From an uncultured Candidatus Saccharibacteria bacterium (lineage in GTDB: Bacteria > Patescibacteriota > Minisyncoccia > Minisyncoccales > JANBVM01): a stretch of DNA of 64,000 nucleotides. The position numbers and the translations under genes are program-made. Under the pieces are notes generated by a model, which worked only from the letters and a program-made list of their open reading frames with translations, did not search any database and was not told the origin of the DNA. How positions within the stretch are numbered: position 1 is the stretch's first letter; every line of letters starts with the position of its first letter. The stretch is from contig CAYVDD010000001.1 in NCBI GenBank assembly GCA_964450805.1, positions 254,365-318,364 on the forward strand, written 5' to 3'. Below, one piece after another: positions 1 to 64,000 of the stretch.

Positions 1-961
1 AGAATCATCTCCAATGCCAATTTTAAAAGATATTGTTGTCTGGATGTCAGACAAGCCAATTATAAGGAGCCTGGCTCAATATTTCTTGGGATTAATGATG
101 GCAGCTCAAAGAACAATCTTTGGAAATACTGTTTATTTTATGGGCATGGTTTCAGCTTCTGGTTGGTGGTATTACTTTCCAGTTGTTTACTTCCTAAAGG
201 TTCCTTTAGGATTCCATATTTTAGCTTTAATTGCTCTTTTAATGAGTCTTTTAGCAATAAAAAGGCCTTTATGGGTAAGAACAACACAAAGGCTTAAAGA
301 ATGCATATTGAATAATTTCACTGCCTTTTCAATGATGATGTTTCTTTTGATTTACTGGACAGCTTCTATTTTAGGAAGCTTGAATATTGGAGTAAGGCAT
401 ATTCTTCCTGTTTTTCCTTTTACATATATTCTGGTGGGCTTAGCTTTAAAATATGGAATTGAAAAAATACAATCATTAAAACTTAAAAATGCAGTGAATT
501 GGCTTGTAATTTTTCTGTTGGGATCTTATATACTTTCTTCTTTAAACACTTATCCTTATTATCTGTCATATTTTAATGAAATAGCTGGGGGAACTGATAA
601 TGGATACAAATATGTGGTTGATTCAAACTATGACTGGGGACAGGATCTAAAAAGATTAAATCAGTATCTTGAAGAAAACAACATTAAAAGAATAAAGATT
701 GATTATTTTGGAGGATCAGACCTGAATTATTATCTTGGTGATAAATGGGAAAGGTTTAATGTTTTTTCTGGACCTCAACAAGGCTGGCTTGCTGTTTCAG
801 CAACCCTTCTTCAGGGAGGCAAAGGAAATCCAGTGCCTAATTTTACCCAGCCATCAGGTTATTACAAATGGCTTGATGACTACGAGCCAGTTGCAAGAGC
901 TGGAAAATCAATATTTATTTATTATATTTCCGGAGACTCATTTGTACTTAAAGGGCGCTAA
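1..961 (+). CDS. GT-C fold glycosyltransferase (PMT/ArnT-like), C-terminal part; the ORF is open to the window start, so it is partial
   Basis: The frame is open from position 2. The N-terminal part is multi-TM hydrophobic and the C-terminal part is a soluble domain. The composition resembles dolichyl-phosphate-mannose/4-amino-arabinose transferase family proteins. Confidence 0.45.
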   Translation, partial: ESSPMPILKDIVVWMSDKPIIRSLAQYFLGLMMAAQRTIFGNTVYFMGMVSASGWWYYFPVVYFLKVPLGFHILALIALLMSLLAIKRPLWVRTTQRLKECILNNFTAFSMMMFLLIYWTASILGSLNIGVRHILPVFPFTYILVGLALKYGIEKIQSLKLKNAVNWLVIFLLGSYILSSLNTYPYYLSYFNEIAGGTDNGYKYVVDSNYDWGQDLKRLNQYLEENNIKRIKIDYFGGSDLNYYLGDKWERFNVFSGPQQGWLAVSATLLQGGKGNPVPNFTQPSGYYKWLDDYEPVARAGKSIFIYYISGDSFVLKGR

Positions 962-1729
962 ATCGCCAAACCTAAGTTCAATATAATCAAGCCGATTTCT
1001 ATTTTCCAAAGGAACGTGTTCTTTTAAAATTGCCTCTAATTTTGTCAGCTGCCAATTAATATCTTTTTGAGGATTAAAATAGATTTCCCAAGCTTCGTCT
1101 GTTAAAATATTAATTCTTTCATTGGAAATTATTAAAGCTTTTTCAGCTTTAACATTTAATTCAGTTAAAACTGAAAAAATTTTTAAAATTTTTAAAACTA
1201 AATCCTTTTCCATTACTTGTTCTCCAGGTTTGAATTGCTTTTCATTGTTTAATTTCTCAATCTTTGGTAATTGAGATTCCTGCAGTAGAGGTTCAAAAAT
1301 CACTGCTTCTTGATCAATCAAAAAACAATTCTCATCATTATTGCAAAATACTGCCACTCCAAATCTTTCTATTACAATTACATTCAAGCTTTTAGGAAAA
1401 CTTTTGCTTATTTCTAAATCACTTATTTGAGGAAATGTATTTAAAGCTTGTTTCTTTATTTCAGTAATATTTGCTAAAAAAATGCTTTTTGTTGGAATAA
1501 ATAACACGCTTTTTTTAATTCTATTTTCAATTATTTCTAAAATACTTTGTTTTGAAATTTTTTCATTCCCTGAAATTATGATTTTTTCAATCTGAAAATA
1601 CTGAGAAAAAATTAAAGCATAAATAGCTAAAACAGAAAAAATAAAACCAAAAAAACCTGGCCAGAAATACTTTTTTTTGAAAAATGGTTTTTTTCTTTTA
1701 ATTCTGTGGGGTTTGCGGTATTTTCTCAT
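938..1729 (-). CDS. ftsQ: Cell division protein FtsQ/DivIB-like (N-terminal TM helix plus POTRA domain)
   Basis: Basic N-terminus, one TM helix, then a POTRA-like segment 'IEKIIISGNEKISKQSILE'. The size of 263 aa fits. Confidence 0.5.
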   Translation of the reverse strand: MRKYRKPHRIKRKKPFFKKKYFWPGFFGFIFSVLAIYALIFSQYFQIEKIIISGNEKISKQSILEIIENRIKKSVLFIPTKSIFLANITEIKKQALNTFPQISDLEISKSFPKSLNVIVIERFGVAVFCNNDENCFLIDQEAVIFEPLLQESQLPKIEKLNNEKQFKPGEQVMEKDLVLKILKIFSVLTELNVKAEKALIISNERINILTDEAWEIYFNPQKDINWQLTKLEAILKEHVPLENRNRLDYIELRFGDLAPFKYK

Positions 1730-2168
1730 ATTTTTTTAAAAAATTTATTAATTCATCTTCAGTTCTTGCAATGTAATCTAAAGAAACTTTTAACATTGGA
1801 TTTAATTTTGAACCAAGAAAAGCTGCCCGAATATCTGTATGTAAGCCCACTAATAATTTATTGTTTTTTTGTAAACGCTTTTGACAATACGCAACACCTA
1901 ATTCCATGCAAGCTCCTTCATCTGGCACCCTACCATCCAATATGACAAGAAAAATATCTGCTTCAAGTATTTTTTCTATATCAAGCTCAAACATTTTCTG
2001 CCTCTTTTCTTCCTTTTCCATTGATTTATAAGACTCTTTGTCGCTTTCTACTCCATCTCTTTGCGGAAGAAAAACATCATAACCAATTAATTCTAATTTT
2101 TCAGTTAAAGCTGAATTAAGCTCTTTTTCTGTTTTGTTAAACAATGGACCTGCAAAATATATCAACAT
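1698..2168 (-). CDS. Nucleoside 2-deoxyribosyltransferase family protein (PF05014-like)
   Basis: Motifs 'IYFAGPLF', 'DVFLPQRDG' and 'ADIFLVILDG...DEGACMELGVAY' match the NDT/DNPH1 Rossmannoid family. Confidence 0.7.
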   Translation of the reverse strand: MLIYFAGPLFNKTEKELNSALTEKLELIGYDVFLPQRDGVESDKESYKSMEKEEKRQKMFELDIEKILEADIFLVILDGRVPDEGACMELGVAYCQKRLQKNNKLLVGLHTDIRAAFLGSKLNPMLKVSLDYIARTEDELINFLKKYEKIPQTPQN

Positions 2169-2421
2169 AGTCTTATTCTATCAAAAAACCGCTTATAGAG
2201 CGATTTTGCATTTATTCATTTTTTGATCTTGTTGTTTTAACTATATTAAAACTAAAAAAATTTTTAGCATCACCACTAAGTAAGTTATTCTTTTGAGTCC
2301 TACAATTCTCCCCCTGTTGGACGCGTTCAGAACCATTGACTGGGTAGAAATAAAAGAAAATCTAATAAAATTAGATTTAGTAAAAATTTAAATAAAAAAA
2401 CCTCATTTCTTCGAACCTGTT

Positions 2422-3054
2422 TTAATCTAAAAATCTAAAAGTAGAAAGTATTTGGTTGAATATCTCTAAATCTTTATTGAATTGGCTCGTACTCCCTGAT
2501 ACACCATAAAGCCTGTAAAACTTATTTCCTTTAATAAATTCTATAGAGGCGGGTCCTCCCATCCAAACTTTCAAGTCTAAATTTCCTATTTTTCTTATTG
2601 TTACTTTATTTAGCCTTTCTTGTTTTAATCGCTCTGCAATATCTTCGTTCGAGGAATAATAACCTTGCTTAATCCAATCCTCGATTGATAAAGCGTTTCT
2701 AGAGTTTTCAAGAATAAGTATTTTAAAAGAACTTCCATTTTCTGTAAGAGGACCTCCACCAGCAACTATTACTTTTTCTTTAATATTTTCGATAAGAATA
2801 TTTTCCAAACAACCCTCAAATCCACATTCCAACCTATATTCTTCTTTTAAAAACCAATCCGAAGGATACTTTATTTCGTATTTAACCCTCTCGTTTCTAT
2901 AAGTTTTCCAATCAGCTGTTCCGTCTTTTATTTTTTCTAAAACATCCTGTATCTCTGGATATTGCCAAATAAATCCTCCAACTAAAACACTTAAAGCTAA
3001 AATAATTCCTATTGCTAATAGAGTAGATATTCCTTTATTAATAAAGTTTTTCAT
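2422..3054 (-). CDS. Hypothetical membrane-anchored or secreted protein
   Basis: N-terminal signal-anchor helix and no recognisable catalytic motif. Confidence 0.35.
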   Translation of the reverse strand: MKNFINKGISTLLAIGIILALSVLVGGFIWQYPEIQDVLEKIKDGTADWKTYRNERVKYEIKYPSDWFLKEEYRLECGFEGCLENILIENIKEKVIVAGGGPLTENGSSFKILILENSRNALSIEDWIKQGYYSSNEDIAERLKQERLNKVTIRKIGNLDLKVWMGGPASIEFIKGNKFYRLYGVSGSTSQFNKDLEIFNQILSTFRFLD

Positions 3055-3315
3055 ATATTTTATTCTATCAAAAAATACCCATTAAATCACCTCTTAAAAT
3101 TTACCATTTTATCTATTTGTTTGGCAAATTCTTCGATACTTCAAAGAATAAATTGTCAAAAAGAATTCGTGTAATGGCACGAGAGTGAAAAAATAATGTA
3201 CCGAGAAAATATTTATAAAATTTTAAAAAAACGTTTTTCTTACTATAATATTCAAGCCAGCTAAACCTAAAACTGGGAATTTTCATATTAAATTTCTTTA
3301 AAAAATTCCTCGTTA

Positions 3316-3870
3316 TTAGTAAAGAACAGTATGAAAACCAAGCTTCTTTGCCGCTTTTACATTGTCGTAATTATCATCAATAAAAAGACATTTATTAGAA
3401 TTGGTGTTGATTTCTTTAAGCATATATATAAATATCCTAGAGTCCGGTTTTGAAAATCCAATCTCAGCTGAATTAAATACACGATCAAAATCATTATAAA
3501 TTTTAAATCGCTCTTTAAGAAGGATATCTAAGATAGCAGTGCTATTTGACAAAGCATAGATTTTATAATCTTTTCTTTTTTCTCTAATCCAATCTATTAA
3601 AGGTTGGTTTAATTTTTCAGTTCGAAAAAAAGTATTGGTAGCTTCTTTGTACTGATTAAAGCTTAAAATATGAGAAAAATTCTCTAAAAAATATTTTTTA
3701 AGATCAAGATTTTTATGCACGCTCATTTTATCAAAACAATCTCGTAATACCTTCGCAGTAGTTCCTTTTTTTAAAGACCACTTTTTATCAAATTCTGCAT
3801 AATTAACCTTTTCACTTGTTATAACTACACCCCCTATGTCAAATATTAAATTTTTAATTTCTGGATTCAT
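3316..3870 (-). CDS. HAD-superfamily hydrolase-like protein
   Basis: Motif I-like 'LIFDIGGVV', an 'ALSNS' motif II, a conserved Lys and 'FIDDNYDNV' (motif IV, DD). Confidence 0.55.
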   Translation of the reverse strand: MNPEIKNLIFDIGGVVITSEKVNYAEFDKKWSLKKGTTAKVLRDCFDKMSVHKNLDLKKYFLENFSHILSFNQYKEATNTFFRTEKLNQPLIDWIREKRKDYKIYALSNSTAILDILLKERFKIYNDFDRVFNSAEIGFSKPDSRIFIYMLKEINTNSNKCLFIDDNYDNVKAAKKLGFHTVLY

Positions 3871-3887
3871 ATAATGAATAATTATTA

Positions 3888-3918
3888 TTTAAAAAAAATA
3901 AGTAGGCTAAAGCCTACA
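3888..3918 (-). terminator. Rho-independent terminator downstream of the PD-(D/E)XK nuclease gene
   Basis: Hairpin gtaggc-taaa-gcctac, followed on the minus strand by a U-run (A9 on the plus strand at 3891-3899). Confidence 0.5.
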
Positions 3919-4026
3919 TTTAGGTTGGCTTAAGCTCATTGGAGCAAAAGCACTAGCTGGACCAAATTTTTTATCAGGACATCCTTCCCATCGCTCATAG
4001 AGCGATTTTTAAATTTTAATGTTTTT

Positions 4027-4812
4027 TTACAAACCAAAAGTTTTTTGCCAATGATTATTGCCTTCTTGTTTAACTAATCTCTCGCGCTTACAATGTTCAC
4101 ATTCCTCACCAGCATTAGGAACTACATCAGAATCAAGGCATTTTTTAATATCTAAAATAGCAGAATCAATCCATGAATCGTTTCCATTATAAGGTAAGAT
4201 TGAAGCTTTAAACTCTAATTTTCCATCAAATTTAGGATTATTTTTACTGGCATTAACAAATAAGAAATATCCTGTGTTTAAAACATTAAAACCCATTTGC
4301 CTGAATATCCATTGATAAACCTCCATCTGCTTCTTATAACCCTGCTTATACTCATCATCTAAAGAAATCTCTCTGCTCGTGCTTGTTGCCTTATAATCAA
4401 CAATATATAACTCTTTGGTTTTTTGATTAATCCAGACATCATCAACAATACCGCAAATCTCTAACTTGCTTTTTTCATGAAGCACACAAGCTCCAACATA
4501 CTTATAATAATCATCTCTCCAGATTGGTAAATCTTTATGTTTAAAGGGTACAGCATCTATACCATACTCTGTCATTAATACATGAGATTCTCCATTTTTT
4601 CTTAACAAATCAAATTCTTTTTTAAGCAAATGATCAACAGCACTATTTAATGCCCAGCCAGGCATACTTGGTCTTCCCAACCCCATTCTTCTGTCTAAAT
4701 AAAAACAGCGAGGACATTCTAAAAAAAGATCTATCTTTGAACGACTTATTCTGAAAGGCTCTTTTAAATCGGGACTATATATATTTTTTTGTCTTTTTTT
4801 ATATTTATTCAT
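4027..4812 (-). CDS. PD-(D/E)XK nuclease, Cas4/RecB(AddB)-nuclease-domain-like, with a 4-Cys cluster signature
   Basis: Motif II 'GIVDDVW', motif III 'IVDYKAT', Q-motif 'QMEVYQW', an N-terminal 'CPRC' and a C-terminal 'CEHC'. Confidence 0.6.
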   Translation of the reverse strand: MNKYKKRQKNIYSPDLKEPFRISRSKIDLFLECPRCFYLDRRMGLGRPSMPGWALNSAVDHLLKKEFDLLRKNGESHVLMTEYGIDAVPFKHKDLPIWRDDYYKYVGACVLHEKSKLEICGIVDDVWINQKTKELYIVDYKATSTSREISLDDEYKQGYKKQMEVYQWIFRQMGFNVLNTGYFLFVNASKNNPKFDGKLEFKASILPYNGNDSWIDSAILDIKKCLDSDVVPNAGEECEHCKRERLVKQEGNNHWQKTFGL

Positions 4813-4944
4813 TTTTTTTGATTTTTAAATTATTCTAGCCACATTAACATTAAAAAACAAATCTTGGTATCGCTACCAAATAAAAAATTAATTTACTTTA
4901 AATCATTTGATAGAAAAATTAGGTTTTTTAAAAAGAGATTTTTT

Positions 4945-5559
4945 CTATAAAAACGGAAGAAATTTTTGCTTTGTTAAATTTTTTAACTTCATACCAACAG
5001 AAGACGTTGTTAATTTAGATATTCTATTTAAAGACTTACCCAATTCATCTATAGGTAGTTTAGGATTAAATAAATGTGTGTCTGATCCAAATCTTTTAAG
5101 AAAAGATTCTTTTTTATTTTTATAATTGTCATCTGTTTCCGCTTCCTCTGCTATTTTTCCAAGAATATCTTGAATGCAATTCCCTTTATGTAATATTTGA
5201 TTATATACATTTTTTCTAAGCTCTTCTAACGCCTTTTCGGCTAACTTAGATTTAGAAAAAAAGTTATTTATTAAATCCCATTCATCTGGATCAAAATCAT
5301 GTATAAAAAGATGTCCGTACTTTTCCCAATTATTCGTAGGAAGGATCGATGTATTTTTTATCTCACTTTTACTAATCGGAGACGACATTAAGTAGTCAAC
5401 TACCTTTTCGACATTTCTAATCTCATTAAGAACGATGCTCGCTATTTCTCTCTTATCATCACTTCTTCTTTTAAAATAAATCAAAAAAGTTAATCCACCA
5501 ACGATAATGGCAGTTAATCCTATAAACAAATTTGAGTTTAAAAAAGTTAATATGTTCAT
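4945..5559 (-). CDS. Hypothetical protein with an N-terminal TM helix
   Basis: Hydrophobic segment 'LFIGLTAIIVGGLTFLIYF'. The 4-nt gap to the upstream Ntn-hydrolase gene suggests an operon. Confidence 0.4.
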   Translation of the reverse strand: MNILTFLNSNLFIGLTAIIVGGLTFLIYFKRRSDDKREIASIVLNEIRNVEKVVDYLMSSPISKSEIKNTSILPTNNWEKYGHLFIHDFDPDEWDLINNFFSKSKLAEKALEELRKNVYNQILHKGNCIQDILGKIAEEAETDDNYKNKKESFLKRFGSDTHLFNPKLPIDELGKSLNRISKLTTSSVGMKLKNLTKQKFLPFL

Positions 5560-5562
5560 AAT

Positions 5563-6552
5563 CTATAAATTTGGTTCTTTATCTAAATCTAGTTCTATAT
5601 CTCCAATCCTCAGCCTTTTTTTACTAACCCAAACAAAACCCTTCTCTGGACTTATAACAGCGACATCAACAGGTCCACCTACTCCGGGTATATCTCCTGG
5701 GCTAGCTTTAATACCGTCTGAAAATCGTTGAATCGCTGAGGTAGTTTGAATCATCAACACACAAAAATCAATTGCATCTTGAAGAGTCATTGTTCCCCAT
5801 TGAATATGATATTCTAAATTTCTAAGTTGCCTGTTTATTTCTTCCTTGTTGTTATTCTGAATTGCATCTTGAACAAATTTAATATTACTAATCCTGCCAT
5901 CCCAACCTAACACAATCCTTGAAACAACATCTATTTGCCCCGTCCAAGAAGCTCCATATTCTTTGCCTTTTTCTCGACTATCTCTCAGTTTTTGAATCTC
6001 ACCAGGAACACGACAGCTGTAAACTTCATGTGAACTATCTTTATTATAACCAGCCACCAGAAAACTAATTGGATCAACTTTAGCTGCACCATTTTTTATA
6101 TTACCTTGAGGGTCTTTAAAGCGAAATTTTAGGAGATATTGTTCTTTTTTAACCTCTATAACTTCACAGCCCTGTCTTTGAAGATCATTTTTGATTTTAT
6201 TTGGTAATTTTTCCAATTGCTCTTCCCACTTATATTTTTTATTAAACAAATAATGTATTTTTTCAGCAACATCTCTTACATTTAATTCTTCTATTCTTTC
6301 ACTCTGCTCAAGTTTGAACTGATCAATAAATTTACTAATACTTTTCATTATTCCATCTTCTGGTAAAAATGCTAAACCAGTCACTGCTACACCAACTCTT
6401 TTATTTAATTGAAAAAGCTTAGAAGCATTATCACTTCCAATGCGCGCCATTCCTTTTTTATTACGATAACTTTGCCTACTATCAGCTGCCAGAACCAAAC
6501 CAGCTGGTGTTGTAGAATTTATGACTAATGACATAATAGTTATTCTTATCAC
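5563..6552 (-). CDS. Ntn-hydrolase of proteasome beta-subunit/HslV type with a large internal insertion
   Basis: N-terminal 'STTPAGLVLAADSRQS...KLFQL...GVAVTGLA' resembles the proteasome beta Thr1 region 'TT(I/V)xG..D.VvlAaD.R.t'. C-terminal 'PGVGGPVDVAVISPEKG' resembles the last proteasome strands. The ~130 aa between them has no match. Confidence 0.4.
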   Translation of the reverse strand: MIRITIMSLVINSTTPAGLVLAADSRQSYRNKKGMARIGSDNASKLFQLNKRVGVAVTGLAFLPEDGIMKSISKFIDQFKLEQSERIEELNVRDVAEKIHYLFNKKYKWEEQLEKLPNKIKNDLQRQGCEVIEVKKEQYLLKFRFKDPQGNIKNGAAKVDPISFLVAGYNKDSSHEVYSCRVPGEIQKLRDSREKGKEYGASWTGQIDVVSRIVLGWDGRISNIKFVQDAIQNNNKEEINRQLRNLEYHIQWGTMTLQDAIDFCVLMIQTTSAIQRFSDGIKASPGDIPGVGGPVDVAVISPEKGFVWVSKKRLRIGDIELDLDKEPNL

Positions 6553-6583
6553 ACTCCAGAAACCCTATCAAGTTTATTACTAA

Positions 6584-6787
6584 TTATAATATTGTCATTT
6601 TTGGATCACGAGAGTCAATTTCATCAACTTTTTTCGACATTTCCTCAACTCCCTTATAACAATTTTCGAAAAGCTTGACCCATGAGTTCATTGATAATCC
6701 TTCTGGTTTAATTTGTCGTGAGGAATATCCAGAAATCCAAGCCTCTACCAATCTGAGGGCCTGTTTTGTTTTCTCTTCTTTTTCCAT
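6584..6787 (-). CDS. Small hypothetical protein (67 aa), first gene of the minus-strand operon
   Basis: This ORF sits just upstream of, and on the same strand as, the Ntn hydrolase. It is divergent from the LexA-MTase gene. Confidence 0.3.
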   Translation of the reverse strand: MEKEEKTKQALRLVEAWISGYSSRQIKPEGLSMNSWVKLFENCYKGVEEMSKKVDEIDSRDPKMTIL

Positions 6788-6843
6788 GTTGCTATATTTT
6801 TAATTTTTAATATTAATGCCGACCTTTTAAAAGTTTTCCACAG

Positions 6844-6881
6844 TTGACACTGTTTTATGTTCGGTAAATGTTCGGTATAAT
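6844..6881 (+). promoter_or_regulatory. Divergent promoter/operator region: tandem direct repeat ATGTTCGGTAA/ATGTTCGGTAT overlapping a TATAAT -10 element
   Basis: TTGACA at 6844-6849. Repeats at 6857-6866 and 6868-6877. TATAAT at 6876-6881, about 35 nt upstream of the LexA-MTase ATG. Confidence 0.35.
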
Positions 6882-6916
6882 ACATTAATAATATCAACCA
6901 TAAAAAATCACGTCAA

Positions 6917-8392
6917 ATGTTAACAAAAAGACAAAAACAAATTCTTGATTACATTCAAAAATTTATAGAAAAAAAGGGCTATTCCCCATCTTTTGAAAAA
7001 GTGGCGAAGCACTTTAAATTAGTCAAATCTACTATTCATCAACATATTGAAACTTTAAAAAGTAAGGGGTACTTAAAAAATCAACCAAGAATTATAGAGA
7101 TATCTAAAAATAAAAAATTTCAAGAATTGGTACAGATTCCAATATTAGGAACTATCGCTGCTGGACAACCAATAGAAATAATAAGAGACAAAGAATTTAT
7201 TAAAGTGGCTAAATCTAGACTATCTTCGTCTGGTGAACATTATGCTCTTAAAGTTCAAGGAGATAGCATGATAGATGAAGGAATTCACGATTCTGATGTT
7301 GTAATAATTAAAAAACAATCTTATGCAGAAGATGGAGAAACAATAGTTGCTTTGACTAACTATGACGAAGTTACTTTAAAAAAAATCTATAAAGAAAAAG
7401 ATGGATTTCGTTTACAACCAGCTAACCCAAAGCTAAAACCAATTTTTGTAAAAGAATTAATTATTCAAGGCAAAGTTATTAGCGTAATTAAAAATTACAA
7501 AGAACTAAAAGAAAAAATAAAGGCTAAATTAAAAGTTAAAATTAGAACAAGCAAAACGCCAAAAAAAAATATAAAAAAACATCTAAATAAAGTATTTCTT
7601 GGAGATATTATGAATCTTCTAAAAGAGCTACCCAATGAAAGTGTAGATATGGTTTTTGGAGATCCTGATTATAATGTTGGTATAAAATACAGAGATAAAA
7701 GTTATACAAGAAACTTCAACGAATATATTGAATGGTATATTGATTTAATAAAAGAATCTATGAGAGTTTTAAGAAAAGATGGAAATTTATTCACAATGAA
7801 TTATCCCAAACAAAATGCACATTTAAGAGTGAAATATTTAGACAACACATATCCTTTAATTCATGAATATGTATGGACTTACAATACAAATGTAGGTCAT
7901 TCTTCAAAACGTTTCACTACTGGACATAGAAACATCTTACATGTCAGAAAAAGTAAAAATAATAAATTTTACAAAAATAATGTAGCATTACCTTATAAGA
8001 ATCCGACGGATAGAAGAATTTTAAAAAATTTAAGAAATGGATCAAAGGGTAGAATGCCTTATTCTTGGTTCTATTTCAATCTTGTTAAAAATGTTAGTAA
8101 AGAAAAAACTTGTCATGCTTGTCAAATACCTCAAAAACTTACGGAAATGTTAATAAAATCTTGCACAATGCCAAACGACATGGTTTTAATTCTTTTTGGT
8201 GGAAGTGGAGCTGAATTAGAAGTATGCAAGAGAACAAAAAGACAATATATTTCTGCTGAAATAGATGAAAAATATTACGAAATGATTAAAGATAGATTAA
8301 AAAATGGTTGTATTAAAAAAGAATACAAGCTAAAACTTAGAAATCCTATAAAACCTAAGGAAAGCTTGTCGCTTTTTAGTAAAGAGGTATAA
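6917..8392 (+). CDS. Fusion protein: full-length LexA repressor (wHTH plus S24 autopeptidase) fused to a beta-class N6-adenine/N4-cytosine DNA methyltransferase (PF01555-like)
   Basis: LexA part: N-terminal HTH, cleavage-site-like 'IAAGQP', catalytic 'QGDSM' and 'TLKKI' (Ser/Lys dyad). A Lys-rich linker follows. MTase part: 'VDMVFGDPDYN' (motif IV, DPPY-type) precedes 'HACQIPQKL...LILFGGSGA' (motif I FxGxG), which is the beta-class order. Confidence 0.75.
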   Translation: MLTKRQKQILDYIQKFIEKKGYSPSFEKVAKHFKLVKSTIHQHIETLKSKGYLKNQPRIIEISKNKKFQELVQIPILGTIAAGQPIEIIRDKEFIKVAKSRLSSSGEHYALKVQGDSMIDEGIHDSDVVIIKKQSYAEDGETIVALTNYDEVTLKKIYKEKDGFRLQPANPKLKPIFVKELIIQGKVISVIKNYKELKEKIKAKLKVKIRTSKTPKKNIKKHLNKVFLGDIMNLLKELPNESVDMVFGDPDYNVGIKYRDKSYTRNFNEYIEWYIDLIKESMRVLRKDGNLFTMNYPKQNAHLRVKYLDNTYPLIHEYVWTYNTNVGHSSKRFTTGHRNILHVRKSKNNKFYKNNVALPYKNPTDRRILKNLRNGSKGRMPYSWFYFNLVKNVSKEKTCHACQIPQKLTEMLIKSCTMPNDMVLILFGGSGAELEVCKRTKRQYISAEIDEKYYEMIKDRLKNGCIKKEYKLKLRNPIKPKESLSLFSKEV

Positions 8393-9008
8393 TTTTTTTA
8401 ACTTCCTTATAATTAAAATCTTCTCTTTCTAGTAAAACAAGAGCCGCAAAAAATTTAGCTCTTCCAGCTCCACCACTAGTTGGTTTGTCATTTTTGTTTC
8501 TTAAAACATATCTAACTGGAGAATTAACATCTTTCCAACTAAACTTATAATTAAAATCTTCTTGTATCCATATCCATTTTAACATCAACAAGTAAAGCTT
8601 AGAATCAATTCCAGGCAATCTTGGTAAGTTCTTTGGTGTGGTATTATTTTTATAAACTTTCTCTATCGCTTTCCAAAACTTTTTACTCTTTTTTTTATTT
8701 TCTTGAAAATCGTTCATCATTTCTGCAAAAGTGAATTTACTTGTATTAAGCTCTTTGCCTTTTTTATATGGTACAACTTCAAAATCGTACAGGTTGGTCC
8801 ATAAAGCAGAATTGCTTCTAACTATCTTTAAATTTCTCTTTTTAATTTTTTTACCTGGATAACGAAGCCCAACTATAGGGTTCTTTTTTGTTCCTTCCAC
8901 AATAAATAGGATTGAGCCTGCAGCTTTTTCTCGATAAGGAGCTAATGCTTGGGCTACTTCTTGATAAATTCTTTTTGGATTTTTAATTTTTAATTCTATA
9001 ATTTTCAT
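8376..9008 (-). CDS. Hypothetical protein (210 aa), translationally coupled to the femAB-like gene
   Basis: ATGA start/stop overlap with the upstream femAB-like gene. It is convergent with the MTase, overlapping it by 17 nt. No firm motif; a D/E-x-K-like segment 'YDFEVVPYKK' is present. Confidence 0.35.
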   Translation of the reverse strand: MKIIELKIKNPKRIYQEVAQALAPYREKAAGSILFIVEGTKKNPIVGLRYPGKKIKKRNLKIVRSNSALWTNLYDFEVVPYKKGKELNTSKFTFAEMMNDFQENKKKSKKFWKAIEKVYKNNTTPKNLPRLPGIDSKLYLLMLKWIWIQEDFNYKFSWKDVNSPVRYVLRNKNDKPTSGGAGRAKFFAALVLLEREDFNYKEVKKIIPLY

Positions 9009-10000
9009 AATCCTTTTTTTATTTTCCTAATAGCTTCCACCATAAAAGAGAACCAATACTTTAAATTTATAATACAATCCTGAGTTCTAACATATTCTTT
9101 ACTTTTACCCCCAAATCCCTTTTTAAACAAGCTTAATCCATACCAAGGATGACTCTTTTTTTCATCAGGAACCACTCCCCAAAAATTAAATTTTTTACAT
9201 CCTTTTTCCTTAGCTTTTTTAATAGCTTCCCAAAGTAATAAATAAGAAACGGGAATTTTAGGGTATTTTAAAGAAGAGGCTCCATGATGATAAAATCCAA
9301 CATCTCCCCAAAAAACAAAAATGCCAGAAGCAACCACTTCCCCATTATATTTTCCCAACAAAACCAAAATCTGACCATCTTTAGAAAAAGCTTTAAATTC
9401 ATTTTTCAAATAATTCAAAGAAAAAGGAACAAAGTGCTGACGCACTTTAGTCTGTTGATATAATTTATCAAATTCTTCAACACCATCAGCTTCAATAATC
9501 TCAACATTCTTTTTAATAGCTTTTTTAATCAAATAACGGGTGGTTTTACGCATACCCATCAATAATTCATCTTCAGTCAAATCAATATCCAACTCCCAAG
9601 TCAACTCAGGATGAACGAAAGTAGGAGCATTACGAAAACCAAGTTTTTTAAAGACAACTAAACCAGATTCAGTAACAGGAGAAATACGAATATGACTTAC
9701 CTTTTCAACAACAGCCAAAGCTTTTAACTTATAATTCATCAAACTTTTTAAAACCAAAGCTTTAGACCTAGAAACAACAGGACCATGAGGAACAAACAAA
9801 AAACTACCTCTTTTAGCCTCAACCTTAATAACCAGAGCAGCACCAATTAATTCAGAATCATAAACACCAAACCTCCATATCTTATCCCCCATCAAAGAAT
9901 TAAACTCCCCCCAATTCCAAGAATGAAGAAATGTTTTTTCTTCACATTTTTCCAAAAAATTCTCCCAAACATTTTTTTCAAAAATTTCTTTAACTTCCAT
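9005..10000 (-). CDS. FemAB-family peptidoglycan interpeptide bridge aminoacyltransferase (FemX-like)
   Basis: Size and composition match the FemAB family. It lies in an operon with the Mur ligase. Confidence 0.65.
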   Translation of the reverse strand: MEVKEIFEKNVWENFLEKCEEKTFLHSWNWGEFNSLMGDKIWRFGVYDSELIGAALVIKVEAKRGSFLFVPHGPVVSRSKALVLKSLMNYKLKALAVVEKVSHIRISPVTESGLVVFKKLGFRNAPTFVHPELTWELDIDLTEDELLMGMRKTTRYLIKKAIKKNVEIIEADGVEEFDKLYQQTKVRQHFVPFSLNYLKNEFKAFSKDGQILVLLGKYNGEVVASGIFVFWGDVGFYHHGASSLKYPKIPVSYLLLWEAIKKAKEKGCKKFNFWGVVPDEKKSHPWYGLSLFKKGFGGKSKEYVRTQDCIINLKYWFSFMVEAIRKIKKGL

Positions 10001-11537
10001 AAATTAAATCCTTAATTTTTTTAGAAATTCTTCCTTCTAAAAGAATAACGTTTTCAGAATTTAAAAATGGTTTAATTTTTTCAAAAATTAAGTCAGGTTT
10101 TTCTGAAAATATGACCTTATTACCTGCCCTTTTTTTTATATCTTCAAACTTATCTCTTGTAACAATAATCCCTAAATCACAAATTTCATTAATCTTCTCC
10201 CCTATTTTTTTATGAATCTCATCAGAAGCGCTACCCAATTCAATCAAACAAGGCATAATAATTATTTTTTTACCAGAAAAAAGCTTTAAATGATTTAAAT
10301 GAGAAAATACACCATTAGGATTAGCTGAATAAGTAGAATCAATAATATTTATTCCATTAAAGCCTTTAGAAAAGCTTGGATCAACAGCCTTAATATTTTC
10401 ACAAGCTCTGGCAACCTCTTCCAAGCTCATTCCAAAATCTTTTGCAACAGCGCTTACCAGTAAAATGTTTTCTATACTTTCAACTCCTAAAAGATCTACT
10501 CTAAAATGAGCTGAATCTCCGTCTCTAGAAAACACTCTAAAATGAACAGATTCTTTTTCTACAACTATATTCTTAGCCCAAACACCTAATTCTTCTTTAG
10601 TTGAACAAAACACAAGATTATCTGTTTCTGGCTCTAAATTCCTGACAATATCATTATTACCATTTAAAACTGCTAAACCATTTTTTGGCAAACTTTGAAT
10701 TAATTCAAACTTAGTTTTAGTAATATTGTCCTGGCTTCCAAACAAAGCCATATGCTGTTCATTAATACCAGTTAACACTCCTATTTTAGGTTTAACAATA
10801 TCACAAAGCAATTTTATCCCCCCTCTGCCGTATGCTCCCATTTCAACAATAAAAACCTCATGTTCAGAATTCAAATCATTTAAAATACACTGACTTATTC
10901 CAACTTCAGAGTTTTGATTTTTTTTAGTTTTTAAAACTTTGTATTTATTTTTTAAAACTTCATATAAAAATTCTTTGGTTGAAGTTTTCCCATAAGAACC
11001 AGTAATTCCAATAACAATCAAATTTTTAAAGCTTTTTCTTTTTTCTTTTGCTTTTTTAATAATCCTGTTTCTTAACGATACTGTAATTGGCTGAAACAAC
11101 AAAACAATACCAGAAGCAATTAAAGGAGTTAAAATATCAAAAATCAATAATTTTAAAATCAAATCTTTTCTGTAAAAGAAAATAACAACAAAAGAAATTA
11201 AAAAAACAAAACTAATAATAAATAAAAAAACAGTTTTTAAAGTAAAAACAGGTTTTTTAATTTTTTTCAAAGCAAAATTATAAAAAAACTTAGCTGATTC
11301 TAAAATATATATTATTAACAAAGCAATCTCACCAATAAAAAAAGAAATGAAAGGAATTAAAAATAATTTAAAAATCAAAAGATTATTTAAAAAAAGCTTT
11401 TTCCCCTTATAAGTTCGGAAATGGTCAATAAACCTTCCAACATGATATTCTTTAAGCTGCCAAAGATAAAGCCAAAACAAAAAAGCTTTAGTTTCACGTA
11501 TTAACCAGAGAAAACTAAGAATTAAAACAAGAACCAT
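9990..11537 (-). CDS. Mur ligase family protein (MurF/MurE-like) with an N-terminal ~170-aa polytopic membrane extension
   Basis: 'IVIGITGSYGKTSTKEFL' (Mur ligase P-loop) and a central/C-terminal Mur ligase domain. Residues 1-170 form several TM helices. Confidence 0.7.
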   Translation of the reverse strand: MVLVLILSFLWLIRETKAFLFWLYLWQLKEYHVGRFIDHFRTYKGKKLFLNNLLIFKLFLIPFISFFIGEIALLIIYILESAKFFYNFALKKIKKPVFTLKTVFLFIISFVFLISFVVIFFYRKDLILKLLIFDILTPLIASGIVLLFQPITVSLRNRIIKKAKEKRKSFKNLIVIGITGSYGKTSTKEFLYEVLKNKYKVLKTKKNQNSEVGISQCILNDLNSEHEVFIVEMGAYGRGGIKLLCDIVKPKIGVLTGINEQHMALFGSQDNITKTKFELIQSLPKNGLAVLNGNNDIVRNLEPETDNLVFCSTKEELGVWAKNIVVEKESVHFRVFSRDGDSAHFRVDLLGVESIENILLVSAVAKDFGMSLEEVARACENIKAVDPSFSKGFNGINIIDSTYSANPNGVFSHLNHLKLFSGKKIIIMPCLIELGSASDEIHKKIGEKINEICDLGIIVTRDKFEDIKKRAGNKVIFSEKPDLIFEKIKPFLNSENVILLEGRISKKIKDLIYGS

Positions 11538-11539
11538 AA

Positions 11540-12310
11540 TTAGCTGGTTAAAAAACTAACAATTATATCTGACAGCTTATCCGGAGCTTCAACATGAGGA
11601 CTATGACCTACATCTTCTAAAAATTCTAAAACAGAATCTTTAATCTGTTCTTTAAAAATGTATGAGTATTTTACAGGAACCAGTTTATCTTCCTTACCCC
11701 AGACGACTAAAGTTTTTGTCTGAATTTCAGATAAACGAGGAAGCAAATCCTCATCAATAATTTTTTTAATGATTTCTTTCATCACACCATCTGCTTTTAC
11801 ATAATCTTTATGGCGTAAAAAAGAATAAAATATATTCCTGGCACCATCTTTAAATCTTTCCAGAATATGAGGAGAAAAAATAACATTGCCAATATGAGCA
11901 GCATAAGCAATCATTGTATCCTTAAATCCTAATTTAGGTTTTATTCCGGCTGAATCACAAAGAATCAGATTCTTAACCATATCAGGATAATTGATACTGA
12001 ACTTAATTGCAATCCTTCCGCCAAAAGAATGGCCTAAAAGATAAAAATTCTTTAAATTTTGTGAGTGAACAAATCCATTAAACCAGTTCATATAATCATC
12101 AACAGACCAGACACTATCTGGAGTTCTGCTTTTTCCAAAACCAGGAAAATCAGGACAAATCACTTTGTATCCTTTGCCAGACAATATTTCCATAACATCA
12201 ACCCAGGAATCAGATGAACTTCCCCAGCCATGTAAAACCAAAATCACAGGACCTGATCCTGCAATTCTGTAATTGACTTTCAGATTGTTAATTAAAATGC
12301 TTTTTTCCAT
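11540..12310 (-). CDS. Alpha/beta-fold hydrolase
   Basis: Nucleophile elbow 'GHSFGG', plus an Asp and a His in the C-terminal part. Confidence 0.65.
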   Translation of the reverse strand: MEKSILINNLKVNYRIAGSGPVILVLHGWGSSSDSWVDVMEILSGKGYKVICPDFPGFGKSRTPDSVWSVDDYMNWFNGFVHSQNLKNFYLLGHSFGGRIAIKFSINYPDMVKNLILCDSAGIKPKLGFKDTMIAYAAHIGNVIFSPHILERFKDGARNIFYSFLRHKDYVKADGVMKEIIKKIIDEDLLPRLSEIQTKTLVVWGKEDKLVPVKYSYIFKEQIKDSVLEFLEDVGHSPHVEAPDKLSDIIVSFLTS

Positions 12311-12313
12311 ATT

Positions 12314-13573
12314 TTAACCAATTTTCTTAAATCCAGTATACTTTTGCAAAACTTTAGGCACTAATATGCTTCCATCTTTTTGCTGATAATTCTCAATAAT
12401 AGCAATAATGGTTCTTCCAACAGCAACAGCAGTTCCGTTTAAAGTATTAACAAAGTTCATTTTATTTGATTTATCTCTGTAGCGGATATTTAATCTTCTG
12501 GCCTGAAAATCAGTGCAGTTTGAAGTAGAATGTGTTTCACGATAACGATTCTGAGAAGGTATCCAGGCTTCAATATCATATTTAGAAGCTACTGGATCGC
12601 CTAAATCACCTGTGCACATCTGAACAACCCTGTAAGGCAGTTTTAATTCTTTCATAAACTTTTCTTCCAAAGAAAGCAAATACTGATGCTCTTTTTTTGA
12701 TTCTTCAGGACAACAGAATGTAAACATTTCTACTTTATCAAACTGATGAACCCTAAAAATTCCTTTAGTATCCTTGCCATAAGAACCAGCCTCTCTTCTA
12801 AAGCATGAAGAAAAGCTTACATATCTTTTAGGCAGTTCTTTGTCATTGAAAGTTTCGCCAGCATGCATTGGACCAATAATTTGTTCTGAAGTGGCAATTA
12901 AATAAAGGTTATCTTTTCCAATATGATAAATCTCATTTTCTCCTCTTTCAACATAACCCATTCCTCTCATCATTTCTGGCCTTATTAATACTGGAGGAAT
13001 AATGGGAATGAATTTTTCTTTTTTTAATTCGTCAAACAAGAAATTAATTAAAGCAAGCTCTAATAATACTGCTTCGTTTTTCAAAAAACCAAACCTTGTG
13101 CCAGATGTTTTAGCTGCTCGTTTGACATCAACTAAATCAAGTTTCTCAGAAATCTCTAAATAATCTTTAATCTTAAAATCAAACTTAGGTTTTTTACCAA
13201 CCTCTTTTATAACCACATTTCCTGATTCATCTTTCCCAACTGGAATATCATCAAAAGCAGGATTAGGAACCTGAGCCATTAGATTATTGAATTCTCTTTC
13301 AATCTTTTTTAAATTCTCATCCAACTTATCATTGTTTCTATCAAGCTCTCTCATTTTAAGTATTATTTTTTCTTTTCCTTTTTTGTCTTTTGTCCCAACT
13401 ATATCTTTTGAAGCCTTGTTTTTTTTAGCCCTCACATCCTCTAAAGTTTGTAAAAGCTCTATTCTTTTTTTATCCACTTTTAAAAGCTTGTCAATATCAA
13501 CCTTAACCTGCTTATTCTCGCAGGACTTCTTAACCTTATCAGGATTTTCACGAATAAACTTAATATCTAGCAT
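12314..13573 (-). CDS. serS: Seryl-tRNA synthetase
   Basis: N-terminal coiled coil, class II core motifs and a typical SerRS N-terminus 'MLDIKFIRENPD'. Confidence 0.85.
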   Translation of the reverse strand: MLDIKFIRENPDKVKKSCENKQVKVDIDKLLKVDKKRIELLQTLEDVRAKKNKASKDIVGTKDKKGKEKIILKMRELDRNNDKLDENLKKIEREFNNLMAQVPNPAFDDIPVGKDESGNVVIKEVGKKPKFDFKIKDYLEISEKLDLVDVKRAAKTSGTRFGFLKNEAVLLELALINFLFDELKKEKFIPIIPPVLIRPEMMRGMGYVERGENEIYHIGKDNLYLIATSEQIIGPMHAGETFNDKELPKRYVSFSSCFRREAGSYGKDTKGIFRVHQFDKVEMFTFCCPEESKKEHQYLLSLEEKFMKELKLPYRVVQMCTGDLGDPVASKYDIEAWIPSQNRYRETHSTSNCTDFQARRLNIRYRDKSNKMNFVNTLNGTAVAVGRTIIAIIENYQQKDGSILVPKVLQKYTGFKKIG

Positions 13574-13604
13574 GTTAAAAGAATAATTCTATATTCAAAA
13601 TAAA

Positions 13605-14408
13605 CTAAGGAGTTGATGCGACAATGCTAAAATAATTATCATTCTCATCGTAGAGCAAAGCACCACGCGCGTCATAAATCCTTATTTTTACCGAATCGCT
13701 TCTATCCACCCCAAAACCACTAATAAAGTCTTGAGGAATAGTCCAAGAATATTTCCCTGTGCTGGCATCCAAAGCTGACTGACCAAGAAATCCCTTATCC
13801 TTTCCGCCTACAGCTACGGCAAGCGCAATTTCGTCAACTTTTGAAGATTCCCAAGTAATATAATACGTTTTTCCCTCCATCCATTCTTCTCCTCCGTTTG
13901 GGGAAAGTAGCCTAACATATCCAGCATTATTACTGCTGATACTGAACTTCTCATCGCTAGCGTCATAAATATCATACATTTCCGTGCCAGATTCAAAAAT
14001 CAGGATTTTAAAAGCAGGATTAGAAAGACCATATAGCTTCATTGCTTGGTTCAAGGAATCAAAATCACTTTGTTTAAAGAGCCACAGATATTCCCCACTT
14101 TCGGTTGGTACATTTTTCTCAACAAGGACAGAAACATCCGGGGGCCAACCGCCTGGGGCTGGAGTAGGCATCCAAATGTAGATATCTACTTTTTCTAATT
14201 GTCCAGACTCCCAGCTGATAATATAGCTGTTACCAACAACCAGATTTTCACCTCCATTTGGGGAAAGCACAGCAAGCTCTTCTTCTTCTTCCTGAACACT
14301 GCCTTGATCTGTTTTTGATCTCAGGAAGCTGTTTACCCAAACAGCTAAAACGAAAATAATAACAACTACTATTATTACGGATATGCCTCTATTATTTTTT
14401 TTGAACAT
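13605..14408 (-). CDS. Secreted/anchored protein with two tandem Kre9/KNH-like (Ser-Thr-rich GPI-anchored family) domains
   Basis: N-terminal TM anchor. Internal duplication 'LSPNGGENLVVGNSYIISWES' / 'LLSPNGGEEWMEGKTYYITWESS'. Confidence 0.4.
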   Translation of the reverse strand: MFKKNNRGISVIIVVVIIFVLAVWVNSFLRSKTDQGSVQEEEEELAVLSPNGGENLVVGNSYIISWESGQLEKVDIYIWMPTPAPGGWPPDVSVLVEKNVPTESGEYLWLFKQSDFDSLNQAMKLYGLSNPAFKILIFESGTEMYDIYDASDEKFSISSNNAGYVRLLSPNGGEEWMEGKTYYITWESSKVDEIALAVAVGGKDKGFLGQSALDASTGKYSWTIPQDFISGFGVDRSDSVKIRIYDARGALLYDENDNYFSIVASTP

Positions 14409-14427
14409 ATTATTGGTATATTATTAA

Positions 14428-15894
14428 TTATTTTTTAGGCTTCATTGTTGGAAATAAGATAACCTCTCTCAAAGCATGAGAATCAGTCAATAAAGCAACT
14501 AATCTGTCTATTCCCATGCCAAATCCTGCTGCTGGAGGCATGCCATACTCTATTGCCTCCAAATAATCCTTATCTATTCTCTGGGCTTCCTCAAAGCCAA
14601 GTTTAAACAGCTTTTCCTGTTCTTCAAATCTTCTGCGCTGTTCAATAGGATCGTTTAATTCAGAAAAAGCATTTAAAAGTTCTATTCCTGCTGCAATTAA
14701 TTGAACGTTAGCTAATTTCTCTGAATCTTTATCCAAGGCTTTAGCTAATGGCTGAAATCCTTTTGGATAATGAAGAACAAAAGTTGGTTTAATTATTTTA
14801 GAACGACAAATTTTTGCAAAAATCTCATCAGCAACTTCAGCTTTAGGAGCACCTTTCTCAACTTCCAACCCCATTTTTTTAGCTTGTTTTGCTAAAAATA
14901 TTTCATTTATCTCTTCTAAATTAATGCCAGTTGTCTTTCTAAAAAGCTGATAAAACTCAACTCTAGGCCAAGGCGGTTTAAAATTAAGCTTTTTTCCCTG
15001 ATATGATATTTCTAGTTTGCCAAATACCTCTTTTAAAATATAAGAAAACATTTTTTCTGTTAATTTCATCAAGTCTTTGTAATCTGCATAAGCCCAGTAA
15101 AATTCAAGCATTGTAAAATCAGGATTATGATACCTGTCAACCCCTTCATTTCTAAAACACTTGCCAATTTCATAAACCTTTTCAAAACCTCCAACCAGCA
15201 ATCTTTTTAAATAAAGTTCAGGAGCAATACGTAAGTACAGATCCATGTCCATTGCATTTAAATGAGTTTTAAATGGCTTAGCTCTTGCTCCTCCATAAAT
15301 AGGCTGAAGCATAGGAGTTTCTACTGCTAAAAATCCTTGTCCTTCTAAAAACTCTCTTAAAGATTTAATAATCAAAGAACGGGTCTCAAACTTCTTTTTA
15401 ATATCTTCATTAAAAATCAAATCAAGATACCTTTTCCTGAATCTTTCCTCAATGTCTTTTAAACCCTGCCATTTCTCAGGCAAAGGCAGCAAGCTTTTAG
15501 CTAACATATGAAAATCAGCTGTTTCAACTGTTTTTTCACCCTTTTTTGTTTTAAACAGTATTCCCCTTACTTCAATAAAATCTCCTAAATCAAAATTATC
15601 CAAAAAAAACTTGTATGCTCTCTCCCCTAATCTGTCTTTTTTAAAATATGCCTGGATTTTACCAGTTCCATCTTCAATATGAACAAAAGTGGAGCCACCA
15701 TGAATTCTTAACAACCTTATTCTTCCCACCAGAGTTATTTCTTTTTTTGCCCGAACAAAAGAAGTGAAGCTTTTTAAAACCTCAGCTATTTTATGAGTTC
15801 TTTTCACAGAAGCAGGATAAGGCAAAAACCCAAGATTTCTAATTCTTTTCAGTTTTTTTAACCTGTTTTTCCTAATATCATCTTTAGTAGCCAT
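14428..15894 (-). CDS. lysS: Lysyl-tRNA synthetase, class II
   Basis: Anticodon-binding OB domain plus class II motifs 'YLRIAPELYLKRLLVGGFEKVYEIGKCFRNEG'. Confidence 0.85.
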   Translation of the reverse strand: MATKDDIRKNRLKKLKRIRNLGFLPYPASVKRTHKIAEVLKSFTSFVRAKKEITLVGRIRLLRIHGGSTFVHIEDGTGKIQAYFKKDRLGERAYKFFLDNFDLGDFIEVRGILFKTKKGEKTVETADFHMLAKSLLPLPEKWQGLKDIEERFRKRYLDLIFNEDIKKKFETRSLIIKSLREFLEGQGFLAVETPMLQPIYGGARAKPFKTHLNAMDMDLYLRIAPELYLKRLLVGGFEKVYEIGKCFRNEGVDRYHNPDFTMLEFYWAYADYKDLMKLTEKMFSYILKEVFGKLEISYQGKKLNFKPPWPRVEFYQLFRKTTGINLEEINEIFLAKQAKKMGLEVEKGAPKAEVADEIFAKICRSKIIKPTFVLHYPKGFQPLAKALDKDSEKLANVQLIAAGIELLNAFSELNDPIEQRRRFEEQEKLFKLGFEEAQRIDKDYLEAIEYGMPPAAGFGMGIDRLVALLTDSHALREVILFPTMKPKK

Positions 15895-15917
15895 AAATTC
15901 ATTTTAGTGATTTTTAC

Positions 15918-17852
15918 TCATTTAGTAAAATACCAGTTTAAAATCTCATAAACAGCAGGTAATGTTGCTACTCTCACTCCTTTAACGTCTTCAATCAGAA
16001 TAGTGATTATTATTTCAGGATCATCATAAGGAGCAAAAACAGTGATCCAGTTATGATACACATCTTTTTTTGAAGTTTCAGCTGTTCCTGTTTTGGCAGC
16101 AACTTTGACTGGTAGAGAATTAAGGAACACTGCTGAAGCGTTGGGACTATTGTAGCCAGTAACAGCTTGTCTCATACCCTGTCTTACAACTTCAATATTA
16201 TCAGTACTTAAAAAATCTTGCTTAATAATTTCAGGGTTTATTTCCTTTACTATCTCCCCTGTTTCACTATCTAAGATTTCCTTAACAATCTGAGGTTTAA
16301 AAATCTTTCCGTAATTAGCAATTGGCATAAAACTAACTGCAACTTCTATTGGAGTAATCTGAAGATATCCCTGGCCAATTGAAAAATGATAAGTGTCTCC
16401 ATCCCACCAGCCCTGACCTAAAACTCTCTTTTTCCAAACTTTATCAGGAACAAAACCAGCTATTTCTCCAGGCAAATCAATGCCAGTTTTATTTTCCCAG
16501 CCAAACATACTTAAATATTCTTTAATCTTTGTCGGACCTAATCCATCTTGAGTCTTGTAACCACCGCCTAAACGATAAAAATAAACATTACATGATTCAG
16601 CTAAAGCTTTTCTCATATCTGTCAAGCCATGAGCTCTTAAATCTTTATACTGCCAGATAACTTCAGGGTCCCAGTAATCTTCAACCTCAAGCATGCCAGT
16701 GCAGTTAATAAATTCGTCAGGATTAATTATTTCCTCTTCTAATCCTGCTAAAGCAATTAAAGGTTTAATTGTTGAACCAGTTACGTAACGGCCAGAAATA
16801 GCACGATTGAATAAAGGTTTGTTTGGATTGTCAAAAATCCTCTCAATAAGTTTTGAATCTGAATTTGAAAAAACATTATTGTCAAAAGAAGGAAAAGAAA
16901 CCAAAGAAAGCACTCCTCCTGTTTTAGGATCCAGAGCAACAACCGCTCCTTTTTTACTTCCAATCTCGTAAAGTTTCCTCTCTAATACATCCTTAACTTT
17001 TTTTTGAAGTTCAGAATCAAGCCAGAGAACCAGATTATTACCTGATTGTGGTAAAGATGCTGTTTCCTGAGACAATATATTGCCCATTGCATCTCTTTCA
17101 ACCATTACTTTGCCCAGGTTTTTCCTTAAAAAGTCCTCATAATATTTTTCTAAACCATCTCTTCCAATATAATCTAAAATTGAATAAAACTCAGGAGAAC
17201 TTTCAAACTCATCTTTCCTAATCTTGCCCATATATCCGATTATATGAGCAAAAATTTCCCCGTCTACATAATCTCTTGTTGATGTTTTTCTTATCTTAAA
17301 ACCAGTTAAATCATTGATCTTAGTTTGTAAAATAATCAATTTCTCACGCTCTAGATCTCTGGAAACAAAAACCAAAGAGTCTGTACTGGACGCAATTTCC
17401 TGTTTTAATTGCTCATAATCCTTTTCCAGAATACGGGCAACTTCTTTTAAAACCTTATTCTCATCTTCTTTAGAGTAATCAAGATTTTTCTTTTCATAAA
17501 TTAAATCAAATTGAGGAATATTAAAAACCAATTGCTTTAAATTCCTGTCATAAATCACTCCTCTATCTGCTTCAATACTTTTAATAATAAACTTATTCTC
17601 ATTGGCTAGAGCTTTAAAACTCTCTCCTTCAAGAACCTGAAGCTGAAATGTTTTTAAAAACAAAATTATCATTGTTAAAAACAAAACAAATAAAAATCCT
17701 TTTAGAGTTTTATCTAGAAGAGGAATATTTACTTTTTTAATTGAAATCCCCCATTCCTCTTCTTTTTCTTTGGCAAGTTTGTCTAATATAATTTCATGAG
17801 GCTCAATATCTCTTTTCTGTTTAAATCTCTTTAGGCTAAACCTGCCAAACAT
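15918..17852 (-). CDS. mrdA: Penicillin-binding protein 2 (transpeptidase), elongasome type
   Basis: 'STIKP' (SxxK), SxN and 'KTGTA' motifs. It lies immediately downstream of mreC-mreD. Confidence 0.75.
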   Translation of the reverse strand: MFGRFSLKRFKQKRDIEPHEIILDKLAKEKEEEWGISIKKVNIPLLDKTLKGFLFVLFLTMIILFLKTFQLQVLEGESFKALANENKFIIKSIEADRGVIYDRNLKQLVFNIPQFDLIYEKKNLDYSKEDENKVLKEVARILEKDYEQLKQEIASSTDSLVFVSRDLEREKLIILQTKINDLTGFKIRKTSTRDYVDGEIFAHIIGYMGKIRKDEFESSPEFYSILDYIGRDGLEKYYEDFLRKNLGKVMVERDAMGNILSQETASLPQSGNNLVLWLDSELQKKVKDVLERKLYEIGSKKGAVVALDPKTGGVLSLVSFPSFDNNVFSNSDSKLIERIFDNPNKPLFNRAISGRYVTGSTIKPLIALAGLEEEIINPDEFINCTGMLEVEDYWDPEVIWQYKDLRAHGLTDMRKALAESCNVYFYRLGGGYKTQDGLGPTKIKEYLSMFGWENKTGIDLPGEIAGFVPDKVWKKRVLGQGWWDGDTYHFSIGQGYLQITPIEVAVSFMPIANYGKIFKPQIVKEILDSETGEIVKEINPEIIKQDFLSTDNIEVVRQGMRQAVTGYNSPNASAVFLNSLPVKVAAKTGTAETSKKDVYHNWITVFAPYDDPEIIITILIEDVKGVRVATLPAVYEILNWYFTK

Positions 17853-18126
17853 ATCTTTTAAAGATTAGTTTCATAAAAATTGAAATTAAAAAACAAATTA
17901 AAACCCAGTAGCCAATATATGAACTGAAAAATATATCCAAGAGAAACCCAGCAATTAATGCTGAAATAAGACCAAAGCTATTTTTTTGTTCTTCAAAAAA
18001 ATTAATCAAAACCACTGCTATTAAAACAAGGTTTAAAGAATAATTTGAAAAATGAACAAAAAAACTGCTCTGAAGCAAGATTAGAAAGTAAAATCCTAAA
18101 GTGATAAGAATTATTTTTTTAATCAT
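17836..18126 (-). CDS. mreD: Rod shape-determining protein MreD-like small membrane protein
   Basis: 96 aa with 3-4 TM helices, between mreC and PBP2. Confidence 0.45.
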   Translation of the reverse strand: MIKKIILITLGFYFLILLQSSFFVHFSNYSLNLVLIAVVLINFFEEQKNSFGLISALIAGFLLDIFFSSYIGYWVLICFLISIFMKLIFKRYVWQV

Positions 18127-18135
18127 TTCCTCCTA

Positions 18136-18990
18136 CTACTCGCTAAAACTAGAGTTAGTAATAATAAATAAATTGTTTAAATCTTTAATATTAAATCCAG
18201 GTTTCACTTCAGCCTGCTGAAAAGCTGCAGTGTCAGACTTTTTAATATCTTGAATTTCACCTATTAAAAGACCTTCTGGAAAATTACCGCCTATAACACT
18301 GCTGATTACTTTATCGCCTATTTCAATATTTTCTTCTTTAGGAACTAAATCAAGGGTTATTTTTAAATTACCATTCCCTTTTGCCAGACTATAAATGTTT
18401 TTTTTAAAAATCTCTATATCAAAAGAATTGTTTTTTGAACTTAAAAGCTCTATTTTTGAGATATTTTCATACAATTCAGATATTTTACCCACCAAGACTT
18501 TAGCTTCAGTAATCACTGGAGACCCAACTCTTATTCCATGATTAAACCCTTTATTCACTATCAAATAATCATTAGATATTTCTTTAGTGATTATTTGAAC
18601 AATCTCTAAGTTAAACTCTTTTCCAATGCTCAGGCCTAAGGCTATTCTTAAATCTTTATTTTCTTTTCTTAATTTTTCTAATTCTATGTTTTGGTTTAAT
18701 AGTTCTTGGTTTTCTAATTTAAGAAGCGTATTCTCTTCTGTCAAATTCCCAGCTTTTAAAATTGCCTGAAAAAAAGCAGAGGCTTTAATGCCCTTTTCCC
18801 ATAACCAGAGCTGAATTGGTTCAGATAATGAATAAAAAAAACTTTTAACTGTTTTTGAAAAAGGAGACAAATTAAAAATTAAAACAGCAATAATAATGAA
18901 AATTATTACTGAAATTTTAAAATTCAGACCCTGACCTAATAACTGGTAAAAAGAATCATTATTTTTTTCAAATTTTCTATTCAATCTCAT
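18136..18990 (-). CDS. mreC: Rod shape-determining protein MreC
   Basis: N-terminal TM helix, a coiled-coil segment and a C-terminal beta domain. Gene order mreC-mreD-pbp2. Confidence 0.6.
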   Translation of the reverse strand: MRLNRKFEKNNDSFYQLLGQGLNFKISVIIFIIIAVLIFNLSPFSKTVKSFFYSLSEPIQLWLWEKGIKASAFFQAILKAGNLTEENTLLKLENQELLNQNIELEKLRKENKDLRIALGLSIGKEFNLEIVQIITKEISNDYLIVNKGFNHGIRVGSPVITEAKVLVGKISELYENISKIELLSSKNNSFDIEIFKKNIYSLAKGNGNLKITLDLVPKEENIEIGDKVISSVIGGNFPEGLLIGEIQDIKKSDTAAFQQAEVKPGFNIKDLNNLFIITNSSFSE

Positions 18991-19049
18991 TAATTTATTA
19001 TAACTAAAGACATATTAAAGTAAAACTTGGTTCAAACAAAAAGACGCTT

Positions 19050-19165
19050 TAGCGGCGGCTACCTACTTTCGCAGGAAACCCACTATCATCGGCCTTGATA
19101 TATTTCACTTCTGTGTTCGAGATGGGAACAGGTGGAGCAATACCAGTATAGCCGCCACTAAAACG
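19050..19165 (-). rRNA. rrf: 5S ribosomal RNA
   Basis: The reverse complement contains 'CCACCTGTTCCCATCTCGAACACAGAAGTGAAA' (5S helix III/loop C). The terminal helix is gcggcggc/gccgccgc. Confidence 0.8.
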
Positions 19166-19207
19166 CCTTTTTGTATAATTTAAAACTAATTGCTTCGTAA
19201 AATTTTA

Positions 19208-22170
<2,963 letters not shown>

Positions 22171-22385
22171 CAAAAATTTTACGAAACTAAAATAACTAAG
22201 ATGAATAATTTTTTAGCTAGATATTTTTTCCTTATTCAATTTTAGAGTTCTTTCTTACTCTTTCTAAACTTAAAAAACCGCCACAGAGCGGTTTTATCAA
22301 CACAAAGACACTTGTGCTTTTTTAACCGCTTCTTATTCTTATTAATTGTCTGTCTGATTTATAAAGCTTTCCCATACCCAGATTA

Positions 22386-22413
22386 ATTTTAGCAGAGTAA
22401 AAGTTGTTGTCAA
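22386..22413 (-). promoter_or_regulatory. Sigma70-like promoter for the 23S-5S unit (TTGACA-N16-TAAAAT)
   Basis: Minus-strand TTGACA (plus 22408-22413) and TAAAAT (plus 22386-22391), about 215 nt upstream of the 23S 5' end. Confidence 0.45.
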
Positions 22414-22474
22414 GAAAAACAAACATCCCAGATTCAAAAACAAACCTGAGATGCTTTTATATACTCAGAGAATT

Positions 22475-23158
22475 CTACTTTTCAGAGATTTTTTCTTTTA
22501 TATCAAGAATAAATTTAGCAGCAGCATCCTTACCACCTAAACCAAAAGCTAAGCCAAAAGATAAAGTAATCATTCCTACAAAGCCTTTAATCAAAGTATC
22601 GATAATAGTCGGAGTTACTCCTAATTGAAATAAAATTGCTAGGGCTGCAAAAATATAGATTGCCCATCTAATTGTCATTCCCAAAAACCCAGCGTAACCT
22701 ACTCCCATTTTTTTAACGCTGGCTTTCATAATCTTTTCCAAAATATCTGTTATAATAACAGTTACAACAAAAATAGCTGAAGCAACAATTAAATTAGGAA
22801 GCCAAGTAACAACTCTTTTTAAGAAATCAGCAAAATGAACAAATCCTAAAATTTCAACAGAAGCCAGTAAAAAGACAATGACTAAAATCCATTTAATAAT
22901 AGCCCCAATAAATTCAGATGGGTTTACTTTTAGTTCTGCTTTTTGCAAAGCTTCCTTCCAACCCACTCTTTCAAAGATTCTATTAAATCTTAGCTGTTTT
23001 AAAATTTCAGCTATTAACTTTCCTAAGCCAACTGCTAAAAACCAACCAATGATCAGAACAACAATCGCTCCAATTAATCTTGGTAAGAACATCAGGAATC
23101 CTTTCCAAGCGCTTTGTAAAGCCTCAAGTGTTATAATAGACCAGTCTTGTACTACCAT
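22475..23158 (-). CDS. Membrane protein with repeated conserved TM helices (MscS N-terminal-like / TM_helix repeat)
   Basis: Six hydrophobic helices with an amphipathic repeat pattern. No catalytic motif. Confidence 0.45.
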   Translation of the reverse strand: MVVQDWSIITLEALQSAWKGFLMFLPRLIGAIVVLIIGWFLAVGLGKLIAEILKQLRFNRIFERVGWKEALQKAELKVNPSEFIGAIIKWILVIVFLLASVEILGFVHFADFLKRVVTWLPNLIVASAIFVVTVIITDILEKIMKASVKKMGVGYAGFLGMTIRWAIYIFAALAILFQLGVTPTIIDTLIKGFVGMITLSFGLAFGLGGKDAAAKFILDIKEKISEK

Positions 23159-23287
23159 AGATAAGAAGTTTTTATTAATTAGACTACCGACCTTTTAAAA
23201 AGATATTGGTATATTATAGCATTATGTCAAAAAAGCTCCTGTGGAAAACTTTTTAGCTGATTTTTCATAAAAAAATATCAATTTTTA

Positions 23288-23315
23288 TTGACTTAAAACA
23301 TAAAAATTCTACAAT
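23288..23315 (+). promoter_or_regulatory. Sigma70-like promoter for the plus-strand CYTH gene (TTGACT-N16-TACAAT)
   Basis: TTGACT at 23288-23293 and TACAAT at 23310-23315, 20 nt upstream of the ATG. Confidence 0.4.
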
Positions 23316-23335
23316 AAAATCATTAAGTAATAATC

Positions 23336-23908
23336 ATGAAAAACATTGAGATAGAAATACAAGTTAATGTTGAAAACAGCAAACCACTCTTGGATTTTCT
23401 AAAAAATAATGCTCAATTTAAATCAGAAAAACAACAAACTGATGAATATTTTTCTCCAATTCATCGCAGTTTTGTTAAGGTCAGACCTGTGAAAGAATGG
23501 TTAAGATTAAGGAATTCAAAAGGTAGTTATTCAATAAACTACAAAAATTGGCACTATGATGAAAATAAAAAAAGCACTTATTGTGATGAATATGAAACTA
23601 AAATAGAAAACCTGGATAAGATTAAAAAAATCCTCAATATTCTTAATTTTAAACCACTTATTACAGTTAATAAGTTAAGAAAAACCTGGGTTTATAATAA
23701 CTATGAAATTAATATAGATTCAGTTAAAGATCTTGGTGATTTTGTAGAGATTGAATATATTGGAAAAGAACAAGTTGAACCAGTTAAAATTACAGAACAA
23801 ATGATAAATTTTCTGAAAAATATAGGCTGTGGAAAAATAAAAAGGAATTACCTGGGATATCCTTTCCAGCTTTTATTCCCAGATGAAATAAAATACGAAG
23901 AATTATAA
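23336..23908 (+). CDS. CYTH-domain protein (triphosphate tunnel metalloenzyme: CyaB / ThTPase / PPPase family)
   Basis: N-terminal 'IEIEIQV' (ExExK-like), 'LRLR' (RxR) and C-terminal 'LGDFVEIEYIG' acidic strand motif. Confidence 0.65.
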   Translation: MKNIEIEIQVNVENSKPLLDFLKNNAQFKSEKQQTDEYFSPIHRSFVKVRPVKEWLRLRNSKGSYSINYKNWHYDENKKSTYCDEYETKIENLDKIKKILNILNFKPLITVNKLRKTWVYNNYEINIDSVKDLGDFVEIEYIGKEQVEPVKITEQMINFLKNIGCGKIKRNYLGYPFQLLFPDEIKYEEL

Positions 23909-23974
23909 TTTTTAATAGGACAAAACAAAAAGATAAGACATAACTGTCCTATCTTTTAACTTCAGCTTTATTTC

Positions 23975-24361
23975 TTACAATCTTTTAACTAATTGCTCTG
24001 GAGATTGGATGATTTCTCTGAACAACACATTTCTGCAAACCTCATCATTATCAGCAGATAATGCATAAATTGGCTTGCCCATTGCAGCTGCGCATCCAAT
24101 TTCTAAAGTTGTACTGTTTCCAGAATAACCATTTTTATTATAAATAAAAACAACATCAGCCATTTTAATTTTGTAAAAATGATCATGAGTCAGCCCTAAA
24201 GCAGTAAAGTTCTTGTAATCGTCAGAAAGATTATTCCATTCATCCTGTCCAGAATGAAGATAAGGCTCATAAACAACAACACCTAAATCTTTCAGTTTTT
24301 TAGCAAATTCCCTTATTTCTGGTTTAAAACGGCGACTGCCGCAAATTACTACTGATTTCAT
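23975..24361 (-). CDS. Nucleoside 2-deoxyribosyltransferase-like (NDT/DNPH1-like Rossmannoid) small protein
   Basis: 'VVICGS', 'VVVYEP' and 'GYSGNSTTLEIGCAAAMGKPIYAL' resemble the NDT family 'sGTafEiGyAxAlGKPv'. Confidence 0.5.
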   Translation of the reverse strand: MKSVVICGSRRFKPEIREFAKKLKDLGVVVYEPYLHSGQDEWNNLSDDYKNFTALGLTHDHFYKIKMADVVFIYNKNGYSGNSTTLEIGCAAAMGKPIYALSADNDEVCRNVLFREIIQSPEQLVKRL

Positions 24362-24468
24362 ATTTTAATAGTATACTATGTCTTATTTAATAAATTAAGT
24401 GGACTTCGTAAGATTTAGTTGGAACCAGATCATACAGTAATTACTGGTTTGGGAGAAATTGAAACACA

Positions 24469-25014
24469 CTAGCTTTTATTAATAATATTCTGCATCATAT
24501 CTCCATATTTCTCATTAGTAATTTCAGCTTCTGGAGATATTTGCTCTAATAATTTTACACAATCTTCTCTAGCTTTATCTATTTTCTCTCTTGAACTTAC
24601 CACCTTCTCAATCTCTATAAAATCGCCTAATTGTTCTACCTGGTCTATTGCGATTTCAAAATCATTGTATTTATAAGCGTCTCTTGTTTTAGAAATAACG
24701 AATGCTTCGTTAAAGTCTAATTTCTCTAATAGCTCTATACCAAAATCTACATTATCTAGCTTAGCTTTTATTTCAAATCCCCCACCCTGCCTTACAATTT
24801 CTTTAAATTCCAAATTACAACTATCATTTATTTCTCTTATTCTTACAACCAACCCTCCTTTAATAATCTTATTTTCTTTATCTAAAAATTTAGGATGTCC
24901 GAAAATTCTATCTATTTGTTTTACATTTTTAATAAATTGAATCCCCATTTTATTCAAAGATTCTTTTATAGAACCGACATCCTTAATTTTTGCTCTTATT
25001 TCTACTTCAATCAT
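24469..25014 (-). CDS. CYTH-domain protein (second paralog)
   Basis: 'IEVEIRAKI' (ExExR/K), 'VVRIRE' and C-terminal 'LGDFIEIEKV'. Confidence 0.7.
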   Translation of the reverse strand: MIEVEIRAKIKDVGSIKESLNKMGIQFIKNVKQIDRIFGHPKFLDKENKIIKGGLVVRIREINDSCNLEFKEIVRQGGGFEIKAKLDNVDFGIELLEKLDFNEAFVISKTRDAYKYNDFEIAIDQVEQLGDFIEIEKVVSSREKIDKAREDCVKLLEQISPEAEITNEKYGDMMQNIINKS

Positions 25015-25071
25015 ATGCTTTATTTTATAAAAAATTTGTTCTTATGGTAATAATGTATATATGCTAATCTG

Positions 25072-25145
25072 TGGACCTGAGCGGACTCGAACCGCTGACC
25101 TCCACTATGCAAAAGTGGCGTTCTAGCCAACTGAACTACAGGCCC
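25072..25145 (-). tRNA. tRNA-Ala (anticodon TGC)
   Basis: Reverse complement GGGCCTGTAGTTCAGTTGGCTAGAACGCCACTTTTGCATAGTGGAGGTCAGCGGTTCGAGTCCGCTCAGGTCCA. The cloverleaf is consistent, with a G3:U70 pair. No encoded CCA. Confidence 0.85.
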
Positions 25146-25152
25146 TTATTAG

Positions 25153-25224
25153 TGGGCGCGGAAGGAGTCGAACCTTCCACCTCTTTTTTATCAGAAAAGC
25201 GTTCTACCGCTGAACTACGCGCCC
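25153..25224 (-). tRNA. tRNA-Ile (anticodon GAT)
   Basis: Reverse complement GGGCGCGTAGTTCAGCGGTAGAACGCTTTTCTGATAAAAAAGAGGTGGAAGGTTCGACTCCTTCCGCGCCCA. Anticodon loop CTGATAA. Confidence 0.85.
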
Positions 25225-25790
25225 AAAACCTCTAAAACAAATAACTTTTTTTTAACAGGATCAAATTTATAAGAAACATCTTTATCGAAAATCAAATTCA
25301 GGTTTAAAGTCTTAAAAATCTCCAGCCATTCTTCTTCTGTTTTAAAAACAGTCTTATTCTTATTACCAAAAAGCTTATCAAATGAAAAGCTGTGAATCTG
25401 GCAAGCTAATTTTGATAAAAATCCTTCAGGTAAATCTTCATAAATAAAGATTTTACCTCTTGAAACCCTTATTACTTCCTTTAAAAGGGCAACAAAGTCT
25501 TTGCTGTGATGCAATGTATAAGCTATTAAAATATTGTCAAAACTATTTTCAGGGAAAGGAAGCTTTTTTCCGTTAATCAAGCTGAATGCTATGGGAAATA
25601 TTCTTCGGTCAACAACATCCACACCAATAACCTCTGTTTCAAAAAAATTCTGAAAAGTATTAGCTATTATTGCAGAACCGCAACCAATATCAAGAATTCT
25701 GGATTTTTTAATAATAAATTGTTCACAGTCCAAACACATTTTATGGGCTACCTGTTCGTAAATTTTTTTAAAAACACGATAAAAGTTCAT
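25215..25790 (-). CDS. Class I SAM-dependent methyltransferase; its 3' end overlaps the tRNA-Ile 5' end
   Basis: Motif I 'ILDIGCGSA', an acidic residue after beta-2 ('IGVDVVD') and motif-IV-like 'LIAYTLHH'. The stop codon lies 7 nt inside the tRNA-Ile acceptor stem. Confidence 0.6.
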   Translation of the reverse strand: MNFYRVFKKIYEQVAHKMCLDCEQFIIKKSRILDIGCGSAIIANTFQNFFETEVIGVDVVDRRIFPIAFSLINGKKLPFPENSFDNILIAYTLHHSKDFVALLKEVIRVSRGKIFIYEDLPEGFLSKLACQIHSFSFDKLFGNKNKTVFKTEEEWLEIFKTLNLNLIFDKDVSYKFDPVKKKLFVLEVLGA

Positions 25791-25932
25791 AAATTATTTT
25801 CGCAAATTAATCATTCTTTTAGAACTGATTATAAGTAAATTTTAGATTAAATTTTACATCTTGACAAGAGAGCTATTTAATATATAAATAAATCAGTTCT
25901 TGAATGTAAAAGCAAAAAAAGAGGTTTTTTGA

Positions 25933-26508
25933 TTGGATTTAAATATAATCATATTTGATATAGAATGCACAACGTGGAAAGGAGCAAAATATAGAAATTG
26001 GTCTGGGGCAGGTGAACATCGAGAGGTTGTTCAGATCGCTGCTGTATTAATAGAAACAAAAGAATTCACAGAATTATCTGTTTTTCAATCTATAGTAAAA
26101 CCGAAAATAAACCCTGTTGTATCTGATTTTTTTATTAATCTTACAAATATTACTCAAGAAAGAGTAAATAAGGGTGTTAAATTCACGACGATGCTACAGA
26201 AATTTCATCAATGGTGCAAAGACTATCAAATCTATTCGTTTGATAGCCGAACAAACACTTCACAACTTTTTGACAGAGATGTCTTAAAAGAAAATTGTTC
26301 TCTCTTGAAAGTAGAATTTCCATTCGAAAATAATAGATTTCATAATATTAATAAAGTTTTTCTCGATAATGGGTTTAGGCTCCGACAAAGCGGAGCCACT
26401 CCAGAAGCATTTGGCATTAAAATTCCTGCTAGACCACATAACGCGTTGAATGATGTTCGAGGCTTAATAATTGGTCTCAAAGAGTTAAAGCGTCTTGGAA
26501 AAATATAA
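25933..26508 (+). CDS. DEDDh-family 3'-5' exonuclease (DnaQ/RNase T/Orn-like)
   Basis: Exo I 'IIFDIECTT', Exo II region and Exo III 'HNALNDV'. It has a TTG start, with GAGG 10 nt upstream. Confidence 0.7.
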   Translation: MDLNIIIFDIECTTWKGAKYRNWSGAGEHREVVQIAAVLIETKEFTELSVFQSIVKPKINPVVSDFFINLTNITQERVNKGVKFTTMLQKFHQWCKDYQIYSFDSRTNTSQLFDRDVLKENCSLLKVEFPFENNRFHNINKVFLDNGFRLRQSGATPEAFGIKIPARPHNALNDVRGLIIGLKELKRLGKI

Positions 26509-26552
26509 TAGATTTTGTCTGTAGTAAATACAGATTTTTTTTTTATTTTAAA

Positions 26553-26585
26553 CCCAAAACACGCCCGAATAGGCGTGTTTTTAGT
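26553..26585. terminator. Bidirectional rho-independent terminator between the exonuclease gene (+) and the 16S 3' flank (-)
   Basis: Hairpin aacacgccc-gaat-aggcgtgtt with T-runs on both sides. Confidence 0.5.
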
Positions 26586-26696
26586 TTTAGTTTCTTAGAG
26601 TTATCCCGACTAGTCGATCTTTTAGAAACTTCGACCAACTTCTCAAAAGTTAAAATCCAAATTTCAGATTTCAACTCTTATCAACCAATTTTAAAA

Positions 26697-28232
<1,536 letters not shown>

Positions 28233-28437
28233 TAAAAAATAGTCGGGATAACTCTAAAAAACTAATTATATTAATTATCAGGTCCTTACTATTAAGTTTT
28301 AATGTTCTTTCCTTTAAAGTAAAAAATCAGGAAGAGACATCCTGATCATTTCCGAAATCTTTAATTAATGATTCGCTTATTTACATCTTTTCTTTTTTTT
28401 CTTAGTCATTTCTTTATTTATTAGTCTCTTCAATTTT

Positions 28438-28465
28438 ATTGTATATTTTTAAAAAATTATGTCAA
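28438..28465 (-). promoter_or_regulatory. Sigma70-like promoter for 16S (TTGACA-N16-TACAAT)
   Basis: Minus-strand TTGACA (plus 28460-28465) and TACAAT (plus 28438-28443), about 200 nt upstream of the 16S 5' end. Confidence 0.45.
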
Positions 28466-28470
28466 TATCT

Positions 28471-29583
28471 TTATTCACTTCTCTCAATTAAATAATTTAT
28501 GAAGTCTTTTAGCCTTGTTTTAGCTTCTGATTCTTTTAAAAACCTGTCTGCGTCCTGCCAGGCATCTTTAATGATCTTTTTGGCAATATTCTTAGCATAT
28601 TCTATGCTGTTGTATTTGTTCATTATCAGGATAGCTTCTTTAATTTCAGCTTTATCTTTTATGTGTCTGTCTAGTATTTCAAGCAATCTTTTTTTATCTT
28701 TATCATCAGCATTATTTAAGCTGTGAATTACCATTAAACTTCTTTTTCCTTCTTTAATATCATTGCCAAAAGATTTACCAAAATCTTTCCTTTCCTGGCC
28801 ACTTAAAGTAATGTCTAAAATATCATCCTGAATCTGGAAAGCAACTCCAATTGCCTCAGCCACTCTGCCTACTTTTTCAACCAACTGGTCGTTCTTTTCT
28901 GAAAATACAACTGCTAGTTCAGCAGCCATTCTTGATAAACAACCAGTCTTAAAAACACACATCTGGAAATATTCTTTTTCATTAATTTTTTCAGCTTTTC
29001 CTTTGTGCCAATAAATATCTGTTCCCTGTCCCAAATGAAGATTTATCATTTTCTGCATATAAATCTCATAAGCTTTTAATAAAACTTCTGTTTTAAATTG
29101 TTTCCTGTTTTTTTTAAAAACTATTAAAGGCAGGAAATATAAGAAGTTTCCAATATTAATAGCAATATCAGTGCCAAAAATCTTATGAAGACATGGTTTT
29201 CCTCTTCTTATCTCGCTTTCATCCTCTAAATCGTCAATAATAAGGCTGCCGTTATGAATTAACTCTGGAACAATTGAAAAATCTTTCATTTTCCCAACAC
29301 TGCCTTTAACTGCTTCAGCAACCAATAAGAATAAAGCTGGTCTCCATCTTTTTCCTCCCCTGTCCAGAAAATCCCAAACAGGATTTATTAAGGATTCTTG
29401 GGCTGATTCAAGAGTATATTGATAATTAGCTTTTCCAAAAACAAATTCCAACCATTCTTGATTAATTTTTCTTGGAACGTATTTTTCAATAACTTCATCA
29501 ATTTCTGGTCTGAGTTTTTTAAAATAATCTGTGATTTTATCTTTGTAAGCCATATATAAGAGATGAAATTGAAACCAAGACAA
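28471..29583 (-). CDS. Trans-isoprenyl diphosphate synthase (GGPP/FPP synthase family)
   Basis: FARM 'LIIDDLEDESEIRRGKP' and SARM 'FQIQDDILD'. Confidence 0.75.
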   Translation of the reverse strand: MSWFQFHLLYMAYKDKITDYFKKLRPEIDEVIEKYVPRKINQEWLEFVFGKANYQYTLESAQESLINPVWDFLDRGGKRWRPALFLLVAEAVKGSVGKMKDFSIVPELIHNGSLIIDDLEDESEIRRGKPCLHKIFGTDIAINIGNFLYFLPLIVFKKNRKQFKTEVLLKAYEIYMQKMINLHLGQGTDIYWHKGKAEKINEKEYFQMCVFKTGCLSRMAAELAVVFSEKNDQLVEKVGRVAEAIGVAFQIQDDILDITLSGQERKDFGKSFGNDIKEGKRSLMVIHSLNNADDKDKKRLLEILDRHIKDKAEIKEAILIMNKYNSIEYAKNIAKKIIKDAWQDADRFLKESEAKTRLKDFINYLIERSE

Positions 29584-30397
29584 AGGATAAAATAACGTAA
29601 ATATCCATTATTTTATAATTTTTAATTATTTTATAATTTTTTCCAGCCAGGAAAAAAAGAAGAAAAACAAAGGTTAAAATTAAAAATAAAAAAAGATAAA
29701 GATTGGGAAGCAATAAAAATATCGGCAAAAGAAATAAAGGATACAAAAAAGCTAAAGATGCTAAAAGTTTTTCTGATTTGTTATATCCCAAAAAACAAAC
29801 AGTGGTATTGATTCCTGCTAATTTATCTGAATCATAATCTTCCAAATGATTTCTAAGTTCAAGAGTAATTGAAAGATAGAAAATAGAAAAACCAATAAAC
29901 CAGTGAAAAATTGTTATTTGATAGTTAAAAATCAAGAATGGCAGAAAAAACAGAAAAAGGCCGGCAAAAAATCCATGAGAAATTAAATCAAGAAAAGGCC
30001 GGGATTTAAAACGTAAAGGCGGAGCAGAATAGAAAAATCCTAATAATAATCCCGTTAAACAGAATAAAAAAACTTTTAAACCAAAAATTGCTGACAAACA
30101 TAATCCTAAAACTCCCAGTAAAACAGAAAAAAACAAGCTCTTTTTATAGCTTATTTGTTTGTTAATCAAAACATTAGTTTTTTCTTTATTGTATTTATCT
30201 TCTTCTGTATCAAAATATTCATTGATTGAAAAACCAAGGCCCAAAAAAAGAAAAATTAGGACGAAGAAAAGAAAAATTAAACTTAAAGGAAATAAAAACC
30301 CTTGAGACAGAATAAAACCAAACAAGCTCATTAAAAAATATCCGCTCCAGTCAGAAATTCTTAAAAGATTAAAATAAGGTTTCCAGTTTATTTCCAT
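29537..30397 (-). CDS. UbiA-family aromatic/isoprenoid prenyltransferase (polytopic membrane protein)
   Basis: Eight or nine TM helices. 'INEYFDTEEDKYN' matches the UbiA Asp-rich motif N(D/E)xxDxxxD. Confidence 0.6.
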   Translation of the reverse strand: MEINWKPYFNLLRISDWSGYFLMSLFGFILSQGFLFPLSLIFLFFVLIFLFLGLGFSINEYFDTEEDKYNKEKTNVLINKQISYKKSLFFSVLLGVLGLCLSAIFGLKVFLFCLTGLLLGFFYSAPPLRFKSRPFLDLISHGFFAGLFLFFLPFLIFNYQITIFHWFIGFSIFYLSITLELRNHLEDYDSDKLAGINTTVCFLGYNKSEKLLASLAFLYPLFLLPIFLLLPNLYLFLFLILTFVFLLFFLAGKNYKIIKNYKIMDIYVILSFVLVSISSLIYGLQR

Positions 30398-30929
30398 ATA
30401 GTTTTTGAAGCCGTTTTAAAGTAATTCCAAGCCAGGGAGCGTAATTTTTGGAATTTTCATTCATATCTTTTTCAAGCTCATCAATTTTAACCCACTTAAC
30501 ATCAGCAACTTCATTTATATTAAAATTAACTTCTTTATTGTTATAATTCCCAACCAAAATAGCGCAGAACTCATACTCTGAACCAACATCCTCATAGGAA
30601 GCGTGGTATATAAATTTATCCACTACCTTAATACCTGTATCAATTCTTAATTCTTCTTTTAATCTTTTTCTTCCTGAATCTTCGTAAGTTTCATTTTCTC
30701 TTGGATGACTGGCACAGGATGTTTCCCAGTAAAGAGGCCAGAGCATTTTAGATTTACCTCTTTTCTGAATAAGAACTTCTTTTTTATTGTTAAATAAGAG
30801 AATAGCGAAAGCGCGATGCAATATTCCATCTTTTAAATGACATTTTACCTTTTCTTCCAAACCGATTGGTTCATCTTTTTCATTAACTAAAACTAATTTT
30901 TCCATTTTTAAACCTAAATAAAAAATCAA
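30369..30929 (-). CDS. idi: Isopentenyl-diphosphate delta-isomerase type 1 (Nudix fold). The true start is probably the internal 'MEKLVLV' near 30905.
   Basis: 'HRAFAILLFNNKKEVLIQKRGKSKMLWPLYWETSCASHP' matches the IDI-1 Cys/Glu active-site region. Confidence 0.7.
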   Translation of the reverse strand: MIFYLGLKMEKLVLVNEKDEPIGLEEKVKCHLKDGILHRAFAILLFNNKKEVLIQKRGKSKMLWPLYWETSCASHPRENETYEDSGRKRLKEELRIDTGIKVVDKFIYHASYEDVGSEYEFCAILVGNYNNKEVNFNINEVADVKWVKIDELEKDMNENSKNYAPWLGITLKRLQKLYGNKLETLF

Positions 30930-30935
30930 TTAATG

Positions 30936-31008
30936 AGCCACCTCGCGGGATCGAACCGCGGACCTATGGTTTACAAAACCATTGCTCTGCCAACTGAGCT
31001 AAGGTGGC
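30936..31008 (-). tRNA. tRNA-Thr (anticodon TGT)
   Basis: Reverse complement GCCACCTTAGCTCAGTTGGCAGAGCAATGGTTTTGTAAACCATAGGTCCGCGGTTCGATCCCGCGAGGTGGCT. Anticodon loop TTTGTAA. Confidence 0.8.
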
Positions 31009-31013
31009 GTTTA

Positions 31014-31388
31014 TTATTTGCCTTTTGATTTACGCTTTGTTGAGGTTTTTATCTCCTCCCAGTAATTATCATTTTCCCTGGCTTTGTTCTCTTTAACAGT
31101 TTGTTTCAGCTGTTGAAGCGAGGCAGAAATTTTACCTTCAATTTTGAGTAAAAACGCCCTAAGACTTATTAGAAGTTTTTCTAAAAATCCTTCATAGGAA
31201 AAATCCTTGAATGGATTATTTTTTTTGATTTTTGTTTTAAAATTCAAAACAAAGTCCTGTTTTTTATCAGAAGACTGGAAAGATTCTTCAGGCAAAGTTT
31301 TTAGAAAAGGAATTTTCTTTAGAATAATTCCCCCCAAGCCAATAGAACTTCCTAAAAGAATGATTTGCAAGATTGATTCAAATTTCAT
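31014..31388 (-). CDS. Hypothetical small membrane protein downstream of tsf
   Basis: N-terminal TM helix and a charged C-terminus. No motif. Confidence 0.3.
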   Translation of the reverse strand: MKFESILQIILLGSSIGLGGIILKKIPFLKTLPEESFQSSDKKQDFVLNFKTKIKKNNPFKDFSYEGFLEKLLISLRAFLLKIEGKISASLQQLKQTVKENKARENDNYWEEIKTSTKRKSKGK

Positions 31389-31821
31389 ATCTGACGAATT
31401 TTTCTAGAATTATATTTTCGCCAAACTTTGCAATATATCCATCAATCAGATCTTTAACAGTTTTTTTTGGCTCCTTTATCCAGGCTTGCTCAAGAAGAGG
31501 TAATTCCTCAACTGATGCAGCAATTTGAAGGCAAAGTTCATGAGATAATTTTTTAAAATCCTCACTGCGGGCAACAAAATCTGATTCACACTGAAGCTGA
31601 ATTAAGACTCCAACTTTTTTACCAGCATGAATATAGCTGTCAATTATGCCTGCTTTTGTTTTCCTATCCAGCCTTTTTCTGGCAAAATCCTTTCCTAGTT
31701 CTTTTAAAATTCCTCTGGCTTTTTTAATGTCGCCATTTGCTTTTACTAAAGCTTTCTTGCATTCACTTATTGAAACTCCTGTTAAATTACGAAGTTTTTT
31801 AATCTCTTGAATAGTTGTCAT
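31378..31821 (-). CDS. tsf: Elongation factor Ts (short form)
   Basis: N-terminal UBA-like 'IKKLRNLTGVSISECKKALVKANGDIKKA'. It lies immediately downstream of rpsB. Confidence 0.7.
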   Translation of the reverse strand: MTTIQEIKKLRNLTGVSISECKKALVKANGDIKKARGILKELGKDFARKRLDRKTKAGIIDSYIHAGKKVGVLIQLQCESDFVARSEDFKKLSHELCLQIAASVEELPLLEQAWIKEPKKTVKDLIDGYIAKFGENIILEKFVRYEI

Positions 31822-31823
31822 AT

Positions 31824-32582
31824 TTATTTTTTGGTTTCTGATTCTTTTGAAGATTCTTTTTCTTCCTTTTTTTGGGATTCCTTTAGTTCTTCTCCTTTTT
31901 TAACACTTTCTGATAATTTATTCAGAATATATTTTATTGAACTAACAGAATCATCATTGGCTGGAATTGACCAGTCAACTGAACTTGGGTCAGAATTAGC
32001 ATCACAAACACCAATAGTAGTTACTCCCCTGCTTTTTGCCTCTTTTATTGCCAAAGCATCTTTAACAATATCCAAGACAAAAATAATATCTGGTAATTTC
32101 TTAAGGTTTTTTATTCCTTGAAATTTCTTTTCCAATCTTCCCAGCTCTAAATCAAACTGACCTCTTTCTTTTTTTGTATACTTTTTCAGTTCGCCTTCTT
32201 GCTTTTGTTTCTCTAAATCATTGAAATAATCAATTCTTTTTTTGATTACCTCAAAATTACTAATAGTACCACCGAGCCACCTTTCACTTACATAAGGAAG
32301 ATTGTATTCTCTGCCAAAATCTTCAACCAACTTTCTTGCCTGAATTTTTGTGCCTACAACAAGCAGTATTTTACCTTCAAATATCTGTTTTTTAATGAAT
32401 TCCAAAACTTTTTCAAAACTTTCCTTTGTTTTATCTAAGTCAATAAGATTAATAGAATTTCTGGTTCCATGAATAAAAGGTTTCATTTTTGGATGAGTTG
32501 TGGAAAGCTTATGACCAAAGTGTAAGCCTGCTTCAGCCATTTCTTTTATATCAAGATTAAATTTGTTTTTTGCTCTAATCAT
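31824..32582 (-). CDS. rpsB: 30S ribosomal protein S2
   Basis: 'AGLHFGHK' and an S2 core. The rpsB-tsf arrangement is conserved. Confidence 0.85.
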   Translation of the reverse strand: MIRAKNKFNLDIKEMAEAGLHFGHKLSTTHPKMKPFIHGTRNSINLIDLDKTKESFEKVLEFIKKQIFEGKILLVVGTKIQARKLVEDFGREYNLPYVSERWLGGTISNFEVIKKRIDYFNDLEKQKQEGELKKYTKKERGQFDLELGRLEKKFQGIKNLKKLPDIIFVLDIVKDALAIKEAKSRGVTTIGVCDANSDPSSVDWSIPANDDSVSSIKYILNKLSESVKKGEELKESQKKEEKESSKESETKK

Positions 32583-32707
32583 AAATAACTAATTAATTAA
32601 TATATCATTTTAAATCATTTTTGCAACCCCAACCAAGACCTTATTAAGGATTTCCTTGATTTTTAGTCAATATGTGGTAATATTTTACTTATAAAACTAA
32701 TTATAAT

Positions 32708-32935
32708 ATGAAAAAAGACATCCATCCAAAATATTTTCCAAAGGCCAGAGTTAAATGCGCCTGCGGCAACACTTTCACAGTAGGTTCTACTAAAGAATTT
32801 ACTGAAATTGAGATTTGTTCAGAATGTCATCCTTTTTATACTGGAAAGGAAAAAACAATGGACACAATGGGTCAGGTGCAGAAATTCAAAGAAAGGGTGG
32901 CAAAAAAAGAGAAATTAAAGAAAAAGAAAAAGTAA
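32708..32935 (+). CDS. rpmE: 50S ribosomal protein L31 (zinc-ribbon type)
   Basis: 'MKKDIHPKY...CACGNTF...[10 protein letters not shown]'. Confidence 0.85.
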
Positions 32936-32947
32936 CAGATAGGTTCC

Positions 32948-33694
32948 ATGGCATCAATAATTATTGAAATTAGAGCAGGAACAGGAGGGAAAGAAGCTGC
33001 GTTATTTGCAGCTGATTTATTTAAAATGTATTCCCGCTATGCTCAAAATCAAGGATGGAAACAAAAAACTCTTGATTCTCAACCTACAGAATTAAACGGT
33101 ATTAAGCAGGTTGTTTTTGAGCTGAAAAACAGCAATGTCTTTGAAAAAATGAAATACGAAGGTGGAGTTCACAGAGTACAGAGAATTCCTAAAACTGAAA
33201 AATCAGGAAGAATACATACTTCAACAGCTACAGTAGCAGTGTTTCCAAAACCAGAAAAAAATGAAATCAATATAAGGGCAGATGAACTGAAAATTGATCA
33301 TTATAGAGCTTCTGGTCCAGGTGGTCAGTATGTTAATAAACGCGAAACAGCAGTGAGAATTACTCACCTGCCAACTGGTATTGTTGTTACTTCTCAAACA
33401 GCAAGAGGACAGCTTCAAAACAAAGAAAATGCTTTAGCAATTCTTCAGGCCAAGATTTTAGAACATGAAGAATTAAAAAACATTGAAAAACTGACAAAAG
33501 AAAGAAGAGCCCAAATAAAATGGGCAAGAAGAGTTGATAAAATAAGAACATATAACTTTCCACAGGACAGAATTACTGATCACAGGATAAAAAAAAGCTG
33601 GCACAAACTTGACAGCATTATGGATGGAAAACTGGAATCCATAATTAAAGCTATGAAAAAATCAGAATCTAAAATTATTTCTCAAGCTCCTTAA
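32948..33694 (+). CDS. prfA: Peptide chain release factor 1 lacking N-terminal domain 1
   Basis: 'RVQRIPKTEKSGRIHTS' (PxT codon-recognition motif) and 'GPGGQYVNK' (GGQ). It starts at the position equivalent to E. coli RF1 residue ~110. In-frame stops upstream (L31 stop) exclude an extension. Confidence 0.75.
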   Translation: MASIIIEIRAGTGGKEAALFAADLFKMYSRYAQNQGWKQKTLDSQPTELNGIKQVVFELKNSNVFEKMKYEGGVHRVQRIPKTEKSGRIHTSTATVAVFPKPEKNEINIRADELKIDHYRASGPGGQYVNKRETAVRITHLPTGIVVTSQTARGQLQNKENALAILQAKILEHEELKNIEKLTKERRAQIKWARRVDKIRTYNFPQDRITDHRIKKSWHKLDSIMDGKLESIIKAMKKSESKIISQAP

Positions 33695-35042
33695 TATCCT
33701 TTTCATACTGAGCAGCAATAGCTAAAACAGACCTTCCATAAAATTCCTCCCACTTTGACCAGCGATATCCTGAAAAATATCTCATCACTGCTTTGAATTC
33801 ATCAGTCTTTGCCCCTAAATCCTTTAGATAAATACCTGAAGCTAAAAAAGCATCTCTAATATCCCAGGGATCAGCTTCCCTGCCAGTAACTGCTTTTACT
33901 TTTTCTCCATAACCATATTTAGGATTACCCCAGGTGTCAGGAATAAACTGGGCAGGTCCCATTGCACCGCCCCACCCAATACTCATTGGACAGGAAACTG
34001 GAGTATTTAAAGGGTCACGTCCAAGTTTTTGACATATTTCAAGAAAATACGGTAAATCACGAGTTGGATTCATTGTTTTAAGCTCTATTTTCCCACTAGT
34101 AACTCTTACTCCCTTGCCAGTTGAAGTATCGGTCAAATAGCACTGGCCAACATTTTTACCTATATTTGACTCCTGAGTTAAAACAGCAAGCACTAATGCT
34201 GGCCTGACACCAGTAACACCTGTCACATATTTTGCAATTTCATAAGCTTCACCAAAAGTAGGAGCTTTGGGAACTCCGATTAATTCAAAAATCCTTGCCC
34301 TAATTTCATTGGCTCTTTTTTCTGTCTCGCTCTTTTCTGTAAGTTGTTTTTGATACTGTTCCTCAGTTAATTTTAAATATTCCTCTTGCTCATCCTTTAA
34401 CTTACTGCTTTCCTGCCTTTGCAGCATTCTTATTTCAACTATTCTTTCTAGATCCATCTTCTCCTCATCTAAAGACTGCTTCTGGTTTTCAAGACTGAAG
34501 CTTAATTCTTTAATATTCATCAATAGCCCACGGCTTTTATTGTTTAAGGATTGAAGAGCTATTAAATCTCCGAAAAAATCAGATAAGGTTTCTTCTGTAA
34601 GAAAAATTTCGAATAAAGATCTTTTATCTTCCTGATAAATTGTTCTTAAAATTACAGAGAGCTGTTTTTTTGATTCTTCCATATTAAGTGATGTTTGTTC
34701 AATCGAACCTTCTGTGTCTTTTATCTGAATGTCAAGACCCTGAATCATTGTATTACTCTGCTGAATCTGGACATTTAAACTTTGAATTTTTTTTCTTAAG
34801 AGATAAATTTCGTTTTGAAGAGTTTTTTTCTCTTTTTCTGTTTTAGTTATGTCATTTTCAATAATTAAAAGCTGGTCTTCCAGCATCCTTAATTCTTCCT
34901 CTAGTGCCTGTCTTTCCTCTTGAGGAGTTTGAGCTAAAACATTATAAGCAAGCCATTCAAAAGCAGGCAAAACAAAGCCTGCTGATAAAATAAAACATAT
35001 TAAAAATTTAATAATTTTCTTATTAGACATTTTTATAAACAT
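33675..35042 (-). CDS. Lytic transglycosylase (MltB/SLT_2-like) with an N-terminal signal anchor and a long coiled coil
   Basis: 'LAVLTQESNIGKNVGQ' and 'MGPAQFIPDTW' are lytic transglycosylase motifs. Heptad-rich residues 40-260. Confidence 0.6.
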   Translation of the reverse strand: MFIKMSNKKIIKFLICFILSAGFVLPAFEWLAYNVLAQTPQEERQALEEELRMLEDQLLIIENDITKTEKEKKTLQNEIYLLRKKIQSLNVQIQQSNTMIQGLDIQIKDTEGSIEQTSLNMEESKKQLSVILRTIYQEDKRSLFEIFLTEETLSDFFGDLIALQSLNNKSRGLLMNIKELSFSLENQKQSLDEEKMDLERIVEIRMLQRQESSKLKDEQEEYLKLTEEQYQKQLTEKSETEKRANEIRARIFELIGVPKAPTFGEAYEIAKYVTGVTGVRPALVLAVLTQESNIGKNVGQCYLTDTSTGKGVRVTSGKIELKTMNPTRDLPYFLEICQKLGRDPLNTPVSCPMSIGWGGAMGPAQFIPDTWGNPKYGYGEKVKAVTGREADPWDIRDAFLASGIYLKDLGAKTDEFKAVMRYFSGYRWSKWEEFYGRSVLAIAAQYEKDIKELEK

Positions 35043-35053
35043 TGTCTGTCAAA

Positions 35054-35752
35054 CTACTTACCTTCTTCTTTTTTCTCTTTTTCTTCTGGAGATTCAGAAA
35101 CAGGAGATTCTTCTTTCTTTTCTTTTTCTTCTTCAATTAGTTCTGGTTCTTTTTCTTCAATTGGTTTTGCAATTTCTTCTTCAATTTTTTCAGGTTCAGA
35201 AACTGTAACTATAATCTCATCAGGATCTTTTAAAATTTTAACCTTAGAAGAAACCTGTAAATCTTTAACTAAAATACTATCTTCAAAAGTTTTCATCTTT
35301 GAAACATCAACTTTAATTTCTCTTGGAAGGTCCTGAGGAAGAGCTTTAACTCCAATATCAGAAATCTTTTTAACCAAAGTACCTCCTTCACTTTTTATTA
35401 TTGGCGCCTCTCCTTCAAAAATCAAAGGAACTGTTGACTCAACTTCTTCTTTTAAGTCAGGCTGGTAAAAATCAACATGAATCGGTTTACTGGTTATGGC
35501 GTCAAATTGTATATCGTGTATTAAAACAAGGAATTTTTCCTTTTGACCATTAACATCAAGGGAAATCAAAGAACTTTCTCCAGCTTCCTCATAAACTTTT
35601 TCAAATTCTTTTAAATCCACCTCTAAATTCAGGTTCTTAACTTTAGAACCATATAAAATAGAAGGTATTTTTCCTTTTACCCTAATTTTTTTTGGATCTT
35701 CTTGTTTTCTTTGTTCTGCTTTTAAGTTAATCATATTTATTATCAGAGCCAA
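35054..35752 (-). CDS. rplY: 50S ribosomal protein L25 / general stress protein Ctc with an acidic C-terminal tail
   Basis: N-terminal 'LKAEQRKQEDPKKIRVKGKIPSILYG', beta-barrel domains and a Glu/Lys-rich tail. Confidence 0.7.
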   Translation of the reverse strand: MALIINMINLKAEQRKQEDPKKIRVKGKIPSILYGSKVKNLNLEVDLKEFEKVYEEAGESSLISLDVNGQKEKFLVLIHDIQFDAITSKPIHVDFYQPDLKEEVESTVPLIFEGEAPIIKSEGGTLVKKISDIGVKALPQDLPREIKVDVSKMKTFEDSILVKDLQVSSKVKILKDPDEIIVTVSEPEKIEEEIAKPIEEKEPELIEEEKEKKEESPVSESPEEKEKKEEGK

Positions 35753-36590
35753 AAAGTTTCATTTTCTGTTCAACTACTTTTTGAACTGATTCAATAACTT
35801 CTGGCATTAATTTATATGGTCTAATTTCTTCGGGTTTTCCTTTAAGCACTTGTTTTAAAGTGTTAGTATAAGCTAATCTTAATTCAGTATTAACATTTAT
35901 TTTAACAATCCCCTGGTTAATAATGTTTTTAATATCTTCTTTGGCTACACCTGAGCCGCCGTGAAGCACTAAAAACTTTTCCAAAGCTTTTTCATTTATT
36001 TGTTTTAATCTGTTGATATCAATAACTGGATTTTTACCTGAAGCTTCTATTCCATGAAAACTACCTATGTTTACTGCCAGACTATCAACCTCTGTTTCTT
36101 TTATAAATTCTGAAGCTTGATCTGGATCTGTTAAATTCTCTTCTATTATCTCAGGAAATTTTTCAAGAACCTTTGAAGTTCCAGCTATAGTATTAATTTC
36201 TCCTTCAACTAAAACGCCTTTTTTATGGGCGTATTGTACAATTTCTTTTGAAACTTTAATGTTTTTTTGTAAATCAAGGTTTGAACCATCAAAATGAACC
36301 AGGTCATAACCAGCATCTATTGCTTCTTTAATATAATCAAATGATTTAGCGTGGTCAAGGTTTAAGAAAAGAGCAAGCTTTTCATATTCACGATATGAAC
36401 TAATCAGAGCCACAGCCTGCTTTAAACCAGTATAACTGCTCTCTCCTTCAGAAGTGCCTAAAATTACAGGTGAATTAAGTTTTTCAGCAGCAGAAATTAT
36501 GGCTTTAAGCTGTTCTAGAGTTGAAAAATTAAACTGACCAACAGCCCAATTCTCTTTTTTAGCTTTTTGAAAATAGTCTTTGATTTTCAT
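35727..36590 (-). CDS. fba: Class II fructose-/tagatose-bisphosphate aldolase
   Basis: 'SPVILGTSEGE', 'LNLDHAKSF' and 'HFDGS' metal-binding motifs. Confidence 0.75.
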   Translation of the reverse strand: MKIKDYFQKAKKENWAVGQFNFSTLEQLKAIISAAEKLNSPVILGTSEGESSYTGLKQAVALISSYREYEKLALFLNLDHAKSFDYIKEAIDAGYDLVHFDGSNLDLQKNIKVSKEIVQYAHKKGVLVEGEINTIAGTSKVLEKFPEIIEENLTDPDQASEFIKETEVDSLAVNIGSFHGIEASGKNPVIDINRLKQINEKALEKFLVLHGGSGVAKEDIKNIINQGIVKINVNTELRLAYTNTLKQVLKGKPEEIRPYKLMPEVIESVQKVVEQKMKLFGSDNKYD

Positions 36591-37546
36591 AGTTTTTGTT
36601 TTTTTACTCTAACCTTTTTCCACTTCTGACCTTTTTTTAAAATTCCATCTTTTGCCCCCCACTCCTTAATATTGGCAGTTGAATTAGCCATAGCAAACTG
36701 AATTGCTGAAACTATGTCATTGTTTTTAATATAGTCAACAACAAAACCAGAACCAAATGAGTCCCCTGCTCCAGTAGCATCAACAAGCTTTACTTTTAAA
36801 ATAGGAGCATTGTAAAGAAACTTTCCATCAGAAACTGTTGCTCCTTGCTTTCCTTTAGTCATAATACAGATTCCATCTACCAACCTATCAAGCTCCCTGA
36901 AAACAGCTCTTTCTTTTTGAAAAGAAATCTTGGTTAGAAAACCTGATTCCTCTTGATTGAGAATTAAAATATCTACTTTTTTTAATGCTTTTTTAATATC
37001 AACTGATTTTAACTGATATTTGCTTGGGTTAAAAGCAGTTTTAATTCTCTTCTTCTTGGCAAAATCAATGATTTTTAAAAAATCTCCAGCTAATTTTCCT
37101 GACAAAGGAGCTAAATAAAACCATTTTGTTTTTAAGTCTTCAAAAGGAATGTCTTTAACAGACAACAGTTTTGATGCACCTCTATAAGGTAAAATTACTT
37201 TTCCCTTGCTACCGCTGAAGATAACAGACATTCCTGTCAGCTCTTTGTCTGTTTTAAAAACAAATCTTTTATCAATATTAAATCTGTTTAAGTCTTCTAA
37301 AACAATTTTTCCAGCAAAATCTTTGCCTATCATTCCGCAAAAAGCAGTTTTAAGTCCTTGACTGGCAAAAGTAGCAGCTGAATTAGTACCTCCACCGCCA
37401 GAATAAAAAAATATCTTCTCACCTTCCAGCTTTTCTTCCAAAGGTAGAAATATCCCCTTTCTTTTATTCTTTGAAGAAATACCTAACTTATTATAACTAA
37501 CAAAAACATCTAATGTTGCTGAACCAAATGTTATGACATCAAACAT
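36587..37546 (-). CDS. PfkB-family carbohydrate/nucleoside kinase (ribokinase-like)
   Basis: N-terminal GG motif and C-terminal 'DATGAGDSF' anion hole. Confidence 0.7.
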   Translation of the reverse strand: MFDVITFGSATLDVFVSYNKLGISSKNKRKGIFLPLEEKLEGEKIFFYSGGGGTNSAATFASQGLKTAFCGMIGKDFAGKIVLEDLNRFNIDKRFVFKTDKELTGMSVIFSGSKGKVILPYRGASKLLSVKDIPFEDLKTKWFYLAPLSGKLAGDFLKIIDFAKKKRIKTAFNPSKYQLKSVDIKKALKKVDILILNQEESGFLTKISFQKERAVFRELDRLVDGICIMTKGKQGATVSDGKFLYNAPILKVKLVDATGAGDSFGSGFVVDYIKNNDIVSAIQFAMANSTANIKEWGAKDGILKKGQKWKKVRVKKQKL

Positions 37547-37548
37547 AA

Positions 37549-39915
37549 TTATTTTTTCTTTTTAGATAAGTTAATTATTGTTTTAATTACACTGTCAGGA
37601 TTTAAAGATATTGCGTTAATTTTTTCTTTTATTAAGAATTCTGCGAAATCCACAAAATAACTTGGAGCCTCACCACAGATTCCCACGTATTTATTTCTTT
37701 TTTTACACACTCCTATCACATCAGCTATCATTTTTTTAACTGCTCTGTCTCTTTCATCAGATATATATGCTATTTTAGCATTATCTCTGTCCATTCCCAG
37801 CATCAGCTGGGTCAGGTCATTTGAACCAATACTCATGCCATCAAAAATATCTAAAAACTGATCTGCTAAAATTACATTTGAAGGAATCTCGCACATTACA
37901 ATAACTTTAAGACCGTTTTTTCCTTTTTTAAGACCATTTTCATCCATTAAGTCCAGTACTTTCTGGCCCTCATCAACAGTTCTGCAGAACGGAACCATTA
38001 CCCAGATGTTTTTCAACCCAAAAACATCCCTTGCTTTTTTAATTGCTAAACATTCCATTTTAAAAGCTGGCTTAAAACTTTTATCAGAATATCTTGAAGC
38101 ACCCCTAAAACCTAACATTGGATTAGATTCTTTTCCTTCAAAAAACTCACCACCTATTAAACTTGCATATTCATTAGTTTTAAAATCAGATAATCTGACA
38201 ATTACATCTTTAGGATAAAAAGCAGCTGCAATCTGAGAAATTCCTTCAGCCAGCTTGTCAATAAAATATTGTTTTTTATCCTTATAGCCAACAGTGATTT
38301 CTTCAATCTCAGACTTTACTTTCCTGTTTTTCAAGTTTTTAAAATGATAAAGCGCTAAAGGATGAATCCTTATTTTCTCAGCAATAATAAATTCTTCTCT
38401 TGCCAGCCCTACTCCATCAACAGGCAGAAATGATTTTTTAAAAGCAATTTCAGGCGCTCCTAAATTCAAACTAATACTAACTGGCAGTTTTGGAATCTTT
38501 TTTAAATTATATTTCTTAACTTTAAAAGAAACTATTCCTTTAAAAATTTTACCTTTGGTGCAATCAACAGTTACATTTTGTCCTGTTTTAAGAATTCTGG
38601 TTGCTTTTTTTGTTCCAACAATACATGGAACGCCCAGTTCTCTTGAAACAATAGCAGCATGAGCAGTTTTTCCTCCTTCATCAGTAATAATTGCTGAAGC
38701 AATCCTCATAATAGGAACCCAGTCAGGATCAGTCATTTTTGTTACCAATACTTCTCCTTTTTTAAAATCATTTAACTTAGCAATAGTGGAAATCACCCTT
38801 ACTTTTCCCTGACCAACCTTATCACCAACAGCAATGCCAGTTAAAATAGGTCTTTTCTTGCTGTTCAGTTTGTATTCTTTGTAAAATGTCTGGTTTCTTA
38901 CAGCATGAACTGTCTCAGGCCTGGATTGAACAATAAACAACTCATTAGTAATGCCATCTTTTGCCCACTCAATATCTTGCGGGAATTTATAATGTTCTTC
39001 AATTTTTAAAGCCCAATCAGTTAAAGTTAAAATCTCTTCATCAGTTAATGAAAACTTTTTTTGATCAGCAGCGCTTACTTTTGTTTCTTTCAAACCACCT
39101 TTGCTGTTATAAACATATTTCCTTGTTTTTCTGCCCAGCTCTTTGACAATAATTGACTCATATCCTTTTTTAAAAGTAGGTTTAAATACATAAAACTCAT
39201 CAGGAATTATTTTTCCCTTAACAATTAATTCTCCTACTCCAAAAATAGAATTAATCAAAACAACATCCCTAAACCCGCTTTCTGTATCAATTGTAAATAT
39301 TACTCCTGATGATCCTAGATCAGATCTTACCATTTTCTGAATCCCAACAGACAAAGCAATCTTTAAATGATTAAAACCTTTTTCTTCCCTGTAAGATATA
39401 CCTCTATCAGTAAACAAAGATGCCATGCATTTTTTAATGGCATTTAAAAGTTCTTTTTCACCTTTAATATTTAAATAAGTTTCCATCTGTCCTGCGAAAC
39501 TAGCTGTTTTTAAATCTTCAGCAGTTGCAGATGATCTTACAGCAACATCAGTATTATCAGCAGAATATTCTTTTGATAATAACTTATAGTTTTTAATAAT
39601 CTGATTCTCTAAATCTTTTGGAAACTTACCTTTAAAAATTAACTGGCGCGCTAAGATTCCTGTTTTTTTCAAGCTTGTTAAACTTTTAGGATTGAAATTT
39701 TTAAAAATTTCTTTTAATTTTTTATCAATTCCATTTTCTTTTAAAAAATACCAATAAGCATTGGAGGTTAAAGCAAAGCCATTAGGAATGTTTACCCCTT
39801 TTCTGCTGAGCTTAGAGAACATTTCGCTTAAAGATGAATTTTTCCCACCAACCAACTTACTGTCTCCTTTTGAAACATTTTTAAACCAAAGGATGAATTT
39901 TTTAGGTTTTGCCAT
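37549..39915 (-). CDS. ppsA: Phosphoenolpyruvate synthase / PEP-utilizing dikinase
   Basis: N-terminal ATP-grasp (PPDK_N), phosphohistidine domain 'GGKTAHAAIVSRELGVPCIVG' and a C-terminal PEP-utilizing TIM barrel. 788 aa. Confidence 0.75.
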   Translation of the reverse strand: MAKPKKFILWFKNVSKGDSKLVGGKNSSLSEMFSKLSRKGVNIPNGFALTSNAYWYFLKENGIDKKLKEIFKNFNPKSLTSLKKTGILARQLIFKGKFPKDLENQIIKNYKLLSKEYSADNTDVAVRSSATAEDLKTASFAGQMETYLNIKGEKELLNAIKKCMASLFTDRGISYREEKGFNHLKIALSVGIQKMVRSDLGSSGVIFTIDTESGFRDVVLINSIFGVGELIVKGKIIPDEFYVFKPTFKKGYESIIVKELGRKTRKYVYNSKGGLKETKVSAADQKKFSLTDEEILTLTDWALKIEEHYKFPQDIEWAKDGITNELFIVQSRPETVHAVRNQTFYKEYKLNSKKRPILTGIAVGDKVGQGKVRVISTIAKLNDFKKGEVLVTKMTDPDWVPIMRIASAIITDEGGKTAHAAIVSRELGVPCIVGTKKATRILKTGQNVTVDCTKGKIFKGIVSFKVKKYNLKKIPKLPVSISLNLGAPEIAFKKSFLPVDGVGLAREEFIIAEKIRIHPLALYHFKNLKNRKVKSEIEEITVGYKDKKQYFIDKLAEGISQIAAAFYPKDVIVRLSDFKTNEYASLIGGEFFEGKESNPMLGFRGASRYSDKSFKPAFKMECLAIKKARDVFGLKNIWVMVPFCRTVDEGQKVLDLMDENGLKKGKNGLKVIVMCEIPSNVILADQFLDIFDGMSIGSNDLTQLMLGMDRDNAKIAYISDERDRAVKKMIADVIGVCKKRNKYVGICGEAPSYFVDFAEFLIKEKINAISLNPDSVIKTIINLSKKKK

Positions 39916-39917
39916 AA

Positions 39918-41831
39918 TTATTGTTTAATTATTTTTTTAACTTCTTTAACGCTTTCTGGATTGGCTAAAGTTGATAGATCGCCCAAAGGCTCTTTTGTGA
40001 ATAATCTTTTTAAAATCCTTCTCATTATTTTACCTGACCTTGTTTTAGGCAGATCACTAGCTAAATAAATCTTTTTAGGCAGAGCAATTGGCCCAATCTT
40101 TTCCCTGATTTCTAAAATTAGTTCTTTTTCTAATTTTACTGCTGAAACTTTACTTTTAGGAACAATAAAAGCAACAGGCAGTTCTCCTTTAATTTTATCA
40201 GGAATGCCAACAATAGCACATTCTGCAACATATTCATGTTTTGATAAAACATTTTCAAGTTCTCCGGTTGTAATCCTGTGGCCTGACACTTTAATTACAT
40301 CATCAACCCTTCCAACAATTCTAATCAAGCCATTTTTATCTTTATAAGCTGCATCTGAAGTAAAATAAATTTTATCCCCATATTCACTCCAATATGTTTT
40401 TTTATACTTCTCCGGGTTTTTATACACCATTCTTAGTAATCCTGGGGCAAAAGGAGGAAGTAAAACTAAATTTCCTTTTTTATTTGTTTTTACTGATTTC
40501 CCTTTATCATCTAAAATATCAAATTTAAATCCTGGAAAAGCAAGTCCTGTATAAGCTGGTTTAAAGGGACCTATACCGGGCAAAGAAGTAATTAAAATTC
40601 CTCCTGTTTCTGTCTGCCACCAGGTATCAACTAAAGGACACTTGTTTCTTCCAACCTCTCTAAAAAACCAATTCCAGGAATGCTCATCAATTGGCTCGCC
40701 CACTGAAGCAAGCAGCCTTAAGGTTTTGAATTTAGTTCTGGAAAGTTTATCGCACTGTTTTTTAAACATTCTCACTGCAGTGGGGGCAGTGTAAAAAATA
40801 GTCACACCATGTTTTTTAATGATATCTGCCCATCTATCAACATCTGGCCAATTAGGAGCGCCTTCAAACATCAGGAAAGTGGCTCCATTAAGCAGGGGCG
40901 AGTAAACTGTGTAAGTGTGTCCAGTAATCCAGCCAGCATCAGCTGTTGACCAGAAAATATCTTCATCATGTAAATCAAAAATCCATTTTCCAGTAATATA
41001 TGCCTGAACTGTATAACCACCGCAAATATGAACACAACCCTTAGGTTTACCAGTTGAACCACTGGTGTAGAGTATAAACTGAGTATCTTCACTGTTCATT
41101 CTCTCTGGACTGCACTCATCTTTTTCATTTTCAATCAATTCATGCCACCACAAATCCCTGTCTTTCTTAAAAGAAACCTTATTCTCAGCTCTTTTTACCA
41201 CTATTACTTTTTTTACTTTTGTATTTTTTAAAGATTTATCAGTATTTTTTTTCAAATCAATAATTTTTCCTCTTCTAAAATATCCATCAGCAGTGATTAA
41301 AATCTTAGCCTCAGTGTCCTGTAATCTAATATTTAAAGCAGTTGAAGAAAAAGCAGAAAAAACAACAGCATGGACTGCTCCAATCCTGGCGCAAGCTAAC
41401 ATTGCAATTACAACTTCAGGAATCATGGGCAGATAAATACCAATTCTATCCCCTTTTTTAACTCCTAATTTTTTTAAAGCATTAGCAAGCTTATTAACTT
41501 CTTTGTATAAATCATAATAAGTTAAGAATTTTGTTTCCTGGTCAATTGCTTCTGGCTCCCAAATCAAAGCAACCTTATTTTTCCTGGTTTCAAGGTTTTT
41601 ATCCAAAGCATTATATGTAATATTTAATTTCCCACCCTCAAACCACTTAAAATATGGAGCATGATGAGAAAATGTTTTTTTTGGTTCTTTAAACCAGTCA
41701 ATATCTTTAGCCAATTCTTCCCAGAATTTAACTGGGTCCTTATCAGCTTTTTTATAAATTGAACTATCATTAATCCAAGCCTTGTCTCTGAAAGTTTTGC
41801 TGGGATAATACAAGTTATCTTTTTTAATCAT
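39918..41831 (-). CDS. acs: Acetyl-CoA synthetase (AMP-forming). The start is set at the internal Met, because the track ORF's first 17 codons are a terminator hairpin.
   Basis: '[11 protein letters not shown]' AMP-binding motif. About 637 aa from '[14 protein letters not shown]'. The 41846-41869 hairpin plus U-run lies inside the longer ORF. Confidence 0.8.
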
Positions 41832-41844
41832 ATATTCTATTCTA

Positions 41845-41869
41845 CCAAAAAATCGCCTTGTGGGCGATT
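41845..41869 (-). terminator. Rho-independent terminator after gap
   Basis: Hairpin aatcgcc-ttgtg-ggcgatt, followed on the minus strand by U6. Confidence 0.45.
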
Positions 41870-41889
41870 CTTTTATTCTCAACTAATAA

Positions 41890-42912
41890 TTATATTTTCT
41901 TTCCAATAAACTCAGTAAACTCAGCCAATCTTGACGCATAACCATACTCATTATCATACCAGGCAGTGATTTTAACTAAATTATCTTTTGCTTTTGTTAA
42001 AGGTGAATCAATAATTGCTGAAAAAGAATTTCCGATATAATCAGTTGAAACCAAAGGAGCATCCTCTACCCCTAAAATGCTTTTTAATTCCTTTGCCTGA
42101 GATGCTTTTTTGAAAACATAATTTACTTCCTGAGCAGTTGTTTTCTTTTCAAGCTCACAAATCAAATCCACAATAGAAACAATTGAGGTCGGCACTCTTA
42201 AAGCTATTCCGTCTAATTTACCGTTAAGCTCTGGAATAACTCTACCTATTGCTTTTGCTGCACCGGTAGTAGTAGGAATAATATTTAATGCTGCTGCTCT
42301 TGCTCTTCTTAAATCTTTATGAGGCAAATCCATAAGCCTTTGGTCAGCAGTATAAGAATGAATAGTTGTCATAAAACCTTTTACAATCTTGAAATTGTCA
42401 TTTAAAACCTTGGAAATAGGAGCTAGACAATTAGTAGTGCACGACGCCATATCAACAATGTCGTGTTTTTTAACATCATATTTATCCTCATTTACTCCTA
42501 ATACAAAGGAAGAAATCTTATCAGCTGATTTGCAAGGAGCAGAAATTATTACTTTTTTAGCCCCAGCTTGTAAATGCTTTTTCGCATTTTCATAATCTCT
42601 AAAAATACCTGTACATTCTAAAACTATATCAACACCTAATTCTTTCCAGGGCAATTTTAACGGATCTTTTTCACTCAAAACTTTAATATTAACACCTTCT
42701 GACTTTCCATTTATCAAAAGCTCACTGTCTATTGCTTTAGCAGTTTTTTTGTAAATCCCGTAAATGCTGTCATATCTTAAAAGATGAGATAATATATTGG
42801 CGTCTGTTAAATCATTAACAGCAACCACCTTTAAATTAGAATGATTTTCTAAAATTTTTTTAAAAACACCCCGCCCGATTCTTCCAAAACCATTTATAGC
42901 TACTTTAGTCAT
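41890..42912 (-). CDS. gap: Glyceraldehyde-3-phosphate dehydrogenase
   Basis: 'NGFGRIGR' and 'ASCTTNCLAP' active site. Confidence 0.9.
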   Translation of the reverse strand: MTKVAINGFGRIGRGVFKKILENHSNLKVVAVNDLTDANILSHLLRYDSIYGIYKKTAKAIDSELLINGKSEGVNIKVLSEKDPLKLPWKELGVDIVLECTGIFRDYENAKKHLQAGAKKVIISAPCKSADKISSFVLGVNEDKYDVKKHDIVDMASCTTNCLAPISKVLNDNFKIVKGFMTTIHSYTADQRLMDLPHKDLRRARAAALNIIPTTTGAAKAIGRVIPELNGKLDGIALRVPTSIVSIVDLICELEKKTTAQEVNYVFKKASQAKELKSILGVEDAPLVSTDYIGNSFSAIIDSPLTKAKDNLVKITAWYDNEYGYASRLAEFTEFIGKKI

Positions 42913-42936
42913 AAAATATATAACAATATAATTAAT

Positions 42937-43176
42937 TTAATCTCTTATTCCTAAGAGTTCTGAGATTTTTTTCTTGTCAAAACCAACTACAATCTCATTG
43001 TCAATTTCTATAACCGGCACGCCCATTTGTTTTGTTTTTTCAATCATTTCCCTTCTTGCTTCTTCGTTTTCAGAAACATCCAAATTTTCAAACTCAATTT
43101 TATTATCGTTTAAAAACTGTTTTAAAATAACGCAATAAGGACAAGCCTTTGTAGAAAAAACTTTTACTTTTGCCAT
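42937..43176 (-). CDS. Glutaredoxin / NrdH-like small redoxin
   Basis: 'CPYC' active site, 79 aa. Confidence 0.65.
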   Translation of the reverse strand: MAKVKVFSTKACPYCVILKQFLNDNKIEFENLDVSENEEARREMIEKTKQMGVPVIEIDNEIVVGFDKKKISELLGIRD

Positions 43177-43201
43177 TTTAAAGTTTTTTTCTTTTTGTTA
43201 T

Positions 43202-44170
43202 TTATTGTTCGCAACCTTGATTATTAGAGGCTCCGCTTTCCATTCCAAAGCCAGAAGTATATGCAACGTCAGATAAAGTTTGAGAACACTCTTCTGGTGG
43301 AGAAATAAAAGCCTCGCACACAACCTGTTTAAATACTTCTGGCGAACGAGAACCTATCTCAACTATTTTATCATTAATAACAATAGTTGGAGAGCCTTTA
43401 ACTCCATAAGTCTGGTTTAAAGAAGTATGAACATCAAACTTAGGGTATGTTCCGTTCAGCCAGGTATTTTTATCCTGATACTGAGCATAAACATCAAATT
43501 CTTTATCTGTGCTTTCAACACAAGCATTAAGCATAGTTTTATTTATGCCAGCCTCTAAAAGACATTTCTCACTGTCGCCATCTTTTACAAAACATAACAA
43601 ATAATCATCATACTTTTCATTCTCTTGTTTTTGAATACAGTACTGTGTTAAATTTTCATCAATTTCCTGCTTTTCGTGCATTATATAATCAACAAAGTAA
43701 ACACCCATATCAGCTTTAGTTCCTAATAAATCATAAACCGGTAAAAACATTTTTTGGGCTTGAAGGCCGAAAGGACAATAAGTCATCACAAAAAGTTTTA
43801 CATCAGGTCTTTCACGTTTTGAAATCTCTTGATTAGACTGCCCCTGTCCCTCTGTTTCAATATCTAATTTATAACCATCAGGAAATAAATATTTTCCATC
43901 CTTGCTTACATAAGACTGATATTCAGTCCCCTGAACATCAACGCGGATTTTATAAACATTTCCTTCTTCAGTAACGTCAATTAAAGAAGCAGTAATTCCC
44001 TGAGACAAGATATTATTATTTATGAAAGCCACTGCTTGCTGAGCTACATCATCAGCTGGCAATTTCCGCTGAAGAGACATATTGTTGCCGAAATACAAAA
44101 AAATGCCCATAACTACAATTAAGGCAAAAGGAGTTAAAAAAATTGATAGATCTTTGAATTCTTTCTCCAT
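43202..44170 (-). CDS. Membrane-anchored extracytoplasmic protein, possibly with a thioredoxin-like fold
   Basis: N-terminal TM helix. 'VMTYCPFG' and 'GSPTIVINDKIV' resemble DsbA-like segments. Cys-rich C-terminus. Confidence 0.3.
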   Translation of the reverse strand: MEKEFKDLSIFLTPFALIVVMGIFLYFGNNMSLQRKLPADDVAQQAVAFINNNILSQGITASLIDVTEEGNVYKIRVDVQGTEYQSYVSKDGKYLFPDGYKLDIETEGQGQSNQEISKRERPDVKLFVMTYCPFGLQAQKMFLPVYDLLGTKADMGVYFVDYIMHEKQEIDENLTQYCIQKQENEKYDDYLLCFVKDGDSEKCLLEAGINKTMLNACVESTDKEFDVYAQYQDKNTWLNGTYPKFDVHTSLNQTYGVKGSPTIVINDKIVEIGSRSPEVFKQVVCEAFISPPEECSQTLSDVAYTSGFGMESGASNNQGCEQ

Positions 44171-44236
44171 GATTTTTTAAATTTTTATATTAATTATATA
44201 TATTAAATTATCACACCTTTTATTTTTTGTAAAACA

Positions 44237-44440
44237 TTATCTGTTTGTTTTTTTATTCAGGTCCGTAAGAAGGTTGTCAATATCAATTCCATACATTTCA
44301 CAAATTTTGCCAATTTTTAATTTTTCCATTTCAGCACTGGCAAAAGGACAAGTCAAACAGGGCAAATTATATTTTGCTAGGATTTTTTCAGCTCCTTTCT
44401 TTTTTAAAATCTCAGCTAAAGTTGTGTTCTTATCAAACAT
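44237..44440 (-). CDS. DUF1858-like small disulfide/redox protein
   Basis: 67 aa with 'LPCLTCPFASAE'. Confidence 0.4.
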   Translation of the reverse strand: MFDKNTTLAEILKKKGAEKILAKYNLPCLTCPFASAEMEKLKIGKICEMYGIDIDNLLTDLNKKTNR

Positions 44441-44451
44441 TAATATTAAAT

Positions 44452-45210
44452 TTACATTGCCAAATACCCGCCGTCAACCACAACCACAGAACCTGTCATG
44501 TAGGAAGATTTATCAGAAGCCAAAAAAACAACTACATCTGAAACTTCTTCTGGGTTGCCCATTCTATGCATTGGAATTCTGGCTAATGTTCCTTCTAAAG
44601 CTTTAGGGTCTTGTTTAGTTGCTGCTGCCATAGGAGTATCAATAGCGCCTGGAGCAATAGCATTAACTCTAATATTAAAGGGAGACAGCTCTAAGGCCAT
44701 GGCTTCTGTCATCGCAGTTATTCCTCCTTTTGCAGCGCAATAATGAGTAATCTGAGAAAAACCAACACCAACCTGACCCATAGCTATTGAAGAAATATTA
44801 ACAATTACCCCTGATTTTTGTTTAGCCATCTCCTTAGCACAGGCCTGAGCGCATAAAAAATAACCTCTAAGATTAATAGTAAGCATCCTGTCCCAGTCTT
44901 CTTCAGTTAATTCCAAAAACGGCTTAAACTGCAAAATCCCGGCATTGTTAATTAAAATATCTATTTTTTTAAACTTGTTCAGCGTTTGTTTTACCATGTT
45001 TTCAATTTCTTGTTTTTTTGAAACATCACATTTTACTGCTATTGCTTCACCGCCAGAGTTCTTAATTTCATCAACCACTTTTTGACAATCTTCCAAAGAA
45101 ATATCAGAAACAACAACCTTAGCCCCTTCTTTAGCTAAAGCTAAGGCATGACTTCTTCCCATTCCCCTTCTTGCTCCTGTAATTATTGCTATTTTGTCTT
45201 TTAGCTGCAT
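44452..45210 (-). CDS. Short-chain dehydrogenase/reductase (FabG-like)
   Basis: 'IAIITGARRGMG' (TGxxxGxG), 'NNAG' and 'YCAAK' (YxxxK). Confidence 0.75.
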   Translation of the reverse strand: MQLKDKIAIITGARRGMGRSHALALAKEGAKVVVSDISLEDCQKVVDEIKNSGGEAIAVKCDVSKKQEIENMVKQTLNKFKKIDILINNAGILQFKPFLELTEEDWDRMLTINLRGYFLCAQACAKEMAKQKSGVIVNISSIAMGQVGVGFSQITHYCAAKGGITAMTEAMALELSPFNIRVNAIAPGAIDTPMAAATKQDPKALEGTLARIPMHRMGNPEEVSDVVVFLASDKSSYMTGSVVVVDGGYLAM

Positions 45211-45275
45211 ATTTAAAAATTATATTATTTTATTGCCTTAAATTAACCTTTTAAAAATTATATTATAATTATATA

Positions 45276-46454
45276 TTATTTTGAAATTATTAAAAGTTCA
45301 GAGTCTTTAACTGCTTTTTCAACCAATTTTTTAACATTTAATTTTTTCTCTTCTGACTCTACTTTTTTGAAATCAGCTTTTGTTTCAGGATAACGGGGTA
45401 AAAACCTGGCGCAGCAATCCTGATGAGGAATAATTGAAACATCAAATGTTTTAATCTCCTTTGCCAGATTAATTATCTCTTCTTTATCAAAACCAATTAA
45501 AGGTCTTAAAACAGGCAGGTTTGTTGATTTACTAATAACATAAATATTGCTTAAGGTTTGAGAGGCAACCTGACCAATACTATCGCCAGTAACAAGCGCT
45601 AATGATTTTTCCTTTTTGGCAATTTCCTCAGCTATTCGAAGCATGAACCTGCGGTATAAGATAACGCGTAATTTAGAAGAGGTTTTTAAAAGAATGTGTT
45701 TTTGAACATCAGCAAAAGGAACAAGATAAAGCCTAGAATTAAACTGGAATTTATTTAAAATTTTAACAATACTTTTAACTTTCTCAATTGAAGCCTGGTC
45801 TGTATAAGGATGAGCATGAAAGTGAATAAAACTAACCCTAACACCTCTCTTTATTGTTAAATAAGCAGCAACAGGCGAATCAATACCTCCTGATATAAGA
45901 ACTGCTGTTCTGCCTCCTGTTCCAACTGGAAGCCCTCCAGAGCCTTTAATTTTTTTTGTATATAAAAATGCTTGTTCATCAGTTATTTCAATAAAGCAAT
46001 TAATCCCTGGTTTTTTCAATTTAACATCTTTCTTCAGATTCTTAACAATAAAAGCTCCTACCTTTTCATTGATTTGTTGAGAAGTTAAAGAAAATCTCTT
46101 GTCTGATCTCTGAGCGCTAATTCTAAAAGTTTTAAATCTTTTTAGTTTTAATATTTCAAGAGCTTTCTTTTTAATTACTTCAATTTTTGGTTCACAAGCT
46201 TCAGCAAAACTAAAAGAAACAACACCAAAAATATTTTTCAAAGAATTTTCAATTTTCTTTTTGTTCTTTAAACTAACATCATTTAATTTAATAATAATTC
46301 TTCCAGAAATTCTTTTAACAAATTCAAAACTAGCTTTTGGCAAAGATTTTTTAATATTCTCAACCAGTTTCTCTTCAAAAAACTTCCTGTTTTTTCCTTT
46401 TAATGCTATTTCGTGATAATGACAGATAATAAAGCTCATGGTTTTACGATACAA
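45276..46454 (-). CDS. thiI: tRNA 4-thiouridine synthase ThiI (THUMP plus PP-loop)
   Basis: PP-loop 'VLISGGIDSPVAAYL' and an N-terminal THUMP-like region. Confidence 0.75.
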   Translation of the reverse strand: MYRKTMSFIICHYHEIALKGKNRKFFEEKLVENIKKSLPKASFEFVKRISGRIIIKLNDVSLKNKKKIENSLKNIFGVVSFSFAEACEPKIEVIKKKALEILKLKRFKTFRISAQRSDKRFSLTSQQINEKVGAFIVKNLKKDVKLKKPGINCFIEITDEQAFLYTKKIKGSGGLPVGTGGRTAVLISGGIDSPVAAYLTIKRGVRVSFIHFHAHPYTDQASIEKVKSIVKILNKFQFNSRLYLVPFADVQKHILLKTSSKLRVILYRRFMLRIAEEIAKKEKSLALVTGDSIGQVASQTLSNIYVISKSTNLPVLRPLIGFDKEEIINLAKEIKTFDVSIIPHQDCCARFLPRYPETKADFKKVESEEKKLNVKKLVEKAVKDSELLIISK

Positions 46455-47481
46455 TAACTCCTCCGCCTAAAACCTTATTTCTCTCGTAAAAAACTGCTGA
46501 CTGGCCTGGAGTAACAGCTTTTTGAGGCTTATCAAAAATTAAAACATACTTATTTTTAATCTTAGCAATTTTAGCTTCAGCCAGCTTCTGACGATAACGG
46601 ATCTTGGCTTTAATTCCTAAAGGTAACTTTGGCTTTTTAACAATCCAGTTAACTTCTTTTAAGACTGCTTGATTCTGATACAAGTCTTTTTTATTCTTGC
46701 TCACAATCAAAAAATTTCTTTTCTTGTCTTTACCAACAACATAAAAAGGTCCTTTGGGAAGCTTAATTCCCCTTCTCTGACCAATTGTGTAAAACCACAG
46801 ACCCTGATGTTCTCCTAGTACTTTTCCTTCAACATTAATAATCCTCCCTAGTTTTATCTTGAGATATTTTTTTAAAAATTCAGTGGTTGTTTTAGGAATG
46901 AAACAAGCTTCCTGGGATTCTGCAATATCAAAAACAGGCAATTTAAAATCTTTTGTCATCTTTCTGACTTCAGACTTCCTGTATCCTCCAACCGGAAATA
47001 GAATGTGTTTCAACTGGTTTTGATTCAACTTCCATAAAAAATAAGATTGGTCTTTTTCTTTATCTTTTGCCTTTATTAAATTTAATTCACTGCCCTGTTT
47101 TTTAAGACGAACGTAATGACCAGTGGCAATAAAATCAGCACCAAAATTTTTTGCTTTTTTAAGCAACAAACCAAACTTGATTTTTTTATTGCAGACAACA
47201 CAGGGATTAGGAGTTATCCCATTTCTATAATTAAGTAAAAAATAATCAACAACATGATTTTTAAATTCTTTTTTAAAATCAATCACATGAAAAGGAATTT
47301 TCAAAATATCAGCAACTTTTCTTGCTCTTTTTTCTGGTTCTTTATTTGAATCATCCCCTGCCCATAACTTCATGAAAACCCCAATCACATCAAAACCAGC
47401 TTCTTTTAAAAGAGCTGCTGATATTGAAGAATCAACACCCCCTGACATTGCCACCATAACTTTTAAATTCTTTTTAATCAT
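46444..47481 (-). CDS. mnmA: tRNA-specific 2-thiouridylase MnmA
   Basis: 'VAMSGGVDSSISAALL' PP-loop, conserved Cys residues and a C-terminal beta barrel. Confidence 0.8.
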   Translation of the reverse strand: MIKKNLKVMVAMSGGVDSSISAALLKEAGFDVIGVFMKLWAGDDSNKEPEKRARKVADILKIPFHVIDFKKEFKNHVVDYFLLNYRNGITPNPCVVCNKKIKFGLLLKKAKNFGADFIATGHYVRLKKQGSELNLIKAKDKEKDQSYFLWKLNQNQLKHILFPVGGYRKSEVRKMTKDFKLPVFDIAESQEACFIPKTTTEFLKKYLKIKLGRIINVEGKVLGEHQGLWFYTIGQRRGIKLPKGPFYVVGKDKKRNFLIVSKNKKDLYQNQAVLKEVNWIVKKPKLPLGIKAKIRYRQKLAEAKIAKIKNKYVLIFDKPQKAVTPGQSAVFYERNKVLGGGVIVS

Positions 47482-47951
47482 TATTTTTTAGATAATTCCT
47501 TGTATCTTTTCTCAATAATCTTTAATTCTTTCTTAATCCTTTCATGTTTTTTTTGAAGCTTTTTTGGTATTTCTTTCCTGTTTTTTTTCAAATAATCATA
47601 GATTGCTTCAGACAAAGCATCAATAGCTAAAACAGAACAATGAATCTTTATTGGAGGCAGACCTCCTAAAGTTTTAACAACATTGTCTTTGCTTATCTGA
47701 AGTGCTTTATCAATAGTTTTACCTTTTGCCAGATCAGTAACAACACTGCTTGTAGCTAAAGCTGCTACACAGCCAAAAGCTTCAAACTTAATGTCTTTTA
47801 TTACATCTTTCTCAACCTTAATATATATGTGCATTACATCACCACACACTAAGTTACCCACCTTTCCTGTTCCGTCTGGGTTTTTAAACTTCCCAAAATT
47901 ACGTGGTTTCTTGAAATACTCCATTGTTTTTTTTGTATACATTTGTGTCAT
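47481..47951 (-). CDS. iscU: Fe-S cluster scaffold IscU/NifU-like, with a C-terminal basic extension
   Basis: 'GNLVCGDVMHIYIKV', 'FGCVAALATS' and 'IHCSVLA' cluster ligands. Confidence 0.75.
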   Translation of the reverse strand: MTQMYTKKTMEYFKKPRNFGKFKNPDGTGKVGNLVCGDVMHIYIKVEKDVIKDIKFEAFGCVAALATSSVVTDLAKGKTIDKALQISKDNVVKTLGGLPPIKIHCSVLAIDALSEAIYDYLKKNRKEIPKKLQKKHERIKKELKIIEKRYKELSKK

Positions 47952-47953
47952 AA

Positions 47954-49120
47954 TTATTTTTTATAAGGTGAAATTTCTCTTAATTTTTCAACAATACCAG
48001 GTAAAACCTTTAAAACATAATCAATATCAGACTCTTTTGTCCATCTTCCCAAAGTGAATCTCAAAGAACCATGAATCTGATATGGTTTAAGTTTAATAGC
48101 TGTTAAAACATGGCTTGGTTCTAATTTATCAGAAGAACAGGCTGAACCAGTTGATGCAGCAACATCAGACAAATCAAGCTGAATTAAAAGTGATTCACCT
48201 TCAACAAAAGAAAAAGAAAGATTAGCATTATTCGGCAGCCTTTTTTCAGGATGGCCATTAAGTTTAACGTTTTTTATACTTCTTAAAATTCCTTTAATTA
48301 ACTTATCTCTTAAATTTATCAGTCTTTTTGATTCTTTTTTCATTTCTTTTTTGCAAAGCAGGGCAGCTTTAGCAAAACCAGCAATACCAGCAACATTAAC
48401 AGTTGCGCTTCTTAATCCTGATTCATGTCCGCCTCCGTGAAGCAGAGGTTCAATTTTTATTCCCTTTCTTACAAATAAACAGCCTACTCCTTTAGGACCA
48501 TATAATTTATGGGCGCTGGCGCTTAATAAATCAATATTCATCTCATTAACGTTAATTGGAATTTTCCCAAAAGCCTGGGTTGCGTCAGTGTGAAAATAGA
48601 CTCCTGCTTTCTTACAGACTGCCCCGATTTCTTTAATAGGCTGAATTGTTCCTATTTCATTATTAGCATGCATTACTGAAACAAGTATGGTTTCTTTTTT
48701 AATAAGCTTTTTAACTTCCTGGGGAGCAACCAGACCATATTCATCAACATTAAGTTTAGTTATTTCAAAACCATTTTTCTCAAGCCATTTTGCAGCCTCT
48801 ATAACACAAGGATGTTCAATCGGAGAAATAATAATATGATTTCCCTTTTTTTTGCTGGCAAAAGCAATACCTTTTAAAGCTAAGTTATTACTTTCAGTAG
48901 CAGAACTTGTAAAAATAACTTCATTTGCTTTTGCGCCTATTAAATCAGCAATTATTTCTCTTGATTCTTCTAAAGATAATTTTGCTTCCTGTCCAAAACT
49001 ATGAAGCGACATAGTATTTCCGAATTTTTCATCAAAATATGGAAGCATACTATTAATTACCTTTTTATCAACTGGAGTAGTAGCTCCATAATCTAAATAA
49101 ATTTTTCTTTTTTTTGCCAT
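47954..49120 (-). CDS. iscS: Cysteine desulfurase (IscS/NifS)
   Basis: PLP-Lys motif 'SASAHKLYGPKGVG' and catalytic Cys loop 'STGSACSS'. Confidence 0.85.
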   Translation of the reverse strand: MAKKRKIYLDYGATTPVDKKVINSMLPYFDEKFGNTMSLHSFGQEAKLSLEESREIIADLIGAKANEVIFTSSATESNNLALKGIAFASKKKGNHIIISPIEHPCVIEAAKWLEKNGFEITKLNVDEYGLVAPQEVKKLIKKETILVSVMHANNEIGTIQPIKEIGAVCKKAGVYFHTDATQAFGKIPINVNEMNIDLLSASAHKLYGPKGVGCLFVRKGIKIEPLLHGGGHESGLRSATVNVAGIAGFAKAALLCKKEMKKESKRLINLRDKLIKGILRSIKNVKLNGHPEKRLPNNANLSFSFVEGESLLIQLDLSDVAASTGSACSSDKLEPSHVLTAIKLKPYQIHGSLRFTLGRWTKESDIDYVLKVLPGIVEKLREISPYKK

Positions 49121-49135
49121 ATTTTTAAAAAATTA

Positions 49136-49576
49136 TTATTTAATTAAATCAGCTAAGGTTATTGAATTCAAAGTAGAATTCAAATTATCTTGAACTTTTT
49201 TCCAAACAGTTATTGTCCTGCAGGTTTTTTTACGCGGGCAATAATATTTTTTTTCCTTTTCCGTTGCAATACATTCAACAGGAGCCATTGTTTCTTCAAG
49301 CACATTAATAACTTCTGATACTTTGATTTTTTGGGGTGATTTAATTAAAAAGTATCCTCCTTTAACTCCTCTTTTTGATTTAACCAACTTATTTTTTTCC
49401 AATTTTGAAACTATCTTTTCCAAATAATCAAAAGAAATGTTTTCTTTCTCAGAAATTTCTCTTAAAGAGCAGGGTTTGTCTTTATCAAATACACCTGCCA
49501 GATAAGCCATTGCTCTTAATCCATATTGTGATTTCTTAGAAATTCTCATGTTTAATTTATTATTAAAAACCGACAA
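49136..49576 (-). CDS. Rrf2-family transcriptional regulator (IscR-like)
   Basis: 'SKKSQYGLRAMAYLA' HTH. It is first in the isc operon. Confidence 0.75.
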   Translation of the reverse strand: MSVFNNKLNMRISKKSQYGLRAMAYLAGVFDKDKPCSLREISEKENISFDYLEKIVSKLEKNKLVKSKRGVKGGYFLIKSPQKIKVSEVINVLEETMAPVECIATEKEKKYYCPRKKTCRTITVWKKVQDNLNSTLNSITLADLIK

Positions 49577-49624
49577 TATTTGTCGGTTTTAGAATATCAT
49601 TAAAGAAAATTACTGTCAATAATC

Positions 49625-49885
49625 CTATAATTGAATTACAAATAATCCATTTTTTTGAATCTCTTTTTCTTGAGCAAAATCATTAAGCTTAAACTTTAAA
49701 ACATAAGTAACTTTTTTTTCTATCTTTCTGCCAGTATAATTCTTTGTTTTAGGATTCCACTCTTCTAATATTAAGGTGTCTCCTTTTTTAATATTAAAGT
49801 CAGCCACCCTTAATTCAAAACGTTTTTTGCCAGAAGCTATTAAATCAAAATAATCTGGCCAAATTTTCTTTTTTATTACTACCAT
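49625..49885 (-). CDS. DUF3850/ASCH-like small protein
   Basis: 'PDYFDLIASGKKRFELRVADFNIKKGDTLILEEW' matches the DUF3850 pattern. Confidence 0.45.
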   Translation of the reverse strand: MVVIKKKIWPDYFDLIASGKKRFELRVADFNIKKGDTLILEEWNPKTKNYTGRKIEKKVTYVLKFKLNDFAQEKEIQKNGLFVIQL

Positions 49886-49896
49886 AAAAGTAGTTA

Positions 49897-50079
49897 TTAT
49901 TCCTGTTTTTCAATTGCGTCATAAGGACAGAGACTTTCTCCTCCGCACTCTTCTATCTGCTCTGAGTTTTTAATCTTTGATTTTCCATCATCGTCCCATT
50001 CTGCTCCATTTGGACAAGCTGAAATACAGAGCCCGCAGCTGATACATTTGTCTTTGTTAACTTTATAATTTACTGCCAT
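49897..50079 (-). CDS. 4Fe-4S ferredoxin
   Basis: 'CISCGLCISACP', a second Cys cluster, 60 aa. Confidence 0.6.
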   Translation of the reverse strand: MAVNYKVNKDKCISCGLCISACPNGAEWDDDGKSKIKNSEQIEECGGESLCPYDAIEKQE

Positions 50080-50142
50080 ATTTGAATTTAATTCTAGTTA
50101 TTTTAGAAATTTCTCAACTTAATGCTTTTAAATGACCTTTGT

Positions 50143-51348
50143 TTATTTTACAAATTCTAATATTTTTGACATTAATTCAATTTGCTTGAAACGACCCAGA
50201 CTACCTTTCAGACAATTTTTCTCTGAAAACTTTATTTCAGACTTTTTAAACTTAACTGGTAATTTACATATTAAAACAGGAATCAATTCTTTGCAATGTC
50301 TTTTAATCTTGCTGCAAGTTGAATGGTCAGCTGTTACAACAATACTTATATCTTTAAGGCTTAATAAAGGTTTAATATTTTTGTCAATTTTTTCAATAAA
50401 TTTCTTTTTTCCCAAATAATTGCCGTCTTCTGATAAAATGTCTGCTGCTTTTATGTGACAGAAAATAAAATCATACTTTTTTAAATTTCTTTTAATACTA
50501 AGGACTTTCCCTTTTAGGTTTGTATCAATATTCCCGGTAGCCCCTTTAATATTAATCAAGTCCATTCCTAAAGCCTTAGCCACTCCCCTGTAAACATGAC
50601 CAGCAGCAATACAAGCTGCTTTAAGATTGTGCTTTTTATAAAAGCCAGGAGTTTCTTTAAATTTGCCTGCCCCTCTCACCAATAAATAATTAGCAGGCAA
50701 TAAACCCTGTTCTTTTCTTTTTTTATTTAAAGGATGATTTTCTAAAATCTGGTGAGCTCTTTCTAAAAACTTGTTTAAAACATCTGCTGTAAATTCAGCT
50801 TGTTTTGATTTTCCCAAAGCAATAATCTTTTTAACTTTTATACCTGTTTTTTTAATATCTCCTCCTCTAATTTTTTCAGAAAGATTCTTTCCCTTTAAAA
50901 GCAGAACTGCCCTATGCCCTAAAGAAGCAGTTATCTGAAACCTAATACCATTAATTTCTATACCAGCCAATGACTTAATTAAGGGTTCTGTATCAGCGAT
51001 TCTTCCAGCCCTCCTGTCAATAATTTTAAGATTTTTATTAACAGTACCTAAATTTGCTCTTAAAGCTACTTCTCCTTTTTTAATCTTTATTCCCTCGCCA
51101 AGTGCTTCATAAACTCCTCTGCCCAAATAATAAACTGCTGGATTATAACCAAGTAAAGCCAAATGAGCACTGTCTGAACGGGGATATTTTTGCCAGGAAA
51201 AATAAAAAGGTTTAATTAATCCGCAAACCCCACTTGAAGCTAAACAATCTAAATTAGGAGTGCTGGCAGCTCCAAGAGGAGTTTTTTTACCTAATTCTTT
51301 AATAGGGCTGTCTCCTAAGCCGTCAATAATAATTAAAGCAATTTTCAT
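50143..51348 (-). CDS. apgM: Cofactor-independent phosphoglycerate mutase, archaeal type (ApgM)
   Basis: N-terminal 'MKIALIIIDGLGD', about 400 aa, alkaline-phosphatase superfamily metal ligands. It is adjacent to eno. Confidence 0.7.
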   Translation of the reverse strand: MKIALIIIDGLGDSPIKELGKKTPLGAASTPNLDCLASSGVCGLIKPFYFSWQKYPRSDSAHLALLGYNPAVYYLGRGVYEALGEGIKIKKGEVALRANLGTVNKNLKIIDRRAGRIADTEPLIKSLAGIEINGIRFQITASLGHRAVLLLKGKNLSEKIRGGDIKKTGIKVKKIIALGKSKQAEFTADVLNKFLERAHQILENHPLNKKRKEQGLLPANYLLVRGAGKFKETPGFYKKHNLKAACIAAGHVYRGVAKALGMDLINIKGATGNIDTNLKGKVLSIKRNLKKYDFIFCHIKAADILSEDGNYLGKKKFIEKIDKNIKPLLSLKDISIVVTADHSTCSKIKRHCKELIPVLICKLPVKFKKSEIKFSEKNCLKGSLGRFKQIELMSKILEFVK

Positions 51349-52604
51349 TTTTCAAGTTCTTGTTCTATTTTTAATAATCTATTGTATTTTGCTATTCTTT
51401 CCTCCCCAACAGGAGCACCTGCCTTAATAAAATCAGCTTCAATACCCACAGCAAAATCAGCAATAAAATCATCGTTTGTTTCTCCTGACCTGTGAGAAAC
51501 TATAATTTTGAAATTAAAATCTTTTGCTAGCTTAGCTGCCTGAAGAGCTTCAGAAACTGTTCCAATTTGATTAATTTTCAAAATCATCCCATTAACAGCT
51601 TTTCTTTTTTTTGCTTCTTTTATCCTTTCTGAGTTTGTGACTAATAAATCATCTCCAATGATTAAAATTCTTTTACCAAGCTTTCTTTTAATTTCTTTAA
51701 ATCCTTGCCAGTCGTCTTCAGCAAAAGGGTCTTCTAATCCTGAAATTGGATATTTTGAAATTAAATCTGAATAATATCTTATTAAACCTTGTCTTGTAAA
51801 AATACCTGTATTTAATTCATATTTTCCATTTTTAAAAAATTGTGATGAAGCTATATCTAAAATAATCTTTATCTTGTTTTCATAACCCAGACTTTCTGAA
51901 GCCTTTAAAATAAAATTTATTGCCTGTTCTGGAATTGTGAAAGGAGGAGCAAATCCTCCTTCGTCTCCGACATTAATAGCCAGTTTTCCGTATTTTTTAG
52001 AAAGAAGTTTCTTTAACTGCTGATATATTTCAGAAATAATCTCCAGTTTTTTAGAAAAAGATGTTTCTTCTACAGCAACCATAAATTCCTGAACATCTAA
52101 TCCGCTTCCGGAATGAACTCCTCCATTAATAACATTAAACAAAGGATCCGGCAGTCTTGGTTTTTTAACTGATATTTTATATAATTTTTTTGCAATTTCA
52201 TTTATATATTTAAAAAGCTCTAATTTTTTAGAGCCTGCTCCAGCACGACATACTGCTAATGATACTCCGCAAATCGCATTAGCACCTAAACTGGATTTAT
52301 CTTTAGTTCCGTCAAGCTTAATCATTAAATCATCAATTTTTTTTTGTGAACCCGGGTCTCTGCCAACAATTTCAGGAGCAATAATTTTATTAATATTATC
52401 TACTGCTTTTAAAACACCTTTTCCTAAATATCTTTTTTTATTATCTCTTAATTCCTTTGCTTCGTATTTTCCAACTGAAGCGCCTGAAGGAATAGAAGAA
52501 ACAAAAACGCCTTTACTTGTTTCTATACTAACTTCAACAGTGGGATTTCCACGGGAATCCAAAATTTCCCTTGCTTTTACATCTCTGATTTTGGAGTTTT
52601 TCAT
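51345..52604 (-). CDS. eno: Enolase
   Basis: 'SHRSGETND' and a TIM-barrel domain with an N-terminal cap. Confidence 0.9.
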   Translation of the reverse strand: MKNSKIRDVKAREILDSRGNPTVEVSIETSKGVFVSSIPSGASVGKYEAKELRDNKKRYLGKGVLKAVDNINKIIAPEIVGRDPGSQKKIDDLMIKLDGTKDKSSLGANAICGVSLAVCRAGAGSKKLELFKYINEIAKKLYKISVKKPRLPDPLFNVINGGVHSGSGLDVQEFMVAVEETSFSKKLEIISEIYQQLKKLLSKKYGKLAINVGDEGGFAPPFTIPEQAINFILKASESLGYENKIKIILDIASSQFFKNGKYELNTGIFTRQGLIRYYSDLISKYPISGLEDPFAEDDWQGFKEIKRKLGKRILIIGDDLLVTNSERIKEAKKRKAVNGMILKINQIGTVSEALQAAKLAKDFNFKIIVSHRSGETNDDFIADFAVGIEADFIKAGAPVGEERIAKYNRLLKIEQELEK

Positions 52605-52659
52605 GTTTTTTAAAACAAAACTGGTATTAACTGTTCCAGTTTAATAATTGTGCAGGTTT

Positions 52660-53574
52660 TTATTGCCTTGTTAAATAATCAAAAACAGCTAAAGCTGCTT
52701 TTGCCCCTTCACCGCAGCTAATTATAATTTGTTTGAATTTTCCAGTATCAACATCACCAGCAGCAAAAAGGCCTGGTGTTTTTGTCTGAAAAGTATCAAA
52801 AGCAACCTTTATCTCTCCTTTTTTATTAAAATCAACCAAGTGATTAACAAATGAGGATGCAGGTTGAGAACCTATTTCAACAAAAACTCCTTTTACTGAT
52901 AAAGTTCTTTCTTCTTTATTTACTCTGTCTTGATAAATAATTGAATTAACAAATTCATCCCCTTTAATTTCTTTTAATTGAGCATTGGTTATTATTTCTA
53001 TTTTTTTAATTCGCCCTACTAAATCCTGATTTTCTCTATCAGCCCTAACTTTAGAATCATATTCTAAAATATATATTTTCTTTGCCCAATTTTTTAAAAA
53101 TAAAGCTGATTCAAAGCCAGAATTACCTCCTCCTATTATAGCCACCTCTTTGTCAGCAAATAATGGACCGTCACAAACAGCACAATAACTTACTCCTTTT
53201 CCTATAAATTCTTCTTCTCCAGGAAGCTTTAATGGCCTTGGATCAGTGCCTGTAGCAATAATAATGGTTTTTGATTCAAATTTCTCCTTATTATCAGTCC
53301 AAACTAAAAAAGAACTGTCTTTTTTGTCTACTCTTGTAACTTCATTCATTTTAATATCTATATCCTGCTTTTCTAAATGTTCTTCAAATCTACTAATCAG
53401 TTCAAGTCCTGAAATCTCTTTAAATCCAGGATAATTTCCAATAGGAACAGCTTTTTTGGCAATTTGTCCTCCAAAATTTTTTGTAATTAAGAGTGTATTT
53501 AGTTTTTGTCTAGCTGCATAAATACCGGATGTAATACCAGCCGGACCTCCACCAATTATAATTAAATCGTACAT
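52660..53574 (-). CDS. trxB: Thioredoxin reductase
   Basis: 'IIGGGPAG' FAD site, 'CAVCDG' redox-active disulfide and an NADPH site. Confidence 0.85.
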   Translation of the reverse strand: MYDLIIIGGGPAGITSGIYAARQKLNTLLITKNFGGQIAKKAVPIGNYPGFKEISGLELISRFEEHLEKQDIDIKMNEVTRVDKKDSSFLVWTDNKEKFESKTIIIATGTDPRPLKLPGEEEFIGKGVSYCAVCDGPLFADKEVAIIGGGNSGFESALFLKNWAKKIYILEYDSKVRADRENQDLVGRIKKIEIITNAQLKEIKGDEFVNSIIYQDRVNKEERTLSVKGVFVEIGSQPASSFVNHLVDFNKKGEIKVAFDTFQTKTPGLFAAGDVDTGKFKQIIISCGEGAKAALAVFDYLTRQ

Positions 53575-53584
53575 AGCCCAAATA

Positions 53585-55006
53585 TTAATCTTGAGATGTT
53601 TTTCTTCTTAAAAATGCAGGTCTTTCCCAAAGCTTTTCTTTAGAAACTATTTCAGCCTCTTCTTCTTCCATTTCTTTTTTAATCTGTAAAGCATTTTTTC
53701 TTATTTTTACATTTTCTTTTTGTTCAACAGGTTGAACTAAAGATAACGGGGTTTCTAAAACTCTTACTGATTTGGGAGACTTAATCTTTTTAATTTTAAC
53801 TTTTATTTTTTTTACCTTTTTTATTCTTTTCATTTTTACTTTTTCCTCTTTCCTTGCTTTAGATTCGGTTAAAACTTTAACTTTTTCTTTGCTCTTTTTA
53901 ATAAGACCTATTTCATTACAGCCAGTACCCAACAAAGTTATTTTAATTCTTGGATTTTTGCTTTCTCGAGAAACACCAAAAATAATTTTTGCTTCTTTAC
54001 TTGCCAGATTGGAAATGGTTTCAGCAATCTGATTAACCTGAAGCAAAGAAAGGTCTTTCTGGCCTGAGATATTGAATAAAACTCCTTTAGCTCCACTAAT
54101 ACCATAAGAATAAAGCGGGTAATTTATTATTTTATCAAGCGCATCTTTGTCATCATCTTTTGAAAGTTCCATTGAGTTTAGATAAGTTAACTTTCCCCTG
54201 CCATCAAAAATAGTTCTTAAATCAGCAAAATCAATATTAATTAATCCTGGCTTATATATTATCTTAATTAAACTCTGAATACTATTTGATAAGTTCCTGT
54301 TAATAGCTGATAAAGCTTTTTTAAGAGGTGCACTTCTATCAATGATCTGAAAGATTCTTTCATTGGGAATAATAGAAAAAGCATTTAATTCTGTACTCAA
54401 GCTTTCTAAAGATTTTCTGGCAGTTTCTATTTTTTTATCTCCTTCAAAATTAAAAGGTAGGGTAAAAATACCATAGGTTAAATTATTTAGACTTTTTGAT
54501 AGTTTTGCAAAAATTGGTGCTGCCCCAGAGCCCAGTCCTCCTCCCAAACAAGAAACTAAAATAATAAAATCCTGATCTTTTAATATTTCCTTAATCCTAT
54601 CTCTTTCGTATCTAGCAGCTTCTTCACCTATACTAGCATTCATGCCAGTACCCAATCCATAAGTTAAAGATTCACCAAACTGAAACTTTTTAACTTTTTT
54701 AGATAATGAACTTAAAGCTTTAATGTCTGTATTTGCTGCGTAAAAAGAAGCTCCTTTTATTTTTTGAGCAATTTCAGAAACTATAGAACCTCCGCCACCA
54801 CCGATACCAATCAGCCTGATTTTTATTTTTTTTATTGGTTTTCCATCCTCTTCAAACCCGGTTTTTCTAGGTCTTCCTCTTTTTCTAGGTCTTCCTCTTT
54901 TTCTAAGCATGCCTATTTTTTTTGGTCTTCCTCTTTTTCTAGGTCTTCCTCTTTTTCTTTTTAAGGTAGTTTTTTTACGCTTATTTATTTTTTTTCTTCT
55001 TGCCAT
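53585..55006 (-). CDS. ftsZ: Cell division GTPase FtsZ with an N-terminal AT-hook repeat extension
   Basis: 'GIGGGGGSIVSEIA', 'GGGLGSGAAPIFAKL' (tubulin signature) and the T7 loop. N-terminal 'RKRGRPRKRGRPKK...RKRGRPRKRGRPRK'. Confidence 0.85.
   Translation of the reverse strand: MARRKKINKRKKTTLKRKRGRPRKRGRPKKIGMLRKRGRPRKRGRPRKTGFEEDGKPIKKIKIRLIGIGGGGGSIVSEIAQKIKGASFYAANTDIKALSSLSKKVKKFQFGESLTYGLGTGMNASIGEEAARYERDRIKEILKDQDFIILVSCLGGGLGSGAAPIFAKLSKSLNNLTYGIFTLPFNFEGDKKIETARKSLESLSTELNAFSIIPNERIFQIIDRSAPLKKALSAINRNLSNSIQSLIKIIYKPGLINIDFADLRTIFDGRGKLTYLNSMELSKDDDKDALDKIINYPLYSYGISGAKGVLFNISGQKDLSLLQVNQIAETISNLASKEAKIIFGVSRESKNPRIKITLLGTGCNEIGLIKKSKEKVKVLTESKARKEEKVKMKRIKKVKKIKVKIKKIKSPKSVRVLETPLSLVQPVEQKENVKIRKNALQIKKEMEEEEAEIVSKEKLWERPAFLRRKTSQD
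54840..55000 (-). repeat. Tandem nucleotide repeats encoding four RGRPRK AT-hook motifs at the FtsZ N-terminus
   Basis: Plus-strand repeats of 'ggtcttcctctttttcta' (x4) between 54860 and 54960. Confidence 0.6.
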
Positions 55007-55205
55007 TGTTTAAGTATAAGATTTTCACTATAAATGGTCAAATTGATAATAATTATATCAAGTTTTAATAAAAATAAAAATAAAATGCTTTACGTTTTTG
55101 ATTTTTGGAATAAAAAAAAGACTTTTTTTTAGTAAAAAGTCATAAAGTCATTTACCGCTTGACAAAATCCTAAGGAAAAAGATATCCTAAAAACAAAATA
55201 TAAAA

Positions 55206-55382
55206 GTGAAGAAGCTGCTATCAGACGAACAAAGAAAAAAAGAAATAGAACATTTAAAAAAGGTGAGGGATATTATATTAGACTTATGCGTTTTAGAAGG
55301 GAAAGGGGGTAAAGGCGAATACCTAAAAATCCTAAACAATAAAATTGAGGAATTACAAAAGGGTTCTTGCGGTAAAATTTAA
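55206..55382 (+). CDS. Possible small protein (58 aa, GTG start) with its own promoter and terminator
   Basis: TTGACA at 55159. A GTG ORF 'VKKLLSDEQRKKEIEHLKKVRDIILDL...'. A hairpin plus T8 immediately downstream. Confidence 0.25.
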   Translation: MKKLLSDEQRKKEIEHLKKVRDIILDLCVLEGKGGKGEYLKILNNKIEELQKGSCGKI

Positions 55383-55386
55383 TTAA

Positions 55387-55420
55387 GCAGAAGGTTGTTT
55401 ATCTATCCTTCTTTTTTTTA
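55387..55420 (+). terminator. Rho-independent terminator
   Basis: Hairpin gaagg-ttgtttatctat-ccttc, followed by T9. Confidence 0.4.
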
Positions 55421-55510
55421 TGAGCTGATATTAGAATCTGTCTTATAAAATAAAAAAAAGCGGGTGGATATAACAACCGCACCGCCGATTATTCTATTCT
55501 AAAGAACTAT

Positions 55511-55717
55511 TTATTCATAATCATAAGATTCATTCCATATCTTTTTATTGTTTAAAAAAACGATTGCTTCTTTATGCGGATAGCCGTGCACTCCAATCTT
55601 ACCCTCTATGATAAGACTAAACTTATCATTTCTGTCTACTATATTTACCGCTAAATCATCTATATACTTTTTCATCCCAATAATTATTTTATTCAGAAAA
55701 TCTGTTTTTTTTACCAA
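55511..55717 (-). CDS. Hypothetical small protein (68 aa)
   Basis: ORF only. No motif. Confidence 0.25.
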   Translation of the reverse strand: MVKKTDFLNKIIIGMKKYIDDLAVNIVDRNDKFSLIIEGKIGVHGYPHKEAIVFLNNKKIWNESYDYE

Positions 55718-55743
55718 TTTTTATTTCACCTCTTTTTTTTATT

Positions 55744-55773
55744 AAAAATAAAAACCTCTTTTTGAAAAGAGGT
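55744..55773 (-). terminator. Rho-independent terminator downstream of tRNA-Gln
   Basis: Hairpin cctcttt-ttga-aaagagg, followed on the minus strand by U9. Confidence 0.4.
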
Positions 55774-55965
55774 TGGTCAAAAGATATTTTAAAACCGCAA
55801 AACCAACCCCTTAAAAAAAGGTTGTAGTTGTGGTAATGGTAATATCTTTAAGAAAATAACGTATATTCATAACTTGGCTCTTTTATATAAGACGATTTTT
55901 TTACTATTTTATTACACTTAATAACAATAAAAAAAGTATCTCGGTCTATATATTAAACTGGCTGT

Positions 55966-56035
55966 TGGAGAGCCAGGATTCGAACCTGGAATTTTCACGT
56001 CCAGAGCGTGACGTCTTACCATTCGACTACTCTCC
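55966..56035 (-). tRNA. tRNA-Gln (anticodon CTG)
   Basis: Reverse complement GGAGAGTAGTCGAATGGTAAGACGTCACGCTCTGGACGTGAAAATTCCAGGTTCGAATCCTGGCTCTCCA. The D-loop and T-arm resemble bacterial tRNA-Gln. Confidence 0.7.
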
Positions 56036-56039
56036 AATA

Positions 56040-56948
56040 TTAAACCTTTAAATAACGTTTGATTGCAATACTGCTTGAGAATGTTCCTAATCCTACACCA
56101 GTAACAAGCTGTAGGAATAATAAAGCCCAGAAATTACTTACAAATATATTAAATAAACTAAATCCATAGAAAAAATTCTCTATACCAGGACTTAAAGACC
56201 AGCTTAACAGGCTGAAAAGAAAAAGACAAATAAAAGTAGCAATCAGCCCAGAAATTGCCCCCTGAACCAGGAAAGGTCCTTTAATTGAATTATTAGAAGC
56301 ACCAACAAGCCTCTGAATCTTTATCTCCTTACTAGAATTATAAATAGACAATCTAATAGTATTAAAAGCAACTAAAACTGCTATTAACATTGAAGCGATT
56401 GAGATGAAAATCCCGATTCTAGTAACAGAAGAACTTAGAGAAGAAACTCTTTCAATAATTGATTTGCGTTCATAAAAATCAATTTTTTCAATCAAATCCT
56501 GAAAATCAGCGGTCTCTAAAAAACTAGAAACTGCTCCATACTGGCTTGGCTCCCAGGCCTTAATACTTAAAGAGGCTAAAAAAGGATTTCTTCCCACTTC
56601 CTCAACTGATTCTATTAAGGTAGGGTCTTTTTCATGCCTTTCAATAAATTCTACTAAAGCCTGGTCTGATGAAATATATTCTACTTTTTTTACTTCTGGA
56701 AATTTAGCAATTTCTTTTCTAATACCTAATATATCATCCTCATCTGCTTGTTCTGTAAAATAAACTGAAATGTCAATTTTTTCTTGGGCGCTTGTAATAA
56801 TAAAGCTGCTCAGATTTGTAAAAAGAAAGAGAGAACTAACCAAGCTGATTGCTAAAAACAAAATAAAGATTGTTGCTAAAGCAACTTCTTTGTCCCGTGA
56901 AAAAATCTGCCAGCCTGCACGAAATATTCTTTTAATTGAAAAAATCAT
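56040..56948 (-). CDS. ftsX: Cell division permease FtsX
   Basis: One TM helix, a periplasmic domain and three C-terminal TM helices. It lies downstream of ftsE. Confidence 0.7.
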   Translation of the reverse strand: MIFSIKRIFRAGWQIFSRDKEVALATIFILFLAISLVSSLFLFTNLSSFIITSAQEKIDISVYFTEQADEDDILGIRKEIAKFPEVKKVEYISSDQALVEFIERHEKDPTLIESVEEVGRNPFLASLSIKAWEPSQYGAVSSFLETADFQDLIEKIDFYERKSIIERVSSLSSSVTRIGIFISIASMLIAVLVAFNTIRLSIYNSSKEIKIQRLVGASNNSIKGPFLVQGAISGLIATFICLFLFSLLSWSLSPGIENFFYGFSLFNIFVSNFWALLFLQLVTGVGLGTFSSSIAIKRYLKV

Positions 56949-56975
56949 GTTCTAATTAATAATTAGTATTTTAAT

Positions 56976-57677
56976 TTAAAGTATGAATCTTCCTCTTTTT
57001 TCATCCCTTATAATTCTTCCTTTTTCCAAAGTAATTACTCTTTTTCCCAATTTATTAATGACTTCCCTGTCATGAGTAGACAAAACAACAGTAGTTCCCA
57101 TTTTATTTATTTTAAGCAAAAGTTCTATTATGTCTAAAGTATGATATGGGTCTAAATTTCCAGTTGGTTCATCCGCTAAAATAACTCCAGGCCTGTGAAT
57201 TAAGGCTCTGGCAATAGCTGCTCTCTGCCGTTCTCCTCCAGAAAGCTGGGCTGGAAAATTATTGGCCCTGTCTTTTAGGCCAACTATTTCTAAAATTATT
57301 GGTACAGCTTTTTTAATCTCTTTATCTGAAGCTCCAATCACTTCTAAAATATAGGATATATTTTCGTAAGTTGTTTTTGAAGGAAGCAATTTGTAATCCT
57401 GAAAAACTGCTCCTATTTTTCTTCTTAAATACGGTAAATCTTCTGGTTCTATTTTATGAACATCCTGCTCTTTAAAAAAAACTCTGCCTTTTGTCGGCTT
57501 TTCTTCAGCTAAAAGAAGTTTTAAAAGAGTTGTTTTGCCAGCCCCTGATTTTCCTACAATTGAAACAAAATCCTTTGGTTTTATTTCAAAAGAAACATCT
57601 GCCAAAGCTATTGTTGGTTTAAAGCCAGAAACATGACAAGGATAGATTTTTGTAATATTTTCAAACTTAATCATCAC
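56976..57677 (-). CDS. ftsE: Cell division ABC ATPase FtsE
   Basis: Walker A 'GKSGAGKTT', signature 'LSGGERQR' and Walker B 'ILADEPTGNLD'. Confidence 0.8.
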   Translation of the reverse strand: MMIKFENITKIYPCHVSGFKPTIALADVSFEIKPKDFVSIVGKSGAGKTTLLKLLLAEEKPTKGRVFFKEQDVHKIEPEDLPYLRRKIGAVFQDYKLLPSKTTYENISYILEVIGASDKEIKKAVPIILEIVGLKDRANNFPAQLSGGERQRAAIARALIHRPGVILADEPTGNLDPYHTLDIIELLLKINKMGTTVVLSTHDREVINKLGKRVITLEKGRIIRDEKRGRFIL

Positions 57678-58732
57678 CTTTTAAACGAATTTCTGCTTCA
57701 ATGAATTCATCTAAATCACCATTTAATACTTGTTCAATTTTAGCAGTTTCCTTTTCAGTTCTTAAATCCTTTACTAATTTATATGGATGAAGAACATAGC
57801 TTCTGATCTGATTTCCCCAGCTCGCAGATATCTTTTCTCCTTTAATTTTTGAAACCTTTTGTTTCTGGTTTTCTTTATAAAACTTGTGAAGTCGGGAATA
57901 AAGAAGCTCAGTTGCCTTTTTTTTATTACTAGCCTGAGATCTTTCTGATTGGCAGGCAGCAATAATTTTAGTTGGCAGGTGTGTAATTCTAACTGCTGTT
58001 TCACGTTTATTAACATACTGACCGCCTGGACCAGAAGCTCTGAAAACTTCAATTTTTAAATCTTCAGGCTTTACCTGTATATCTTCCAATTCTTCAATCT
58101 TAGGCATCACTTCAACCAAAGCAAAAGAAGTATGTCTTATTCCTTTGGCTGAAAAAGGAGAAATTCTGACCAATCTATGAACTCCACTTTCTTTTTTTAA
58201 AAAACCATAAGAAAACTTTCCCTTGATTTCTAAAGTAACTGATTTAGTTCCAATTCTTCCTTCAGGACCTCCAGCTTCAGCAAAAGATTGATTCAGGATT
58301 TTAGTTTTAAATTTTTTATTCTCGCAATATCTTTCATACATTCTAAGCAGCATTGTTGCCCAATCCTGGGCATCCTGACCTCCAGCTCCAGAATAGATTG
58401 ATAAAATTGCATTTCCTCTATCGTATTTCCCTAAAAAAAGAGTTTGAATTTCTTTTTCTTTTAATCTGCCTTCAATCTCTTTAATATCTTCTTCGTTTTT
58501 TAATTCCTCTATCTCTTTTTTTAACTTATCAAATTCAGCTAATTCTTGCGTTATTTGACTGGTTTTTTGGGTTATTTTTACTGCTTTTTCCTTATCCTGC
58601 CAGAGATTTGGGTCTTGAACCTGTTTCTCTAATTCTTTTAAATTCTTTCTTTTGTTTTCAATGTCAAAGCCAGTCCATCAATTGATGGAGTTTAATTTTT
58701 AAATCTTCAATTCTCTCGTTTAAGTTTTCCAT
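57667..58732 (-). CDS. prfB: Peptide chain release factor 2, made by a programmed +1 frameshift at CUU UGA C
   Basis: Frame-1 ORF 'MENLNERIEDLKIKLHQLMDWL' ends at TGA within 'CTT TGA C' (plus 58663-58669). The +1 frame continues '...GAGGQDAQDW...MLLRMYERY...SPF...GGQ'. Confidence 0.8.
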
Positions 58733-58780
58733 ATTGAAAATAATAACATAAATCTGCTTAAAATAAAAGAAAATTACTTG

Positions 58781-58853
58781 AGCCAGTGGTCAGGATTGAA
58801 CTGACGGCCTAGCGCTTACGAAGCGCTTGCTCTGCCAACTGAGCTACACTGGC
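58781..58853 (-). tRNA. tRNA-Thr (anticodon CGT)
   Basis: Reverse complement GCCAGTGTAGCTCAGTTGGCAGAGCAAGCGCTTCGTAAGCGCTAGGCCGTCAGTTCAATCCTGACCACTGGCT. Confidence 0.8.
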
Positions 58854-58861
58854 AAATATCA

Positions 58862-58932
58862 AGCAGGTGACGGGAATCGAACCCGCGTAACTTGCTTGGG
58901 AAGCAAGCACACTGCCATTATGTTACACCTGC
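58862..58932 (-). tRNA. tRNA-Gly (anticodon CCC)
   Basis: Reverse complement GCAGGTGTAACATAATGGCAGTGTGCTTGCTTCCCAAGCAAGTTACGCGGGTTCGATTCCCGTCACCTGCT. Confidence 0.8.
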
Positions 58933-58944
58933 GCATTATTTTTG

Positions 58945-59361
58945 CTAGTCTTTGTTAATTATTTTATTAAAAAAATCTTTAACAACTTCCAGTATTTCCT
59001 GAATAAAACTTTTTTCTGAAACAGTTTCTTCTTTCTGTGCACTTTCCGGACCTAAAACCACAACTTGTTGTTCCCCTTCTTTCACATATCCCTGTTCTCT
59101 CACCCTCTCCTCCCAGTAAACATCTTTCTGAGTTTCTGAAATGCCTGCTTCCAGTCTTTGTTTTTCATTCTCAAGCATCTGGATTTCTTCTGTCAAACTT
59201 TCAATTCTTTTACTTAACTCCCCTCTTTTTTTAATAATCCTATAATTTGAAATTATTAAATAACTTATAAAGAATATAAATAAAAGCACAAATATGACTT
59301 GGAAAAACAAATCTTCTCTTCTTGAACCAGACTTTTTTTGTCTTTTAGATTTTGCTATCAT
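58945..59361 (-). CDS. Septum formation initiator family protein (FtsB/DivIC-like)
   Basis: N-terminal TM helix, a coiled coil 'LTEEIQMLENEKQRLEAGI' and a short C-terminal domain. Confidence 0.45.
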   Translation of the reverse strand: MIAKSKRQKKSGSRREDLFFQVIFVLLFIFFISYLIISNYRIIKKRGELSKRIESLTEEIQMLENEKQRLEAGISETQKDVYWEERVREQGYVKEGEQQVVVLGPESAQKEETVSEKSFIQEILEVVKDFFNKIINKD

Positions 59362-59378
59362 AAACTAATCTTTGCTTT

Positions 59379-59483
59379 ATGAAAAAGAAACAAACTCGAA
59401 AAATATTTAAAACAATGTGGATTTTTCTGGTAGTCTTGATCGTTTTAAGTATGGTTTCATTTCTGATTGCTCCTCTTTTATAA
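59379..59483 (+). CDS. Possible small TM peptide (34 aa) between divergent or parallel genes
   Basis: ATG ORF 'MKKKQTRKIFKTMWIFLVVLIVLSMVSFLIAPLL'. Confidence 0.2.
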   Translation: MKKKQTRKIFKTMWIFLVVLIVLSMVSFLIAPLL

Positions 59484-59517
59484 TGCTAATAAAATTTTAG
59501 CAAGCAGGTCAACTCTA

Positions 59518-61302
59518 TTAACTTTCTTTAAATATCTCTAAAAATACTTTTGAGGGGATGCTTACTTGTCCCCTTATCTTCAGTTTTTTCTTACCTTTTT
59601 TTTGTCTTTCAAGCAACTTTCTTTTTCTTGTTACATCACCTCCGTACAAAGGAGCAGTAACATCTCTTCTTCTTGCTTTTATTGTTTCTCTGGCAATTAT
59701 TCTTCCTGAAATTACTGCCTGAACAGGAACAGAAAAAAGCTGGGGAGGCAAGACTTCTTTTAATTTTACAACTATCTTTCTTCCTTGTTTATAGGCTTCG
59801 TCCTTTTCAACAATCTTTGAAAGAACATCTTCTTTTTTTCCTGCAATTAAAACATCAAGTTTAACCAAGTCAGCAGGCCTATAGCCCAAAACTTCGTAAT
59901 TCATTGAAGCAAAACCTTGGCTTACTCCTTTTAATTTATCAAAAAATCCAACAACTATTTTCCGCAAAGGGATTTCATAAATTAAAATTAATTTTTCCTG
60001 GCTTAGATATCTTGTTTCAATCTGATTTGCCTTTGAATCTTTTAATAGTCCTGAAACAGCTCCTAAATAATTAAGAGGAGTAATAATTTCTAATTTCACC
60101 CAAGGTTCTTGAGCTTGTTTAATTTCCACTCTCTCTGGCCAATCTCCAGCAGAATAAATAAATCTTTCATTGCCTTTTCTATTAATTACCTTGTAAACAA
60201 CAGAGGGGACAGAAATAATTAAGTTTAAATCAAACTCTCTTTTCAGGCGTTCACAAATTATTTCAGCATGAAGACTGCCTAAGAAACCACAGCGGAAGCC
60301 TCTGCCTAAAAACTCTTTTCTTTCTCTTTCAAAAACAAGCGATGCATCGTTTAATTTTAGCTTTTTTAAAGCTTCCTGGAGCATCTCAAAATCATTCGGG
60401 TCTTCAGAATAAATAGAAGCAAAAACCATTGGTCTAGGTTTTTTATAGCCTGGCAAAGCTTTTATTTGCTTTGTTTTTATACTAGTCATTGTTTCACCAA
60501 CCCTGATATTCGCAAACTCTTTTACTCCTGTAGCAACATATCCAATCTCACCTGCTTTAATCTCCTGACAAGGCTTTAATTCTGGTGAAAAATATCCGAC
60601 TTCTTTAACTTGAGTTTCTATTTTCCCCTGAATCAAATAAATCCTATCGCCAGCTTTAACTTTCCCATCAAATAATCTTACATAAACTATAACGCCTTTG
60701 TAGGCATCGTATTTTGAATCAAAAATTAAAGCTTTTAATGGTTTGCTCTCATCTCCTTTTGGCGGAGGAACTTTATCAACAACAGACTGCAAAATATTTT
60801 CAACATTAGTGCCTTTTTTCCCTGATATTGCAAAAATCTCATCTTTAGAAACATTAAGTATCTTTGAGATATCTTTTTTTGTTTCTTCAACCTGAGCATG
60901 GACAAGGTCGATTTTGTTTGCTGCTGAAATAATAATTAAGTTTTGTTTTTGAGCTAAATCCAAATTAGCCAAGGTTTGAGCCTGAATTCCTTTTGTTGCA
61001 TCAACAAGCAAAATCCCTCCTTCAACCGCTGTTAAACTTCTGGAAACCTCATAATTAAAATCAACATGACCAGGCGTGTCTATTAAATTAAGAACATAGC
61101 CTTTCCAATTCATTCTTACTGGCTGCATTTTAATGGTGATTCCTTTTTCCCTTTCCAGATCCATCATGTCTAAGAATTGAGAGTGCATCTTTTCTTTGGG
61201 AATAGTGCCGGTAATCTCTAAAAACCTATCAGCTAAAGTTGATTTTCCATGGTCAATGTGGCTAAAAATAATAAAGTTTCTAGTATTATTCATAATCATC
61301 AA
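59518..61302 (-). CDS. lepA: Elongation factor 4 (LepA)
   Basis: 'IIFSHIDHGKSTLADR' G1, and a LepA-specific C-terminal domain. Confidence 0.9.
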   Translation of the reverse strand: MMIMNNTRNFIIFSHIDHGKSTLADRFLEITGTIPKEKMHSQFLDMMDLEREKGITIKMQPVRMNWKGYVLNLIDTPGHVDFNYEVSRSLTAVEGGILLVDATKGIQAQTLANLDLAQKQNLIIISAANKIDLVHAQVEETKKDISKILNVSKDEIFAISGKKGTNVENILQSVVDKVPPPKGDESKPLKALIFDSKYDAYKGVIVYVRLFDGKVKAGDRIYLIQGKIETQVKEVGYFSPELKPCQEIKAGEIGYVATGVKEFANIRVGETMTSIKTKQIKALPGYKKPRPMVFASIYSEDPNDFEMLQEALKKLKLNDASLVFERERKEFLGRGFRCGFLGSLHAEIICERLKREFDLNLIISVPSVVYKVINRKGNERFIYSAGDWPERVEIKQAQEPWVKLEIITPLNYLGAVSGLLKDSKANQIETRYLSQEKLILIYEIPLRKIVVGFFDKLKGVSQGFASMNYEVLGYRPADLVKLDVLIAGKKEDVLSKIVEKDEAYKQGRKIVVKLKEVLPPQLFSVPVQAVISGRIIARETIKARRRDVTAPLYGGDVTRKRKLLERQKKGKKKLKIRGQVSIPSKVFLEIFKES

Positions 61303-62935
61303 CTCTAGGCAAAAACTTGTTTAAAAACAATGTCTTAACGCTTTGAACTTCAGCTGAACCAAAGATAAAAGTAATAATCAAATAAGCTGAAAAACCAATA
61401 AAACTAATAAGGATTAACTGATAAAGTTCAGAATCTATTAGTTTAATTCGCAAGAAACTGAATTGAACAATAAATATCATTAAGATGCCTGCAACCAAAA
61501 TCTTTAAAAGTGAAATAAGAATTTCTTTTGCCCCAAAATCACCAATTCTTCTTTTAAGAAAAATCAAAAATAAACAAAACTCTAAAGCAAGACTTATTAA
61601 ATAGGCTAAAGGAAAGCCCAAAACAGAAATATCACTAACTTGATAAAGGGAAAAGTTTTTAATTAAAAAATCTTTTAATCCTGCTGCCTGCAAAGAATCT
61701 GGTTTTAAAGCATTGGTTAAAAGTAAGCTAAAAATAATATTTACAATTACAAAAATAACAGCAAGAAAAGTTGGTGTTTTTGTGTCTTTGAAGGAAAAGA
61801 ATGCTCTGAAAAATAAAGGTCTGAGTGATGCAAATAAAATCCCAAAACAGAAGAGCCCTACACTGGCGCTAACAAGCTGTGCTGCTTCAGCGCTGAACTG
61901 ACCGTGTCTTAAAATAAGATTAATTATTTGATTTCTTAAAATAAACATTAAAATAACTACTGGCAGAGCCAAATAAATAATCTGGCGGAAAACCAAAGAA
62001 AAGCTCTTAATAAATTTTTCTTTTTTATTTTCTGACCAAGCACGAGATAATTCTGGAAAAACTGCTGTTGCAAAAGAAATACCAATAATTGCAATTGGGA
62101 AAAGGCGGATATTATTAGCGAAATTAAAAACTGAAATAGAACCAACAACTAAAGTTGAAGCAATGGCATTAATGATAATTGTATTTATCTGCAGGCTGGA
62201 AACTCCAAAAGCCCTAGGAATCATCAGCAAAAACACTTTTTTAATCTTTGGATCTTTGAAATTAAAAACTGGGCTATACCTAAACCCGCAGTTTACTACT
62301 GAAGGAATCTGGATTAAGAAGTGCAACAATGCTCCAACAATAACTCCTAATATTACCCCTAATATTCCTAAGTATGGAGAAAGAAATAGAATACCAAAAA
62401 TGATTGACAGATTATATACAATTGGAGCGAAGCTATAAATTAAAAATCTGTGAAAGTATTGAAGAATGCTGGAAAAAATTGAACTCAATCCAAAAAAAAT
62501 CGGACTCAAAAGCATTAATCTTGTTAAAAGTATTGTTTTATTTATCTGCCAGTCATTAAAACCAGGAGCAATGAGTTTTGTAATATATGGAGTGAATATT
62601 AAAAGAATTAAAGATAAACAAACCAGTAAAAATAAAAAGATATTCAAAGTGTTTGATGTAAACTCCCAAGCTTCATCAGAATCTTTTGAAAAATACTCTG
62701 AAAACAAAGGCAGGAAAGCAGCAACAATTCCTCCTAAAATAAATATTTGATACACAAAATCAGGAATCTTAAAAGCAGCAAAATACACATCAAGCTCCAA
62801 CCCAGCTCCAAAATTCCTAGCCAAAAGCCAATCTCTAATAAGTCCTAAAAATCTGCTCATTAAATGAGATGCAGCTAAAATCACTGCAGCAAAACCCACT
62901 CTTTTTGTTTGATGATTTAAAAAATTTAAATTCAT
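61286..62935 (-). CDS. murJ: Lipid II flippase MurJ (MviN)
   Basis: 14-TM MOP superfamily protein with N-terminus 'AAVILAASHLMSRFLGLIRDWLLARNFGAG'. Confidence 0.8.
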   Translation of the reverse strand: MNLNFLNHQTKRVGFAAVILAASHLMSRFLGLIRDWLLARNFGAGLELDVYFAAFKIPDFVYQIFILGGIVAAFLPLFSEYFSKDSDEAWEFTSNTLNIFLFLLVCLSLILLIFTPYITKLIAPGFNDWQINKTILLTRLMLLSPIFFGLSSIFSSILQYFHRFLIYSFAPIVYNLSIIFGILFLSPYLGILGVILGVIVGALLHFLIQIPSVVNCGFRYSPVFNFKDPKIKKVFLLMIPRAFGVSSLQINTIIINAIASTLVVGSISVFNFANNIRLFPIAIIGISFATAVFPELSRAWSENKKEKFIKSFSLVFRQIIYLALPVVILMFILRNQIINLILRHGQFSAEAAQLVSASVGLFCFGILFASLRPLFFRAFFSFKDTKTPTFLAVIFVIVNIIFSLLLTNALKPDSLQAAGLKDFLIKNFSLYQVSDISVLGFPLAYLISLALEFCLFLIFLKRRIGDFGAKEILISLLKILVAGILMIFIVQFSFLRIKLIDSELYQLILISFIGFSAYLIITFIFGSAEVQSVKTLFLNKFLPRVDDYE

Positions 62936-62979
62936 ATATCTTGTTGTTCTATAAGGCTATTTTACACAAATTATCTCAT

Positions 62980-63008
62980 TTGACAAAGTTTATTAAAATT
63001 AGTAGAAT
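62980..63008 (+). promoter_or_regulatory. Sigma70-like promoter for rnpB (TTGACA-N17-TAGAAT)
   Basis: TTGACA at 62980-62985 and TAGAAT at 63003-63008. Confidence 0.5.
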
Positions 63009-63015
63009 ATATTTA

Positions 63016-63368
63016 TCCTAACAAGTCGGGTAATCGCTCTTTATTGAAAAATAAAGGGAGGAAAGTCCGAACACTTACTCTCCATTTACTGGGGGTTAAA
63101 AAGGTAGCGGCTAACAGCCGTCACTTCGGAAAACATAACTGAAGTAGAGGTGCGAGCAGAGACGTGCAAGACCGAAAGGTCAAGCATCCCGTTTTACGGG
63201 CTAGTCCTATAGCAATATAGGAGTGAAACGGCTAAATCCTTACCAGGTGCAAGAACAAATCCTTTGGCTTTTGTTAAAGGAAAAAGTAGTTCGCATGAGC
63301 CCTGAAGCAATTCAGAGCCAAGATAAATGATTACTTAAAACAGAATTCGGCTTATGGACTTGTTAGGA
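63016..63368 (+). ncRNA. rnpB: RNase P RNA (bacterial type A, reduced, about 350 nt)
   Basis: P4 strands 'GGGAGGAAAGTCCG' and 'ACAGAATTCGGCTTAT'. P1 pairing cctaacaagtc / gacttgttagg. Confidence 0.75.
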
Positions 63369-63373
63369 TAAAC

Positions 63374-63408
63374 AAAAATCCGTCAATGAAGGCGGGTTTT
63401 TGTTTTTT
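63374..63408 (+). terminator. Rho-independent terminator after rnpB
   Basis: Hairpin ccgtc-aatgaa-ggcgg, followed by TTTTTGTTTTTT. Confidence 0.5.
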
Positions 63409-63425
63409 AGAAACTGCACCTTAAA

Positions 63426-63869
63426 TTAAAACAATTTTTGTTTCTTAGCTTTTTCATCTAAGACCTGGTTAACTAAAGAATCTGTCAGCTTATTTTTAGC
63501 TCTTGAAATATAGCTGAACTTAACTTTTTTAAAGTCAAGTTTTAAATTCCAGAGTTCAAGAAACAATTTTTGAATTCTTTTGTTGCTAATTTTGTATTTT
63601 CCATTTAACTGCTTAACTAAAAATTCTGAGTCAGATTTCAACTCAATTTCACTGACTTTTGCCATTTTTTTTCCAAATAAAAGTTTAAATTTTTTCAAGG
63701 CGAATATGACAGCCATATATTCAGCTTCATTGTTTGTAAACTTATCACCTAAATAATGAGAATATTCTTTAAAGACTTGTTTTTTTTCGTTAAAAAAAGC
63801 TACTCCAATTGCCGCAGGACCTGGGTTGCCCCTTGCCCCGCCATCAGTATAAATTGTTATTTTTTTCAT
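63426..63869 (-). CDS. rnhA: Ribonuclease HI
   Basis: 'ITIYTDGGARGNPGPAAIGV', 'NNEAEYMAVIFAL' and a C-terminal Asp. Confidence 0.7.
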   Translation of the reverse strand: MKKITIYTDGGARGNPGPAAIGVAFFNEKKQVFKEYSHYLGDKFTNNEAEYMAVIFALKKFKLLFGKKMAKVSEIELKSDSEFLVKQLNGKYKISNKRIQKLFLELWNLKLDFKKVKFSYISRAKNKLTDSLVNQVLDEKAKKQKLF

Positions 63870-64000
63870 AAGTATTTTTCAATGTTTTTAATTAAACAAT
63901 TTCTAAATTTCTCCAGATTTTCATTCTCAATTCTGAAGCCAGAAGCCTGGGCATGACCGCCATAAGTAATTACATACTCTTTGCAATGTTCCATTAATGA
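63866..64000 (-). CDS. C-terminal fragment of a DHH/DHHA1-family phosphoesterase (RecJ/NrnA-like); partial, continues beyond the window
   Basis: 'YGGHAQASGF' DHHA1 GGGH motif. Its TGA stop overlaps the rnhA ATG (ATGA). Confidence 0.4.
   Translation of the reverse strand, partial: SLMEHCKEYVITYGGHAQASGFRIENENLEKFRNCLIKNIEKYL

Follow-up and report, generated by a model that had tools for sequence, protein, structure and literature searches.

We find that the 16S rRNA gene in a 64-kb stretch of DNA (hereafter the window) has lost the CCUCC core of the anti-Shine-Dalgarno (anti-SD) sequence, and that the protein-coding genes sharing the window lack Shine-Dalgarno (SD) motifs. In the explanation that we favor, and that we hold to be very probably right as a whole, a Nealsonbacteria-like organism carries a clade-typical tail, GAUCACUACAUUU, in which three substitutions would have destroyed the anti-SD core, and its mRNAs would correspondingly be devoid of an SD motif. 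With the core destroyed and the mRNAs SD-less, 30S subunits would not be positioned by SD:anti-SD pairing; start codons would be marked in other ways, and the replacement tail would itself be under selection.

The 16S rRNA keeps the bacterial register and loses the anti-SD core

A search with Rfam recovered one SSU gene in the window. The features of this gene and of its precursor are as follows.

26695-28235, minus strand: 16S rRNA gene, full length (Rfam RF00177, model positions 1-1533, 1392.9 bits, E = 0)
26708-26731, minus strand: helix 45, CACGGGUAGC-GGAA-GCUGUCCGUG (10 base pairs and a GGAA loop, top posterior probability)
26695-26707, minus strand: single-stranded 3' tail of 13 nt, GAUCACUACAUUU (canonical tail GAUCACCUCCUUA/U; GAUCA retained)
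26702-26698, minus strand: CUACA replacing the anti-SD core CCUCC (E. coli positions 1535-1539; C1536U, U1537A, C1539A)
28240-28265, minus strand: 5' arm of the pre-16S processing stem (RNAduplex, pairs with 26587-26612)
26587-26612, minus strand: 3' arm of the pre-16S processing stem (RNAduplex, -44 kcal/mol; ~83 nt beyond the tail)

The score of the match, set against a gathering score of 50, places the gene among bacterial SSU rRNAs. In a focused alignment of the last 200 nt, its 3' end reads GGAUCACUACAUUU where the bacterial model has GGAUCACCUCCUUU. The segment GUAACAAGG, helix 45 and GAUCAC all keep the model register with posterior probability '*', and helix 45, as given by the cmscan structure line, anchors the tail in this register. 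After GAUCAC, the window 16S continues with UACAUUU and the RF00177 model with CUCCUUu. An initial annotation, made from the bare sequence, had read CUACA in place of CCUCC and had proposed an alignment to an Rfam SSU model as a check on the 3' terminus; the base-for-base alignment to RF00177 bears out both the register and the missing CCUCC, and adds that the gene lies on the minus strand. The 1470-nt spacer downstream of the 16S gene contains no CCTCC. The gene is an anti-SD-less 16S in the sense of Amin et al. (2018) and Nikolaeva et al. (2020), namely one with CCUCCU missing from the 13-nt tail after helix 45. Sequence conservation ends right after the tail, from which we infer that the mature 3' end lies at about the canonical position.

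Two candidate partners of the tail within the rRNA precursor were rejected. The processing stem lies ~83 nt farther out, which leaves the tail outside it, and the best duplex between the tail and the interior of the 16S (-8.8 kcal/mol) equals the mean obtained with shuffled tails. Elsewhere in the gene, near 27790 (minus strand), the window 16S has an expansion of 31 nt against 6 nt in the model, around model position 458. Several relatives carry 16S insertions far larger than this one, which exceeded our 1560-nt extraction window.

Genes in the window lack Shine-Dalgarno motifs

We analyzed 55 Pfam-annotated ORFs of at least 100 aa, drawn from the 64 kb of the window out of a genome of ~636 kb. 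Start codons were set by a simple first-ATG rule, and many are anchored by Pfam domain boundaries: where the first domain begins within the first few residues, the start codon is pinned, as for serS, gap, fba, trxB, eno, iscS, nifU, mnmA, lepA, rnhA, the lexA-methyltransferase (lexA-MTase) fusion and others. Positions -20 to -1 were paired with ACCUCCUUA, and SD-like pairing was scored at a threshold of <= -3.45 kcal/mol. This threshold was reached by 11% of the 55 starts, against 8-9% of shuffled sequences and 29% of the regions upstream of internal ATGs. None of the 55 upstream regions in the window contains GGAGG, AGGAG or GGAG, and no G peak precedes the starts, with G at or below 18% throughout -20 to -1. 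Among 28 genes examined individually, which include the lexA-MTase fusion, rpsB, rpmE, serS, lysS, eno, trxB, ftsZ, gap, iscS and prfB, mnmA alone reached the threshold. Measured against these controls, the 55 window genes behave as those of a non-SD-using organism.

As a positive control we used Staphylococcus phage K (50 kb, ~30% GC), whose host uses SD motifs, with the same ORF caller. Here 85% of starts reached the threshold (shuffles, 47%; internal ATGs, 24%), and a clear G peak was present at about -13 to -7, with G at 35-57% from -13 to -8. Since the phage is equally AT-rich, the absence of SD motifs in the window is real and not an effect of base composition. Across 22 related loci that share the tail of the window 16S, 23% of 105 ORFs reached the threshold, compared with 20% of shuffles.

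The initial annotation had described the listed genes, from the lexA-MTase fusion to prfB, as preceded by A/T-rich stretches free of SD motifs, had proposed a test of pairing energies upstream of coding sequences, and had concluded that initiation is SD-independent across the genome. The description holds for those genes and for the window at large, where the pairing test finds no enrichment. The conclusion stands for the window and for the 105 ORFs of the 22 related loci, while its genome-wide form is an extrapolation from 64 kb of ~636 kb. [quoted passage not shown]

We also considered a control from within the clade, comprising 108 metagenome contigs (L044-L163; 44% GC) that have the same GGCA-type helix 45 and a canonical CCUCC tail, with 16S sequences ~70-73% identical to that of the window. 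Their 430 ORFs display a weak SD enrichment (24% against 19% in shuffles) without a G peak, and start assignment is less reliable at their GC content. These contigs were too distant, their SD signal too weak and their starts too uncertain to serve, and phage K was therefore used as the control. Their weak signal hints that, in the CPR, SD motifs may already be little used before the anti-SD is lost.

The replacement tail is invariant in a deep Parcubacteria clade

The closest 16S sequence belongs to Candidatus Nealsonbacteria CP179889.1, a closed chromosome of 647,540 bp (96.0% identity over 1542 nt), followed by a Patescibacteria MAG (93.2%). The best matches of RpsB and RF2 are likewise from organisms named Nealsonbacteria or Patescibacteria. 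NCBI places Nealsonbacteria in the Parcubacteria group of the Patescibacteria group, and these matches identify the window organism as a Nealsonbacteria-like Parcubacteria (CPR) member, which puts it within the group in which Tsurumaki et al. (2022) described a subgroup without the anti-SD motif.

A scan of GTDB, with each species represented by a single genome, for GGAUCAC and a non-C base after helix 45 returned 41 loci, nearly all from Patescibacteria. The tail GGAUCACUACAU(U/C) was found in 22 GTDB species representatives and 5 metagenome contigs, i.e., in 27 other assemblies, among them two closed Nealsonbacteria chromosomes. Their labels include Nealsonbacteria, Wildermuthbacteria, Paceibacterota, Minisyncoccales and Ca. 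Paceibacter normanii. By blastn, their 16S sequences are only ~78-84% identical to that of the window; the stems of helix 45 differ in a compensatory manner, and the DNA downstream of the tail is unrelated. When 21 near-full-length 16S sequences were aligned, the 14 nt GGAUCACUACAUUU were invariant and similarity ended directly after them.

This breadth bears on whether the tail might be artefactual or non-functional, through an assembly error or as part of a pseudogene or minor rRNA copy, in an organism whose working 16S carries CCUCC. The window does hold a single locus, and rRNA regions of MAGs are sometimes mis-assembled, but the gene matches the model over its full length, keeps helix 45 intact and is enclosed by a processing stem of -44 kcal/mol, the same tail recurs in 27 independent assemblies, including the two closed chromosomes, and the SD-less genes are consistent with a functional loss; we give this reading practically no credence. 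Outside the window, the genome may hold another 16S gene, one with a canonical tail.

The invariance of the tail across a deep clade argues for purifying selection for a non-SD role rather than for a decaying remnant. We infer that the constraint on CUACAUUU probably comes from 30S assembly, 3'-end maturation or the docking of platform proteins. We would go only tentatively further, and consider it a minority prospect that CUACAUUU is a new functional element that took the place of the SD helix throughout a Parcubacteria clade of order to class rank. A platform protein or assembly factor particular to the lineage might dock on it, or it might serve as a dedicated regulator of a few unsampled mRNAs. 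If this were true, the fixation of the tail would mark a defined switch to leaderless and coupled initiation.

The tail could also be conserved for a specialized target, with CUACAUUU pairing with a single mRNA, or with a few, encoded outside the sampled DNA, through a conserved AAAUGUAG-like element upstream of orthologous genes. Its invariance over ~16-22% 16S divergence would fit such a role, and there is a precedent in F. johnsoniae, where the Bacteroidia anti-SD is reported to serve the sole strong-SD gene, rpsU (PMC9976891, PMC13000453). Neither the ~64-kb window nor ~150 kb from relatives, all from rRNA-gene neighborhoods, offered a candidate, however, and bS21, the target in Flavobacterium, is often missing from Parcubacteria (PMC9297842). 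We consider this reading unlikely.

Other classes of altered tail occur in other Parcubacteria and in Peregrinibacteria: CUUCUUAUC, at five loci of which one is labelled Yanofskybacteria; CUUCC..., at loci including ones labelled Peregrinibacteria and Peribacteria; and CAACAUUU. At loci of these other classes (including L014, L004, L008, L030 and L036), many precursors have, directly after the tail, a complementary segment that would fold back on it, e.g., UUCUUAUCUAGAGAA and CCUCCUUUCUAGGGAG. The UACAUUU tail was also seen in two 16S fragments under unexpected labels, one in a MAG labelled Promethearchaeota archaeon Loki_b32 (L027, NJBH01000039.1; 96% identical to the window over 225 nt) and one in a MAG labelled uncultured Gammaproteobacteria (L022, CAZSLY010000016.1). 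Both contigs are probably mis-binned.

No support for pairing of the variant tail with upstream regions

The initial annotation had further suggested that the U-rich tail pairs with the A-rich leaders. This is not supported: pairing is no better than in shuffled sequences, and no complementary motif was found before genes. Versions of the tail of 9, 10 and 21 nt reached <= -3.45 kcal/mol with 4-5% of the -20 to -1 regions, compared with 6-8% of shuffles, and the relatives gave the same picture. UGUAG is present upstream of 0/55 window genes, and the 10-mer complement AAATGTAGTG occurs, within the DNA sampled, only at the 16S gene. Tail-complementary 6-mers located 3-13 nt before ORF starts revealed no recurrent target in the window and 27 relatives. 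We also rejected a pairing of the tail with the start codon region itself (AAAUG). It would need A at position -1, where 64% of genes have U and 18% have A, so that pairing cannot extend into AAAUG.

These results weigh on the reading in which the variant tail is a new anti-SD that pairs with a non-canonical motif or with A-rich leaders. Several considerations speak for it: such strict conservation calls for some function, the leaders are rich in A and the tail has U's at its end, and conserved variant anti-SDs are known in Alteromonas (PMC6107228) and in Flavobacteriales, where many rpsU genes have an extended SD (PMC9976891). Yet the window lacks the complementary upstream motif that characterizes the second rRNA of Alteromonas and the rpsU type of Flavobacteriales. 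The pairing frequencies no better than those of shuffles in window and relatives alike, the missing UGUAG, a complement restricted to the 16S gene, the dominance of U over A at -1 and the lack of a recurrent gene with an upstream match all stand against a new anti-SD, and AAAA:UUUU pairing lacks both the strength and the specificity needed to position a ribosome, a view shared by Amin et al. (PMC6107228). We regard this reading as very improbable.

Start codons may be marked by low structure, leaderless transcripts and coupling

Under the SD-independent initiation that we favor, start codons would be marked in three ways. The first is the start region itself, which is A/U-rich and free of stable structure and has a weak context, with A at -5 to -3 and U at -1. 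The mean minimum free energy from -20 to +20 is -1.46 kcal/mol at starts, compared with -3.53 kcal/mol in internal windows (p = 1.5e-10), which makes the starts much the less structured of the two.

The second would be leaderless transcription of a fraction of operon-first genes, from a -10 box 6-9 nt before the AUG. Defining an operon-first gene as one that follows a gap of at least 40 nt, we found TAnAAT ending 6-9 nt before the ATG in 12/92 such genes, where ~3.3 were expected (Poisson p = 1.7e-4). The signal is split between the window (6/28) and its relatives (6/64), and the phage K control has none (0/35). Three candidate promoters in the window belong to this class.

2175-2180, minus strand: extended -10 box TGA TAGAAT, candidate leaderless promoter, 6 nt before the ATG (2168) of a nucleoside deoxyribosyltransferase gene; hairpin 2190-2202 and T-tract upstream
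3062-3067, minus strand: extended -10 box TGA TAGAAT, candidate leaderless promoter, 7 nt before the ATG of ORF 2422-3054
41839-41844, minus strand: extended -10 box TGG TAGAAT, candidate leaderless promoter, 7 nt before the ATG (41831) of an acetyl-CoA synthetase gene; hairpin 41851-41869 and T-tract upstream

All lie in near-identical modules (2175-2202, 3062-3067 and 41839-41869, minus strand) composed of TTTTT, TGnTAGAAT, 6-7 nt and ATG, and a G+C hairpin adjoins the T-tract at 2175-2202 and 41839-41869. The hairpin and T-tract look like the terminator of the upstream gene fused to the extended -10 box of the next, so that in the favored explanation the -10 box would directly follow a hairpin and T-tract in these three cases. 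Transcripts from the three hairpin-TGnTAGAAT modules should start at or next to the AUG. A sigma-70 scan requires a -35 box and thus missed these extended -10 promoters; the adjacent hairpins were confirmed. Together, this suggests that a minority of operon-first genes (~13-20%) may be leaderless, with the caveat that the -10 consensus is read here against an AT-rich background. Gene finders such as GeneMarkS-2 recognize a leaderless class of gene starts.

The third way would apply to operon-internal genes, whose starts, overlapping the upstream stop codon or following it by 2-4 nt, would be reached through termination-reinitiation or coupling. Of 54 gene junctions, 20 span no more than 10 nt, including 11 overlaps, and five have the form TAAnnATG, three of them being TAATTATG. 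Such tight junctions fit termination-reinitiation or coupling inside operons.

The prfB frameshift site lacks an SD-like stimulator

57667-58732, minus strand: prfB (RF2, SPF motif), with a +1 programmed frameshift site CUU UGA C at 58669-58663; upstream sequence UUGAUGGACUGG, no SD-like stimulator

The shift site CUU UGA C is present in the window prfB without an SD-like stimulator 3 nt upstream. The sequence found there, UUGAUGGACUGG, pairs weakly (-3.3 kcal/mol, against -10.8 for an E. coli context). CP179889.1 combines the same shift-site context with the same 16S tail. According to Naeem et al. (2024, PMC10798248), prfB sites without an SD are common and do function, and their occurrence bears no relation to how far a genome uses SD motifs overall; we therefore do not count prfB as evidence either way.

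Three more distant relatives (L165, L167 and L170) have an SD-like GAGGA four nt before the prfB CUU UGA, in which GAG is a Glu codon; the window, CP179889.1 and L168 have GAUGGA in its place. Against the explanation that we favor, GAGGA in these three relatives could mean that the clade still responds to some residual purine-rich signal. In a search based on RpsB homologues, no contig held both a 16S gene and a GAGGA-type prfB.

The window also encodes RF1, at 32948-33694 (plus strand), after rpmE. The protein has 248 aa with the PKT and GGQ motifs, lacks the N-terminal domain 1, and its Pfam PCRF match begins at profile position 101. Release factor homologues whose alignment starts at about the same point are found at at least 11 related loci, often beside rpmE.

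Relation to known SD-independent systems

The rule that bacteria without CCUCCU lack SD motifs is published (Lim, 2012; Amin et al., 2018, PMC6107228; Nikolaeva et al., 2020, PMC7782861). Amin et al. described 128 taxa without CCUCCU that are generally devoid of SD motifs, with a perfectly complementary variant SD in none of them (PMC6107228), and anti-SD loss is recurrent in tiny genomes (Nikolaeva et al., 2020, PMC7782861). In Parcubacteria, the CCUCCU motif was found in only 48% of 16S genes (Tsurumaki et al., 2022, RNA 28:1041, PMC9297842); in that study, anti-SD loss overlaps with the lineages lacking uL1, SD helices are presumably not formed and bS21 is often missing. The rplK-rplA region, where uL1 would be encoded, lies outside the 64-kb window. 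The window displays the same phenomenon in the same clade. The accessible part of PMC9297842 treats the presence or absence of the motif only; there, the replacement sequence, its conservation and the SD usage of genes are not covered, and the word 'leaderless' occurs 0 times. Our core finding is an already known one: both the pattern and its occurrence in this clade have been described before. The invariant replacement tail in 27 assemblies and the leaderless signature of some operon-first genes appear to be new; they are modest additions that we did not find in the literature searched.

Mycoplasma, Ca. Carsonella, Blattabacterium and Chryseobacterium/Elizabethkingia/Riemerella resemble the window organism in having small or specialized genomes and a mutated tail after an intact helix 45, as well as in showing neither SD enrichment nor a complementary variant SD. 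These are independent losses in unrelated phyla, and some of the tails are variable (Hodgkinia), whereas the clade of the window has one fixed replacement. Bacteroidia, with ribosomes described as 'blind' to the SD (Jha, 2021, PMC7797042; McNutt, 2023, PMC9976891), also have SD-less genes, and their starts are chosen through upstream adenines and low structure, which we liken to the window. Their prfB frameshifting is likewise possible without SD pairing (PMC10798248). Bacteroidia, however, keep CCUCC, hidden in a pocket of bS21, bS18 and bS6, while in the window organism the sequence itself is lost.

Actinobacteria and Deinococcus are rich in leaderless mRNAs, and the mitochondrial 12S rRNA has no anti-SD. 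The absence of an anti-SD sequence is documented for the mammalian mitochondrial SSU rRNA (PMC10582724). What the window has in common with leaderless-rich bacteria and mammalian mitochondria is SD-free initiation and, in some genes, a candidate -10 box 6-9 nt upstream of the AUG; in contrast to these systems, its signature is a sequence-based one and concerns a minority of operon-first genes.

With Parcubacteria, a large and ancient lineage joins the bacteria whose translation does without SD pairing. For annotation, starts in the clade will be misplaced by gene finders that score SD motifs favorably; leaderless and coupled starts should be modelled instead. The conserved replacement tail raises the question of what the last eight nucleotides of the 16S rRNA do once mRNA binding has been lost, and since enrichment cultures containing Nealsonbacteria exist (bioRxiv 10.1101/2022.04.20.488981), this role is open to experiment.

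Other features of the window

Between 19050 and 28235 (minus strand), protein-coding genes interrupt the rRNA genes. The order is 16S, a SAM-methyltransferase gene (25215-25790), tRNA-Ile, tRNA-Ala, CYTH, nucleoside deoxyribosyltransferase, CYTH (plus strand), a mechanosensitive-channel family protein, 23S and 5S. With ~4.5 kb between them, the 16S and 23S genes probably do not form one simple operon. At 6917-8392 (plus strand), a single ORF of 491 aa encodes a complete LexA (DNA-binding domain and S24 peptidase) fused to an N6/N4 DNA methylase domain.

Follow-up and report, generated by a model that had tools for sequence, protein, structure and literature searches.

Does an FtsZ that begins with a row of AT-hook motifs bind the chromosome by itself, and would such binding couple the division ring to the nucleoid? 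The question is raised by the open reading frame at 53585-55006 (minus strand) of the window, the 64-kb stretch of DNA analysed here. FtsZ is normally kept off the chromosome, or positioned relative to it, by separate proteins (SlmA, Noc, MipZ, PomXYZ) and, to our knowledge, no FtsZ that itself binds DNA has been described. A full-text literature search for FtsZ together with AT-hook gave no relevant paper, and a search of the literature on septum placement and DNA clearance in Patescibacteria found nothing relevant.

The reading frame codes a protein of 473 amino acids, followed by a stop codon, that opens with MARRKKINKRKKTTLKRKRGRPRKRGRPKKIGMLRKRGRPRKRGRPRKTGFEEDGKPIKKIKIRLIGIGGGGG and is a canonical FtsZ. 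Pfam recognizes the Tubulin/FtsZ GTPase domain (PF00091, 2.6e-30) at residues 62-223 (54338-54823, minus strand) and the FtsZ_C domain (PF12327, 6.6e-13) at residues 285-362 (53921-54154, minus strand). The PDB contains 49 matching FtsZ sequences (E-values between 1e-41 and 1e-62); all top matches are FtsZ, led by the B. subtilis protein (9.5e-62). The AF2 model of the core (residues 61-362) has a pLDDT above 90 for most residues. The GTPase domain features the glycine loop GIGGGGG and a variant tubulin signature, GGGLGSG, in which Leu replaces Thr at position 4 of GGGTG(S/T)G; this position is variable among 120 homologs (V 32, L 27, T 22, A 12, I 4). The T7-loop motif NIDFAD is found at about residues 257-262, between the two Pfam domains and upstream of FtsZ_C. 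Pfam detects neither a ParB/HTH nor a TetR DNA-binding domain in the protein.

A Lys-rich linker, disordered in the AF2 model, follows the core (residues 363-432; 53711-53920, minus strand) and its length differs among relatives via PK repeats. The carboxyl terminus is composed of a conserved helix with an acidic patch (residues 439-461, pLDDT ~88-90 in the AF2 model) and of the C-terminal peptide, which alignment and model place together at 53600-53701 (minus strand; RKNALQIKKEMEEEEAEIVSKEKLWERPAFLRRK). The peptide LWERPAFLRRK is kept in every relative inspected and presumably attaches FtsZ filaments to a membrane-anchor partner.

The unusual part of the protein is its amino terminus. Residue 62 aligns with residue 13 of B. 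subtilis FtsZ, making the extension ~49 residues longer. Residues 1-60 (54827-55006, minus strand) have a net charge of +29, 53% Lys plus Arg and 12 Pro or Gly. The Lys/Arg richness is partly compositional, the proteome of the window being basic overall (median pI 9.4). AF2 gives the 60 residues a pLDDT of ~50 (48-58) and no secondary structure, and the tail is thus predicted to be intrinsically disordered.

Four AT-hook copies are found in this tail (KRGRPRK, KRGRPKK, KRGRPRK and KRGRPRK), with the glycines of their GRP cores at G20, G26, G38 and G44 (window positions 54949, 54931, 54895 and 54877). They are grouped as two pairs, KRGRPRKRGRPKK and KRGRPRKRGRPRK. The first double hook, KRKRGRPRKRGRPKK, spans K16-K30 (54917-54961, minus strand) and the second, RKRGRPRKRGRPRK, spans R35-K48 (54863-54904, minus strand); this core-proximal pair is the one kept across the clade. 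The Pfam model AT_hook (PF02178) scores the two half-peptides at 17.6 and 20.6 bits, respectively, a borderline pass of its gathering score of 17.4 bits as is usual with a model of 13 positions, and the whole 62-residue tail at 16.7 bits over four stretches. An FtsZ with four motifs of AT-hook consensus, as read in the preliminary description, is therefore borne out by the Pfam FtsZ domains, the four R-G-R-P cores and the AT_hook match.

In 1,000,000 shuffles of the tail that kept its composition, four RGRP were never obtained and three RGRP were obtained 3 times. Among ~100 long window ORFs and 205 ORFs of related loci the motif [RK]GRP is limited to FtsZ; the sole other GRP in the long ORFs of the window (LGRPSM at 4677) has no basic flanks. 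Searched against the PDB, the 60-residue tail had no match even at E up to 10, while the N-terminal 79 residues, a short and low-complexity query, gave four insignificant matches (E >2) in a database of 5.8 billion sequences. The protein falls outside the HMGA family as defined, since its hooks sit in a 473-amino-acid FtsZ and it shares the motif alone.

The hooks are coded by a tandem DNA repeat. Tandem Repeats Finder detects an 18-nt period at 54862-54958 (minus strand; 82% matches) with 5.4 copies of the unit AGAAAAAGAGGAAGACCT, given in the coding strand, and a higher-order period of 54 nt at 54861-54982. Near-identical 18-nt repeats had been placed at 54860-54960; the position was right within 2 nt, but the middle unit (54905-54922, minus strand) is degenerate. 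It encodes KKIGML, the linker between the double hooks, which holds M33 and whose equivalents are RKIGIL in the relative P0002 and KKTTGL in P0006. The true layout is therefore that of two double hooks coded by a duplicated 54-nt module. Between the copies of the double hook 11 of 12 codons are identical, where the codon usage of the window predicts 5.3 (P ~7e-4), and codon bias is rejected as the source of the DNA repeat.

The presence of all four hooks in the protein depends on the position of the initiation codon. A sigma-70-type promoter (55013-55041, minus strand) precedes the gene, with TTGACC at 55041-55036, a 17-nt spacer and TATACT at 55018-55013, and its -10 element ends 6 nt ahead of the ftsZ ATG. 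The block TTTGACC-N17-TATACT-N6-ATG is invariant in 9/9 related loci, while farther upstream both the sequence and the genes differ among the nine; a 68-amino-acid ORF upstream of ftsZ (55511-55717) and the 68-amino-acid gene upstream of ftsZ in locus L016 code for different small proteins. The same promoter geometry is found at 9 of the 54 window genes versus 3.4% of random positions. An invariant promoter block 6 nt from the ATG implies that the ftsZ mRNA would be leaderless. The amino terminus M-A/R-R/K-R-K-K is kept, with M-A-R/K-R-K-K found across hundreds of relatives. From the conserved promoter in nine loci and the conserved amino terminus, M1 can be regarded as the secure start of ftsZ. 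M33, tried as an alternative, is rejected because the promoter block is fixed at the first ATG and because this residue is not conserved (Ile in P0002, another residue in P0006, absent in most relatives). A start downstream of the repeats, against which the preliminary description had weighed its own reading, is thus not indicated. Its remark that a later start would still leave two hooks was correct, no ATG, GTG or TTG being found in frame between M33 and GIGGGG, while the lack of a Shine-Dalgarno (SD) context that it took as a clue to the start site is uninformative, SD-like sequences being present at only 6 of the 54 window genes.

Comparison with related FtsZs, which had been suggested to tell a conserved from a variable copy number, reveals a variable one. 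Hooks number 1, 2, 3 or 4 in relatives whose FtsZ cores share 76-97% identity among themselves and 77-91% with that of the window. The closest relative (91% core identity) has one hook versus four in the window FtsZ, and four versus three are found at 90% core identity. Five sequences of 93-97% identity, among them one 90%-identity cluster, all have two hooks. The expected length variability of the repeat-encoded tail holds accordingly between species, but not within that cluster, which gives no sign of a rapidly varying contingency locus. Among GTDB species representatives the sole close relative is JAUUXB01 (MAG CSMAG_54), identical to P0002, and the names borne by homologs put the organism among Patescibacteria of the Paceibacteria/Parcubacteria type.

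The core-proximal RGRPxxRGRP is invariant in 8/9 relatives and the last hook in 9/9. Synonymous changes are found at 6 of the 8 core codons of RGRPxxRGRP and the remaining tail is variable. Because the relatives keep R-G-R-P exactly despite different synonymous codons, the hooks are under selection as peptide, and the codon pattern demonstrates purifying selection on R-G-R-P.

A second FtsZ clade, 42% identical, also has hooks, five in number, which persist at 59-60% protein identity; their Arg, Gly and Pro codons are mixed and no DNA repeat underlies them. Neighbour-joining bootstraps recover the first clade as monophyletic in 100/100 replicates and the second in 100/100, while the two together are recovered in 0/100, each clade branching from within hookless Patescibacteria FtsZs. 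On this phylogeny hooks evidently arose twice, independently, in FtsZ of Patescibacteria. A real function of the tail is likely, given that hooks originated twice independently and that R-G-R-P is kept exactly. Most Patescibacteria FtsZs are hookless, and nearly all hookless ones sampled have a Lys/Arg-rich N-tail (MAKKxKK...) with a median net charge of +10 to +11. Since hook number is labile and most FtsZs of the group carry none, DNA binding through several hooks cannot be indispensable for FtsZ in Patescibacteria.

The best explanation of these features, to which slightly better than even chances are given, is that the gene codes a genuine translated tail with paired AT-hooks that binds the AT-rich chromosome and couples FtsZ to the nucleoid. 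From motif identity, purifying selection and convergence we infer putative DNA binding by the tail, its lack of specificity and its consequence for the cell, a coupling of Z-ring and nucleoid. Each R-G-R-P core would occupy the minor groove at an A/T tract. Runs of at least five A/T make up 36% of the window and follow one another at a median distance of 15 bp, in a genome of 32.5% GC; with a tract about every 15 bp, the tail would bind the chromosome multivalently and essentially without sequence specificity. FtsZ filaments would be held at the membrane anchor by the C-terminal peptide. Osawa and Erickson reportedly found in 2011 that the FtsZ amino terminus leaves the protofilament on the face opposite to the carboxyl terminus, and the N-tail would thus point into the cytoplasm. 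FtsZ filaments might then be coupled to the nucleoid by a built-in nucleoid-binding module rather than by a separate factor of the Noc or SlmA type. The hooks represent a clade-specific refinement of the Lys/Arg-rich N-tail found in nearly all sampled Patescibacteria FtsZs, and their number shifts between species as repeat units of 18 or 54 nt are gained or lost.

Another reading, unlikely though it keeps some weight, is that the tail anchors FtsZ electrostatically to the membrane by binding anionic phospholipids such as phosphatidylglycerol, cardiolipin or phosphatidic acid, serving as a direct tether or conferring a preference for curvature. A basic disordered N-extension of mycobacterial FtsK binds phosphatidic acid and cardiolipin and not DNA (PMC13277299), and membranes are bound by N-terminal extensions of OdinFtsZ1 and by some Mycoplasma FtsZ extensions (PMC12583498; bioRxiv 10.1101/2023.08.29.555414). 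The absence of an ftsA adjoining ftsZ in every locus examined fits such a role, as does the amphipathic-helix potential of 11 of 316 hookless Patescibacteria FtsZ N-tails. The FtsZ precedents are however amphipathic helices, of which the window tail has none (moment 0.25, 20% Pro plus Gly). An anchor of that type is rejected for this tail on its low maximum hydrophobic moment (0.25-0.31, compared to 0.61 for the FtsA membrane-targeting sequence), on its mean hydrophobicity of -0.38, on its Pro and Gly content and on the lack of a helix in the AF2 model. Electrostatic binding of lipids would not need an exact R-G-R-P that evolved twice, the conserved LWERPAFLRRK already points to a conventional anchor partner, and the amino terminus reportedly exits on the face opposite to the membrane-proximal carboxyl terminus.

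Somewhat less probable is that the tail tunes self-assembly of FtsZ, neutralising or bridging acidic surfaces such as the EMEEEEAEIVSKE helix of neighbouring subunits to give bundles or condensates that need no nucleic acid. A +29 tail and a conserved acidic helix at residues 439-461 do coexist in the same protein. Basic C-terminal variable regions of FtsZ favour lateral interactions in B. subtilis, and sequence features of disordered linkers are said, in one study, to alter FtsZ assembly. Charge alone would suffice for this task, yet the exact GRP core is kept with synonymous variation and evolved twice; besides the one helix, moreover, the FtsZ core is basic (net charge +11, pI 9.5) and offers scant acidic surface.

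Hooks that bind RNA or another polyanion (rRNA, mRNA, polyphosphate) instead of chromosomal DNA are improbable. AT-hooks are able to bind RNA too, RNA-binding activity being reported for AT-hook and extended AT-hook peptides, and the tail combines length and flexibility with extreme basicity. Its motif is nevertheless the short canonical RGRP with Lys/Arg flanks seen in HMGA and CarD, which reaches the Pfam AT_hook threshold in a genome with an A/T tract about every 15 bp, and nothing points specifically to RNA.

Lower still is the probability that the tail is neutral low-complexity sequence, generated by replication slippage in a purine-rich repeat and by the bias of an AT-rich genome towards Lys and Arg. 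The 11 identical codons of 12 between the copies fit recent slippage or gene conversion, the number of hooks is unstable (1-4), the proteome is basic and the C-terminal linker varies too, via its PK repeats. Against this, the peptide is kept in the relatives and the second clade through other synonymous codons and without a DNA repeat, R-G-R-P needs G/C-containing codons that the AT bias disfavours, composition-preserving shuffles never yielded four RGRP, and the motif arose twice independently in FtsZ only. A mis-called start, with translation from M33 or later and some or all hooks outside the protein, is scarcely credible: there is an in-frame ATG at codon 33 and M1 has no SD sequence, but SD sequences are scarce here, M33 is unconserved and would itself retain two hooks, the promoter conserved in nine loci has transcription begin at the first ATG or right beside it, and the M-A-R/K-R-K-K amino terminus recurs in hundreds of relatives.

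A wider and more tentative proposal, which is rather doubtful at present, concerns the FtsZ of Patescibacteria (CPR) as a whole. Its Lys/Arg N-tail could be a histone H1-like binder, upgraded at least twice to AT-hooks, and would confer an unrecognised general capacity of chromosome binding. In ultra-small cells that lack a DNA-free zone, the Z-ring would be coupled to the nucleoid, which might replace site selection of the Min/Noc type or aid septal DNA clearance and segregation. The preliminary description took Min/Noc systems to be apparently missing from the genome; no Min, ParA/ParB/Noc, SlmA or FtsA domains were found in the 51 ORFs scanned, all from the 64-kb window, outside which most of the genome lies.

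DNA binding by the tail would provide a minimal, built-in link between division ring and nucleoid in bacteria whose cells are tiny and whose genomes are reduced. The window FtsZ would also extend the very few bacterial examples of AT-hook proteins, such as CarD. FtsZs that have 0, 1, 2, 3, 4 or 5 hooks form a natural allelic series.

A close parallel among division proteins is the mycobacterial nFtsK, likewise a long, positive, disordered and lineage-specific N-extension in a group without canonical spatial regulators (PMC13277299). In the accessible part of that paper, nFtsK shows no DNA binding in EMSA and binds phosphatidic acid and cardiolipin, and an AT-hook motif is not mentioned (PMC13277299). 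[quoted passage not shown] As far as the accessible portions of these reports go, the tested ones are membrane helices or polymerisation peptides that alter polymerisation or localisation (PMC6175996 and the others cited), and none is reported as AT-hook or DNA-binding. The window tail differs from them in being Pro/Gly-rich, non-helical and of +29 charge.

SlmA of E. coli (TetR fold) and Noc of B. subtilis (a ParB-like CTPase) are separate, sequence-specific DNA-binding proteins. Like them, the hook tail would link chromosomal DNA physically to FtsZ or the division machinery and could make Z-ring assembly sensitive to the position of DNA. In contrast to them, the putative DNA-binding element belongs to the FtsZ chain, lacks a folded domain and would bind without sequence specificity. 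The tail is thus at most a functional analogue of the nucleoid occlusion proteins.

HMGA proteins have ~100 amino acids, three AT-hooks and an acidic C-terminal tail, without other domains. The FtsZ tail shares with HMGA1/2 and CarD the R-G-R-P core flanked by Lys/Arg, its presence in several copies, the disordered setting and the AT_hook match. It differs in that the hooks, paired 6 residues apart and thus more tightly than those of HMGA, are carried by the amino terminus of a cytoskeletal GTPase and not by a chromatin or transcription protein, and in that DNA binding is putative here. A histone H1-like domain is reportedly equivalent in function to the hook domain of CarD, going by the title of the 2009 work of Garcia-Heras et al. 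The N-tails of hookless Patescibacteria FtsZs resemble such Lys-rich H1-like tails, for example those of CarD orthologues; they sit, unlike these, on FtsZ, and their DNA binding is putative. In M. xanthus CarD, DNA is bound via four RGRP hooks in an unfolded domain; the folded domain to which it is joined has an unrelated function (PMC4374960). The alternation of hooks and Lys-rich sequence in FtsZ tails mirrors the alternation of HMGA-like and H1-like domains in CarD (PMC4374960).

The ftsZ ORF (53585-55006, minus strand) codes for a 473-amino-acid protein with a Tubulin/FtsZ GTPase domain at residues 62-223 (Pfam, 2.6e-30) and an FtsZ_C domain at residues 285-362 (6.6e-13). Its best matches among solved structures are FtsZ throughout. 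The top one is B. subtilis FtsZ (9.5e-62), whose residue 13 pairs with residue 62 of the window protein, showing that about 49 extra residues lie ahead of the core. Its motifs include GIGGGGG, NIDFAD in the T7 loop and the LWERPAFLRRK peptide at the C terminus. AlphaFold2, run with 66 homologs, predicts a core whose pLDDT exceeds 90 at most positions (residues 61-362), a disordered amino terminus devoid of secondary structure (residues 1-60, pLDDT ~50), a disordered C-terminal linker (residues 363-432) and a confident C-terminal helix (residues 439-461). The basic character of the core (net charge +11, pI 9.5) is simply typical for the organism; the proteome of the window is itself basic (median pI 9.4) and the general lysine richness should therefore not be over-interpreted.

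Several other traits of this FtsZ deserve mention. At residues 436-469 (53600-53701, minus strand), a confidently predicted helix bearing an acidic patch, RKNALQIKKEMEEEEAEIVSKEKLWE, lies immediately ahead of the C-terminal peptide. The helix is almost invariant across the class, and the conserved C-terminal element is longer than the usual FtsZ C-terminal peptide. The tubulin signature (54520-54540, minus strand; residues 155-161) reads GGGLGSG instead of GGGTG(S/T)G, its fourth position being V in 32, L in 27, T in 22, A in 12 and I in 4 of 120 Patescibacteria homologs. Replacement of this threonine in E. coli FtsZ impairs GTP binding and hydrolysis, and the nucleotide chemistry of Patescibacteria FtsZs may thus differ. 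The linker (matching window region 53711-53920) varies in length by (P/S/T)K dipeptide repeats such as PKPKTKPKPKSKPKSKPKTKPKPKPKP among the near-identical homologs P0385, P0384 and P0005, which form one 90%-identity cluster.

The 60-residue N-tail, MARRKKINKRKKTTLKRKRGRPRKRGRPKKIGMLRKRGRPRKRGRPRKTGFEEDGKPIKK, has 16 Arg and 16 Lys, giving a net charge of +29, and four R-G-R-P cores at residues 19-22, 25-28, 37-40 and 43-46. Four stretches are matched by the Pfam AT_hook model; the two half-peptides score 17.6 and 20.6 bits, above the gathering score of 17.4, and the complete tail scores slightly below it (16.7 bits). Tandem Repeats Finder detects two periods here, one of 18 nt (54862-54958, 5.4 copies) and one of 54 nt (54861-54982). 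Of the 18-nt units, the middle one has degenerated and encodes KKIGML, so that the true architecture is a duplicated 54-nt module, each copy coding for a double hook and a short linker. The Pfam domains, the AT_hook model and the repeat analysis agree with the preliminary description of an FtsZ carrying four AT-hook motifs encoded by tandem repeats.

Composition does not explain the four RGRP motifs, which were found in none of 1,000,000 shuffles of the tail (three motifs occurred in 3 shuffles). No other long ORF of the window has RGRP, and [RK]GRP is confined to FtsZ among 205 long ORFs of related loci. The two copies of RKRGRPRKRGRP share 11 of 12 codons, against 5.3 expected for two independent encodings under the window's own codon usage (P ~7e-4). 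Codon bias is thus ruled out as the source and the DNA repeat is real in this lineage, where it stems from a recent duplication or gene conversion.

A start codon located downstream had been considered for this gene. The block TTTGACC-N17-TATACT-N6-ATG (55013-55041, minus strand) is invariant in 9/9 loci of clade 1, which groups the window FtsZ and its eight closest relatives; farther upstream the sequence, and even the genes, differ among these loci. Since the -10 hexamer ends 6 nt before the ATG, transcription would start at or adjoining its A, yielding a leaderless mRNA. Hexamers of this type end 5-8 nt ahead of the start codon in 9 of 54 window genes versus 3.4% of random positions, among them genes 1698-2168, 2422-3054, 14428-15894, 18136-18990, 23975-24361, 24469-25014, 39918-41882 and 44452-45210. 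Leaderless mRNAs appear common in this genome. A Shine-Dalgarno-like sequence precedes only six of the 54 genes, and its absence at ftsZ consequently carries no weight. The internal candidate M33 is Ile in P0002, replaced in P0006 and absent in the other relatives, while the amino terminus M-A/R-R/K-R-K-K is kept across hundreds of relatives. Judged from these sequence features, which uphold the full-length product, the start at 55006 is secure. FtsZ carries a translated, disordered and polycationic tail with four canonical AT-hooks.

RGRP hooks are present in all eight closest protein clusters (70-83% overall identity to the window FtsZ, 77-91% in the core). One hook is found in P0001, two in P0005, P0007 and P0008, three in P0003 and P0004, and four in P0002, P0006 and the window protein. 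The latter is sister to single-hook P0001 (core identity 91%) and P0002 is sister to three-hook P0004 (90% identity): hook copy number has changed repeatedly within clade 1. Five sequences 93-97% identical to each other, three of them from one 90%-identity cluster, all have two hooks, and where they differ in length it is through the PK repeats of their C-terminal linkers. The suggestion that the repeat-encoded tail varies in length thus holds between species (1-4 hooks) but not among these close sequences. The core-proximal RGRPxxRGRP is invariant in eight of the nine clade 1 proteins, and the last hook in all nine. Synonymous differences (AGA/AGG, GGA/GGG, CCT/CCC/CCA) occur at 6/8 core codons, with amino acid changes limited to R/K swaps at flanking positions. 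The hooks are conserved at the peptide level, under purifying selection.

More distant Patescibacteria FtsZs lack GRP, yet they almost always have a Lys/Arg-rich N-tail. Its median length is 35 aa (net charge +11) when measured to the conserved I-K-I-R-V-I strand preceding GxGGGG in 52 parsed sequences of the first search, and 41 aa (+10) when measured to GxGGGG itself in the 138 representatives parsed from clusters at 50% identity. Isolated single GRP motifs occur in P0161 and P0324. A second hook clade is formed by P0148, P0274 and P0275 (42% identity to the window FtsZ, 59-60% among themselves), with five hooks in a 2+2+1 layout at the extreme amino terminus followed by ~100 more Lys-rich residues. 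Their hook DNA has no tandem repeat, the Arg, Gly and Pro codons being thoroughly mixed. In neighbour-joining bootstraps each clade is monophyletic in 100/100 replicates, the two group together in 0/100, and both branch from within hookless FtsZs, showing that AT-hooks were gained at least twice within the N-tail. The motif is limited to FtsZ in all sequence examined, varies in number and has a convergent origin in the two clades. An 18-residue segment with amphipathic-helix potential like that of the FtsA membrane-targeting sequence is found in 11 of 316 N-tails (e.g. P0054, P0084, P0048 and P0305), an example from a hookless protein being AKKFKKIAQRVAKKVEKI (hydrophobic moment 0.64). The role of the N-tail may thus differ from one lineage to another.

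Domains of Min, ParA/ParB/Noc, SlmA and FtsA are absent from the 51 scanned ORFs of at least 110 aa in these 64 kb of genome; the division genes found there include ftsQ-like, mreC, PBP2-type, divIC, ftsEX and murJ genes. Comparison of window segment 50143-55006 with loci L001, L002, L004, L006, L015, L016 and L017 reveals that the order ftsZ - thioredoxin reductase-like - enolase - phosphoglycerate mutase is kept in both hook clades; the genes upstream of ftsZ are variable and ftsA is beside ftsZ in none. An unusually long gap of ~960 nt (55007-55964) separates ftsZ from the tRNA at 55965-56036. It holds only ORFs of 50-68 aa, none of them conserved with the small gene that L016 has at the corresponding position; the FtsX-ftsZ gap in L001 is 240 nt. 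Elsewhere in the window, a 491-aa ORF (6917-8392, plus strand) combines LexA DNA-binding, Peptidase_S24 autocleavage and N6/N4 DNA methyltransferase domains, an unusual fusion. The rRNA genes (19050-28235, minus strand) are split, ~4.5 kb with protein-coding genes and two tRNAs parting the 5S (19050-19159) and 23S (19208-22169) from the 16S (26695-28235). The release-factor ORFs 57667-58353 (minus strand) and 32948-33694 (plus strand) enter the PCRF profile only at positions 121 and 101, suggesting either that their starts are miscalled or that translation involves a programmed frameshift like that of prfB.

A full-text literature search for FtsZ and AT-hook returned nothing on an AT-hook attached to FtsZ, searches on FtsZ N-terminal extensions and DNA binding gave other kinds of extension only, and a 15-billion-protein collection has no exact copy of the window protein. 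FtsZ and AT-hooks are each already known, while their fusion, the convergent origin of this fusion and the basic N-tail found across the class seem not to have been described before.

The hooks would insert in the minor groove of A/T tracts. In the window, 36% of the sequence lies in runs of at least five A/T (median spacing 15 bp); with such tracts everywhere in the genome, binding would be non-specific and multivalent, and could coat FtsZ filaments onto the nucleoid. The FtsZ amino and carboxyl termini reportedly exit opposite protofilament faces (Osawa and Erickson, in 2011); if the C-terminal peptide sits at the membrane anchor, the tail at the other end would point to the cytoplasm and DNA. 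DNA binding by the hooks is a slightly favored reading, tethering of filaments to the nucleoid a less certain one. Binding could promote ring assembly on the nucleoid, delay it, so that FtsZ would itself provide nucleoid occlusion, or help to clear DNA from the septum.

Binding of the tail to the membrane has real precedents: in mycobacterial FtsK a basic N-extension binds PA and cardiolipin, not DNA (PMC13277299), and amphipathic helices attach OdinFtsZ1 (PMC12583498) and some Mycoplasma FtsZs (bioRxiv 10.1101/2023.08.29.555414) to membranes. However, the window tail has no amphipathic potential: its hydrophobic moment is 0.25, versus 0.61 for the FtsA membrane-targeting sequence, Pro+Gly make up 20% of it and no helix is predicted. 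Charge alone, too, leaves the exact, twice-evolved R-G-R-P unexplained. Charge-driven bundling, for instance of the tail against the conserved acidic helix EMEEEEAEIVSKE, is possible, as is RNA binding by the tail. Both the synonymous-codon pattern and the convergence are at odds with neutral slippage as the maker of the hooks.

DNA binding by an FtsZ hook tail would have a bacterial precedent in M. xanthus CarD, whose unfolded DNA-binding domain carries four RGRP hooks (PMC4374960). A title cited there presents a histone H1-like Lys-rich domain as functionally equivalent to the CarD hook domain, an equivalence mirrored by the alternation of hook and Lys-rich tails among Patescibacteria FtsZs.
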